In this document: positions 1-64,000 of the stretch, piece by piece | Layout of the letters: the number at the start of each line of letters is the position of its first letter | Position numbering within the stretch: position 1 is the first letter of the stretch | Assembly (NCBI GenBank): GCA_973895155.1 | Contig: OZ316893.1 | Span: 19,782,857-19,846,856, forward strand | Source of the DNA: Marsupella aquatica | Lineage: Eukaryota; Plantae; Marchantiophyta | Reading direction: 5' to 3' | DNA length: 64,000 bases | Program-made: the position numbers and the translations under genes | Notes under the pieces: generated by a model | Told to the model about the DNA's origin: nothing | The model's input: only the letters and a program-made list of their open reading frames with translations | Database searches by the model: none

Positions 1-3000
1 GCAATAGAGCAGAGGGCAACGAGCCGACCTACTTGGTTCGAACACCGAAGAGCTTGCTTTTCACTGTGGGTTTGTTCGTCCCCATGCAGACAGACAGCAG
101 ACAAGCAGACAGCCCAACAGCAGCCCAACAGACAAACAGAACGCAGCACCAGAAAGATGCAGAAAAGCACTCAAAGGAGCAAAACAGTAGGCCCCCCGTA
201 TCAATTCTGAAGTCCCATAGTCCTCGTCCAGCTTGAACCGACCATTTACCAAGAATTCCCTCGTGTGCACAAATGGTGTTGTTGCAGTAGCATCTATCGT
301 CACCGTTGATCACAGCTCCCACCCTCCCGCCTATTTAATACGCTAGATGAGCAGCTACAGGAAGCTGAGGATGACAATTGAGCCGGGTCATTCATCCATA
401 GACAATTCTGTAATTCTGTTCCTGCAAAGCTCACCGATTGCGCAACAGAGCATGATGACCCGCTTCGTGAGATGGATCATGAGACTAGTGATAGATGACC
501 AGGCCAGATTCTTTCCAGGGTCACGTCTGACTGATGACCTCTCCTGACAGTAGAATTATACAGTAGAATTATCTGCATGGGGTGCAGAGTCCATTGCCTA
601 CTATTGTAGGTGGGCAAATCAACGAGACGCAAAAAAAGATTGTCTTGCTTCAGATTGTCTTGCTTCAGATCGACAGTGGTTTTAGCTTTTGTCCCCTCTC
701 TTTCTTCCTTTTCGTTTCTTCTACTGTGGGAGAAGAATGATCGCGTTTGTACTCTTTCTGGTACAGTACTGAAGTGAAAAGCGCACTGTCAACAAAAGAG
801 AACACTAAGATAATAGTAAGGTTTGCACATTATTATGCAACTACCCAGGTGTTTCTCTGATGAATGCTGCTCACCTGTACTGAAGTACCTCCGACTACCC
901 CAAAGCACTGGACCAGTGCCAGTGCTTAGTCCCGGTCAGGGCTGTGGAATTAAGTTTCTAAGCTGAAGGAAAGAGAAAGGTGGCTATAGTTTTTAGTTAT
1001 TTGTTCTTACCCCAAAAAACCCCCCAAAAGTATTTTACTACAAATGTTGTTGAAAATGGTGCTCCCTTGGCGTGAGGAGTGAACCATGTAATCTCCATAA
1101 CACCATTTACATCTTCACTCATTGAAGCCCTTTTGGTTTCCAGAAATGACAAAGTTCGACCATCAATATCTCCTATGATGCCCAACTGATCAGCTATACC
1201 TCCCATATATAAGGGCAAAAATATGCCATACAGCTATTGAAATGCAAGAAAAAGCAGACAATAAATTGTGTGTGTAAGGGTTTTGGGATGTGTAGGTGGA
1301 GGGGCGTGTCTCCCTTGGTTTTGTTTGGTAAGTATACAGCAGCACCACAATACACAGATTCTATATTTGTCCATGGCAGTTTGCATACATTGGACTAGCA
1401 GTTCCCTCAGGTAAAATTGTTAAATTTTTGGGAAACTCCATAGCTCTAATTTGATTTGATGTTGTGAATTGAGATGTGAGAGCTGAAACCAACTTCTTAT
1501 TTGTGGAAACCAGCTTGGCATGGTTGTAGCATTAGTCTTCATGATGGTGTTTTAGGGAGGCTGTCCCGGAACTCATTCCATATGTTATATCACCAAGTTT
1601 CCTATGTGTAAAATCAGCAAGTTGAAGTCAGGGCCCATAGTGTTCTTGGCTCAAAGTCCTGCAAGTTGGATAGTTAGTCTAGACTTTTGACATATCATTA
1701 GGTGTTTGCATACATTGGACTAGCATACATTTCTACGCATTGTTAACTTGTTGGCAGTGGTTCATTTGGCGATGGTGAGGCAGTGATGACTGATTGGTGA
1801 GGAAAGATAATTAAAACTTCTCTGGTATTAATTGGGGTCGAATGGGCTGCTCAGGACCCAAGTCTCTTGCCATGACACTGAGCCCTTGCCGCCCCGGTTC
1901 TCTTTGTGGGCTACTTTGGCCTTTCCGTCCTAGCATGCCTTCACTTGCCTCCTGGTTTCATCAAGGGATTAGTGAAATATAGGCCTTTGTATTAGCCAGG
2001 ACCAGATATGCTCTTAGGTTGATCTCCACAGTATAAATTTGCCTAGATGCCTACTAGCTGGGCTTCACCTAGATGTAGATTTTACAAAAGAAGGGAAGAC
2101 TTCCTAAGTAGTTCTGATTCATGGTAGGTGAGGCAGATGCAAGCAACTACTGCAGCATAAGACAGATGAAAGCCTCTTTCTTCTACTTTGTAATGATTCC
2201 ACGTCCTGCTTTTCATGGAACTAGCCATGTCTAAGCACAAAAAAGGCTCCATCCCATGTCCGTACCAATCAAAAGCATAGTCTAAATATGAAAAAAGTAT
2301 GTTACCAGATAAATTACGGGTTGAAAGGTTTGAATGGTAAGCTTTGATCGCAAATCACAGCATAGATGATTGGAAAACATTCAAATACTTTAAACCACAG
2401 TTGGAATTGTTTTCTTGCTCAGCTCAATGGTTCAGCATTGAACTGACTATAAAATGGAACGTGGCTGGATATTTTGATCCTCCAGATTGAATCTTATCAT
2501 GATAAAATCACCTTAGAAATCACCTGTGGTCAAGAAGCCTACGGTCCATCCTACCATCAAGCTACAACCCTTATCTCAAGAGAGCTAAATTCTAGATGTG
2601 GCACCCAATTCCAATCTGGAACAATTTTAGCCTTGTGTGTATGAGGGTGGCTTAGGTTACCTCTTAGCTCCATTTGGAAAACAAAATATGATAAGTAAAT
2701 AATCTGAAGACAAAAAACCTTGAACAACTTGGAAAGGAAGAGTTCCCATTCTGCAAGTTGAGGGAAGAGAAACTTCTTACCAGTGGGTGTGGAGCAAGTG
2801 TGCAGATAGGTTCTTTTGTGCTTAGTTGAGCCAAAGGTTGGTTGGTGGAGCTGGTCAGGCCCACACCAGCCAGTTTAGCTGATGTAATAAGGTACTGTAC
2901 TACAGTTGTCTCTCTATAATTGCACACTCCCAGGAAAAGGCATCCAGTGTGCTCTTAACGTGGGTTTGCACTATGTTCTAAGCTCACAAATGTGAAATTG

Positions 3001-6000
3001 TGCAATAAACAATAAGAGATACAGTGCCTCCAAGTGCAATGGCGCCCTATGTCAATGAACTCTCATAAATCTCACCCTAAATTGTACGTCTTTGCCCTAA
3101 ATACAGAAAACCCCTACCCCATCAGTGCAATTTTTACTCTACAAAAGAATGTCATGCCCTTGTCAGTAATGATAAGTCGATGGAATTGTGCGCTTCCCGG
3201 CAGAGGCTTACTCTAACATAGTTGTTGCCTAGTGAATTTGTTGGCCCGTATGCCTTTTGAAAAAGTGCAAAATGGTGTAAACTCCACACTGGAAAAAAGG
3301 AAGGGTGGGACACCTTGCAGCTAGCCAGGGTTTGTACTTAGAGAGAAATGACTGTTTGCTAAAAAGAGGCAACTCTAGCCCGAGGTTTTCCATCCGTCAG
3401 CATGTCACAGAGCACTGTTCTGCAATCGCAGCACACTGTTTTCATTTTTACTAGTAGCATTCCTCAGTCCTGCCTCCCTGGGATCCTCCCAGGTGCTTTT
3501 ATTTATTAATTTACAAATTTTAGCTTTCAGGCTAGGAGGTGGAGATGTCCTAGATGGCGACTTGGCGAGGGACAACCGTAGCCCTGTGTTGAGTATCTAA
3601 TCGCACCTAGAAAGTCTAAGTAGGTGTTGCACCTAGCCACCTCTGAAGACATGAGGAGAGTAGGGGACTAGGGTACAGTCAGTTGGGGGGTGCAGAGTGA
3701 TGTGAAATTGGAGTCTATTTCAGCAAGGGATGCGTGCTTGGTAAGCATGGAAATAAAGGCATCCAAGGAGGGAGAAAAGGGGGTGGCTGGCTGTCTCCAA
3801 CGCTGTCTCCAATATGCATTTTGTGTGTTAACCCTCAGTGTTACCCTACTCCTGCCATTATATGTTGCATGCTATGCTATGCTATGCTATAGTTGGAGAT
3901 TCAGTTATTTGTTTCATAGAAGCCCTTGGCAAAACTATAAGGTGGCCAATTGGATCCCTTCTAAATATCATGGTCCCAACTAGTGAATCCTTTACGTGCT
4001 AGTTGTTGCACATTGTGTTAGTACTGTGATGACACATTGGTTTGTGATGATACGAAAAGGTTTTAAAAAAGTTTTGGTGACTTATTTATCAAAATTACTG
4101 TCCAGATTGGACTGCACAGTTATAACAGTAATAGTGTGACTCTACAAGTGAAATACAATTTGTTTGCTAAGGGGGAGACTTCTCAACTCGCCCTAATTGT
4201 CATCTGCCCAAAACAAAGCAGGAAACACTCATCCCAACCCAAATGGCTTCAGAATATAAGATGGCCAATCACTGTGGTTGCCTTGGTAGACCACATGTGT
4301 ATGTTTGTATACGATAGCTCATTGTATACCGTATACATCACTTAAGCATGGGCTTCGATCTAGCTCTGACTTAGTCAAAGTTGATAAATGCTACGTAAAC
4401 TAGGTCTAGCACATGCAAAATATGAAAATAAATTATTGCACATAATATAAAAAAGTTAAGGTTCCAAAACCCAAAGTGAGTACTTCAGAGATCACTGACT
4501 ATAATACAGTGCATAAAGCATATCCAAAGAAAGTTCAACAAACGAATGCACGTGCTTGTTGACCTGTGTAATCTGAGTGCATGGCCTTGGAAACTACACA
4601 TGATTACAGCTCAGTGGAAAACAAGCATATCTGAGTAAATTGACTCCACTTGTGTGAGGAAATTACCCCAGCTAGAGTGAGGAAATTGCCGTGAACACGA
4701 ACGTCTCACAAGACAACAAGTATGTGCGAGGAAATTGCCTCCATAGCTACATCATTCTAGTGCTTGACTATTTTACCTTATTGAAAAATATATATATAAA
4801 GTAAATTATATTATCATTTTTAAATTTATTAAAATACAAATTTTGCATAAGATAATGGAAAATATAAAGTAACTATAAAACTTGCAATATTGAAGAGCAT
4901 GAGAATTGAGCATCAAAAAGTCTCAAACTCTGTGCCCAGGACAAGGAGGCGGGCCAAGAGGGATTGTGGGTCCTGAGAATGTCAGAATGATTCTATTTTA
5001 AATGTAATATGAGGTAAATCTATGTGATGCAGTGGTAGAAGAGTCCAGTTGGGTCCTTGAGGTTGTGAGTTCAAATTAGGCACTAGCTGTTTTTTTTCCC
5101 TTCAATTAATCGCAGAGAAAAGGTGGCAAGACAGAAATGAACTTAGAGAGGTTTAATTAATTTCTACATTGAAATAATAAATGGAATATATATGGGGGTT
5201 CAAGTAATTCGCAGATAGAAAAAATAGCAAGGAAGCCAGCCATCGGAGTATTTATTAAAATTAATAGAATTACCAAAACAAATTAGAGTTGGGAGACTGA
5301 TACACTGATGTACCACAAGGGGAAGCCCGAAAAAATTCTGACATTGCTGGCGAACCATAGTTATGTTTTTCTTCCTCTGTTATTTTTTGGCATTTATCAT
5401 AATGTTCACCTTTACACTAAGGCTTTATTAAAAAAAAAATGACCCCTCAGACCCCCTTTGCCAAAAAAAACATACATTCCTTTTCAAATTTAAATAGCCC
5501 CTTTAGAGAAAGTGCACATTTACATTTAACCAAACTAACCACATTGTCAGAATTTTTTTTCTGCTCCAGAACCGTAGACTCACAAAGACTGGGAAGATAC
5601 CAACATGGCTCTCTTTGACAGTGTCATTTTTTTTCAAAACAAGCTCAAACAAATGTGTAGAAAAGAATGCAAAGTGGCCTTCTGTCTACAGTAGTACTAG
5701 TAGTAGTAGTACTAGTCCATAATATTTATTGCACTAGAGAGGTAAAGTGACCAAGGGATAATTTGAAAAATGCAAAATAGACAAATCAAAGACAAGTTTA
5801 TAATACTTTGTCAGGGAATTGAACCCTGAACTTATTGAACCTTGAACTTCCAACCAATGCGCCATTGGTTGTTTGGCAAATCATTCCAAGAGCAGGTTTT
5901 CATAGCTTGCTTTCTGGCCTCAACAAAGGTATCATCAAATATCACTGTTTTTCTTTTAGAATAGCCCACCCGTTCTTTGAACGTGAATAGCAGAGAGGAC

Positions 6001-6265
6001 AATAAAAATGTCACCAAAATATATTCCTTATTCACATTCTTTGAAAATTAATGAAATGATAAAAACAATCATCATACATCATCATTTTAATAATCATATA
6101 TATAGCATATCATACTCTTTTCAATGCACATATGTTATGGTGGCCATAAAGCCCATTTTTGAATGTAAATAAAAATCATGACAAAAAACATACATGCTTA
6201 TCATTTGACTTCCATCATGGTCATGAGTTTGCCCATCCATATGATGAGCCTTAGAGTTATAATCT

Positions 6266-6546
6266 AGAGTTAACATAAGTTGACTAGACTTTTCATGAAA
6301 GGATAACCCTCTTTGTATCCCTTGGAGAGAGAGCACTTAGTGGAGAACTTTGTATGTCAGAGAGAGATAGAGAGAGCTTGGACCATGGAGTTATGGTGAT
6401 ATGTACTTTTTGTGCTCATAGTGAAGCTCTTGGTGCAACCGTGGACCTAGCCCTGACGGTGTGAACCATGTAGCTTTGTGTTGGTGTACTCAAGTATTGT
6501 ATGAGTGATGATTATGAGATGTGATGTTGTCCATTTTGATCCTACA
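6266..6546 (+). repeat. 5' LTR of the copia element, missing about 50 bp at its 5' end
   Basis: Aligns by eye with 11397-11683 (shared GGATAACCCTCTTTGTATCCCTTGGAGAGAGAGCA and others) and ends in ...GATCCTACA just before the PBS. Confidence 0.85.
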
Positions 6547-6548
6547 AT

Positions 6549-6560
6549 TGGTATCAAAGC
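6549..6560 (+). promoter_or_regulatory. Primer-binding site (tRNA-iMet type) of the copia element
   Basis: TGGTATCAAAGC, 2 nt after the LTR-terminal CA; one mismatch to the canonical TGGTATCAGAGC. Confidence 0.85.
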
Positions 6561-7663
6561 TTTGGTTTGGGATCAACTAATGTTTCAATGATTTATTGTG
6601 ATCAATTGATAGTTTTATAGGGCACGATAAAAGTGTGAACGTTGACATACAAATTGGTGATCGGATAAGGAGGTCTATGGAGTGGAAAATTGTAAGTTAG
6701 TCAAAAGATTGTTCACATATGGCAGAGCAATTTTAATTTTCATATTAGATGGTTTTTGAGGTTTCGACTTCATTACCGAGGAAAACATACGCTCGGAAGT
6801 GAAAAAAGGGTTGAGGGGGGCTAACAGGGGTTTGAGGGGGCACGTGGTAGCCTCTCGGTAGCTCTCAAAAAATTTCCACAAGGCCTTACAACTTAGGGGG
6901 TTGACTATCAAAAATCTTAGGAATCACGTGCGAACCAAAATATGTATTCTTGATAGAAATTAACTAAATTTTTAAAAAGCGTTTGAGGCAAAAGAAGGTA
7001 TTATAAAATCAATTTTATAGAATATTCTCTAATATATGTCTTTTATAAAACAAAATAGATGATTAATATTGAAAACGGGGAATATTCTTGAAATATTCTT
7101 TTTATAAAATATATCTATTTATATTAGGCTAGGATCTCACGTGGTACACCAAAATATACACATAATTTAACCCCCGAGCCTTACAAGGGTTGTGGGAATT
7201 TAAGGAAAAGCTTGTTTTTGCGATGAAATCGGATTTTGGCAAATCATCCAATGTTGTATCGACACAATATTTTGCAATGACATACTTGAGGGAGTTGAGT
7301 AGGGGCATGTGCATACAATCTGTCAAACCAGCTTTGCTTACAAATTTGAGTGAATTGATTCTCCTCATGGGTCCAATTTTGACATTTTGACCCCTCTTAC
7401 TCGTAGGTAAAAATATCTCAATTGAGATATATTTTTGGCAAATGGATTTTGGGACAAATCCCCGGACAAAATCTGATACCTTCTAGGATACCCATGAGTG
7501 CTCTTGGATTTCAATTTTAGCAACTTTCATTTTTGGTCATTTTGTGGCTAATGTTGTCATGTTGTTGTGCACATTTGTGTGAAATTGAGAAGCTGCAAAG
7601 TGATTTTTGTCACTTCAAGGTCCTAGGGGTATACAACATTTGGCTCATTTAAAAGTCACTAGT

Positions 7664-10600
7664 AAAAAATATGAGGTGGAAAAGTTTATTGGTCATAATA
7701 ATTTCACGTTATGACAAGTTCAAATGCAAGCCGTATTAGTTTCGCAAAGTTTGGGCGCAGCATTGAAAAGTCAGTCATTGGTGATATTTGAGGAGGATTG
7801 GGAGGACATCTGTGCACAAGCTCTAAGTTTAATCCAGTTACACTTCCAAGGCATCTCATATTCTACTCCAAGTGTTGACTGAAGATTCATCGACAAAATT
7901 GTGGAACGACTCAAATAGATGTACCAAAAGAAATTTTTGGCAACTTTTTTATCACAACCTTGAAGTTGATGACAATGCACATAATGGAAGGTACAAAACT
8001 TACCGATCATATCGATACCTTTAACTTGATAGTGTCCAAGTTGGCCACTCTCGATGAAAAAGTTGAAAACCAGAAGAAAGTTTTGTTTCTTCTTATTTCC
8101 TTGCCCAAATTATACAAGCATTTGACTCAGACCATACTCTATGGTAAGGATCAAATTTCCTACGATAAGATAGTGAGCACGGATGATAGTAGGAAAAAAA
8201 TGCATGTAACCTCTCATGCTTACTCTTCTCCTTTATCAATAACCAAGAGTCGATTTAAACCAAAAACATCAATTCCTCAATGCTCTTGATCCAAGATCTT
8301 AGATTCAAAAAGTGTGGAGTGTTGGAATTGTGGAAAAATAGGCCATATGAAAAAGAATTGCAAAAGCAAACCAAAGTCTATTTTCCATCAAGCTAGTTTG
8401 GTTGTGTCTGATGATGAAGGATTTACTTTGTGCACTAATTCTTCTATTGTGCATGAACTTTATTGGATTTTGGATTCTGGTTGTTCTTATCACATGACTC
8501 TTACAAGATTTTTTTTTTATTCCTATGAATCCACTATCAAAAGTGTCTTGGTGGGGAATGATCAACCTTGCCAGATAATTGACACCAATACAGTAAAAAT
8601 TCAGATGTCTGATGGCGTTCTTCAAATGTTAACAAATGTCAAACACATTCCTCATTTCAAATAGAATTTGATTTCTCTTGGAGCTCTAGACACTATTGGA
8701 TGTTAGTGGAGTATAGTTGATGGCATTTTGCAAGTCAAGAAGAGATCTCTCACTATCATGAAAGCCCAAAAGAAGGGAAATGTGTATATCTTGGATGGAG
8801 CCACCATCCTGACAATGTTAATGTGGTTTCATCAAAGAAAGACCAGACACGCTTGTGGCATACACAACTAGCTCACATGAGTGAACAAGAATTGGCGGTG
8901 TTGTGTAAGCAAACAGCTTTCCCCGATGCAAAGTCTTGCAAGTTGGAGTTTTGTTAGCATTGTATTCTTTGCAAGCAGCATTGTGTCAGTTTTAACATTG
9001 TTCATCATACCTCCAAGGATATACTCAATTATATTCATTATAATATGTGGAAATCCCCAATTCTTTACATTTTAGGCATGAAATACTATTTCTTATTTAT
9101 TGATAACTATTCACACATGATTTGAATATATTTCATGTGTGAGAAGTTGAGTGAGAAGTCAAAGATATTTCTAATCTTCAAGAAGTGGAAAACACAAGTT
9201 GAGACACATGCGGGAAAACTTGCACGTGTGGTTCTGACCGGGGGGCTGCACGTATTTCCCTATGGAAGTCAGACATACGCGTAGGAATATGTGACAACCC
9301 CAAGACACCAAACTAATTTTCTAGGACTCACATAACTGTGGGGCGCATGGAAAAGGGGAAAGAAGGTGATGTGTCTTCGCTCAAATAATGGCGATGAGTA
9401 TATTTCCAATGAATCCAACCTCTATTGTGACATGAAGGCATTACTTGATGTTTGACAAATGTATATACTCCACAACAAAATGATGTTGCAAAATGGCTCA
9501 ACAAAACCTTGTTGGAGCGTTCACAGAGTATGTCAAGTCAAGCAGGTCTTTTGGATTGAAGTTGTTAATACAAGAACTTATTTGCTAACTTTGTCTCCAG
9601 TTAGCAATATTGGTTATAAGACTTCTTTTGAGATGTGGCACCAAAGATCTGTTGATTATACCAAACTACATGTATTTGGTTGTGAGGCATATGCTTAATT
9701 TCTTGCCTCCAATATCACACACTAAACTTGATCCAAAGTTTGTGCAGTGCATATTTCTTGGTTATCAGAAAGGAGTGAAAGGGTATCGCCTATGGGACCC
9801 TTTGGCGCAAAAACCGATAGTCAACATTCATTTGATGTCTCATTCAATGAGATTTTTCTCATTGAAAGACAAGAAGAAAATGGTGGAAACTCCAAATGTT
9901 GACAGGATTGAGGGGGAGATTGAACATGAATATGCTCATGAACTAGTGTCAACGCCAACACCAATACCAACAACATAGAACCGACTGCTAAAGTGCTAGA
10001 ATCATCAAGGAGATCTTCATCAACACCTCACAAGCAGCCTACACGGTTTGGAAAATAACCACAAATGCCACAAATGGATATTGTCATAGCTTTCCTATAA
10101 GGTTTATTGGAAGAGATGATCTTCATGAGACAACCTGAAGGGTATGTCAAAAGACGCAAAGAGCATCTGGTGTGCAAATTGTTAAAATCCTTGTATGGAT
10201 TGAAATAGAGTCCAAGACAGTGGAACAAAGGTTCAAAGATTTTATGTTGTCACTTGGATTTATTCAAAGTGCGCATGACTGTTGTCTATACATGAAGAGA
10301 GTGAATGATGAGACTTTTGGTTTTATTTTGCTAGCTCTTTAGGTTGATGATATGCTCATAGTAGCAAAGAATAAATCTAACATTACTAAGCTGAAAGCTC
10401 AATTGAGCTCTGAGTTTAGTATGAAAGATTTGGGTTCTGCTAAGTGCATATTGGGCATGGAGATTCATAGGGATAGACAAATGGCAGATTGTGGTTGACA
10501 CAAAGTAAGTACACTAGTAAGGTCCTTGCCAAGTTCAATATGGCAAGTGTCAAGTCTCCTTTAACATCACATTTCAAGCTTTCAGTTGCATCCTGCCCCA

Positions 10601-11313
10601 CAGATGCAATTGAGAGAGGTTATATGTCTAAGGTTCCCTATGATAGTGCTATGGGTAGTTTAATGTATCTTATGGTTTGTACCAGCCCGATATAGCGCAT
10701 GTTGTTGGAGTGATGAGCAGGTACATGGCTAATCCAAGAAATATATATTGGAAAGTAGTGAAGTGGATACTACGTTATCTGTAAGGAATCTCTATTGTTG
10801 GACTGTTGTTTGATGCACACAATGAAGACGCAGAATCATTGATTGGCTATGTGGACTCTGACTATGGAGGAGATTTGGACCAACCAAAAGAAGTCCACCT
10901 CGAGATACACTTTCACTCTTGTAGGTGGATGTGTGAGTTGGAGGTCCACAAAGCATGAATGCATATCTTAGTCTTCTACTAAAGCTGAATATGTGGCAGC
11001 AGCTGAAGCAGCTAAAGAGGCAATTTGGTTAAGCAACCTGGTGAAGGATTTGGGGATTACACAACGCATTGTGCTTCTCTATTGTGATAGCAATAATGCT
11101 TTATACATTGTTGTCAACCAAATGACACATGGCAGAGTTAAACACATTGATATCCGGTATCAGTTTATCAAACACGTAATGTCAGCAGAAAATGTTGAAC
11201 TAGTCAAGATTGATGATAAACTCAATCCAACTGAGATGTTAACCAAGGTTATCTCTCATGATGATTTTGCAAGACATTGCAATTCACTGCAGATCTTAGT
11301 TTTAGATTGCTAG
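7664..11313 (+). pseudogene. Disrupted copia gag-pol polyprotein
   Basis: Fragments: KYEVEKFIGHNNF (Gag N-terminus), CWNCGKIGHMKKNC zinc knuckle (~8320), WILDSGCSYHM protease (~8464), LRSNNGDEY integrase core (~9376), KLDPKFVQCIFLGY, KSLYGLK*SPRQW and L*VDDML of RT (~10185-10355), LYCDS and KHIDIRY of RNase H. Confidence 0.92.
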
Positions 11314-11346
11314 CAGCTAGCTCAAGGCTAGAGTCAAGGGGAAGTT

Positions 11347-11683
11347 TGTTAGGGTTTTGACTCAACCTTGGCTAGGTTAACTAGAGTAAGCTAACCAAAG
11401 TTAACATTATTTGACTAGACTCTTCATGAAGGGATAACCCTCTTTGTATCCCTTGGAGAGAGAGCATTTAGTGAAGAACTTTGTGTGAGAGAGAGAGAGC
11501 TTGGACCATGGAACTTGGACCATGGAGCTATAGTGATATGTACTTTTTGTGTTCATAGTAAAGCTCTTGGTGTGACTGTGGACGTAGCCCTGACAGGGTG
11601 AACCATGTAGCTTAGTATCGGTGTACTTGAGTGTTGTATGAGTGATGATTATGAGACGTCATGCTATCCATTTTGATCTTATA
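11347..11683 (+). repeat. 3' LTR of the copia element
   Basis: Starts TG directly after the PPT, ends ...GATCTTATA (CA mutated to TA), and matches the 5' LTR. Confidence 0.85.
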
Positions 11684-13200
11684 GGCCCCAAGTCTAGCTT
11701 GTAATTGGCGCTTTATAACTAAGATTCAGTTTTCATTGGTGATCTCTCGAAAGCACTCTTCACTGGAGACGCATTCATGACATTACTTTTAGGGGATTCC
11801 TCTTCATCAGAATCATCATCCCAATACCTTCCAGACCTGGCTTCTTCACAAATATGCATTATATTCAATATCCTCTTTCTACATTACATGGATTTGTGTT
11901 ATATTTCAAAGAAATAATCCAGCTTGCAACAGGTATAAAATTTCTTAATTTTATCATATTAGTCAGAGTGTACAAAAATGTGGCAACAAAAGGCCTATCA
12001 ACTTTATGTTTATTTCATACATACATTTGTTTACTTCGCATTCTTGTTTGTCAATACTCTGGCCTTCAAATCAGCTTTGCCATAAATTAAATGCAATGTC
12101 TTCAATGCTATAACTTTTGCATCATTGACATTGAACAACGCAGATTCAAAATAAATAGAGGCAGTATCCTTGAGACAGTAACCAATCACTCTCTTGTATG
12201 TATGCATCATCCTATTAGTTAATAGTTTACAATTAACTTTCTTGTGATAGGGTCATTGTCTTTCCAAACCCGATAGTAAATTAGTTGTGAATTCACCATG
12301 TTTCCAAACCCGGTAGTAACTTAGTGATGACTTATAATTGTGTAGATAGGTAGAAAGACGAGTATGTGTAGTATAAGTGTGTGACTTTTCCAAGAAATTG
12401 TTAGTTCTAATAAATTGATGCCACTACCGGAGGCCAGAGTTCAAAGGGGTGTCTGGGGGTGGTAAATTTGGTCCAAGTATGACAATGGAGCCATTGAGGG
12501 GGTACAAGGAGGCCAAAAGGGGGCCCAAGGACTTGGAGGCCAAGGTCTACGCATCCTGGTGGGTGGGGGTTGACCGAAGGCTCCACACAAGGTGCAAAAT
12601 GGGAAGAAAGACCAAAATATAGAAAATGTTGAAACTTAAAACATGCTTTGTTTGCGCTAGTATCTTCCGAACATAGTCATGTCTGAATTCATTTTGAAGC
12701 CCTCGATGAGCCCCATGCAAAACCAGGGTCCATTGGGAAAACTTGAGTCCACACCAAACATCATCCTCTCGATAACTTTCAATGCCCATCAAATGGCAAA
12801 ACTAGATGCCTAGTAATTGTGTTATGGAGATGGCCACTAGAGTACCTTTCTTGGGAGGCCATCTCAAAGCATGAGGTTGGTCATTCTTGGGTTTTGCAAT
12901 GCAAAAAGAAAGGTGGTCATTGTAGAAGTAGAAGGAGGCCATTTGGAAAAGGACGGAGGGAGGTGGTTGTCTTGAAAAAATGAGAGGTGGCCATTGCTTG
13001 AGGAGTCGGAGGAGGCCACCTTAGGAAAAAATTGTGTAGTGGCCATCTTGGAGGGAGGAGAGGGCCATTGGTGGGTAGGCCAACAGTAGAGGCCATCCTT
13101 ACGGTGCAGGCGAGTTGCAGCCTGCAATCCAAACTGGGGCCAGGTTTTTGGGTTAGCTCTCTCTTGCGAGGTCGCGACCCTTTGTCCTGGCCATTGTAGC

Positions 13201-13519
13201 GCGCCTAATCGAATTGTTTGGAATTCCGAAATTCAAGAAATTATTTTATCAACAAATAGTGGACAAATTGGTATCTTACCCAATCATGCTCCTCTGTTAA
13301 CAGCTTTGGATATTGGAATCGTAAAAATACGTCTTAAGGAACAATGGTCCACGATGGCATTAATGGGTGGTTTTGCTATGATAGAAAATAATCAAATGAC
13401 TATTTTAGTTAATGAAGCTGAAAAAGCAAATGAAATTGATTTGCAAGAAGCTCAAGATACTTTTCAAAAAGCTAAAACTAACCTGGTTCAAGCGGAAGGT
13501 AAAAAACAAATTATTGAAG
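13201..13519 (+). pseudogene. atpE: Nuclear insertion of plastid DNA (NUPT): internal fragment of chloroplast ATP synthase CF1 epsilon subunit
   Basis: Open frame [60 protein letters not shown]...AEGKKQIIE with AT-rich plastid codon usage. Lacks the start codon and C-terminus, has no transit peptide, and the flanks are unrelated. Confidence 0.93.
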
Positions 13520-14159
13520 GACTTTGGCCATATGAAGGTCAATTTTTTTTTAATCTCAAAATCAACATGAGAGCTAAAAGTAGAGCAGAGCACAGAGAGC
13601 TTGCACTGAGCAAGAGATGAAGAATTGAATCAACTACTAACATTGAGTGGGCTCAAGTAGTTGTGCAACAAGTCTTCTCTTGCCCCCACATGAAATGCTA
13701 AGGTTAGTGTTCGCTCATCAAACATTTAGCCTGGGGCCAAGAAAAACCGACGTCAACTTTTGTATTTTACTTGGAATCTCCTGAATACCTAAAAACCTCC
13801 ATGATGGGCAATAGTGTTAGAAACAAGAGCATGATAACATAATCTGAGTTTTGTCTAGTGACTCGGGAGGAAGAGCATAGTCCATCAAAAATTGAGCACA
13901 AGAGAGAATGAAGGGCTCACTACTAGTAAGCACTACTGAGCAACTAAGCATGCACAATATAATGTTGTAGCCTTCAGAAACCAAGCACCAAGCAAGGGTA
14001 CAAAAACTAAGCACAATGAGAGAGCCATGGGCCCTCAGTCCAAGTAAAAATTAGTGAACCCCCTGCAATCGTGACCTCATTGCTCTTACCCCTTGTTATT
14101 TCTGTTTTTCTATAAAAAGTTGCCTTGTTACCGGTAATATTAATAATTATTAGTTCAAA

Positions 14160-14379
14160 CAGTTTTTAATACTTTGCCACTAAAGATGTTCTAATTCACA
14201 ATACTGCCATTGTTTTTTCTGTATTTATAAAAATGTCATGGTTTTGTATACGGATGACAAGTTTATCAGGGTTACCAGGGGAGCTATATACAAAAACACT
14301 GACATTTTTGTAAATACTAAAAAAGCAGTGGAAGTACTGTAAATTCAAACATCTTTAGTGATAATGTACTTAAAAGCTG
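14160..14379. mobile_element. Fold-back MITE, Mutator-like
   Basis: Imperfect inverted arms of ~90 bp (CAGTTTTTAATACT...CACTAAAGATGTT / AACATCTTTAGTG...AAAAGCTG), flanked by the 10-bp direct repeat TTAGTTCAAA (14150-14159, 14380-14389). Confidence 0.8.
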
Positions 14380-15399
14380 TTAGTTCAAAATGAATATAAA
14401 CTGAGGGCCCAGGTGAGAGAGGGTATAGACAAGATCAGAGCACAAACAGCCCTAGGACTAAGATTAGAGGCCATGGAAAAGCAAATATGTAGCAATTGGG
14501 AACAGTTCAAGGCTCAATGCTCAATTTCTGAAGCAGCCCAAGGCTGAAAGCACACAATGCAGCATCAATGAGCAAACCAGGGCCAAAATGGGGAGCGAGA
14601 ATGGAGCAGCAGCAATTTGGATGGGATCAGGGCATCAGTAGCCCCAGGCCAAAAGCGGGACAACCTTCATAGCTAAAATTGTTAGCCAAATTTGAGCCAA
14701 AACTAATCCACAATTGAGGCAAAAGCATAAGCCAAAATTGAGCCCACATTTAGCCAAAAATGCAAGCCAAAAGTGCAGCATTGAGCCAAGGCCAAAATAG
14801 AGAAGTGCAAGAGTTTCATTCAAGCCAAAGCAAAGTAGTGGAGGAGCTTCATTCAAGCTGCAATCCCCATGAGATCAGACACGTATGATCCAACACCGTT
14901 CCATCTTCAATCTTCGGTAAGAAAATGAGCGCAGCAGATCCAGATCATGAGACATGCTTTGAGCAGAGTCAAGAGCCCAAAATGAGTGAGCAGTATTGAG
15001 CTGAAGCAATCTGGGAGGATTGAGCATAGCATCAGCCAACCAGCCACCAAAACTGAGCCAGCAGCAAAGCTAACACAAAGTGAGAGATATTGAGTAGCGG
15101 GAGTGCGGAAACTGCCTCCACCAGGAAGAGTATTTTCTGCAGCCTCCCACACTCAAACACAGGGAGTATTAAATTATCATTTTGAAATTTAGGAAGGATG
15201 CCCGCTATCTCCCATTAGTCATGGGTGACCTCTTTAGATTCAGTCCCCTCTTTTAAGTGTCCTTTAATGTTCATTAACAGGGTATCTTTGGAGGCAAATA
15301 CATCATAGGTGAGCTTTGTTGCAATGGCTGGTGGTTTGTTGCTACTTCTTGCACTTCAGGTCATGCATAGTCATAGACACTACAACCTTATTTTGAAAA

Positions 15400-18300
15400 T
15401 TCCATTCTTCCCACTAGGGAGTTTAGAATCTTCAACTATGGATTGGACTGTGAAGCCTTGGTGTGAACTGAGGGAATTACAATTATGTAGGATTTGAAAC
15501 TGGATTCATTTGACATGGTACAACTAAGGTACAAAAGGTCACAAACTATTTTCCAAAAGGCAATTATGGATTTATAATTTTTGCTTGTGTGCGTGTTGTG
15601 GGGTATGGTAAAGGCCATATTCAATGCCAAGTCACCCCACCCTGTACCCCCTCAAGACTGTGTTTTGTGCATGACTTGCATAGCAATCCCCATATGGCTC
15701 CCAATCACAGTGGTTTACCCTCAAGATTCTGCAACTTCTAACACCAATATGGGGTTGGGGGCAGATGCAGGGTTGGGGGCAGATGCACATGAAGTAGGAC
15801 CCTAAGGAAGCCAAAAACTCTTGCAGGTTCTTCAAATCAACGTTTGCAAAAAAGGACATTAGAATAGCATGCATTAACAAACACACTTGTACTCCCTTGG
15901 GTTGTATTCTTTATGCCTGCTGGTTTCTGCCATGGGTCTTTTGGAATACATTTGGCTTATTGTTATCTTCCATTAAAAATATAATATATTCCCAGGCATA
16001 TTTCCATTCAAAATGTTTGTAACCAGAGACCATCTACCATTATACTGCTTTAGTGAAAAAACCAAAAACAATGATTGGTGTGACAGTTTGAGACCCCTTG
16101 AAAACATCTTTGACCTACTATGACCAGTAAGCAAGATATAGGGGGGTAAGCATTTAATTTGTGTTGATCAGGGGTTGTCATACTGTTGTATGTTGATGAC
16201 AATGTGAAGAGCGAATCAACCTGGGTACGTACAAAATGGTTTTCCTGCAAGCTAACAAGATATGTTAGTGCCTGAACATATCTTTTATTCCAAAGGGAAT
16301 TCTTACTATGTTGCAAGAGTTTTCTTATAAAATCATAGGTGTTATGGACCAATCTTGCAACTACTCTCTAGCCAAGGAAGCAAAGGCCTAGGAAGTTATC
16401 ATCTTTAGAAGCTGGTCTGAGGTCAGACCCCATAGCCTAGGGATGAGCACCGAGCCAGCCCAATCATAATGCTATAAGGCACATTTTGAATGGATGTCAG
16501 GGTCTCATGTTATAGCCCGTTGAAGTGGGAGACACTTGTGGCAACACACCTCACTAAACTAGACCTCATGAATTGAAGCACACCTGGACTGGTGGGTTTT
16601 GTTGCTGGCTGGTCCTGGACTGCTAGCATTGGGTCAGGATATCCATCGCCAACCGTGCGTGGACCAAGTCAAGTAGCAAAGACCATGCCTGGACTCAAAA
16701 CCATCGCACACGGACTGGAAGAATTGTTTGCGTCTGGATCGGCCCACGCATGAGTAGTGGTAACAGGGAATGCCTGGACTCCTACACCTGAGTACTTAAG
16801 AGGGCATAATTTCTAGTCCCAAAATCCATCGGAGACCATGAGACGTCACTCCGGTCAGCATTCGGGTATCTACATGCCCATTCAACCTTGTTAAGCCTTT
16901 GGGCCAAATTGTAATAGACAATAGTTGGTATGCAGGTGACAGCTCTCCGAAAGCATATCTGAGGGAAGTACTATCACATCAAAAACTTGAGATCATGTTG
17001 ACAATGCACCACACGTCAATACATAGACTAGTGAACCCGTGACTAGCTGGAAATTTCTATGTTGACAACCTAAGTGAAAGAAAGGGAAGGTTGGTTGGCC
17101 AGTTGATTGGCTTCAAATCTCAAGTCACCTTAAGGGTTTGAGACCTTAGTTTGTTGGGCCCCACAATCAATATTTGAGCAATCCCAATTCTGTAGCATGA
17201 GGACACAGTATTTGGTTATCCCTATTTTCTGCTCAACCTATGAACTTTCCACTCAACCTACCAACCAAAGTCGGCCAGCACCTGTAACTTGCCAAGCCCT
17301 CAAAAAACCAATTGACAACATATTCCATAATGTCCTCACAAGAAAACATCAGTCGACCTTAACTTGCATCCTGTGGTAGGCTCAGCAAGTGCTGCGTATG
17401 GAGAGAATTGACCCTGGTAAGCTGGACGACTATTGTCTCCTGCAACACGGTGACTAAGGCTGAAATGGTGAACCTTGCAAGAAGGCACCACACAAGAACT
17501 CAACATATGGAGTTTGGGATGGGGCCCAAATGGAGTCAAAACTGTAACAAATCAAACATTGAGGGCCATACCTTAGGTTTTCCACCAAGGGGGTCCATCA
17601 AGAATATGCCTTTCATGAGTGTTCTCTCTTTGAAGGTGACAAACAAATTACACTCTAATCATCTTGGTTCTTTGCCTTATCATGACTTTGTTAAATTGCT
17701 TGCAAATAAACAATTATGGTCAATTCAGAGGGAGCTTGGGGGCTCAAGGTGGAGCTGATGAGCTGGTGCTTCCATATACAGTATGCTCATTTTGAATTAC
17801 TGTAGAATCACCTAGTGCTGATTTTCTTGCTTCTTGAGAATTAGAGCATGGAATAGCTAGTAGTGCAGACTTAAATCTTAGGTTTGACATAGACTAAATG
17901 GAAGGAAATTTTGAAGATTTGGACACAAAAGCAAAGATATTAAATGTGAAGACAACCTAGCAGTGTTGGCAGCTTGTAGTCCTAGTGTCAAGGACAAGTG
18001 CTCATTTCCCTTACTGGAAAAATTGACTATGAACTAAGAAGAAACAGAAACCCTCAGACAAATTCTGCTAAGTGTGTAAATATGTTGATCATTTGCAGAT
18101 GATTATGACACTCCGGTTAGGGGTCTGTATGGGTTGTTGCTTTGGGCCAAGAACATTCCATTTGGATTTTTCATTATGGTAAACACTCCTGAAATGAGTG
18201 GGAACTTGGTTTCCAAGTTTAGTAGGGTGGCCGTTCAAATTGATTACTGAGCTCGGGGGTTGCTTTTGCAAAAGTTGATCACATGCAACAACATATAGGC

Positions 18301-19050
18301 CTATTCAAATGGATGAAGCTAAAGACTTCCAATGATTTGTGGAAGAGCAAGTCTATGGTATATTTTATTCATCGGTCTACTTCAAAGAACAATGGGCCCT
18401 ATTTAAACGTGAGAAACACTTTCTTGAAGTGTTTTGAGGGGTGATCATATAAAAACAGTGGCATTAATGGAAAGGAAGGGTGAGGCAAAACAACAAACTG
18501 CTTAATATAAGATAGGGGATCAACCCAAAAACTGTTTCATGTCATGTATGCTAGGCTGGATTGTGAATTTGATTCCCTTCAAGATTATCAACCAATCTAG
18601 CTTCCCCATTATGTAGTAATGCATTCATCTCCCCGACAAAGCTTACCCCTCAAGGACTGTCTTTAGGAAAGCTCTAGGCTCCCTATCACTCAAAGAAAAC
18701 ATTGAGTAGTCAACAGGACCTTGGCAGACCAAGGCTTGAGTAAATGTTGGATGCCACACTAAAGCTAAAATCAGCTCCTCCTTCCACCTCTTCAATTCAA
18801 TGCAAACGCCCACACTAAGGCTACAAGAAGTTGCTCCTTTTGCCTCATTAAGTCAGGGCAGTTTCCCATCACCAAGCACAAAAGAAATCCTCCAAAGTCC
18901 CCACCGTCAATGTGTCTTCACACACCTGTCCACAAGCGGGTCCACAAGGAAGCTCAGGAAACGCATCTTCTGTTTTGTGATCAGAAATTCTCCAGCACCT
19001 AGAAAAAGAAGTTCAAATGTAAACAGAAGCTCCCAAGTTTCATGGCTAGC
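15400..19050 (-). mobile_element. Possible highly decayed L1-like non-LTR retrotransposon
   Basis: Only short motif remnants on the minus strand, in plausible order: GGDF-like (~18890), PICCC resembling RPISCC (~18290), Cys/His-containing tail (~16100). Boundaries approximate. Confidence 0.3.
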
Positions 19051-19981
19051 CTAACCAAGTAATGACTACAGTTAACATAACTAAGGTTATAGCTCCTTTT
19101 GTTTTTTAATAAATATTTTAGTAACCTCTGGACCTATGAATAAATTCCTAACTATTTTCCCCCACCCCTCTAAAAAGAAAAGAAAACAATATGAAACACC
19201 AAAATAGAAATCACCCAATTGCACAAGGGACAACACATTGCTCGTTGAGGATCTCTCTATATGGGTCCCCCAATCACCTCCTGGTCCAACATTTCAAGTT
19301 TATACCCCTATTGTAATTATTAAGTGAAAAGCTTCCTTTCCCTTATAAACTTCCAAAATCCAATGTGTCGGACCCTTGTAGCACACTGCCCCCTTTGCAA
19401 AGGAATCCTTTGCCTGATAATCTTTGTCTCTAGATGTGCGGCAGGTCCACTAGCTCTACTATTTAAATAAAGAGTTGTGATTCAATTCTCTGTATAATAA
19501 CTGGTTGTGTGTGATTATTGTAAGGTCCATAATGGACTTTTATCTCTTTTGCGATGAGGATAATTGAGTAATTCAGGGTTAATATTTTAGTGCCATTTGA
19601 CTTCGTGCAATTATTCTAAAAGTCTCCAAAAACAAATCTTAGTGTAAGTATGATGCTTTTGAGCCAACAAGAAAATAAATCAACGGGCTTGGAGTGAATC
19701 CATGAAAACAGTAGAAAAACATGATTTCAATTAAAAGTGAATAGTTAACAAATGAAAGGGCAATGAGTGGAAACCTCAGTAAATAAGTTTTTTTATTGAA
19801 AAGGAGGAAAGAATGATCTCTATTTAAAAATATTCTTCTCTTGCATTGATAACAGAACATTAGCAATCTACAAAGATTACAAAAATATTTCTCTTGCATT
19901 GAACCTATGTGTAAAGCTTTTTTAACCCTGGATAATAATACTTCAAGTGGAAAACAAGACTTTTAAAAGGACTCATCAAAT

Positions 19982-20116
19982 GTCCATAGAGACATGACTT
20001 TGTGGTAGTTCACTTGAGTAAAGACTGATAGATCTTGGGTTCAACTATTGTAGTTGACTCTCCCCTTTTTGTGGGGTTTCACAGATTTTTTTTTAATTTT
20101 TTAATAAAAAAAAACA
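19982..20116 (+). mobile_element. Short SINE-like element, copy 1
   Basis: Pol III A/B-box-like motifs (TGGTAGTTCACTTGAG, GGGTTCAACT), T/A-rich tail, 12-bp flanking direct repeat GACTCATCAAAT (19970-19981, 20117-20128). Homologous to 39113-39242 on the minus strand. Confidence 0.65.
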
Positions 20117-22136
20117 GACTCATCAAATAAAGCTTGAGTTTACTTAAAGGTTTATTGATAATTCAACTTTCTTCTGCATAGCTTGGGCCAGGGGCCCCCA
20201 CAAAATATGCAATTAAGTGGTCCTTGTCACATTCCACTCTACCTAAGATAACCATGGAGGGAAGTCTGTGAATTGTTGGAAGAAGTGCTATTTTGATGTT
20301 TCTATCAAAATATAATTTGTGCACAAAGATCCCCAAAACAGATTTATGAGGAATGAAGACTGGAAAGAAAACGCAAATGCGCTTTGAGCCAATGCAAAAA
20401 CATTTGATTCTTTGCTCACTTCAAGTGTGTGAATTCAAATGGCAGTACGGTAGTTTATTTCCTTTGTCAAACATGACCACCACAACAAAATTGGTAGGCA
20501 TGCAGTTGGACTCATTAATTGATAACAAAACCTGTTCATCTATGCAACATTATCACACAACCTCTTTGGGTGGGGCAAATGTTAGCCAAAGTGAACCCTT
20601 CTGGAAGACAAGACAGATGTTGTTTTTACATGACTCTTGGCAAAGGTTTCCTTGACTTTACAATCATAGAACCTGTTTTGGACTGGGAAATGGCCAAAAG
20701 TGGACCTTTCTGGGAGACAACATATGACACATAGAACAACTTTGGAAACCTCATATAACCCTGGGGAAATACCTCTAATGACCTGTCTCATGTAGCATAT
20801 GACATTTTGTCTTGCATAAGACATTGACCATATTACTTTGGATTTCAATTTCCAAGTGACATCTCAGGTTGGGCCAGCCCTGACTTTCAGTGGATTAGCG
20901 TCACTGCCGTGACAGTTCACCACTGTACTCAGTTCATTTTCTACAATGGAGGGCTGCACCTTATAAGACCTTCTACAAGAACACCTAACACCAAAATGTT
21001 AGAGGGGGTTCAAACTGTAATAAATGAAACATTGAGGGCATCACAGGGAAGTGCACACCTAGAGGGTCCATCAAGCATATATCTCGCACCAATACAATTC
21101 TTAGTGAATGTTGTTGTACCAAGTTGTTTGTACTGCTTTAAACTTAGCCTAACCTAACCAAACCAAACCTATCACCTGCCTGGGTACGTTTATTCCTTAC
21201 CTTGTTCTATTTTTATGCTGTCATTGAAGGAGTGATGCTTAACTTGGGTTGCACTCAGGTTGACAGACCTTGGACCAGCTTATGAGTTAGGACCACATAC
21301 TAGACTCTAATATTAGGGTGGCTTTACAAGACTGGGAGCATGGGGGAATATTTGTATTTTTTTTCCACCAAAGCAAACTAGAGGGCCACTTGTTGTTCAA
21401 TATATAGACTCCATACCGTGCTCCATACCAAAAATTGATTGAATGATGTTCAATAAATATAAATCCCTTGAATGAAGGAGCCACAGTAGAGATGTTTGTA
21501 CCACCTATGGAGTTGGTCTAAAGCTCTAGACAGCATAAGTACTCCACATAAACATTTCCTTGGGCCCATTGCTTGAAATGTGAAAGTAGACACATACCAA
21601 AATGGGCCCCAAAGTTCTTGTATAGCCAACTGCAACCGTTTCCTCTTGCTCTACCATCCAGGTTTAATCTCAAAGGGAATTAAAAAAAGCAGTGGCCCCC
21701 AAGGTCGTGAAAAGCCACCCTTAAGCCAAACATGTCAATGGTGTGCTTTGCATTAAAGTTAACCGTAACTTACTATTAAAATTTGTTACAATTGGGAGTA
21801 TCAAAGCTTCATCGATGGCCTTTTGGCCATAAAGAAATGGCAGTAAAAATGTCACAGGGCTGTGTAATGTTTGTAGTATTTTCACTATTCTCTATATTGA
21901 CTCAGGGTTTTCCATTTGCTATGGAAAAAAGGTATTGATAATGAATTCTGATTGCCATAGAAAAAGAACAGCCCCTAATACCTGCAAGTGGCTAATTGGC
22001 ATGGCATAAACTGACATTGATTTTAGTGGCAAAATTAGCTGGATTACACCTCTCTCAAATCATGGCCACTTTTGGCAAAAATTCACTCGGTTGTGTGTTT
22101 TTAATTCGCGAGTTTCCCACTAGCCATAGACCAAAT

Positions 22137-23710
22137 TGGCCAGAATCTACCATTGTCCAGAAATCTAGAGAGATCTGACGGTCATAAGTAATCTAGTAAA
22201 ACTAGGTGAACAAGATTCGTAGCATCTCAGTGGCTTAGCTTTCCTGGCGAAGAAGGGACAAAACCTTAAAAAGCTAAGCTACCATAATGGCAGAATCTAG
22301 CCGCTATCCGTATATCTAGGGAAATCTGACGGTCAAAAATTTAATTATGAAAACTAGGTACGAAGTACTCGTAGCATCTTCTCTCGTCACGAGGGGCCAT
22401 TCGCCACCCCATGAAAAATAAAAGATCTACGGTCACGTTCGTTTCCTCCACAGGTGACATTCCCCACACTGGCGAAAAAAGAAAAGAAAAACCTTAAAAG
22501 ATTACGCTGCCATGAACGTACTAGCTTCGTTTCCCTTGTTCTTGTTCCGTGACTACGGGGGAAAAGTCGCTCCCTCTTGAATGAAGTACAGTCACAGTAG
22601 GCGCGTCCGATCTTTCCTCCCACGCTGCCCTCACTTGCGACCCGGGTCAAGCGATCCGCCATCCACCGGCTCTACCGGCTCCACTGGTCCGGTTTCTCAC
22701 GCCCCACCAGTCAGTCTGTCCGGGCCGGTTGTCGAGGCTCGACCCGCCCTGTACGGAGTTCAGTCCCTCCCTCGGATAGTCGGATCGCTGGAGATCGGTC
22801 ATTCGGTCGCTCTGCTAGTCAGCTGGCACGGTGTGTGGCCCTGCCCAGCCCAAGAGCTCTGCCATCCAGGTTCGCGCCGCGCAATGTTAATTTTGTTTTT
22901 ATTGCGCGAATTATATTTTGAAAGAAATGCATACCTTGAAAAGTCAGTGTTTACTTCAAGATGCTTCGAGTCTTCTTAACATTTTGGTCATTGAATTCTT
23001 CTGAGGTTCACTCTCAAATACTTTGTCAGTGAGAGAAGTCCAGACGGATTTCTATGTTTACCAAAATGCTTGGATACACTGTTGCAACCTGGATGGATGG
23101 TAGCAAAACCCACTTTCCTGCTCATATATGTATACCACACACACAGTGAAATGTGGCAAGAAAAGGAGAGTCATCTTTGGAATTTTGGAGGTCTCAGAGA
23201 TAGTGATCTCAAAGTTAGCCCTTCAAAAACTTGAAGCCCTGTGGACATTGAGTGATAGTGATCTTTTGAAATTTATAAGTCTATCATTATTCATGAATAG
23301 TAGAGATCCTAGACTTGTTGGAAAGATCTTTCCAAGTCACCACTAACAGCCTAATTTTAATAGTTACTTGTTTATTCTGCAAACTAGTATTACTCTTCTG
23401 TAAGTCACCAGCGTTTTTTTAGTTCCTAAATTTAGCCAAACCTGGGCCATTTTTGGAAGTATCTTAAAGATAGCCAGATGCCACCTTACCTAAATGTCTT
23501 TGCCATTTCTGGCAAATAACTTGGCCAGCTTTTGTGTATTCCAGTAGCCAGAGTCTAAAGTTTATCCATAAATCTAGCAAGATATAACGGCCAAAAAAAA
23601 ATATTATACAGCAGTAAACCGAGATAAGGTGAAAAGTCTATGCATGTTCCGGTTCACAAAAGGTGACTTTCGCCACCCTGGCGAAAAAGAGAAAAGCTTA
23701 AAAATTACCT
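22137..23710 (+). repeat. Diverged repeated modules upstream of the TIFY gene
   Basis: AATCTAG...ATCTGACGGTCA-like units at ~22160, ~22315, ~23570 and CTGGCGAA(A/G)AA...CTTAAAA units at ~22244, ~22469, ~23678. Confidence 0.5.
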
Positions 23711-23861
23711 TGTACGTTACCCACTACGGCACTGCTACGGCCTGCTCACTGCCTGGCTGCTGCCTGGCCCCTCCTCTTCCCGACCGCTCTCTCGCCGACC
23801 ACACGACAGGCGAGTCTGTTGGCGCCCACCGATGTGTGCCTCGGCCCCCTTCTTCCGTCCG

Positions 23862-23951
23862 TCCTTCCTTCCTTCCTTCCTTCTTTACTTCCTTCCTTCC
23901 TTCCTTCTTTACTTCCTTCCTTCCTTACTTCCTTCCTTCCTTCCTACCTTC
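23862..23951 (+). repeat. Imperfect (TTCC)n microsatellite
   Basis: Directly visible. Confidence 0.9.
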
Positions 23952-26271
23952 GTCCCTCCTTCGCGACCGCAGTGAAGTATGTACTACTGTGGTCAAGTTG
24001 GTCGCCTGTTGTTTCGTCACAGCTCTGACCTGGTTGAGGCTGCTTCCCTCCTCCCTTCCTGATCGCAGTGACTCACGACTACTGTAGTAGTAGTCATTAA
24101 AAGGTGCTCCTCCCATGTTCCGGTTCGTCACCTCTCGCACCCACTTCCGCGCTGCTTCGGCTCAGCTGCTTCCGCCCTTCCTTCCTTGCTTCTTCGAAGA
24201 ATCGTCTCACCACCACCAAGCCAGCGGGGTCTTCGCCCGTTCTTTCCCATTTCGTGCAGTCGTGGATTGCGAGGTGGGCTGATTGATGGATGGGATGGAT
24301 GGAGGGAGCCCGGGGGAGGGAGGGAGGAAGGCGGGGGAGGGATTGATTGATTGATTCCAGAGTCCAGACTGCAATTCCGCTTTGTGCGGTGGATTGATTT
24401 GCGGCAGGAGGTGGGGCGGCGGGCAGGCCTACGTATGACTGTGCGCCGGAGCGGAGAGCATCGAGCGAGGGAGCAGGCAAGGACGGGGAAGTTGATGAGC
24501 ATGATGCGGTCGTAGCGGAAAGTGTGGGAATATCTGCGTACTTGTACTTGTCCGGAGTTGCATTTGATGTGCTTGCGCTCTTGGGTTTCCTTCCGTGATG
24601 CGGAGCAGAAGCAGCAGGAGCAGTAGCTGGAGGTTGTGATTATTGTGTGGAGACTTGGGAGCTGGGAGTTATTAGTCAGCGAAAGTGATTGCAGTGGTTG
24701 CTGTGGTGTGGAGAGCGAAGCGGTTGTTGTGAAGACAGTGGAGCGTGGATTGATTTTGGGAGGGATCAAGCGACTGCGCCGACGAACGGACTGGCCGTAA
24801 CGCGGGGTGTGAGATACTACAGAAAGGACGATGACTTCAGGATCGCGTTTTGCTCGAACGACCACGTCCTCGGAGCCTCGAGCATAGTTGTGGTCGTCCT
24901 TCGTCCTCGGATGATCTGACCGTAGCCCCGTCGTATCTTTGTTGTTACGGATCTTTTTCGGGAGTTTTAGGAGCAGTAGGGTTGTTCTTTTAGCTCCGGC
25001 TGCGGCTGTGATTCGGACACTGACACAAGGAACTGTAGAATTCACCACTGGTCCGCTTCAGCAGTGATCTTGCCAGTTTTGGCATTGGCCTCTTCGGGTG
25101 GAACACACGGGATTTCGATATCTCTGGAGGGTGTATTTTCCGTGATTACGGTGGAAAGGAGCGATATGAGGTCGCACCCGGGAGGAATTAGGCGACGTAT
25201 CGGTTGAGATACCATACAAGACAACGAACAGAAGATTTGGAGATTTGAGGACGGTGAGTTCTTCTCATGGACATTCTAGGAAATTTACCGTTTGTCCCCA
25301 GATCTCCGTACTGCAGATGGAGTTGCACTGTTTACTCTCCAGCCTGCTTCATTTCGTCTACACATTTATTGAATGAGCAGATGTTTGCGTTAATTTCCGC
25401 ACCAGGTTGTCCTCATGTTTGGGTCATCGGAGTTCTTGTGCTCTCAGCTGCTTTAGATTGAAGTGTACGGTGGTTGAAGTCAAACTTTGGAAACCACGCG
25501 GGTAGTGTTAGCTCAGTGACACACCCGTTTCAACCCATGTCTCGTGGGAACAGCAGTGTACCACCGTGTTGCACCTGCTTTCTGTTTCTAGTTGCCTCGC
25601 TGTGCCGTGGAAGGTGAAGTTTTCAGCCAAGAGATAGTTTGGTTCTCGTGCTTTCATGACGATTGTCATTGCACCTCGTTTCTCGTCTACTCCACTTCAC
25701 TTCAGCCCTGTTTCGACTGAATGACACGGACGGGTTCCTGAGTAGGTCTTGGAGGCGGAGAATTTGATTGTCTGATAGCTACGTAACGCTCGCCACCTAT
25801 CGCGAGAACAGTGAATAGGAAGGTGATATTAGATAATTCGGTCAAGTATTCACTACGATTCGTTGGAGTGTCAGTTGGGGTCGTTTCCTTCTACTTGTGT
25901 ACGTCAACCCTCTCTCGTTGGAACATTGTCCTGTGACTCTGCAAGCAATGCTACTTCCCTCGAATCCCAGCTACACGTGTTCTTGGTCAGAGTAGCTAGT
26001 ATTCAACCCTCTCGACCGGGCGATGGCCTGAGGTAAGTTCTGGTCGCCTCAGTGAATTCTCTCGGGCAACGTGTCCGTTCTGAGGATCCAATGAACTCAG
26101 TGACCGAGTCTTCATGGTTTGCTATCATGTTGTGCCAGATGCTTCAATTAGTTACGCACCCAGGCATGGGCTTGACGGTTGATAGACTTTTTACCTTCAC
26201 TGCTCAGGGTCAAGCAAGGTCGAGGTTGGTGCTAGCGGCGGTGAGGTTCATATGATGCTGAATACGACGAC

Positions 26272-28939
26272 ATGGTTCATGCGACGACAATGACTCTCGT
26301 GATGGCGGAGAAGGATCCACCCGTTTTCCGTGACTTTCTTGGGATTGGCCGTAAGGATGAGTCTACAGCTAAACAGATGCAACCCTCCATGGGTTTTTCG
26401 AAGAGAAACAACAGCGGTTTTGACGAGGACGGAGAGGCCGAAACTTCTGCCAGAGCATCATCTGGAAACAGTGGGCGTTTGGAAGCAGGCCCTGCTCCTG
26501 GGCTCTCGACGCCTCCGTTTGGTATTGGATTTCCCACCACCTCGGAGCCAGGCTCAGGTAAGGGTCGAATGATCATGGGTATATACGTTTGGACTCGGAT
26601 CGCCAATGCCTCTCAAAGAGAGCTGATGGCAGCCTTGAACCTTTTCCGTTTCTCTGAGTATCCTAGCCTTTTTCTGATGCCTACTAGGGGCGATTTTGAG
26701 AAGAGTTATCTCGTTGTTCTGGGACGTATCGTTCAGTCTAAGTAATTCGTCGCTGACACTTCGGTTTATCTGCAGAGGGTTGGCAGCGAGCTAGATCTGG
26801 AGTAATTCAGCATCATGGAGTGAAGAGCGCTTTCTACAAACCTGAAATTGATACCAGGACCATGAAGAGAAGAGAGAGTCCTATCGGTAGGGAGTCGTTG
26901 CAAGAGCGTCTGCAAATGAGTGTGGAAGCTCTCGAGAATTCTCGGCCTCTGAAGGTGCAAGAATTTGGTTTTTCAGATTGATTACTGTTTCATGCGGGCT
27001 TTCTCAGAGGAAGCGTGGGGTTCAAGATGTAGGATACTGGGTTGAATTGCATGTTGTTCTTCATCGATGTTTGATATCTAGGGCATCCGTCATAGCTCTT
27101 CTCTTTTAGCATTTTTTTAAGCGCAATTAGTCGGTAATATCCTTTGAAGGGTATCAGTTTTCTTGTTGTGTGAGAATTGTACTTACCAAAGACACTAATT
27201 TCTGCAGGCGGCCCGTATGGATGACAAGAAAGGAAAATTCAGGACAGGAACACCGTCGATGGATGAGCTGCGTCTTAGTATGCAACCTCCGCGACCCTCC
27301 TCTAAGGGCCTCGTCACGTTGCAAACTAGTGTGGCTAAGACAGAAGTCATTCCAAGAGGCTCTAGTAAGCAGGACCGGTCAAAGACTCCGCTGAATGTTG
27401 GCGGGTCTACCCCTGGGCGGCTTAGCCACATGGGTATGTCGTCGGAAAGGCCGTCCGGTCAGCTTGGAATGGAAACAATGGGATTATCTCCGATTCTTCC
27501 TCCTGCGGCTGACGAAGGATCACGAACTGGTATTAAAGGTTCAGGTTTGTTATCCAGTCTGCAGCAGCAGACTGTTGCCCCATCATCGCAAGTGCCCGGC
27601 ATGTCAGGAGGACCAAGCCCCAGTCCGAGGAGACCGAAGGTTTCCACTCACAGCCCCGGACCAGACACCGCGCTGCCGTCTAGGTGAAAACAGTTGCTCA
27701 CATACTTATGTTGCAAAGGATTTTTTTCAATGCACAGATCCTTGTTTTCTTGTTAGTAGTCCCTCGTTTGCTAAAGCTTCACCCTTGCAAATTTGTGCAG
27801 GCACCCCAAACCTCCCAGTCGACAGCTAACCATTTTCTACGGTGGGGAGGCTCACGTGTACGACGATGTTCAACCTGATAAGGTCAGAACCGGTTAGACT
27901 AGATGTGGGCTCATGGAGGAGAGAGCACTAGAAACAGACAACGCTTGAGTTTATCTACTTGCACAGCTCATACGGTTAATTTTCCCGTTTTCTCACGAGA
28001 ACTTATTTCCATTTTGCCAGGCAGAACAGATCATGCAATTGGCGAGTTCTAATGGCAGATCTTGGTCAACCACTTACTCACCACGCCAAACAGCCAGCAT
28101 AGCGAACTCGGCCAGTGATGGATCACTCTCTGCTATGGAAAGGGAGAAGAATTTCAACTTCAGTAGAGGGGGCTCCGTTAGTGGAGGAAATTTGGCACTG
28201 TCGCCTGAAGTACAGACTTTACTTAGAGGTCTAGCACAATCTGGTGCTGGGAGGAGCGGGCAAGCCCCCCCTGATGCAGCGACTACACCATCGAGTGCGG
28301 AAATCCAGCTTGCGGTAGCTGGTACTTCACTGGACCTTATCTTTTTGGGAGATGAGTGAGACAGGATTTAGACGTCAAAACTCACTGCAACGGATTGGAT
28401 GTTGCAATGTAATTTAAGGTCCACAGTCTTAAGGAAACAGATGAATGCTTTGCAAGAATTTGCCGTTGCAGAGGTATGTAAGTTGTATAAAATACTTGGA
28501 AACAATGCTGGAGAGTAAAGTGTAAGTGGTGGCAATGCAGAGCGAGTCGCCGCGGCCACCAATGGAATTAGGAAAGATAGCTTAGAGAGAAGGGTTCTAA
28601 CACGGCCAAGTCCATGCACAGAAGACAATGCTGAGGTAATATTCGTTCCTTCTGTTTTTAAGCTCCTTCCGAATTGATTGTCTCCGTGTGCATGTTCAAG
28701 TCCTTGAGTATCAGACAGTGGTCGCAATCTTTGCCCCTATCGCAATATCTGTCAATGCGATTTAGAACGAAACTTTCACACCAGTTTTGGCTCTTGTGTA
28801 AATTCAGCTTCTGAAAGTTTCTGTGTAGAAATTTATTTGAAGGTGACGGAGTCATCAAACGGTATGCTACTCCTCTTTGCCTTCGTAATATTGAATCTGA
28901 TTTGTGCAGGCTTTGCTTCGGGGCCAGCATTGGATGTAA
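26272..28939 (+). CDS. TIFY8: TIFY/ZIM-domain transcriptional regulator, TIFY8 class (multi-exon)
   Basis: Phase-consistent GT-AG exons 26272-26557, 26776-26954, 27208-27683, 27801-27882, 28021-28321, then tentatively 28541-28635 and 28910-28939 (alternative: read-through to a stop at 28359). Spliced TIFY domain QLTIFYGGEAHVYDDVQPDK/AEQIMQLASSNGRSWST and N-terminal VFRDFLG resemble TIFY8. A GC-rich leader exon probably ends at a GTGAGT donor near 25254. Confidence 0.88.
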
Positions 28940-31900
28940 ATGAATTAGCCTGCATAGTGCTCCCCACCGAGCAATAATGATTGAGGTATGATGCTTTGAA
29001 ATTAGAACTACTTCCGCACTCGAATAATTGTCTTGAGATTCAAGTATTCGAATTCCTATGGTCCAAGTTTTGGAACGAACTGATCGTTGACAGGAATCTG
29101 AACCCGAAAGAGAAGTGCGAAATAGCTGAGCTTTGGTAATAAGTTCTCAAATTCTGTTTGCAGGGTGCATAACTTCTCCCACTTAACTCGCTATCTGGAC
29201 TGGCGACTGAGTTTTGCAAGTAAGTCTTCTGTATGCTCATTTTACCTACATTGTGTTGACCATTACAATGGGATTAGATTAGAGCTGAGCTTGCACTAAC
29301 AAAGATATGATGCGTAAGATGTCTTACTATTTCTTTGTCGCAAAAGGACAGTTTGTCGTCAGATGTGCCAGATGCTCTCTCTCTCTCTCTTGACAATATG
29401 GACCCAGGGTTTTAGTACCTACATTTTCCAGCTTTTTTTGTCGTCTGCTGGGCAGATAATCGATAGATTATTTTTGACTATAGTCCTCTGAAGGCATCTT
29501 TCTAATAGTCACATACTGGGGGCTTTGCAGAACGGTGGTATTTGTCGTATGCGTCATCAAGTTGTATTTTAACTACTGATGCAGATCTCAGGCTGGCGAG
29601 CAGGTGGTATACTTATAAAGTATTCTGATCTTCCCTCGTGTTGTCTCCTTCAAGGCTGCTCTGGCTTGCTCTGGGTGTAAAATACTTTCTTTTCGGAGTT
29701 TTAGTATAATCGGTCTTCATTACAATTAGCCAAGTTGCAATCACTCAAAAGGGCCTTCCAGTGGTCTCTTTGTTACCGCAATCTGTGTTGACTCTCCGCA
29801 TATTTTGCGAACAATTAAAGTTGAGAATTGGAAGAGGTTACCATCATCTGAAAACTGGTGTCTCATCTCCCAGCTTTACACAATCTCTTGACTTTTGGTT
29901 TCACCCGTCATCGTTTGATCTTCAACTTCGTGGCTTACATTCGTTGATTTGCGAAAGCGTTGATTTGCGAAAGTGCTGCTTTTATAATCTCACTTCTGTC
30001 GCCAATTAGAGGAACACGTATGTACATCTTGCAAAAGGTGGTAAATAGACAAGCGACCGCGATATCGAACACTAACACTGGCCCACGGATTTGGAGAAAA
30101 ACAAGTTTAGTGCATAAGAGTGTAGAATGATCCTTTCCGGAAGACTTTGAAAATTGCAATTCATGTCGTCATGCTCAAGGTGTCACTATAAGTAAACCTC
30201 CGGATTCTGAGGAAGGTTGTAAAAAGAAAGGACTCAAATGATGAACTTAAGAAAGAAAAGAACAGAAATGCATTTGAGGGCTTCACCTGTACTTTGAACG
30301 AAAAGTAACAAGATGATTACTTACTGTACCTTTTAGCAAGGTGATATCCAAATTAGCCTGACTTGTGGCTTAGGGAATAGGCAATTTTGAGCTTCGAACA
30401 GCTCAGAGAATTCCATTCAGCCAAGCAATTGAATGACGCAACCTAGAAGACCAAACGCCCTGGAGTGCATTCCATTCAGTGAAAGACATGCATGACGCAA
30501 ACTAGGAGACCAACGGACCTGAAGTGCATTCAGATGCTCTCAATCGAGATATAATGCGGAGGACGCATACCGATATTCAAAAAATCTTTGACCACTAATC
30601 TGACCGTGCTGATCCGCCTACCCAAACAAACAACTTATGCGTGACAAGAAACTGAGTACGTTTCCCAGCCGTAACGTAAGTATCCTTCCGAGTTCATAAT
30701 CGAGCACTTGTTTCTCCGATTCAAGATCCGCCCAATTATTTCATCTTTTCCAATAATTACTGAGAGAGCATCAGAAAATTTCTGTACATTGCCTCGACAC
30801 TCGATTTCCACAACTACCAGATCGCTCGCTTCAATCTGAAAATGCACTTTGAGTCGTCAATTTACACATGGATGATGCCGGGTCCAAAATTACAAGCGCA
30901 CCGGACACACACAGTGTAAGTGAATTACTCCGACTGGCGACGACAAAAGTGAGCCCCCGCGGCCCCGTCCCCTCCACCAGATCAGGGCACCAACCACGCG
31001 AGTTCATATCCACAAAAACGCTGTCCAATTGGTCATCGCGTTCTCCGCCATCTCCTCCGCAATAATGGCCCCGGAGAATTATCGAGGTCAATCGAGCATT
31101 CTTGGAAGCTGGCGTTGACGTGAGACTGTCGCTCGTTTTCCAGTTTTGAGATCAGCACGCGCTCCACCAGTCCACCATGATGACGCGAGTCCGAAACTTA
31201 CTGTAGATTACTAGATTTGCCGTAACGCCGAAGTGTTCGGCAGCAACAGTGCAGCCCAGAGGCCAGAGGTCATTGCATTGCATTGCAGCTCAGCAGCAGC
31301 CAGCAGCAGCAGCAGGAGCAGCCAGCAGCAGCTGAGAGACTCTGTGGGCGAAGGAGGCACTAATGAGGAACCTTCAACCTTGTTGGGTGCATCTCAAGCG
31401 TTGACGCGCACTGCAGTTGACCCTTTCCGTACGGTCCTTGTACAGTGGAGCTACCGGCTACTAGAACTTGGGTACGAAGGAGCCAAGGAGGTGGTCATTC
31501 GCAACACGGTAACCTGGGGGTGGCTTTATTATTAGTAGAGGTGGGGGCCAGGTTTCTTTTTCATCAACTGTGCCACTAACGATATTCCAATTGACAAATA
31601 TTGTCATAATTATTTTTGTATTTGCAAAACTATTTCTCTTTGTTATATGGACAACAAGTTTATTAATTAACTAGCCCCGATTACTGTGCAACGCTTTCTT
31701 TGAAAGTGAATAGGAGAGACTAGAATAAAAGTGCCACAAAGTATATTCTCTATTCACATTCAACTAAATGATAGAAAAAAAGTATCATGTATGTCACTAT
31801 TCTAATAATCATACATAACATACTATACTCCTGTCAATGCACATATGTTATAGTGGGGTCATCCAGCACATTTTTTGAATGTAAATAGAAATCATACATA

Positions 31901-34717
31901 TGTATAGAATTACCATCTAAAGTCTTCAAATCATACATATGTATAGAATTATGATCTAGAGTCTTCACTCTAGAAGCCTAGGCCTCACTCTAGCTTGTAG
32001 TTGGCGCATTATAAAGAAGATTAGTTTGTGGATCCGTAGTTTTTTTGTTCAAAGTCATTAAGTACTGCTGATTCCACAAGTTTGAGCAAACCTATTCCAG
32101 GTATGGGCTGAAGGGGCTTTTTCAGCACTCACAGTTTCTAGACAAGAAACCTTACACACTGATTTAATTTGCGATTGTACAGGAGTACAAAATTTCAAAC
32201 AAGCTAGTCTATAACTTAGCTGTTTCTTTCAGAGACATTGCTGCCAATTATAAAAATGTTATGAAACCTAATTGAATAGGTAAGAAAAATAATAGTTAGA
32301 CAGCTAGTATGATTTTAAGGGAGAAATCAGATTTCAGACTGAATTGATCATCACAAAAGAAATCATTGAGATTTAATCAGGGTAATTGGTTGACATATGA
32401 CAACAAAACAACATGGAATGCTTACACCGGACTATGATAAAAATGGGCAGGTATGCTTTCCACACAAGCTGTACACTATCTGAAAAGCATAATGATGCAT
32501 CTCTAATCTAGGGCATCGTCACTATTTGACTAGCATTCAAGTAGAATCCATTGTTGACAGCAACTGCTAAGAGTCTTCTAATTACAGCCCTTCTTTACGG
32601 ACCCCAATGGGAAGTTCCTTCCAAAATTCCTGGATGCATGTGCAGCCACATCAACATGATTTGTGACAAAGAAGAACCGTTTATCATGCAAGAAGAAACA
32701 AAATTAACCATTCGTGTTTGAGGCAAGGCAAAGAAAAACAGTTAGACCCTCTAGTTGTAAAAACAATGGAAACTGAAAATTAACTTTTCAAGTAAACAAG
32801 GAAAATGGTAAAACAGGGGTGAAAGAACACAATCTTTGGATGAGTTGTGATTGATATATGAGTGTTTTTTGGTAATGTATTTCAATTTTCTATTTAATGT
32901 ACACATTTTTGAAATAATGACAAGTAGAAAGAAACTCTTCAGCTACTCTAACATTTACCAAGGTAACATAAGAAACCCAAGAAACTTTTCAACTTCTCTA
33001 ACATTTACCAAGGTTATTTAAGAAACCCTTTGGCTACTATGGATAGAGGAGTAACATGCAAAGGTAAAAAACACCATAACTACTATGGGTAGTGGAATAC
33101 CAAGGGACTCTAAGACCTTTCAACTACTATGGACAAAACAATATTTTGCAGGAAGGATATGGAATGTTACATCTACTGTATAGACATAGAGGTAGTAAGG
33201 GAAAAGTTTTGCATGGAGAATTACCCTCACTATTACCATGAATGTACTCCTATTTGTCTTCAATTAAATTATCCTAACTACCTTTAAAATTCATTTCATT
33301 TAAAATACTCTATTTAATCTTTGTACTCTCATCTATCTATTCCAATGTGCAACTCTTCATGGCTCCAAATAGTTCAATCAAACAAGCTTACATAACCAAG
33401 GGGTCCTCGAACTAATTGATAGACTAATAAAATGGGCATTAGGTTGCAACATCTGAACAATTCTTTCTCTGCAATGATGTAAGGAAGTATCAGAAGAATA
33501 CACATTGACTAGTATTTCTATAGCCAGAAGCCAGATCAACTGCAAGATATCGTTTGAGAGAAAACTGTGACTTAGTCAAAATTGACTAAGAAGCTAAATC
33601 TATATGAACTTTGCACTTTGAAAGCTACTTGAAATGAAAATGCACATGTGAATTATCATAGAGTTAAATGTAAGCGGACATCAGAGCTGCTTATACAGCA
33701 CCACTTTGTTCTCCTGGTACGTGGCTGATAGCGGCAAGCTAGGAAGCTCTGTCATCAAACAGAATGCAAAATATTGTAGCTCAGGTTGGCTGTCACTTTT
33801 GTTACTTTAAATGAAATATACTATATGATCAAATCATTTTTGGGGATGGATTTCTTTCAGTTTACTAAAATTACAATTGTAACTAAAACAATTACAAGTG
33901 AAACGCATAGTCATTTAGTTCTTTGATGCAACAGCATCCAAAATTTTACACTAAAAATGACACAAACTTGACATGGGGCACTTATTTGATTCACAAAACC
34001 AAATGGTCATATTTGTTGCACTTGTTGTTGATGTGGCAAGCTCTGGTGCTGGAAATTTTGCAAGGGACACCTCATGGGGTCCATAACTAAGGAAAGCAAA
34101 GCTTGGATGGACCACCATGTTGGAGAGAGTGGACCACATTTTGGTGATCCATGGGAGTTTTGGACTTATAGCTTGATGATTATGAATACTTAAAACATTT
34201 TAAGTTTTGCACATGTGAGGCAACTAGAGAAGGAGGTTAAACCATAAAAATATAAGCCCAAATTATTTAATATTAACACAATGAAAATTAATATGGTAGA
34301 ATTTCCCCCTCCGCATTCCATGATGAATAAGTCAACCAAAATGGCCAAAATTTCACTGTCACTTTAATGGAAGTGTACTTTATCTACTCCTCTAGTACAT
34401 ACTCAAAACTAAAAATTATTTGAAATTACTAACATCAAGTTATCACAATAAAAGCCAAATTTTGGAAAATTTGGTCCATGGGGGTTTTCAAAGACCAATG
34501 TTGTGGTCCATGGGAGCATCATTTTTGTGACTAAGAGTACCATATATGAAAAGAGTGATATATTTGTAAATAAAATTAAAATAATGACATTATTGTAAAT
34601 TAGAGTATCCTTAGTGGCAATGTACTAAAAAGTTGTTCTTTCTATTTCCTCTTCGATTAAATTTGTTGTAGGAGGCAAACAGGCTAAACAGGCTTTTAAA
34701 AGAACTCTGGGCTTCAG

Positions 34718-35600
34718 TTCTGGTGTGGGCCAGTGAGTTGTAAAGTTTACAACAGGAAGGGCCATTGCTTCCTTCATTTGCCCAGATATCAAATCTGGAC
34801 CTTATCATGAGTGGAAAGTGGGTGTAGTGACAAGAGCTTTGATGCAATATAGTTTAGACGTTTTTGTTCTGTTTTGCTAGTGTGACAAAGGTAGCCTTGT
34901 GAAGGAGAAAGACTCTACTAATATACTTACTTTTCCTACATTACTTTCCAACCGTCAGATCTCCCTAGCTTTAAGGATGACCATTATATTTTGTCTAATA
35001 TGGTATGTGACTACCGTAGGTGAGAAACTGGCTAATCAAGAAAGGAAAACTAACATTTTTGTGCCAAATTGCAAAGACTTTTTTAGAGACGTGGAATTTA
35101 GGTCACTTTCGTTATTATAGAAATTCCTGCTCCGGGCCCAACCAGGTATGGTGTGGGCCAGTGTCGTTTTACTCTTCTAGAGATGGGATCTTTGTTTTCA
35201 TTTTCCCTTGTAGATTAAATCTGGACCATGTAATGAGTGGAAGCTGTTGCAATTGGCTTTACAAGAACTTGAGGCCCATTAGGTAACGTGTGGGACAATG
35301 TGATTTTAGAGTACCACACATGGGGCCGTGGGCTTTACAAGAACTTGCTAGGGGGGCACATTCATATTTGGTGTGGGCCAGTGCTTCTCTCTTGAGTAGA
35401 AGTGGGGGCATTGCTTTGCAAGAGATCCGGGTCCATTCTGGTATGGTGTGGGCCAGTGTTTTTTTCTTTATGAGACCAGGGGTTGTTGCTCCCTTTTGTT
35501 CCCTCATATATTAAATCTGGGCTACATAACTAGTGGAAATCAGCTTTGGTTGGTTTTACAAGAACTCTGAGGGCCAAGTCACTGATGGTGCGTGCCAGTG
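34718..35600 (+). repeat. Diverged tandem repeat array
   Basis: TGGTGTGGGCCAGTG-like motif about five times and AAATCTGG...AGTGGAA three times. Confidence 0.6.
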
Positions 35601-37701
35601 TTTTTTGTAAGGGATTGCTTGTAGCCGCAGTGGCGACAGCCCATTTTTTTTTCTGAGGAGGACCAGCAACCAGGATAATTGTAAGGTTTTTGCTCACTTT
35701 GGTGTAGAATGTCACCTTGTCGGAGAAGATGCTACGAATACTCCTTATTTAAATTTCTTAGATTAATCGGACATCGCCCTACATTCCAGGATAATGGGTA
35801 TGTGGATAGGTAAGAAATTGGCTAATAAAAGGCAAAAAAGTTGGCTAATTTCTGTCATGAATGACTGACATTACAAAAATCATTTTGGGCCATTTTGATG
35901 TAAACCTTGGCGTAGGCGCGTAAAAGCTAAATATGCTTATACCTTGAATTGAATACATTCTGGACAATATATTAAGAGGAGGGTTGACATAGCAGGAACA
36001 TGACCAGGAACACGACCAGGAACAGAAGGAACAAGCAACACGAGAAGATGTGACAAAATGTCGAGAAACAAACCAAAACACAATGACGACAAAACAGGTT
36101 CCGAACGGGTTCCATAAAGGGCGGGCACATTTGAATTTTGAAAATTCTTTTAAAAGTTGTATACATTTCGGACAATGTATTCATAAAAGCAAGGAGGTTG
36201 GGGGAGGTACTGTGCTTGCAAGCTCCAATGCAGTGGTAAACTATTTCCTTTGTATCTTGAACACTAAAGTGACAGTGTATTCTCAAATACTTTGAGGTTG
36301 GGGCACAAAGACACTTGCATGCTCTAATGCCGCAGCAAACTTGTTCAACTGTAATTTGAATACAATATCCATATTGTATTCAACAAAACTAGGAAGCCAT
36401 GGCGCTGCTGCACTATGGTGCTTGATTGCGGTCAAGGGCTACAGTGCTTGTGCACTGCAACGTTATTGTCGGACTACTACACACGACCAACCACGGCGTC
36501 CACAAGGTACGCAGTGGACTTGAACTGTGTGGTAAAGTGTTTCACAAGAACATAGGTGTACGGAGTGGGCCCAGAGGTCCATTGGGAGAGAGGGTGCAAC
36601 TTTTGGTCTGTTTAAGTAAAAAAGTTGTATTTGGAGGTCCACTAAATATATTTCTCTTGGCAACCTTATGGAACCATCTTTCAGGAGGGGGGTCATCTCT
36701 CCCCACCAAAGCTCTATTTCTTGGCGAGCAAGAGTTTTATTGTGGCTAACACGGACCAAGTTGAAAATTAGAGTTAAAGTCACATGGGAAATCTTCAGGT
36801 CAAGATTTGCAGAATTTTTGCAATAATAAATAATCCCACTAATAAGGAGATTGGCAAGGGAGGGTGGGGTCCAGTGGGACAGATAGAAAACCTGGCTCAC
36901 CCAACCATTAGGATTTTTGGCAAATTGCCAAACTGTAAGCTGTGTGTTTAGGCAATTTAAGAAAAACCCTACAAATCTCCTTTGTAAAAGTTAAGCCCTT
37001 AAAAGGGGACTGAGCGCAACATCAAATACTTACAGTAGTTTCATGCACTTATTATAGAAAAATTGACAAGCATTTTGGAGATTGGCTTTCAATTTACATT
37101 AAACATATATACAAAATGTTAATGTGATTGTACATCCAATATTTTAGGGGAAAATTATTGATCAGGTATCACAACAACAAAATCAAATAAATGTAGAAAT
37201 TTGCACTTGTCTACTCTATTCTACATGAAATAAGCATCAAAATGACCCAAAATATGATTTATGTGATGTACTTTACATATAACAGTGTTAGATAGAAAAA
37301 AAGACTACGAGTGTAGATTTGCAGAATGCTTAAATAGATAGATAAGAAAGAGCGAGCAAGATTACATATTTTAACGAGGCTCTCCTCAATCATTCAAGTC
37401 TCTGGTACGTTTTTGGCAGCCAACAAAGAAAGCATTCAAAAGGCTAAAACCTTACGAGACATTCCTCTGTCTCTCGTCTCCTCTGTCTGACCTAAACCCT
37501 CCCTCACTGATGAAAGCAAGCAAGCAAGCAGACGCTCGTGAGCAAAATTACAGCATCCGTCAATCAACACCGAAAGCTCTGTTGTAGGAATGCTGCAGCT
37601 CCTTCTTCTTGTCGACGCCTTCTGGAGCTGGCCAACTGAAGAAGCGAGTCGTGGGAACAAGCGATCACAGCTCAGCTGAGCGGGAGACGGAGCAACGGAC
37701 G

Positions 37702-39749
37702 ATGGGTAGCAGCACGGACGTTCTCATGATAGAAGCGTCGCCCCAGCAATTGAAGCAAGGGCGATGGCGAAGCGGCGTCACGGAGGATCTGGTTGACGCG
37801 CTGCCCTACATTGACAACGATTACGCGAATCCAGAGCTGAAAGCGGAGGTGGACAAACTTATCGAAGATGAAATGCGGAAGAGCACCAAACGGCCCAAAG
37901 ATTTTCTCGCCGAGCTGCCGCCGGCGCCCACTTTCGATTTTGAGGTGCGGTTACAGCCTTTTACAGTGCCCTACATGGTTGATGAAGCTGGCTTTCCTTA
38001 CACTGCTCTTCTTACTATTTCGTCCAGTTGGTAATCTTGAAACTGTGGAATTTGAAAAGAGATTTTATCGAAGTCCTTCAGGCTGGCATTACTCTGTTTT
38101 TAGCTTCTGGGTGGTTAACTGTACTGTTGGGACGGGTTTCAGAATTGCCCCATGCTAGCAAAAGAATATGAACGAGTGCGTGCTGGCAAACCTCCCGTGT
38201 TGATTGACATGCTTCGATACGGATTAGAGCCACCTCCTGTGAATAGACGAAACGACCCTAACGCTTGGAAGCAATCCCTACAAAACGCTCAGAGCCAACT
38301 ACAGCATCAGACCATAAGGTATCTTATTTCTACCCTGGTCGTTCTGATCTTTCTGGATGCCCGGCAGAATTGCTGTCCACTTATATCTATTCAGCTGAAC
38401 TTTGAGCTTCATTACTTTCTACATTGTCAATTAGCTATTTCGACATCATGGTTCTCTTAATCCCTGCGAGTGAAATTGAATAATTTAAAGACATTGTTGC
38501 TCCGAAATTCAATCTCGATGTTTTTATACTTTCCGCTGATAGATGGGCACGACTCATTTCCTGTCTTAGTTTTTGTTCCCCTATTCTCTGGCGCAAATGG
38601 ACACTCATCAAATAAGGTACCTGACTGGTTGGAATAGGCTTGAAAATCTGGAGCTTATGTTAAAGTATGGTCCCAACGCTTGGAAGGTCCATAATCAGAA
38701 TTTGGAAGCGCTCATTGCCAGGTATGAGAAAACCTTTCGAAGCAGCCTTCGTTGAGATACTGTGCCGAATCTTGCAGAAGACTTTCAATACCACGTTAGG
38801 GCCTTCCACTTATCTCTCAGTGATCTATTATTTTGAGTTGTTGCCCAAAACCCCACTACAACCTTCTGAAACAAGGGTGACTGTGATGACTTTCTTCAAA
38901 TCGTCAATAGGGATTCATTTAAGGGTTGATGGTTCCCCATCTGATTTGGAGGGTGCTTATGCCAGGTTACAAAGAATGATACGTGAGACAAGTTATGAAA
39001 TTGAGACCTTGAACCGCGAAAGAAAGTCAAATCAGGTGAGTGCTTGTGTTCGAGTCATTTATCATTTGTTTTCTAATGAAAAGGAGCATCGCACGATTTA
39101 CTTGATGAGTATTTAAATAAATTAATTAATTAAAAGGGGAAATCTGTGAAACCCCACAGAAAGGGAACAGTCAGTCACAATATTTGAACACTAGACCTAT
39201 CAGTCTCAACGCAAGTGAGCTACCAGCCATGCCTCTCTGGGCACTTGACGAGTATCTAGGTCTGTGCACACCGCATTTTATGCCTCATCCTCGTGGGTTT
39301 CATTACACCTTCCTTGAAGATTGGTAATAGATTTCTATGCAGTCAAGACACTGGTGGTGGTGTTATTACCGTGGATGCAAGAACCGAAGGTTCTGGTGGT
39401 TGAGCTTTTGAGTTGTACCCACAGCTAGCTGCTGCTGCAGAATTGAGTCTTCTGGATGCTCAGTGGAAGGAGCTGACCGAGAAGAATCTGGAGATTGAGG
39501 ATGCTTCCTTAAACCTGAAGGCAGAGGTAGATAAGCTACGGCAAGAGGCACTGAGCAAGTAAGCATTATTCTTTTGGTATTCCAAAATTTTGCAGCACAA
39601 TTTGAGGATACTGTAGCTCTTTGTGCAGCTTTTCGTATTCTTAGGAGTCCCTCTATTAAATTAATCGCTGTACTTGTGATCACTCTGAGCTGAAAACTGT
39701 GCATATCTGCAGAGGCATTGATCTCACGGACCGGTTAGCCCCACGCTAA
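37702..39749 (+). CDS. MOS4: Pre-mRNA splicing factor SPF27 / BCAS2 / MOS4 (Prp19/MAC complex subunit)
   Basis: Six phase-consistent exons: 37702-37944, 38143-38318, 38638-38721, 38966-39035, 39425-39558, 39713-39749. Motifs [35 protein letters not shown] and QWKEL..KNLEIE are characteristic of the family. Confidence 0.95.
39113..39242 (-). mobile_element. Short SINE-like element, copy 2, in intron 4 of SPF27/MOS4
   Basis: Reverse complement matches 19982-20116 (shared GTGGGGTTTCACAGATTT, AGACTGATAG). Flanked by ACTTGA(T/C)GAGTAT at 39100-39112 and 39243-39255. Confidence 0.65.
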
Positions 39750-41515
39750 TATATGGATGTATATATCATCAGCTACAACGACTATACAACACGTGTGATT
39801 TAAGGTGGACAAAGTGTTCGAAGTGGTTGTGTTCCTCGAACTGCCTATCTGTAATTTAGATGAAAACGTTTCATGCAACTCCACAAAGTTTGAGTCCATC
39901 GAAAATCCGTTGCAGAGTGGAGACTCACTTTCATGCTCCGCTATCAAGGTTCCAATAAAACTGGTTACTTAAGCGCTAATGCTAGAAATCCCGTGTTAAG
40001 CTCAAAACAGCTTGACTTTGTCTTGTACCCAATGGTTGCCGTTTGTCAAGTTGTCGATGCCACGGCATGAAGCGAGTTTCGGAGGTTGGTCCATTGTTTC
40101 AAGTTTTTTCCAATGAAGGACTGTCCATTAGTTGTACATGACTATCATCCATACACCGTGTTCTTGCGCATGGCCTTAAAGTACACACAAAAGGTGTGAA
40201 TATGATGATGCCATGTGTGCCCTTCAGGCAGCATTGAGGGTAGTGTTGTTCTAAGAATTCGAGATGGTTTCTTCCAATCTCATGGCTTACAGTTTTGTCC
40301 ATGCAGTTTAAATGCCGACATGGAGGACGAATTGCTGAGGTTCCTCCATCTTGTTATGAAGTTCTATTAGGTAATCTGTTAGAGTTTATCTTTAGCCCTT
40401 GTTTGGCAAGACTGAGCCCAGATTTCCTTGGCAATGTCATGAATTATTCACAAGAAAGCAATACAGTCCGAGTTCTCATGGTATGAACCAATTGCAATGT
40501 CCGTGATTTGTGTTCTTGTAACTCTGACTCGGCACTCTTTGCTTTTTGAGGTTATTCTATGAGGATCGACTATTCGTGAAGGTTAGCATTTCGATAGCTG
40601 TATTGTGATGCGTTGATTGAAGGAAGTGGTCCTAACTGAGGACTCGGATCAGTAAGCCCTTCTCAATGAGATTTCGGTTATGAGTCTATTGAATTGCTTG
40701 TCCTCGGAAGGTCCTCTATTACACCAAGAACTGAAGGCTTCCTGCGGTAATAGCCACGTGGGTGCGGAGGAAACGATCAGTCCCACGAAGGTGAGCATTT
40801 ATTTGGTGAGCTGAAATTCGCACCCCCTTCAGCTGAATTGTCTGAGGTAGAGAACTTGCCACCTACACAGTAACCGAGACGCTTCCAGACTGGTGATTTA
40901 CGCGACTGAACAGACGTTAGTAGCATTGCAATAAAGCTGGAGCTGTGGCTGTTCCAAAAGATATGAACTTCGGTATTCTACGATTCACCAGCACTTCAGT
41001 GATCAACGTTTATCGTTCCATGACATGTAGTGCAGACGATTCATCACTTCTTTGATCATCTATGACATGTAGTGTGGACTATTGCACTAGATGTGGACCA
41101 TTAGCTTATCACTATTGTAGTGGTAGATCTTATCTCTTATATTTCCTCTTTTTTAGGTCTATGGGGTTTGAATTTGCCTTCTTCATTTGAGTTCAGTGTG
41201 TGTCCTCTTGCTTTTACTCCATTAGACTTTGTTTGATACCTTTTGGTACACTGGTCAATTTTCCCTGCTAATTTACTGCTTCGTGGTTTTTCTCATTGTG
41301 ATTTTTGTTGTTTTATGGAGAAAGATGCACCTTCCCAGACTTGGCTCCTGGCACTAGAAACTTCTCTCATACTTCTATTAAAACTAGTACTGGAAAGAAT
41401 CTCTTTAAGATTAAGTGCATTACCAGGGCATTATGGGCAATAATGGTCCCTCTCAACTTGAGCTAAAGCCCTCCTGCTTTGGGGGCATTATGGCCCACAA
41501 TGTGCTGTTACCAGG

Positions 41516-41868
41516 GCGTTGCAATATACCTAACACCCTTCGTGATTAAAACTTTACTATATATTTAATGCCCTCTATAATTAAGTGCGTTGCAATATAC
41601 TTAACACCCTTCATAATTAAAATTTTACTATATACTTAATGCCCTCTGTAATTACGAATGCATGGTCAAGATTGGGTCAACTTGTTTTCCATAGTACTTT
41701 TACTAACAATTGGAAAAATAGGCCTGTGTTATTGCATGTATTATTGCCTGTTACCAGAGAATTCTGGGCAATAATGGCGAACCCTCCTTGTGGCATAACT
41801 CCCCATTGTGGCCATAACTCTCCGTAACCCTGGCTATGAGGCATTGTAACCCTGGCTATGAGGCATTA
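41516..41868. repeat. Short tandem duplications inside a dispersed repeat
   Basis: ~70-bp unit GCGTTGCAATATAC...AATGCCCTCT twice (41516-41655) and TAACCCTGGCTATGAGGCATT twice (~41826-41868). The neighbouring 41460-41503 resembles 53862-53905. Confidence 0.75.
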
Positions 41869-42079
41869 TGGCAAGAATCCTGCCTTTTGGGAGTTGTGAC
41901 CCACAATGCCCTCAAAATGGCTCCCGCCAGCCATACACTCAACTCTTGCTGCTTCCATCTCTTTGCATGGGTGTGAAATGCATTCTAACCTCCTATAGAA
42001 GATTGAAGGTAAAGGCCATGGTGATCATTTGTAGGAGAGTAGGTTTAGAGCATAAGTTGTTAGACATCTACTTTGACAT

Positions 42080-42640
42080 CTAGAACTTGTGTTGTGGAGA
42101 CTTGATATGCTTGAAGGGTCTAGAGTACAATAAAGCTCTTGTGTGTTTCCATGAACATAGTCTCATTGGAAATGAATAACGTACATCTCTGTGTTCATTG
42201 CTTGTCTGTTGGATTGTCATGAACATGTCATTGTGAATTGTGTCTTTACTCAACATAAGTGCTACTGTCTTAACCCAAACACAACGCCATGGCACTATGT
42301 TCAAAATTGAAATTGGGTTCCTTGCTTAGGTTAATTGTGTTGCATCCTACAAACACGAGCAAATGTTCGCTTGTAAGGAGGAACTCGGGCACATTGTTAC
42401 AAAGTTATTGAAAGATAGTGAGAGCTTGTGTTGTGGAGACTTGATAAAGCTCTTATGTATTCCCATGGACATAGCCTTATTGAAGGTGAACCACATATGT
42501 CTTTGTGTGGATCATTTGTTTGTTGGATGGTCATGTGCATGCCATTGTGAGTTGCATCTTTACTTAACAGAAGTGCTACTGTCGTACCCCGAACACAACA
42601 TCGTTGCACTAATACGTTCAAAATTGAAAAATTGGGTCCA
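42080..42640. repeat. Diverged tandem duplication, period about 340 bp
   Basis: CTTGTGTTGTGGAGACTTGATA...GTTCAAAATTGAAA occurs at ~42085-42312 and ~42425-42630. Confidence 0.7.
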
Positions 42641-43912
42641 AGACCAAGTTGTCATTTGAATTCAAACATTTCTTCATAACACAACACCTGGGCATTGTGT
42701 TTATTTTAAGTTGGACACTATGGTTGAGCTTACTTCTTTTCAATGCAACTCACTTCTATGCCTTTCAGTTTGACTCAAGTAAATTCAAATGTCACTTGAA
42801 CACAAATGCCAATTGTTGAAACACAACATGGCAAGTACAAAAAACTAAAACAGATCCTCAACACCTGAGCGCACTGTTCAAATAGTGTGTCCCACAGCCC
42901 ACTATTTGAATAGAGCTCCATGTCATGTGTTCCGGGAAGACGACAACAATGCAAGTGAAGAAAGGTGTGCCACCCAATATATAGCTATTGCACAAGGAAC
43001 TTCAATGTAAGCTAAAAGTTTAAGCAAGACACCATTAATTGCAACTGTGAAGCGACATTGTTCCTCTGTATTTTCCTGACTGGGGCAAAATTGTGTGGCT
43101 CTTCTTATTGGCGACGTTGTTGTGAGAGAGATCCCAATCATCTAACACACAAACTTCAGTTTCGTATTAAACCTTTCATAGGAGAATCCCATTGTCATTG
43201 TCCATTGTGTTGAATTGCTGAGTTGCGGAGCCCTCAAATCCCTAGTAGATACTCTAGCCCTCCATCACTACAGAGCTTTCACCTCCAGATGCTCTATATA
43301 GTAATATGTTGAACAAAAGGTTTAAACAAAACCTCAAAAAAATATTTTGAAAACCAACACCAATTAGTGTTATTTTTGCTTCTGGATCAAGTTCACATAA
43401 ATTAGTGTTACTAACACTAATTTAGACATAACACTAATTCTGGCATAACACTAATTACGGTTAAGAGTGCAGTTCATCTCACACAAGACTCTACCAAAAT
43501 TCCCCATAAGTCAGCATCTGGCCAGATCATTGTAGCTAGACATTGACTGACAAGGGTACAATTTGTACTGGGTTGTGGTAACTTCACATAAAAAAGCAGC
43601 AGCCAGATATAGAAGGAAAAACACTCAGTGACACAAACAAACAATCAAGTTTATCATGGGATCAACAAACCATTCAACTGGTGGACGTTGCCACATAGCA
43701 CAATACACTGCATGCTTCTGCTTTTTGATGTGCAATTACCGTTAGGTGTACTATTCCCAGGCTAGATTTGGCAATTGAGAATGCTTGCTTGCTTGTTGTA
43801 TTTTGGTTGTAACGAAGGTGTGTCATGCTTAATGCCCTCCATGATTTTTCTCTTTGGATTCTTTTGGTGCATTCATAGAGTATAAATTTCAAGTCCAGAT
43901 TTGTATGAGGGT

Positions 43913-44244
43913 TGTCACACCATTCTGAGTAGTGTAGTAGTATATCATGTTATTAGAGTATGTACGTTTGGTATGAGTGCTATTGGAGCCGATAAAGTTC
44001 TGTCAGGTTTGTGTGAGAGGGTACTTCTCACTTGTGAGGCATTGAAAGGTCATCTTTCAATGTTGAGTCTTGGAGAGAGAGGAGCTTGAGTGTGGCTATG
44101 GTGGCTGTGAGCTCCGCTTGTGTAACGTGGATTCCTTGAGTAGTGCAAGGTGCGTTGGCTTGACATACGTGTGTGATCGGATCGGTGCGGGATCGATGGG
44201 GTATTGTTGACCGAGATCGTTGTGCCGATTGTATGGAGATTACA
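43913..44244 (+). repeat. Terminal repeat B1 (R/U5-like part of the LTR, 332 bp)
   Basis: Matches 53302-53631 with about five differences by eye, all transitions. Ends ...GAGATTACA. Confidence 0.95.
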
Positions 44245-44253
44245 TTGAAAGAT
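44242..44253 (+). promoter_or_regulatory. Putative self-priming primer-binding site
   Basis: No TGG tRNA-type PBS after the repeat. ACATTGAAAGAT is the exact reverse complement of ATCTTTCAATGT at 44052-44063 inside B1. Confidence 0.6.
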
Positions 44254-44512
44254 CACATTCGAAATCTGCTGTACGGACTGTGCGGACAGAAGTTCAATTG
44301 ATTGAGTTGTTGACGGTTCGTGGTAGCTCGGATCGTGTGTTGTTATCGAACAGATCGTTGGTATCTTGACCTGTATCGTTGTTGTCCGATCGGCCTACTT
44401 CCCGATCGATGTACAGATCTGTGATTGGTGACAGGTTTTGAGTTGGAGGTCGATTGATGATTCGTGGAGGAAAGCGAATGTTGAGTAGATGTTGGACAGT
44501 GGAAGTCGATCC

Positions 44513-45015
44513 GTGAGGCTTCAGATCCGATTGCCGGCTACTGTGAGGCTTCAGATCTGATTGTCGGCTACTGTGGGGCTTCAGATCTGATTGTCGGCTA
44601 TTGTTGGATGATGTTGGCAAGGCGCAGGTGAAGCGACGACTCTTTTCCTGAAGGAACTGAGCTGCCAATGCCCCGTGCGACGGTATCATCATTTCAGTGA
44701 AAGAAATGAGGGTCAAAGGTGTTGAATCAAGCTGCTGCCAATTCTGTGGAAGAGCTGCGTTTTTCATGAAGGAAATCGACAGTTTTCGGGAGCTTTTCGT
44801 GAAGGAAGTAGTCGTTTTTGGGGTCAGGTGTGAGGCGCACGAGGTCACCCATCCCGAAAGTGCTCCCAACCGCGAGCACGAAGTCACCCATCGCGAGCGC
44901 AGGCAGGCGCGAGGTCGAGGTCACCCATCCCGGGGCTATTCCGGGCCGTGAGCGCGAGGGGAGGCACAAGGTCGAGCGCGAGGAGATCACCCATCCCGGG
45001 GCTATTCCCAGCCGC
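44513..45015 (+). repeat. Tandem repeats in the retrotransposon leader
   Basis: Three 30-bp units GTGAGGCTTCAGATC(C/T)GATTG(C/T)CGGCTACT (44513-44600) and four GA..TCACCCATC units (44841-45015). Confidence 0.85.
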
Positions 45016-48000
45016 GAGCGCTTAACTGGCAAGTTCTCATCCCACCTTGTGTACACACAAGCTTTGACAACTTGTTGTTTAGGTTCAAGCGCCAGGGGGC
45101 TTTATACACTTCCCGATTTGTTTAGAGGTCTATTCTAGGCCAAATCAGAGGCTGTTTTAGGGTTTTTGATACTTCTGAGTCCATCTAGACTCACAGATTG
45201 AACCAATTTTGCCTTGGTTCTCATCTACAACATTGGAGTGCCATTGTGAAGCCTATTATGAAGGCTCTTCCTTGAACCTTATGCACATTGTCATATTGAT
45301 TTGCATTTGCTTTTGTGTGGAGAGTTGAATGGTATCCATTCTTGTTTCTGGATCCTCTTCACACATGTTTCCTGTTTATGCGCCATGTTAGTTTCGTGTG
45401 GGCGCTTGATTCCATAGGAATGATCCGGGTTTGCAACTAGACATTCTAGTGTGCTGTGTATTTCTCTCTTGGTGATGTTGGAGTGATGCCCAACACACCA
45501 TGGTGAGTGCTTGTGGTGCTGACAGGGATAGATTGCCCTTAGGGTTAGCACATAGATTAGGTTAGGGTTGGTCACCATAGATTCTTCTGGTGCTGCTGGA
45601 TTACCCGATGGACGACGAACCGGTTTCACTCGGAGTGGGGCACAGTTTCGGCCAGCGGCATTGGTAGCAGTCAGCAGTGCAGCTTCAGACAATGATTCTG
45701 ATGAGGACTCAGTGACCAGTTCTCCTCATCATCAGGTGGTTGCACCTTTGTTGTGGGATATGGACGAGATGTACGGGGCTACAAAGGGCCCACAACGATA
45801 CTCTGGTGCAGTTGGCACAATTGATCTGGATGACTTCATCCAGGAGTTTGATACGTGGTGCGATATGCAGACATTGCGTAACGTCACGTTGTTTACCCCT
45901 TTCATGGCATGGAAGGGATTATTCTAGCATTTGGAGGGGCCACCCATGGATGACTACCATGAGTTTCGGAAGGCTCATTTGGTTGAGATTGAGGCATGGA
46001 GGCAGCATTGGTCGCCTAATTACGTGTCCATCACCTATGGCACTAGTGCGGCTGCCCAACCCATTGCCACAGCTGCTGCTTCTTCTAGCAGCACTAGCCA
46101 GAGTGGCACACCATCCACCAGCAGCACTCCAGCAGCATCCACCACTACTCCTGCCGGTGTGATTGTGACAGAAACTGGAGTTGCGCCAGCATTTAATCCT
46201 GTGGTGGAATTCTTTGAGGTACTGAAGCAGAACTATCAGGGTGTGAGAACTGATAAGTTGAAGGGTCTTCAGGAGTTCCAACGCAAGACTGGAGAGAGCC
46301 TACGTGAGGCATACACACGTATGCGCAGATTGATCACTGTCACCAAGGGAGTGACAGAGGCTCAGGCAGTCCAGTTTTGGTATGCAATTCTGGACAGAGA
46401 ATTGCGACGCAGAGTGAGAGATGTCACTCTGCTTAGGGATGCAGATCCCACATTAGCAGTTGTTTTCACCCTTTCTGAGCGCATTGAGCTCAATATGGTG
46501 AATGAGAAGGTGGTGACTTCCGGATTTGCCAAGGAAGCACCAAAGGCTGCATCTACATCCACACCACAGCCTACTGCACGGAAGAGCCAGAGGGAGAAGC
46601 CTACTGCACGAGAGTCTACCAGCCAAAGACCTGTGCCCTCTTATGCTGGACAGCAGTCAGGATGTTGGACCTATGGTGGGGATCATGCACAGAGATATTT
46701 TCCAGATCATAGAGGATCAGGGGGAGCATCAGCGCCTGATCAGCGACAGTGTGATCACTGTGGAGCTCCTGGACACACCAAGGATAGGTGTTTCTCACTC
46801 CACCCTGAGTTACGAAGAGGAGGATCCCGTACACATGATCAGGGAAGAGGAGGAGGAGGTAGAGGTGGTGGACGTGGTCGTGGCATGCCACATGCAGGGA
46901 GACAGGGAGGTGACACTGCCCCTGCTGTAATCATAGATCCCAAGGATGCTAAGATTGCTCAATTGGAGCAACAACTAGCTGCCATGGCTAGTTCCCAGGT
47001 GAGACCTAATTCTGGTGATGGGGCATCTACATCCTATGGACCTTCCACATCCCATGGTCCTTCCACATCTTATGGAGCTGATGGAGACCTTGCCACCATG
47101 GAATTCATGTGTGGCACTGCACATATTGATGCATCAGCAGCTTTGACATGTGGGGCAGCCAAAGCTCTTGAGCCCCGAGGAGCAGTAGTGGAGTTGGATC
47201 CACAAAGGGGGGATGCACGTCGGCAGACAAAGCTTCCTCAGTCTTTTACATTGTCAAAGACAGTTCAGACTGCCTCTATGAACCCGATTCGGACAAACCC
47301 TGATGTGGGTAAGTTGGCAGAATCAGGTAGTGATGCAGCAGGGATGACAGGTACCTTGCTGGGGGCGGCTACTGCCATAGTACGCACCCCATTATTTTCA
47401 GCGACAGACATGCTGAACTTGGGAGTTGGTCCTGCAGAAGTGTTCAGATTGGCAGCTACACTTTGTGAGGACACTCCAGTGGTTGTTTCCCATGCAGAAG
47501 CAACTTGCAGTGTTGATGCAGTGAAGACCATGCCACCTACTGCTACTAGTGAGACATGGCATGCAGCAGCAGCGAGGTTGGTGGATTTACCAGCACGCCC
47601 TGCATTTGAGAGGACTAGGTTTAAACCTAGTGTTGTGTCATTGGATAATCGGAGTGGTATCTTCCGATTAGTTGGGTCTTCTGGAGCAGTATACCAGCCA
47701 AAGAGAGTGTTACTGGATACTGGTGCTCAGCCCTTGATGTTGGGGAAGTCTGCCATACATGGATTGGGATTGCGTCCAGAGGATTTGGAGGATTGTCCCT
47801 TTCCCATTCAGACTTCATTGGGGGGACCTACACCTACACAGCATATCACCAGGAGACCACTTGATTTGAGAATTCAGGAAGGTCATACCATAGATAGCTC
47901 ACAGATACAGGCGCGAGCTATTCTGACTAAGGCAGAGTCATATGATGTGTTGGTGGGATGTACAGTGCTCTACCCCATGGGATTTATTCTTGATTTTTGG

Positions 48001-48423
48001 GAGGAATCAATGTCATATAGACCTGATTGGCAGTCAGGAGATGCTCGATTGAGCAAATTGCCAGTGAGATTTAGTGGACCTGTGGGAGGCCCTAAATCCA
48101 CATCATTGTCTTTGGCAGCATTCAGTGGTGTAATTGCTGGACCTGATGATTTGATTGAGGGTAATGCGCATGCAGCCAATGTTCCACCATTGGAGGAGTC
48201 TCATGAGGAGCACATCATGCGAGGATTACCTGTTGGCAGTGTTGTGCCACCAGTGTGGGGCGCTGCACAGGCCTTGCCACAGGCAGCAGCACGATTGGTA
48301 CATGATGTATGGCGTCATGCTTTTACACCACAGTCAGGAGCAGAGCAGTCTCTTGCAGATGGACCTGTGACTCTTTCACCATTGGATACCACTCCTATTG
48401 CTTGGCAGTATCCACCGGAGGGT

Positions 48424-49380
48424 ATTTGTTTGTTGGATCTTTTTGGTGGGATTAGCACTAGATTGGCTGCTGTTCTTCAGGCAGGAATTCCTATGCGTCG
48501 TTATTTGTATGTGGAGACAGATGAGACAACACGGAGGGTCTCATTGCAACATGTGGCTATGTTGGTGGATAGATATCCACAGTTGCTGCCAGTGGATGCT
48601 GTTCGTGGTTATCAGCATGCACTACCTGCTGATATTTCATTGTTGGGGGCGGATCATCTACATCGTGTTGGCCCCATTGATTTGGTGATTGCTGGTTGGC
48701 CATGTCAGGGCCAATCTAGAGCTGGCATTGGGCATGGACTTCATGATCCACGCTCTGCATTGTTTTGGGAGATGTTACGGGTGCTGCGTCATCTCCAGCT
48801 ACATCAGACACAGTCTCCAGCATACATTTTGGAGAATGTGCCATTGTTAGGTGATGATCGTAGTCGGATTGTTGCCAGTGTTCACCAGGTGAGGTCTTGG
48901 ATTGGACCTACTGTGTTATTGGATGTTGCACGTGTGGGTTCTCGTGCACATCGTCCACGCTTGTGGTGGACTAATTTGATCCCATGTGAGGTGCTGAAGC
49001 GCGCATTTGACAGCATTCCACGCTCACCAGCCTTAGTGGTGGATGATATTTTGGATCCAGGGCGTCGTGCATAGGGTGTGACCCAACCTGATAGACCTCC
49101 ATTGGCAATGGTCAATGCAGTTGGGTGCCCACGTTGTGCATTACCCACTCTTGTAAGCCACTCTGCTTCATATGCATTCAGAGCAGGTGGCCCTGGACTT
49201 GTATGGGACACAGCTCTCCAGCAGTTAGTGAAGCCTACTGCTGATGAGAGAGAGCGTGCTATGGGATTTTTGACTGGCACCACTGCAGTTGCCTCTATGT
49301 TAGAGGGTTTGCGGCGCCAGGTTCTTGGTCAAGCAATGGATTTGAATTGTTTGACTTGGATTATCAGCTTGGGAGTAGCT
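48424..49380 (+). other. C5 cytosine DNA methyltransferase domain inside the polyprotein
   Basis: Motif I LLDLFGGIST, motif II YVETD, motif IV IDLVIAGWPCQG (catalytic Cys at 48703-48705), motif V DPRSALF, motif VI ILENV (48832-48840), motif VIII HRPRLWWTN, motif IX ERERAMGF, motif X LGQAMD, all in canonical order. Confidence 0.93.
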
Positions 49381-52300
49381 GAACAGTTGCGGATGTGCTC
49401 TGCCGGAATTACTGATTGTCCCTTGGTGAGCTTGCGGTCCACTGAGACAGTATTGACCACAGCTGGGGGCGAGCAGATAGTCCATGGACCTATGACAGGA
49501 TTGGCGGGTGGACAGATTGTTGAGCAGGAAGGGACTGCTCAATCTACTGCTAAATAGCAATCATCGGCTATCTCTTCTACCCTACAAAGAGATATTAGGG
49601 ATTTGGTGGAGAGTTGGGAACCACAGCTTGGCCCTAAGTTAACAGGGGAGGAGAGACGTCACATGCATCGATTCCTGAAGAGTTATTGGAATTGTTTTGC
49701 ATTCAGCATGAAGGATTTGGGGACATTGAAGGGCCCTGGTATTCAGATTGAATTGGCTAGTGATGCGCCAATCTTTCGTAGACCATACCGTTATAGTGAC
49801 ATGGAGAGAGCTCTGATTCAAAGCAGAACTCAAGATTTGTTGGAGGCTGGATTGGTGGAGATTTCATATGGGGAGTATGCATCTGCCACAGTGATGCCAG
49901 CCAAGAAGGATGTGCATGGCAATTACACAGATAGGCGCATGTGTGGTGATTACAGACCTATTAATCGCCAGAAAAAATCTGATCGATATGCCATGCCCAC
50001 ACCTGAGGAGATCTTTGATACTGTGGGGCATGCAAAGGTTTTCAGTTCATTGGATCTGAGGGCAGGATACCATCAGCTTCCAATTAGGCATGCTGACAGG
50101 TCCAAGACAACATTCTGGGGGATTGATTCTTATGGCAAAGATCGTTTGTATCAATGGTTATTCTTACCATTTGGGTTGAAGAATGCACCAGCTGAGTTCC
50201 AGAGAGTCATGGATCGAATCCTTGCAGGTTTGGATTTTGTCAGATGTTATATTGATGATATTTTGGTCTATTCTTCTACTGTGGAAGAACATCAGCAGCA
50301 CTTGCAGATTGTGTTGGAGAGATTGAGAGCACATGGGTTGAAGCTCCATCCTAGCAAGTGTAAGTTCTTCCAAGACCAGATTGAGTATTTGGGCCACACC
50401 ATATATCCAGGGGGATTGGGTGTATAGCAGACTAAAGTGGAGGCCATTACACAGATTCCTTGTCCTATTGATGTGAGTAGAGTTCATGCATTCTTGGGAT
50501 TGGCGAGCTACTACAGGAGGTATGTTAAAGGATTTAGCCAGCTTGCTAAACCTTTGACCATACTCACTAAGTTGGATCAGAAATGGATTTGGGGTGATGA
50601 CCAGGAGCATGCCTTTTAGGAGTTGAAGCAAAGGTTGGCATCATCCCCTATTTTGAGAAGACCCATTTCAGGCAGACCATTTCAGCTACACACTGATTGG
50701 AGTGGAGTAGGACTTGGAGCAGTGTTGACTCAAAAGGATGATGAGGGGAATGAGTTTGTTGTGGCTTATGCCAGTAGATCAAACAATTCAGCAGAGGCTA
50801 AGTATAGCTCTTATGAGGGAGAGTGTTTGGCAGCAGTGTGGGCTGTTGCACACTTTCGTTGCTACTTGTTTGGTAACCCCTTCACCTTGATCACTGATCA
50901 TCAACCTCTTAAGTGGTTAATGGAGTCTGACAAGCTTACAGGGAAGCTTGCACGATGGGCATTGTTGTTACAGGAGTATGATTTCCAGGTGGTGCATAGG
51001 CCTGGAAAAGTGAACTTGGATGCAGATGGATTAAGCCGCAATCCATGTACCAGTCAGCAGGATGAGACTGGAGCCAGATGGCATGATGAGTCAGATAAGG
51101 AGATGGTGCCAGGATGACATGCATCTGCCTTTCTTTGTTGGGTGCCAACATACAGTGGATCTGTGGACTCTACCTCATTGGATGGAGTGGATGATGAGTC
51201 TTCAGATGTGGATGTTGGTGAGGTAACTTCTGGACAACAAGATATTCACAATGATGTGAGAGTGTTGGAATATTTGCGCAATAGTTCTATTGTTGGCAGT
51301 GTTGATGCCAAGGAACGTGACAGGGTTCTACAGAGAGCCAAGAGGTTTCGATGGGAGGGAAACCATCTTTTGAGAGTACTGCATGATGGTAGGATGTTGG
51401 TGGTACCAAAACCATCACAACGAGTACATTTGGTGCGACATGCGCACGAGGAGTTGTGTCACTTTGGTGTGAAGCGCACTTACAGCTTGCTGCAGACACA
51501 GTATTGGTGGCGTGGTATGCACACTCATGTCCAACAGTTGATAGCTAAGTGTGTGGTATGTGATAGAGTGAGAGCATCATTTAATGCTCCCACTCCCCAG
51601 TTGCACCCGTTATCGATCATGGGTTTGGGATATCGTTGGAGTTTGGATTTTGCTGGTCCATTACCTCTTACCCAACGTCATAATCGCTATGTTTTGGTCA
51701 TGGTGGGGCACTTCTCCAAGTGGATTGAGCTAGTGGCGTTGCCAGATAAAGCCAGTGGAGGAGTTGCTGCTACATTTTTGGATCGTGTACTCAGTCATTT
51801 TGGAGCACCAGCTGAGGTATTGACTGATCAGGGAACTGAGTTCCGTGGAGAGTTTGAGAGTTTGTGTGAACAAGCTCTGGTTGATCATCGCACTACCTCT
51901 CGTGATCATCCTGAGGCAGATGGATTAGCTGAGAGAGTTGTGCAAACTGTGAAGAGAGGATTGCGTAAGTATGGCTTGCAGGTTGGTCATCTGGGAGATT
52001 GGGATCTCCAGCTACCTTGGTTAGCTATGGGCTACCGTTTCAGTCGGCAAACATCACTTGCATCCTTCTCACCCTACTTTTTGCTCTATGGTAGAGAGCC
52101 AGATTTGCCAGCAACTATTCGTCGTCATGCTGCACCAGTTGTGAACTTGGATGATCCTGATGTTTGGGTCAAGGTGTGTTCAGAGAGAGCACGGGTATTT
52201 CAGAGAGTGATGCCCATGGCTTTTGACAACCTTGCCATTGCCCAACATCATGATACTTTGAGGTATGCCACTATTCGTGGAGGAGGTTACCGTGCAAGCA

Positions 52301-52542
52301 TTCGACGATTTCATCCTGGTGATTATGTTTATTTGCAGCAGACAGCACTCACGACACTTGATGTGACCGCAGGCCGGACAATCTTACGTGTGCGTGAAGT
52401 GTTGCCTTCTGGTGTCCTGATGTTGGAGGGACGCGATGGTATGGTTTTGAAGGATCATGTGCGCAACTGTGCACCATGTCACCTTCCCAACATTGATGGT
52501 ACAGTAGATCCAAGCTTGGCACATGTTCGTGCTGGCTTGAAA

Positions 52543-52677
52543 TGTATGTTGTGTGAATCTGCTCAGGGAGCAGCTACTATGTTGATTTGTGATAAGTGTT
52601 CTAGAGGATGGCACATGTCATGTTTGACACCACCATTGCAGGTGATTCCTAGTGGATCATGGTTGTGTCCTCAGTGT
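52543..52677 (+). other. PHD finger at the integrase C-terminus
   Basis: CMLC...LICDKC..GWHMSCL.PPL...P.GSWLCPQC gives a complete C4HC3 pattern. Confidence 0.93.
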
Positions 52678-52846
52678 CGGTGAAGCCGACTAGTATCATT
52701 TGTGTTCTCTTGGCAGATATGGATTGCAGGTAGGTGATCGATGGGGCTCACTTGCACCCGGCCTCCTGATCTTCACACCTAAAAAAGTGTATATCAACCT
52801 TGTAGAACTCATGGCTAGCTAGAGTTAGGGGACCTTACTCCCAGCT

Positions 52847-52856
52847 AGGGGGGCGA
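52847..52856 (+). promoter_or_regulatory. Polypurine tract of the gypsy element
   Basis: AGGGGGGCGA ends 1 nt before the TGT that starts repeat A1. Confidence 0.75.
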
Positions 52857-52857
52857 T

Positions 52858-53299
52858 TGTGGGTTTTGGACATGTGTGGACATGAGTTCCACTTGTATTC
52901 CATTCTCTTGTATTTGTGCTCAGGGGTCTCACTATACGGATGCCTCCCTATCACCTGCGACGTTTTTAGGCCTCGGACCCCCTAAAATGTAAGAAATTTT
53001 TTTATTTTTTCAACCCCTATAAAGTTGGAATATTCTTGGAATATTCCAAAATTTTGGTTATAAGGACCCTAAGTCTTCTTATAAGTCTCAAAATTGGATT
53101 TAAAAGACCCTATTGTTCTTCTCAGTAAATTCTTAAGTCTTCCCTTTGAACCAATAAAATGACCCTATACTTCGTCGCACGTGATATGCCATTTTTGTGG
53201 AAGTGAAACCCCCGAGTATTTGTGATGTGGCAGTGTGACTATGTCTGGATGTATGTGACAAGCGATGTATGTTGTGTAGCGATATGTATGCGCACGACA
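52858..53299 (+). repeat. Repeat A1 (U3-like, 136 bp, interrupted by a MITE)
   Basis: After removing the 298-bp insert and one 8-bp duplication it equals 53633-53768 in length and sequence. Confidence 0.93.
52919..53216. mobile_element. 298-bp MITE with 8-bp target duplication (hAT/P-like)
   Basis: TIRs CTCAGGGGTCTCAC / GTGAAACCCCCGAG (12/14 match), TSD TATTTGTG (52911-52918, 53217-53224). The empty site is visible in A2. Confidence 0.92.
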
Positions 53300-53301
53300 G
53301 T

Positions 53302-53631
53302 TGTCACACCATTCTGAGTAGTGTAGTAGTATATCGTGCTATTAGAGTATGTACGTTTGGTATGAGTGCTATTGGAGCCGATAAGGTTCTGTCAGGTTTG
53401 TGTGAGAGGGTACTTCTCACTTGTGAGGCATTGAAAGGTCATCTTTCAATGTTGAGCCTTGGAAAGAGAGGAGCTTGAGTGTGGCTATGGTGGCTGTGAG
53501 CTCCGCTTGTGTAACGTGGATTCCTTGAGTAGTGCAAGGTGCGTTGGCTTGACATACGTGTGTGATCGGATCGGTGCGGGATCGATGGGGTATTGTTGAC
53601 CGAGATCGTTGTGCCGATTGTATGGAGATTA
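53302..53631 (+). repeat. Repeat B2
   Basis: Copy of B1 lacking the last CA. Separated from A1 by GT and from A2 by one T. Confidence 0.95.
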
Positions 53632-53632
53632 T

Positions 53633-53768
53633 TGTGGGTTTTGGACATGTGTGGACATGAGTTCCACTTGTATTCCATTCTCTTGTATTTGTGATGTGGC
53701 AGTGTGACTATGTCTGGATGTATGTGACAAGCGATGTATGTTGTGTAGCGATATGTATGCGCACGACA
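53633..53768 (+). repeat. Terminal repeat A2
   Basis: Uninterrupted copy of A1. Ends ...GCACGACA followed by GGGT. Confidence 0.95.
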
Positions 53769-54169
53769 GGGTATCACAAAAATTATGGACTAGATAAAAA
53801 TCTCTTAGGTATTGAAAGGTATTTGAGCATTAATATGGACAATAATAGCCCCTCAAAACCCAAGCTGAAGCCCTCATTTGCTTGGGGCATTATGGCTCAC
53901 AATGCTTTGTAAACAGGACCTTGAGGTTGGAGTCACACACTGCGCTCTAAAGTTAGAAGTTGGTTGCAAACAATTGAGGTCCAACAAAATCAAAGAACAA
54001 CCTTGTTGGATTTTGGACAGATTGATATTCAACAGCAAATGCCATCCTGGTTTCCTGGCCTTAGAGCATCCCCACCCGTACCCCATAGGCAGTCACTATT
54101 GGCCAAAGGGGCAAGGTGGATGAGCACTGGCGGGCCTGGGCAGTAGACTGATCAGGCAAGGTTCTCAAG

Positions 54170-54935
54170 ATACTCAGGTCTATGGTTACTCAAAAACTCA
54201 TGTAGTGCAACCCTGGGGTTCACGCTCTTAGATGTTTGCCCTCATGCCTGTTTTTACTTAGGTGAATTTAAAGGGCAGCTCATACTCAAGTGTATGGTTA
54301 CTGGAAACCTCATCTATTACAAGCCTTTGGGTCCCAGTCTTATATGCTGCCCTCATGCTTGTTTTCACGTAGGTGATACGAGTGTGTGTTTCCATGTGAT
54401 AAGAGAGCGACCTCCAGTTTTCTAAGTGTCAAATCTTTAGTGTGCAAATGGCTTTCATGAATCCACTTTGGAATGGGGTTTGTGCAAAAGCTGATTGATT
54501 TATGAATTTGAAGTCAGACCCTCACTTGCCGCAATGAAGATTGGTACAGTTGGGGCTACGCTTGCTGGGACAACTAATGCCTAGCAAACTGCTATGGATT
54601 CCACATGGCAAGGAATGCTGATGTGGAGTGCTGTTTTTGTCTAGAATTTTAGACTGCCTCTGGAGCTGATCCAAACTTTCCATACTTTGGAGAGATTTCC
54701 ATTTATTGAAACATTTTAGCTCTAGAGTCTATCTTTAGAACAAGAAGTGGCACTGAGGTTTTAGGTGTTGAGTCCATCTATATAACAATGCTGACATGGA
54801 GTGCTCATTTTGTCTAGAATTTTAAACCACCTCCAAATATTTCCAACTTTGGAGGGATTTGCGCTTGTTGAAGGAGTTTGGTCTAGAGTCTTCTTTAGAA
54901 GACGAAGTGGCACTCAGGGTTTTGGGTGTGGAGTC
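54170..54935. repeat. Two diverged tandem duplications
   Basis: ATACTCA...TATGGTTACT...TGCCCTCATGC twice (~110-bp period) and ATGCTGA..TGGAGTGCT...TCTAGAGTC...GAAGTGGCACT twice (~175-bp period). Confidence 0.65.
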
Positions 54936-57900
54936 TATTTTACACAAGAAGTGACACTCCAGTTTTCGTTGGTGACAATACACAAGTGCCCAAGTCTTGT
55001 AAAGCCATCTTAATGTATATCTTTTAGAAATATATTGTTGTCACCCAGTTCGTCGAAATAGGACAAATATACTGAACGATTTGTCAGAAATAGGTCTCGT
55101 TGAACTGCTAGTTGTCTTGTCAGCTATGGTGGGGTGTGTGCACCTTTCTCTTATAAATAGGTTGGAAATCAATTTCGCTGAAGCTTGAGAATCGAAAGGA
55201 CAATTTCACTGAAAGAGCGACAACAAAGTACAACAAAAAAACTGCAGGAAAAAGTCCAGAGAGAAACGACGAAATCCTAAGGTTGTGTGAAACAAAGCCA
55301 AAATTTGATGACGACAGTTCCGAAATATTGTCGATGAAAACAAGTGTTTGTTACATTCGCTTATCTTTGTTTCGTTTGGGGAAGAAGCATGCTCTATCTC
55401 GTGAGTTCGGCTGAATTCTGTATGCCAACCAGCCATGAATCCTATCCATAGTCTATGACTCTGCAGGTCAGTAAAGTCGCGAATTCGATGCGGTGGAGTT
55501 ATTGTTTGCTTGGTACACAACTGACCTGGATCTCGTCATTAAATTGACCCGAATCTTGTTTTCTACTGGGATTTATACCCTAATAAGTTGAATCTGCACA
55601 ATTTTGTAAACGTGTGCGTTATCCGATACATATAGGGAATGACTGTCACGTTAGTCACGTGGCATTGGCAAGTGCAAGTGAGGAAGAATTGGCTCCAGTG
55701 TAAACGACCAGAAAAGTACAAGAACAGCATCATATGGAGGATCACTCAAGTGACGAGACTCGTCGAACAATCAGCCAATCAGTGTCGGAGGCGGAAATGT
55801 TGTGCTCAATCTCAGCGAATCCAACAGAAAGATTTAGCCAACAGGTTGTAGTGTGTGACATTCCTTTGGCGCTTAATCAATTTAAAGCCAGCCCTGGTCT
55901 CCTCAAACTTCACGCCCCCGAGATTTCAGCCTCTTTCAACTTCTCGCACACCCAGACGAGCCTCACGACCAGCTGGGACAGCTAAAAACAGGACGACTGG
56001 ATAAAATGGAAAATGGTAGAGTCTGTACAGTTAATTTCTGAGCTCAAGTTTGAACTTATCATCTTTTCTCTTCATGGTACCTTTTGCGGGAAATGCACTC
56101 TGACTGTGAGCCTGTGTTTGCACGTTTCAAACTTTGAGCTGATATCCATTCTTGACCAGCATGATCAATTTCTTTCTTCTGGGACACGTAGGACAATTAT
56201 AGCCAGGCTTATCAAACTTGCATGAGCTGACTTTCACAATATTTTCATCACCCGGGTTTCCACAAGGTGATCTGCGTGTGCATCTATCGAACAGCTACAA
56301 TTGGCTGATTGTGAAGGACTCCATTCATTCCTTCAAATCGCCTTGTAGCTCATTTCAGCTTGACCTTGAATTGGAACAAACAGACATGGTTGATATCATC
56401 CGGATGAACTTAATAACCTTGCCAACCCTAGAACCAATGGTTGCTTGAAACATGCATGATTGATGATACATAGGGTTGGAACTCCACATTGCCAGTTTGC
56501 TTGTACGTAGGAATGTATGCAAGAGCATTGATCAAAATCCTTGCAATGGCTGCAAAAAGAATCTAACTGACACCATCCCTTGATACTGCTACTTCTGTGT
56601 TTACACTAAAAGCTGGCAACTGTTCGACATGATTCTGAATGACAAACAATACAATGCTGCAGGAAATTGGTGCATCCTACGTGGGGATTCCTATGTCTGC
56701 CTTCTTGGCTTGCAGTTATGCTAACCGAATTACAAAAGCATTTAATGATACTCCTTCAAATCGGTGCACTTTAAATGGGGAAGGAATGTATGATACTAAA
56801 ACGATAACAGTTTTGAAAGGCTGTCATTTGGTCATTTGGCTTCCATTGTACTTAAGACCCATAAGAGTCGTCTCTCATCAAGCAGAGAATTTAAAAGTTA
56901 CTTCATTTCAAAAAATAAGCAAGGTGAGGTTCCACTTTTGACCATCCATGCCTCATAAAATATTTGAGCATGCGAATGCAACAGCAACAGGAAATTGTTA
57001 ATCTGCTGTCTTGACCAAAGACGGGGTTTTTTGCTCCACAGTATATATTGCTCACTGGAGAAACAGGATTGCTCACCCGGCACTGGTCAACAGGTGTTCA
57101 ACTTGTTGGCTTCTTTTTGCAGTAATCTATGGTCTTTGCAAGCAACAATCGTCCTTGCCACAGCAGGTGTATGGACACCATAACGAAGTCAATGATGGGC
57201 CTCTTGTTCTTGTTTTTGCCCCTTGAAGTTTCATATTATTAGTTGCTGAGGTAGGTGTCAGAATTGATTGGAACCCCAACTTGGCTTGTGCTTATCTCAT
57301 TTTAGCCCATTACACTAGGTGATCAATAAAAGGAGATGCTTGTTTTGGTCCATTGAAGTTGCATATTAATGTTGGTGGTATCCGAACTGATTAAAACCCA
57401 CTTGGCTTGGGAGACGATAAGACCAACTTCAAACGAACTCTTCATATTCTTAGAACAGATTAATTGAGTACCTGCTTGTGGCAGAGATGATAGGCAGTAA
57501 TGCAGGGCACTGCCACAAGCATAAATACAAACTGACAGAGGTGCTAGCCATAGCAGCTGTTGCGAGTCATACGGAGTGCAGGGCTGTGAAAACAGAATCG
57601 AGATCTGCTGATTTGAAGATCTTCTCTTCACGGTTTGATTGACCCAGGACTAAGAATTATGACTCGATTCAACACCGTGAGGAGATCAATGAAAGGAGAT
57701 AAGGGTGTTGAATGAAGTCATTATTCTCAGTCTCAAATTTCAAACCTAAAGTCCAGATTACGCTTTTGCGCCCTTTTGGCTTCTGGTTTACTGAATAGGG
57801 TAAGGATCTTCGGGGCGTCTCGAATGATGGAGATATAGTGAGGCTAATAAATTACATCCAGTTTCAGGGCATTGAAGATAGAAGTTAGGTGTACGGAAAA

Positions 57901-58678
57901 ATGGAATTCAAGCGACGAGTAGTTTCTGTCTAGTACAAGCGTTAAGACTGAAGGGAGAACATCAGTGATAACTTTCGAGAACTGAATGATGGTTCAACAA
58001 TGGTGTCCATGTAGTTTGGTGAACAGTCCCATGCAAATATGTGAAAGAATTAGAGCCATCTTTCGGCTAAAATTAGCGATCAGACTGATAAAACTGCATT
58101 TAGCGAAATATTCTAAGATTCCAAAAGGGAAGCCCAGAGACTAATGTCCCCGTTTCAACGATTCAACGTTTCTTCAGGTTGTCCTAAGAGGATTATGCTG
58201 CTATGTCCTCTAAGACATAAATAGGTGGCATTTTCGGTCTTCTCATATCATTTGAACTTTAATTACCTGTACCAATTATTATGGCAGGATAACTGAATCG
58301 ACTCAAAACACAAATATTGCTGGTTGAATTCACATATTCAGTGTGTTGCGGGGAAATCGATGTTGTAAACAGTTTCCACATTAACTTGTGGTCCTCTAAG
58401 TACACCCTTGTAGGTCTGACCACAGAGCTATTTTTGCAGCTGTCTCGTAAATGTTTCACAGATCGGATATTCATAGTTCTCGCCAGGCTAACAGCGTCAC
58501 AATGACAAGTTTGGTTCTCTACTTTGGCAAAGACGCTTGGAACAACTCATCCGGTCGGATCGGTTTCTGTATCGTTGAGGGAAAACTTCAATGTCAAGTA
58601 TGTCATGTTCTGGTTTGCTAAAATTTATCTTTTCTCCGTTAGGTCATGGCGCTGTTGAATATAAGAAATTCAATATTG

Positions 58679-58723
58679 GTTCTGTTCTGTTCTGTTCTGT
58701 TCTGTTCTGTTCTGTTCTGTTCT
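58679..58723 (+). repeat. (GTTCT)n microsatellite
   Basis: Directly visible, about nine units. Confidence 0.95.
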
Positions 58724-60770
58724 ATATTGGTACTGTTCCTCAATTTAAGCATGCAAATCCAAAGCATTCATTCTGTCACGTAAAGTAGAAATGCCCTTTC
58801 AAATATCAATTTCAGTGCCAGCTTTCGATGGCGGCACCTTCATTGCTGTCGATTCCAGCTCGCTAGATTAACCGCGATTCTTTGTTCAAAACAGTTCAAC
58901 TCAGGCTGCACTCAACTGGGCTAGTTTCGTTTTGTTCTCCATGTTCAAGTTTTGCTCTTTCCAGCCTTCAAAAGGAAAGTGCAAACGGCGTCAATCTAGG
59001 GAGTTCAAGAATCTTGATCATCTCCAAACTGAAATTTTATATTCCGTTCCAAAATTGCAGCGGTAAAGCAAATTCAAATTGCCTGCAAGAGACGGACTCT
59101 GTTGGATGGGTCAGCTTTCGGTTTCAAGGCAAAAAAAGAGACCGACTGTGTCTTTAGGTGCGTCTTTCCTGCGCATCTGCCTCATAAAACAAATTCGGAC
59201 TGCCCCTTTCCATGGAATCATTTCGGCCACCATCGACTTAAAAACTACGATGATACCAAAAGTACCGATTCCCAGAACATCATGAAAAGGACCTGACGAT
59301 TCAGACGGGATTTTAGCTTCCCTGCCTGCGCAGATTGGAACGGGCAGCACGCCTCTCCCGAGGTGCCTTTTTTCCTGCTTTTTCACAGAAGTTATCCGTG
59401 AAAGTTATCCGTAGGCGCCACGAATGGTGGAGCATATGTGACGGAGGGAAGGGCGTGAGAGTGATCAGAAATCGAAATTAATAATCTTACTTCACGATTG
59501 CAAGATAGCAAAACGCAATCCATTATAACAACCCTCTCCGAATTCGGTGGAGGACGAAACTCGCAGCTATGGCAAAAGGAGCTTTTAGAGGTTTCCCAGC
59601 TCGGACGGGATAGACCCAAACATAACCTGACCGGGATTCGCTAGTCCCAAACACTATTCAACTCGAATGGAATGGATCTAAATTTGACTCGACCCGAATG
59701 GATGGTGTGGAGTCCACGCCTTCGAGTAAGAGATAAGACGCAAGAGGGAAAGTACAGAGGTAGGCGGGAAGGCTGGAAGGCTGGACGTCACAATCGAGAG
59801 AATCAAAGTCGAGAGAATCGAAGCAGAGACGATATCGGTCAGCTTCACTATTCTCGGGCTAACGATTCTTTCGATTTTCTTCTTTGGTGGTTCCGTAGGT
59901 TGGTTCCCAAAGTGACGTTGAAGTGGATCTTAAAAACACCACACGAAACTCATGAAATTCACAGGCGAAGAAGTCACCAGGCTGGCTTGACATTGGGAGG
60001 TTTCAGGTCCAAGCTAGGCAGCTCGTTGCAGTTCAGAAGTCCATCGCTGGACCTCGAAAGTCGAACACTGCAGGTCTGAGATCTATTCCTTGAGAGTCGG
60101 GTCATCGACTATGTTGAGGTTGAACAGAAAGTTCATGAATCCTTCCAAGCACAATCATCTCTTGCATTGCATTAGGACGGCTGTATCCAGACACTGGCCA
60201 AGTGACTGCGGACTTTGGAATGACCGACTGCCGTTTTGAGAGTGAATTCCTCCGTCAGTGACCTTTTGGATTAATTGAACAGCGAGCATCTAATTCATCG
60301 TGTGCTCTTAGCGGGCAGGGCATGGATCCCAGCCAAAGGTCTGAGGACAACAGACTGCACTGCATTGGCCTGTCTCAACATCGCTCTCCAATTCTTGCAC
60401 GCTGATCTTTATGGTCTCCTTGTGATCCGCCAAAGCTATTGAGTTGACTGTCCTTTTACACACAATCATGTTGAAGTTTTTGGGGAAGAAACATGGTTCC
60501 CCATTATTCTTGCATGAGTTGGGGCAGAAGCTTCTATCTAGGATTCTTTGCGTTGTGTAATTCACCCCCAACAAGAATGTTCTTTAAGTTCCATCGGCCA
60601 GACTGAGCAAGGAATCAAAGTAACCCCGGGCACGACCTGAGAACGCAAGGTAACCGTATTTTTACACAGTCATGCGACTGAATCCCTCCCCATCCACGTC
60701 ACACAATGTCAACACTGTGCAGGTCTCCTCTTCGAAAAAGGTAATAACGCCCACACACAAAGATGTCGTC

Positions 60771-61237
60771 GAGAGATGCTCGACTTTGGAACAGTGCCAG
60801 AGATGCTCGACTTTGGAACAATGCCCGTTAACTTTGGAAAAATGTCTTCGCAAGGCTGCAGCCTGTTAGCGGAAAGCACTCTTCATCGGATAGATTCTTT
60901 CCCTCGAATCATTTCAAAAAGTCCCACACGGAAACGATTCTGTACTTTCGAACAATGCACACTTCGGAACAATGTCTTTGCAAGGCAGCAGCTGGATGGT
61001 GCACATGCAATGGAACGAAATCTCCATGGAATCGATTCCCGACCTAGAAACAAGGCCCACGTTGGAACAATCTCGTTGCAAGGCACCAGCTGCATGTTAC
61101 GGAATAACGGAAAGAAATCTCCGTGAAACACTCTTGAGTTTGGAACAACGCCCACTTTGGAACAACGTCTCAGCAAGGCAGCGGCAGCTAGATACGGGAG
61201 AGACGGAAAGAAAAGAAATCTCCATGGAATAGATTCT
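60771..61237. repeat. Diverged tandem repeats
   Basis: GAGATGCTCGACTTTGGAACA twice, TT(T/C)GGAACAA..TCT..GCAAGGC about four times, GAAATCTCCATGGAAT.GATTC twice. Confidence 0.7.
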
Positions 61238-64000
61238 TGGCTTTTGAACAAAATCATTCCAGGGCAGCAGGAGGGCAGCAGCAGAGCAGCATGTGAACGG
61301 AAAGAGAGAACCTCGATAAAATTGGCTTCTGTGCATCGATTCTGGGCCAACAGAGCACAAACACGAGGGGAGAAAAGCGCATCATTCAACAGCCTCAAAT
61401 TCCTGGGGTCCAAAAAATATCAGCCCCCGACTCTGCAAGCAGCATGCACGTTCGTCACGGATGGCAGACGTGGATCGAGCGAATTGGGTAGAGGCATCTC
61501 TGAGATCAGTCTGCCTTCTTTCGTGGCAAGAAGCAGCCAGAATGCCTGGCTGTCCGGTTTGGATCATTCGGGGACAACATTGTGACTTGTGAGGACTGAG
61601 GCTGCTGAGGAGGACTATCATTGCCCGATTATATGCTCTACTCCACTCCCTCCGCCATGGGCGGACGAGCGGACGAATGGAGACCTCCGCACAGACTTAT
61701 TATTACTATTATTATTCCCTTCCAAGCTCCAGCCCCACCACCGATTAGCACCGTCAGACGAGACCAAGAAAAATGGTTAGAGATAAGGAATCTACTTTAT
61801 CTTCTTCGTGTGACCTTTTATTATTTCTGTTCTCTCGAAGCACATGAACCCCTTTTGCCACTCTGTACACCTGTACGCCTCCCAACTCTCATCTCTCATC
61901 TGCCTGCTCGAATGTATTTCTCAGCATTCACGGATTCTCATATTCGCATCATCTGCCACACCCCACACACTTTCCACGCTTGCTGGAGAACCTTCTGCTA
62001 AGGTTTTTCAGCTGAACTCTAGTCCCAACATAAACGTGTTAGGGGTCTAAAACCTCACAACTTGATGATCCTTAGCTACCACTGTAGATTAATTGCTGTT
62101 ACCTTAATTGCTAGGTGGTTCCTGTAGCTACCACTGTAGGTTAAGGACGGAAATTTTGTTAGACTGCCAACTTTATAATTCGTAATGTTTAGCTTAAAGG
62201 ATGAGTATGTGCCCCATAGGTCACTCACGGCTGAAACAAATTAAAAGAAAGCTTTTACTTAGGCCAAAAGCCATTGCATGTAAGGATGCAGCTTTGAGAC
62301 CCCCTAACATTCCAACTAGCCTGATGCCCATGAATTCTGTAGTATGGTTGGCAGGAAGTGAGATGGCCAAGCAGTTGCATGTGGCTGGGAGTCGGGCAAG
62401 TTGGCACCGCAACTGGATTTCAAGAGGGGTTTGAGCTGCGGGAAGAGTGACAGGTTGGACATGGAAAATATGCACTATGACACCTTTAGGTCCATCTCAT
62501 AGTTAGTAAAAACTTTCACCATAATTGAAGAGTCTAGGGTGGCTTCTTGCAAGAACAACACTTTTTAAACAAATAATGAGAAAGAAAATGAGATAACAAT
62601 CTATTATAGTTGTTAGATCACGAAAGATAAAAAGTTCCATGTGGCCATTATGTTTCACAAGTTTTTTACTGATTTATAAATTTTGGTGGAAGTTACTTTA
62701 CCAATTGAACTCTTACGGAACACTTTGAAGTGTTACAGTTTTACTCAAATACTACCTTTTCCGTGTATAAATGGCATCATACAACCGTTTTTGGGGTAGA
62801 AAAAAGCTTGGTCTATGGAATCCCGAGGTCAAATGCTTGTGGTCCATCTGAGCATCAACTTCTAAATCTTAGAGTAAAGTGCAATAAATTCCAGCTGCAA
62901 ACGACAAAATAATCTTTTGTGAGAAAGCAGCAAGACTGTAAGGGGAATGATGGATGATACCAAACGTGTCCAATTCTTAAAGAAAGGAACTATCTTTGTG
63001 GGATTTATTAGAAAATTCTTCGTTGGCCTTATAGGGGCTTGAACATGTGCCTTGACTGTAATATTTGTAACCAACCCAGCCATATCCACTTTGTCCTCCA
63101 GTCCACTTTTTAGCTCAGAAAGTACAGAAAGCTCAAGTGGCCAGAGGTGACTTGACACCAATAGGCATCGACTTCAATTCCCGACAAAACAGTTGCAACT
63201 TTGCTCCTTACATGGGTTCTCCTGCAAACCACCTTAGCCTCTTAGGCCTGGTTGATGAATGTGCTTTGCAGCGCATGCACTTCTACTACTCGTAGGAAAT
63301 AAATAGGAATATAGAAAGCAGGGGAGTTCCCAGCTCGCAAGCCAGTTGCAAGGATTGCTCGAACGTGATTTCACCTTTTAAAAAGTATGGAAAAGGTGAA
63401 AAGTAAAAATCCATTCAGGACCAAAGAAAATGTTTTCTAATACATAGTATACATTCAAGAAATAATTTGGCTGCATAAGGTTCTTCTTTTTTCTGCCCCC
63501 GAAACCCCACACGAAAGGCAAGGCTGTCAGATAAGTTAGCCTCCAAGGGAGGAGGCAACCTCGAAGATAAAGGCCAAAGGGGCCAGCACAAGGGGGCAAA
63601 CAAGGCACAGGCAACCAGGAGGACGCCAGCAATAAGTCCCAAAGGGGGGACAAGGGAAAGAACCAGCAAAACAACAATGCATGAGCCACTCCAGCAATTA
63701 GTGTTACTCATGCTGATTTGTTGCACTATTCACCACAAATTTGTGCTGCTTACACTAATTCAAATGAAGCAAATTTTTGGCTACACTCAATAAAATTTGC
63801 CGAAAGCATTTTTTTTTTTTGGCCTTTAGGCTATTGTTTGTTTTATGCTCTTATTATTACTAAACCGCTTATTCAAAGGAGTTTTCTCCACCAGCTTTAT
63901 TAAAACAAAGCAAGCACACTCGATTAGGATGCAAAGATTGGTACTTCTTCATTCATGGATAAGATCATATCCATCCACACGTTAAACCTTTTCGTTCTAT

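Follow-up and report, generated by a model that had tools for sequence, protein, structure and literature searches.

A Ty3/gypsy retrotransposon of the liverwort Marsupella aquatica carries a DNMT3-like C5 cytosine methyltransferase (DNMT) domain, and sequence comparisons place this element in the land-plant (bryophyte) branch of KnitGypsy-Dnmt3, the element known from the alga Klebsormidium nitens. The window, that is, the whole 64,000-nt stretch of DNA analysed here, holds one decayed copy, and further relatives were sampled from metagenomes as 80 loci representing 62 distinct insertions. In this family the methyltransferase lies at the end of a Gag-protease frame, parted from the reverse transcriptase (RT) by a conserved stop codon.

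Gypsy-DNMT3 was reported in 2018 from Klebsormidium (PMC5890265), and later sources mention a "streptophyte" Gypsy-DNMT3 (PMC12344493; 10.64898/2026.05.21.726589). The species table of the 2018 work includes Physcomitrella and Selaginella and leaves out Marchantia and Sphagnum (PMC5890265). According to a 2019 account, land plants such as tracheophytes have no transposon-encoded methylases, which were lost after the move to land, and the bryophyte elements contradict the broad form of that statement (PMC6338049). In the accessible text of the literature searched, no bryophyte case, readthrough stop, or priming or integration signals were found; supplementary trees from 2025 and 2026 could include bryophytes. 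No mention of a bryophyte Gypsy-DNMT3 was found in the accessible text of PMC9985172, PMC11982613, PMC8557442, PMC6317226, PMC6453930, 10.1101/2021.02.12.428880 or 10.1101/2021.11.30.470311.

Why a retrotransposon would carry an enzyme that silences it has been a question since 2018, and the algal hosts are difficult to handle. The annotations of Marchantia polymorpha, a genetic model, include long, motif-intact Gag-protease-DNMT open reading frames (ORFs), such as Mp_4g09160 and Mp_8g17980, and the question is therefore directly testable.

The element and its methyltransferase domain

The element extends over ~9.9 kb, from 43913 to 53768, in the arrangement A1-coding-PPT-B1-A2-B2 (PPT, polypurine tract), and is flanked by GGGT duplications (Table 1). 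Its domain order (Gag, protease, RT, RNase H, integrase), DDE integrase, TG...CA ends, target duplication and PPT are those of Ty3/gypsy. There are no two identical long terminal repeats (LTRs) around the coding region; instead, the repeats are arranged as A-coding-B-A-B, and relatives also occur as A-coding-B. By Pfam match, the RT, RNase H, integrase and PHD finger follow the DNMT in the same frame, and the best PDB matches of the PHD finger are CHD4, KMT2D/C, PHF12, PHF21A and ATXR5. The 1.3-kb leader between A1 and gag contains three GC-rich, imperfect 42-nt repeats (44840-45023).

Table 1. Features of the Gypsy-DNMT3 element in the window
Feature	Position	Strand	Basis or remark
Left target-site duplication, 4-bp GGGT	43909..43912	+	matches 53769-53772
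Repeat A1, starts TGTCAC, element 5' end	43913..44241	+	differs from A2 at 5 of 332 nt, by transitions only
Segment in A1 complementary to bases just 3' of A1; putative RNA 5' end and self-primer	44049..44063	+	pairing over 15 nt, 1 mismatch
Putative self-priming primer-binding site, first bases not TGG as in a tRNA site	44242..44256	+	complementarity and folding
ORF1 Gag-protease-DNMT, start uncertain, premature stops 45925 and 49072	45556..49554	+	intact relatives of 1.2-1.45 kaa with the same end
CCHC zinc knuckle of Gag	46750..46791	+	seen in translation
Aspartic protease, DTG at 47716	47590..48100	+	PF13650 E 0.003, under the Pfam cut-off; conserved in relatives
DNMT3-like C5 cytosine methyltransferase domain, broken (Arg 48460, stop 49072)	48424..49380	+	PF00145, motifs; fold of relative P0002
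Conserved in-frame stop TAG CAA TCA (CAR-YYA context), putative programmed readthrough	49555..49563	+	relatives; consensus in PMC2754532
Reverse transcriptase, YIDD, premature stop next at 50425	49600..50424	+	Pfam RVT_1 E 4e-34
RNase H, flanked by premature stops 50617 and 51115	50620..51000	+	Pfam RT_RNaseH E 2e-38
Integrase, H2C2 zinc finger and DDE core	51412..52320	+	Pfam PF17921 and rve
C-terminal PHD finger and Pol stop	52543..52683	+	Pfam PHD E 2e-10
Polypurine tract immediately 5' of B1	52847..52855	+	same tract in L040, L050, L078, L054, L056
Repeat B1, split by MITE, end CGACA	52856..53299	+	repeat comparison
MITE-like insert, 298 nt, presumably hAT-like, 15-nt terminal inverted repeats, 8-bp duplication	52919..53216	.	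within B1
B1/A2 junction CA-GT-TG, putative internal integrase attachment site	53298..53303	+	CA-NN-TG in L007, L040, L050, L078, L054, L056
Repeat A2	53302..53630	+	repeat comparison
Repeat B2, starting base as in B1 after the PPT, ends CA, element 3' end	53631..53768	+	repeat comparison
Right target-site duplication, 4-bp GGGT	53769..53772	+	matches left copy

Six stops interrupt the long frame (45925, 49072, 49555, 50425, 50617 and 51115), and all but 49555 are decay. With these five premature stops and an Arg in motif I at 48460, the window copy is dead. The initial annotation had named a stop at 49072 in the methyltransferase; a premature stop does lie there, but it is not the only lesion in the domain, as the Arg replaces a small residue of the SAM-binding motif I and is outside the three commonest residues at that place among 46 relatives.

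The methyltransferase motifs lie in the frame of the DTG protease and in canonical order, as initially annotated: motif I at 48433, II at 48508, IV (AGWPCQG) from 48691, VI (ILENVP) from 48826, VIII (RxR) from 48937, IX at 49243 and X at 49315. The match to PF00145 reaches 42 bits against a curated cut-off of 22 (E 9e-11). No Pfam match to a BAH domain or chromodomain was found in the window element, and with its motifs unpermuted the domain falls outside the DRM, MET1 and CMT classes, which also agrees with the initial reading. A profile built from 20 relatives and ranked against solved structures placed DNMT3A/B/C first (E 1e-20 to 1e-16), ahead of DRM (1e-11 to 1e-9) and of HaeIII, DNMT2 and HhaI (~1e-6). 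An AlphaFold model of P0002, an intact relative, has a pLDDT of 86.6 and aligns with DNMT3A at a TM of 0.83 on the target and ~22% identity, and among the Foldseek matches listed for the model all are DNMT3A/B/C. The family domain can thus be regarded, from its sequence and predicted fold, as a non-permuted DNMT3-like C5 methyltransferase. Its fold and motif order are those of host DNMT3, both animal DNMT3A/B and the enzymes of non-flowering plants such as PpDNMT3b (PMC6453930), but at that identity to DNMT3A it also lacks PWWP, ADD, DUF3444 and introns, and it sits within a retrotransposon ORF. The ESM Atlas yielded generic C5 methylase clusters only. A phage origin was rejected, because phage methyltransferases form a distant outgroup in the tree; viral contigs gave only six weak phage methyltransferase matches, at 30-44% over short stretches.

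Of 46 full-length relatives, 45 retain the catalytic Cys and all 46 both Glu-Asn-Val and the motif X Gly; a stop-free domain is found in only six. Nei-Gojobori estimates of dN/dS for the DNMT between lineages are 0.11-0.27, near the protease value and higher than the RT value, with many of these pairs near saturation; the unsaturated pair L054/L055 gives 0.14. Decayed copies of a single family give 0.36-0.92, as expected after insertion. The family domain is under purifying selection.

Split repeats, and proposed priming and integration

The A-coding-B-A-B arrangement is found in the window copy and in loci L040, L050 and L078, and in part in L007. Among 20 distinct 3' ends, B continues into A in five and the element stops at B in 15, making A-coding-B the commoner form. 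An exact 4-bp target duplication is present around the window copy and around seven of the ten relatives with both ends, and CA-NN-TG stands at the B/A junction even in lineages as low as 50% in identity.

The pairing of the bases after A1 with the segment inside A (Table 1) has a score that was reached in none of 200 shuffles, and the resulting helix is present in both the MFE and the centroid folds, at an overall z of only -1.3. Pairing of at least 11 nt at the expected place, ~27 nt past a TATA-like box and in differing letters, occurs in only 8 of 18 relatives, and the window and the Sphagnum-like family both retain the complementarity despite their diverged sequences. In Tf1-type self-priming, the site after the 5' repeat is likewise complementary to a segment inside the repeat (PMC6317226). 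Tf1/Sushi and Tcn1 share this arrangement but are chromoviruses with ordinary LTR pairs (PMC6317226), whereas the bryophyte family has a PHD finger, a DNMT and permuted repeats.

Given a primer site after A1 and a PPT before B1, the expected product of ordinary reverse transcription is B-A-coding-B-A, and a cut at the internal CA-NN-TG would therefore be needed to reach the genomic forms. The self-priming site, the CA-NN-TG junction and the 4-bp duplications suggest an integrase that cuts inside the LTR. A-coding-B-A-B could arise by a single cut on an end-joined circle, and A-coding-B from a circle with one LTR or by two cuts. The literature searched yielded no description of an LTR retrotransposon whose integration involves a cut in circular cDNA at an attachment site within the LTR.

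A somewhat less probable course of events, and one to be taken seriously, is that the integrase uses ordinary linear ends rebuilt from the internal B/A junction, and that A-coding-B could come later from B-B recombination or assembly collapse. Such rebuilding of ends has been proposed for split-repeat DIRS elements. The circle model also predicts an A-B-A-coding-B form, which is absent from all 19 distinct 5' ends, and B1 and B2 are 113-nt repeats only ~340 nt apart; both points suit linear ends. However, the first base of B2 is the one that B1 has directly after the PPT, most 3' ends are of the A-coding-B form, and the A2/B2 joint of L050 holds filler and a PPT remnant, which fit end-joining of linear cDNA.

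A DIRS identity, drawn from the split repeats, was rejected because an integrase and a 4-bp duplication are present. Integrase and protease both occur and no Pfam match to a tyrosine recombinase was found in the element, so that it falls outside DIRS/PAT. The permuted repeats offer an explanation for the DIRS-like ends of the algal element, and would explain how A-coding-B copies escape LTR-pair finders. In annotated bryophyte genomes, such copies can also push up the number of DNMT genes counted.

The conserved stop and the proposed action of the methyltransferase

The in-frame TAG at 49555-49557 parts the DNMT from the RT in the window. In 60 of the 80 loci the end of the DNMT and the beginning of RT are both visible, and 57 of them have a stop at the same site (TAG in 42, TAA in 15), in frame and 45-66 nt 5' of the RT match; in the other three the stop is displaced by an insertion (two loci) or replaced by a sense codon (L032). 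CARYY follows 53 of the 57 conserved stops, as against 12 of 893 premature stops elsewhere, which served as a control. Random decay was therefore rejected as the source of the 49555 stop. These counts represent about five or six independent lineages and overstate independence, because the loci come down to 62 insertions and 40 of 47 full domains are nearest one Sphagnum protein. The window's TAG CAA TCA fits UAG-CAR-YYA exactly and is in frame with the downstream RT ORF, CAR YYA being the TMV-type (type I) readthrough consensus (PMC2754532). The full CARYYA occurs at only 5 of the 57 conserved stops, with CAACCC at 46. The sole sense codon at the site, in L032, encodes Tyr, which is also the amino acid incorporated when the TMV stop is read through (PMC2754532).

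Intact database ORFs divide at this same stop into Gag-protease-DNMT and a Pol that starts with RT. Since the stop lies between the two domains, the DNMT ends ORF1. The initial annotation had set the DNMT between protease and RT, "made and packaged with Pol". The shared frame is there, but the stop separates DNMT from RT, and the claim of joint production is not supported, the domain lying 5' of it. A conserved stop in this position fixes the dose and the probable site of action of the DNMT. Fused DNMT-RT forms are present among distant relatives, and the stop-separated form is thus a derived variant. The 2018 paper puts the DNMT of KnitGypsy-Dnmt3 in the Pol ORF with RT (PMC5890265), a single open frame that the bryophyte family lacks, having a TAR-CAR-YY stop between the two; in the annotation, one K. 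nitens copy appears as two adjacent genes. Compared with TMV-type readthrough, the bryophyte stop, a putative readthrough site, sits after a protease and a DNMT, and most relatives have CAACCC.

On balance, the evidence leans towards a DNMT that is made at Gag level and packaged, with the stop likely read through and CG sites of the new cDNA the likely substrate. Because the DNMT ends the Gag-protease frame before the stop, the enzyme would match Gag in amount, both in synthesis and in the particle. Most ribosomes would stop at the TAG and yield Gag-protease-DNMT, and a minority would read through into RT, RNase H, integrase and PHD finger. The protease would release DNMT within the particle, in excess of RT and integrase. 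With the folded RNA 5' end as self-primer, the RT would produce linear B-A-coding-B-A cDNA, whose true LTR would be B+NN+A, and the DNMT would methylate this naked cDNA, so that the copy arrives pre-marked. The integrase would then cut the CA-NN-TG within the LTR of circular or linear DNA and leave A-coding-B-A-B or A-coding-B inserts, and the PHD finger could steer insertion by reading the H3 tail. The joint reading, in which an ancient green-lineage Ty3/gypsy family (liverworts, mosses, Marchantia) would combine an active, Gag-stoichiometric DNMT3 made via readthrough with self-priming, cDNA self-methylation and circle-based internal-LTR integration, is rather unlikely to hold in every part.

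Synonymous CG sites in 45556-52683 stand at 0.08 of expectation, and CHG sites, at 1.1, show no depletion. The corresponding CG value is 0.11 in L005, without CHG loss, and 0.30-0.80 in other family members; elsewhere it is 0.36-0.41 in three other elements in the loci and 0.33 in the copia element of the window. As proof of self-methylation, CG depletion was rejected as non-specific: it does not discriminate, because unrelated elements are depleted too, and the host MET1 is another possible cause. In yeast, neither the Klebsormidium domain nor the DNMT3B control produced methylation, a result that its authors call inconclusive (PMC5890265). The enzyme of SymbioDIRS-Dnmt3 from Symbiodinium, by comparison, methylates CG de novo in yeast (PMC5890265). 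SymbioDIRS-Dnmt3 and the EpiLTRs of Cymbomonas and Euglena are likewise retrotransposons with a C5 methyltransferase (10.64898/2026.05.21.726589), but they are tyrosine-recombinase elements or carry DNMT4-related domains with DAM and a chromodomain, and represent independent acquisitions.

It is unlikely that the abundant DNMT instead escapes from the particle, or stays out of it altogether, to act in trans as a nuclear writer on host chromatin, genomic copies or insertion sites. The domain forms a fusion with Gag and protease, both of which are packaged in LTR elements. Gag-level synthesis would greatly exceed the enzyme needed per cDNA, which suits a nuclear role, and the PHD finger hints at chromatin engagement, but this finger sits on the integrase, a separate cleavage product from the DNMT. 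Although the DNMT3 of bryophyte hosts methylates CG and CHH de novo (PMC6453930), the element domain is without the DUF3444 of host plant DNMT3, and the Klebsormidium methylome is ordinary (PMC5890265).

Improbable, too, is a domain retained for RNA methylation, or for binding nucleic acid or SAM as a component of the particle, rather than for writing on cDNA. Such a role would suit the algal relative's lack of DNA activity in yeast (PMC5890265), a Gag-level synthesis that is typical of structural proteins, and the variation of motif IV among 107 full distant relatives (ECQ in 53, PCQ in 37). Against it, the nearest sequences and folds are the DNA enzymes DNMT3A/B, far above DNMT2, and the catalytic Cys, the Glu and motif X are nearly invariant.

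Returning to the stop itself, readthrough by ribosomes remains the likely reading. A low probability attaches to a true terminator, in which case Pol would come from reinitiation or from an RNA that is spliced or sub-genomic, with the DNMT still at Gag level and no readthrough fusion. In Tca2, a Candida element with an in-frame stop, the local context gave no readthrough (PMC2194720), and the Sphagnum-like (CAACCC) family has an in-frame ATG three codons 3' of the stop, so that reinitiation is possible there. But a Met after the stop is not conserved: L054 has none in 100 codons, and the first one lies past the RT start in L005 and in the window, where it is codon 36. The frame is also preserved across lineages at 50% identity, the stop is nearly always followed by CAR (53 of 57), and L032 carries a sense codon at the site.

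Distribution and descent of the family

Protein searches returned 231 near-length and 58 longer relatives. Among the matches listed (120 of the 231 and all 58), the named relatives include M. polymorpha, M. paleacea, Calypogeia fissa, Riccia sorocarpa, three Sphagnum species and the algae Mesostigma and Closterium; no vascular-plant name occurs among these listed matches, most of which are without a name, and absence is not implied. A profile search gave 505 clusters at E 1e-30 or better, among them K. nitens KFL_013780020. The order gag-protease-DNMT-RT-RNase H-integrase-PHD holds in the 80 metagenome loci as far as the contigs reach, a few deleted or interrupted copies excepted.

KnitGypsy-Dnmt3 resembles the bryophyte family in its Gypsy domain set with integrase, its intronless, non-permuted DNMT3-like domain under purifying selection and, according to the legend of Fig. 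4, its DIRS-like split repeats (PMC5890265). The K. nitens protein KFL_013780020 is a protease-DNMT protein, with the DNMT after the protease, and gives a collinear full-length match (35% identity over 323 residues, E 1e-54); the adjoining locus tag encodes an RT-RNase H-integrase protein. The bryophyte family differs in occurring in liverworts and mosses, not algae. The self-priming site, CA-NN-TG junction, 4-bp duplication, A-coding-B form and PHD finger are undescribed for KnitGypsy-Dnmt3 in the accessible text of PMC5890265.

The window element nests with bryophyte-named elements in both RT and DNMT trees (support 99-100), and its RT falls in a clade with Klebsormidium and Closterium elements (support 0.96). 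Bryophyte and Klebsormidium domains are joined with weak support in the DNMT trees, the one cited being a quick tree, and plant host DNMT3 is not among the sequences in the trees. The initial annotation had left open inheritance from algae or independent capture. Inheritance from the algal lineage is favoured, because of the post-protease position, the split repeats, the RT clade and an identity of 35-40% to algal transposon domains as against ~22% to DNMT3A. Independent capture of a host DNMT3 by the bryophyte elements is highly improbable: DNMT3 has been captured more than once (PMC5890265), and the weak domain support and the missing plant host DNMT3 leave some room for it, but the collinear K. 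nitens match, the shared position, repeats and RT clade, and the relatives in Mesostigma and Closterium all speak against it.

An algal or contaminant origin of the window element is unlikely, because its junctions are clean, its surroundings hold TIFY, BCAS2-like and copia sequences, and it nests with bryophyte elements. With this, the initial proposal of a retrotransposon-borne C5 methyltransferase in a land-plant-type Ty3/gypsy family is borne out by the PF00145 match, by an order kept across the loci and by relatives in Marchantia, Calypogeia, Riccia and Sphagnum, and by the dN/dS ratios that point to purifying selection.

In a large sister group (P0165, P0167, P0264-P0285 and many of P0331-P0469), the homologous DNMT lies between RNase H and integrase, in the order RT-RNase H-DNMT-integrase-PHD, and its motif IV is often ECQ. 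This group forms one clade, so the DNMT has changed place in the polyprotein at least once. Elements of the chlorophyte Tetraselmis (P0299, P0312) have a diverged DNMT-like stretch 5' of RT, and the family may therefore predate the streptophyte split or have moved sideways.

Other features of the window, all on the + strand, include a decayed Ty1/copia-like element at ~6268-11681, with terminal repeats 87-91% identical and ~5.13 kb apart, and a plastid-type atpE fragment at 13090-13620 (Pfam ATP-synt_DE_N, E 4e-23), apparently a nuclear insertion of plastid DNA. A TIFY gene with introns lies at ~26245-28400 (QLTIFYGG near 27823), which we take to be TIFY8-like, and a multi-exon BCAS2/SPF27-like gene, with a weak Pfam match (E 0.017), lies at ~37588-39116.
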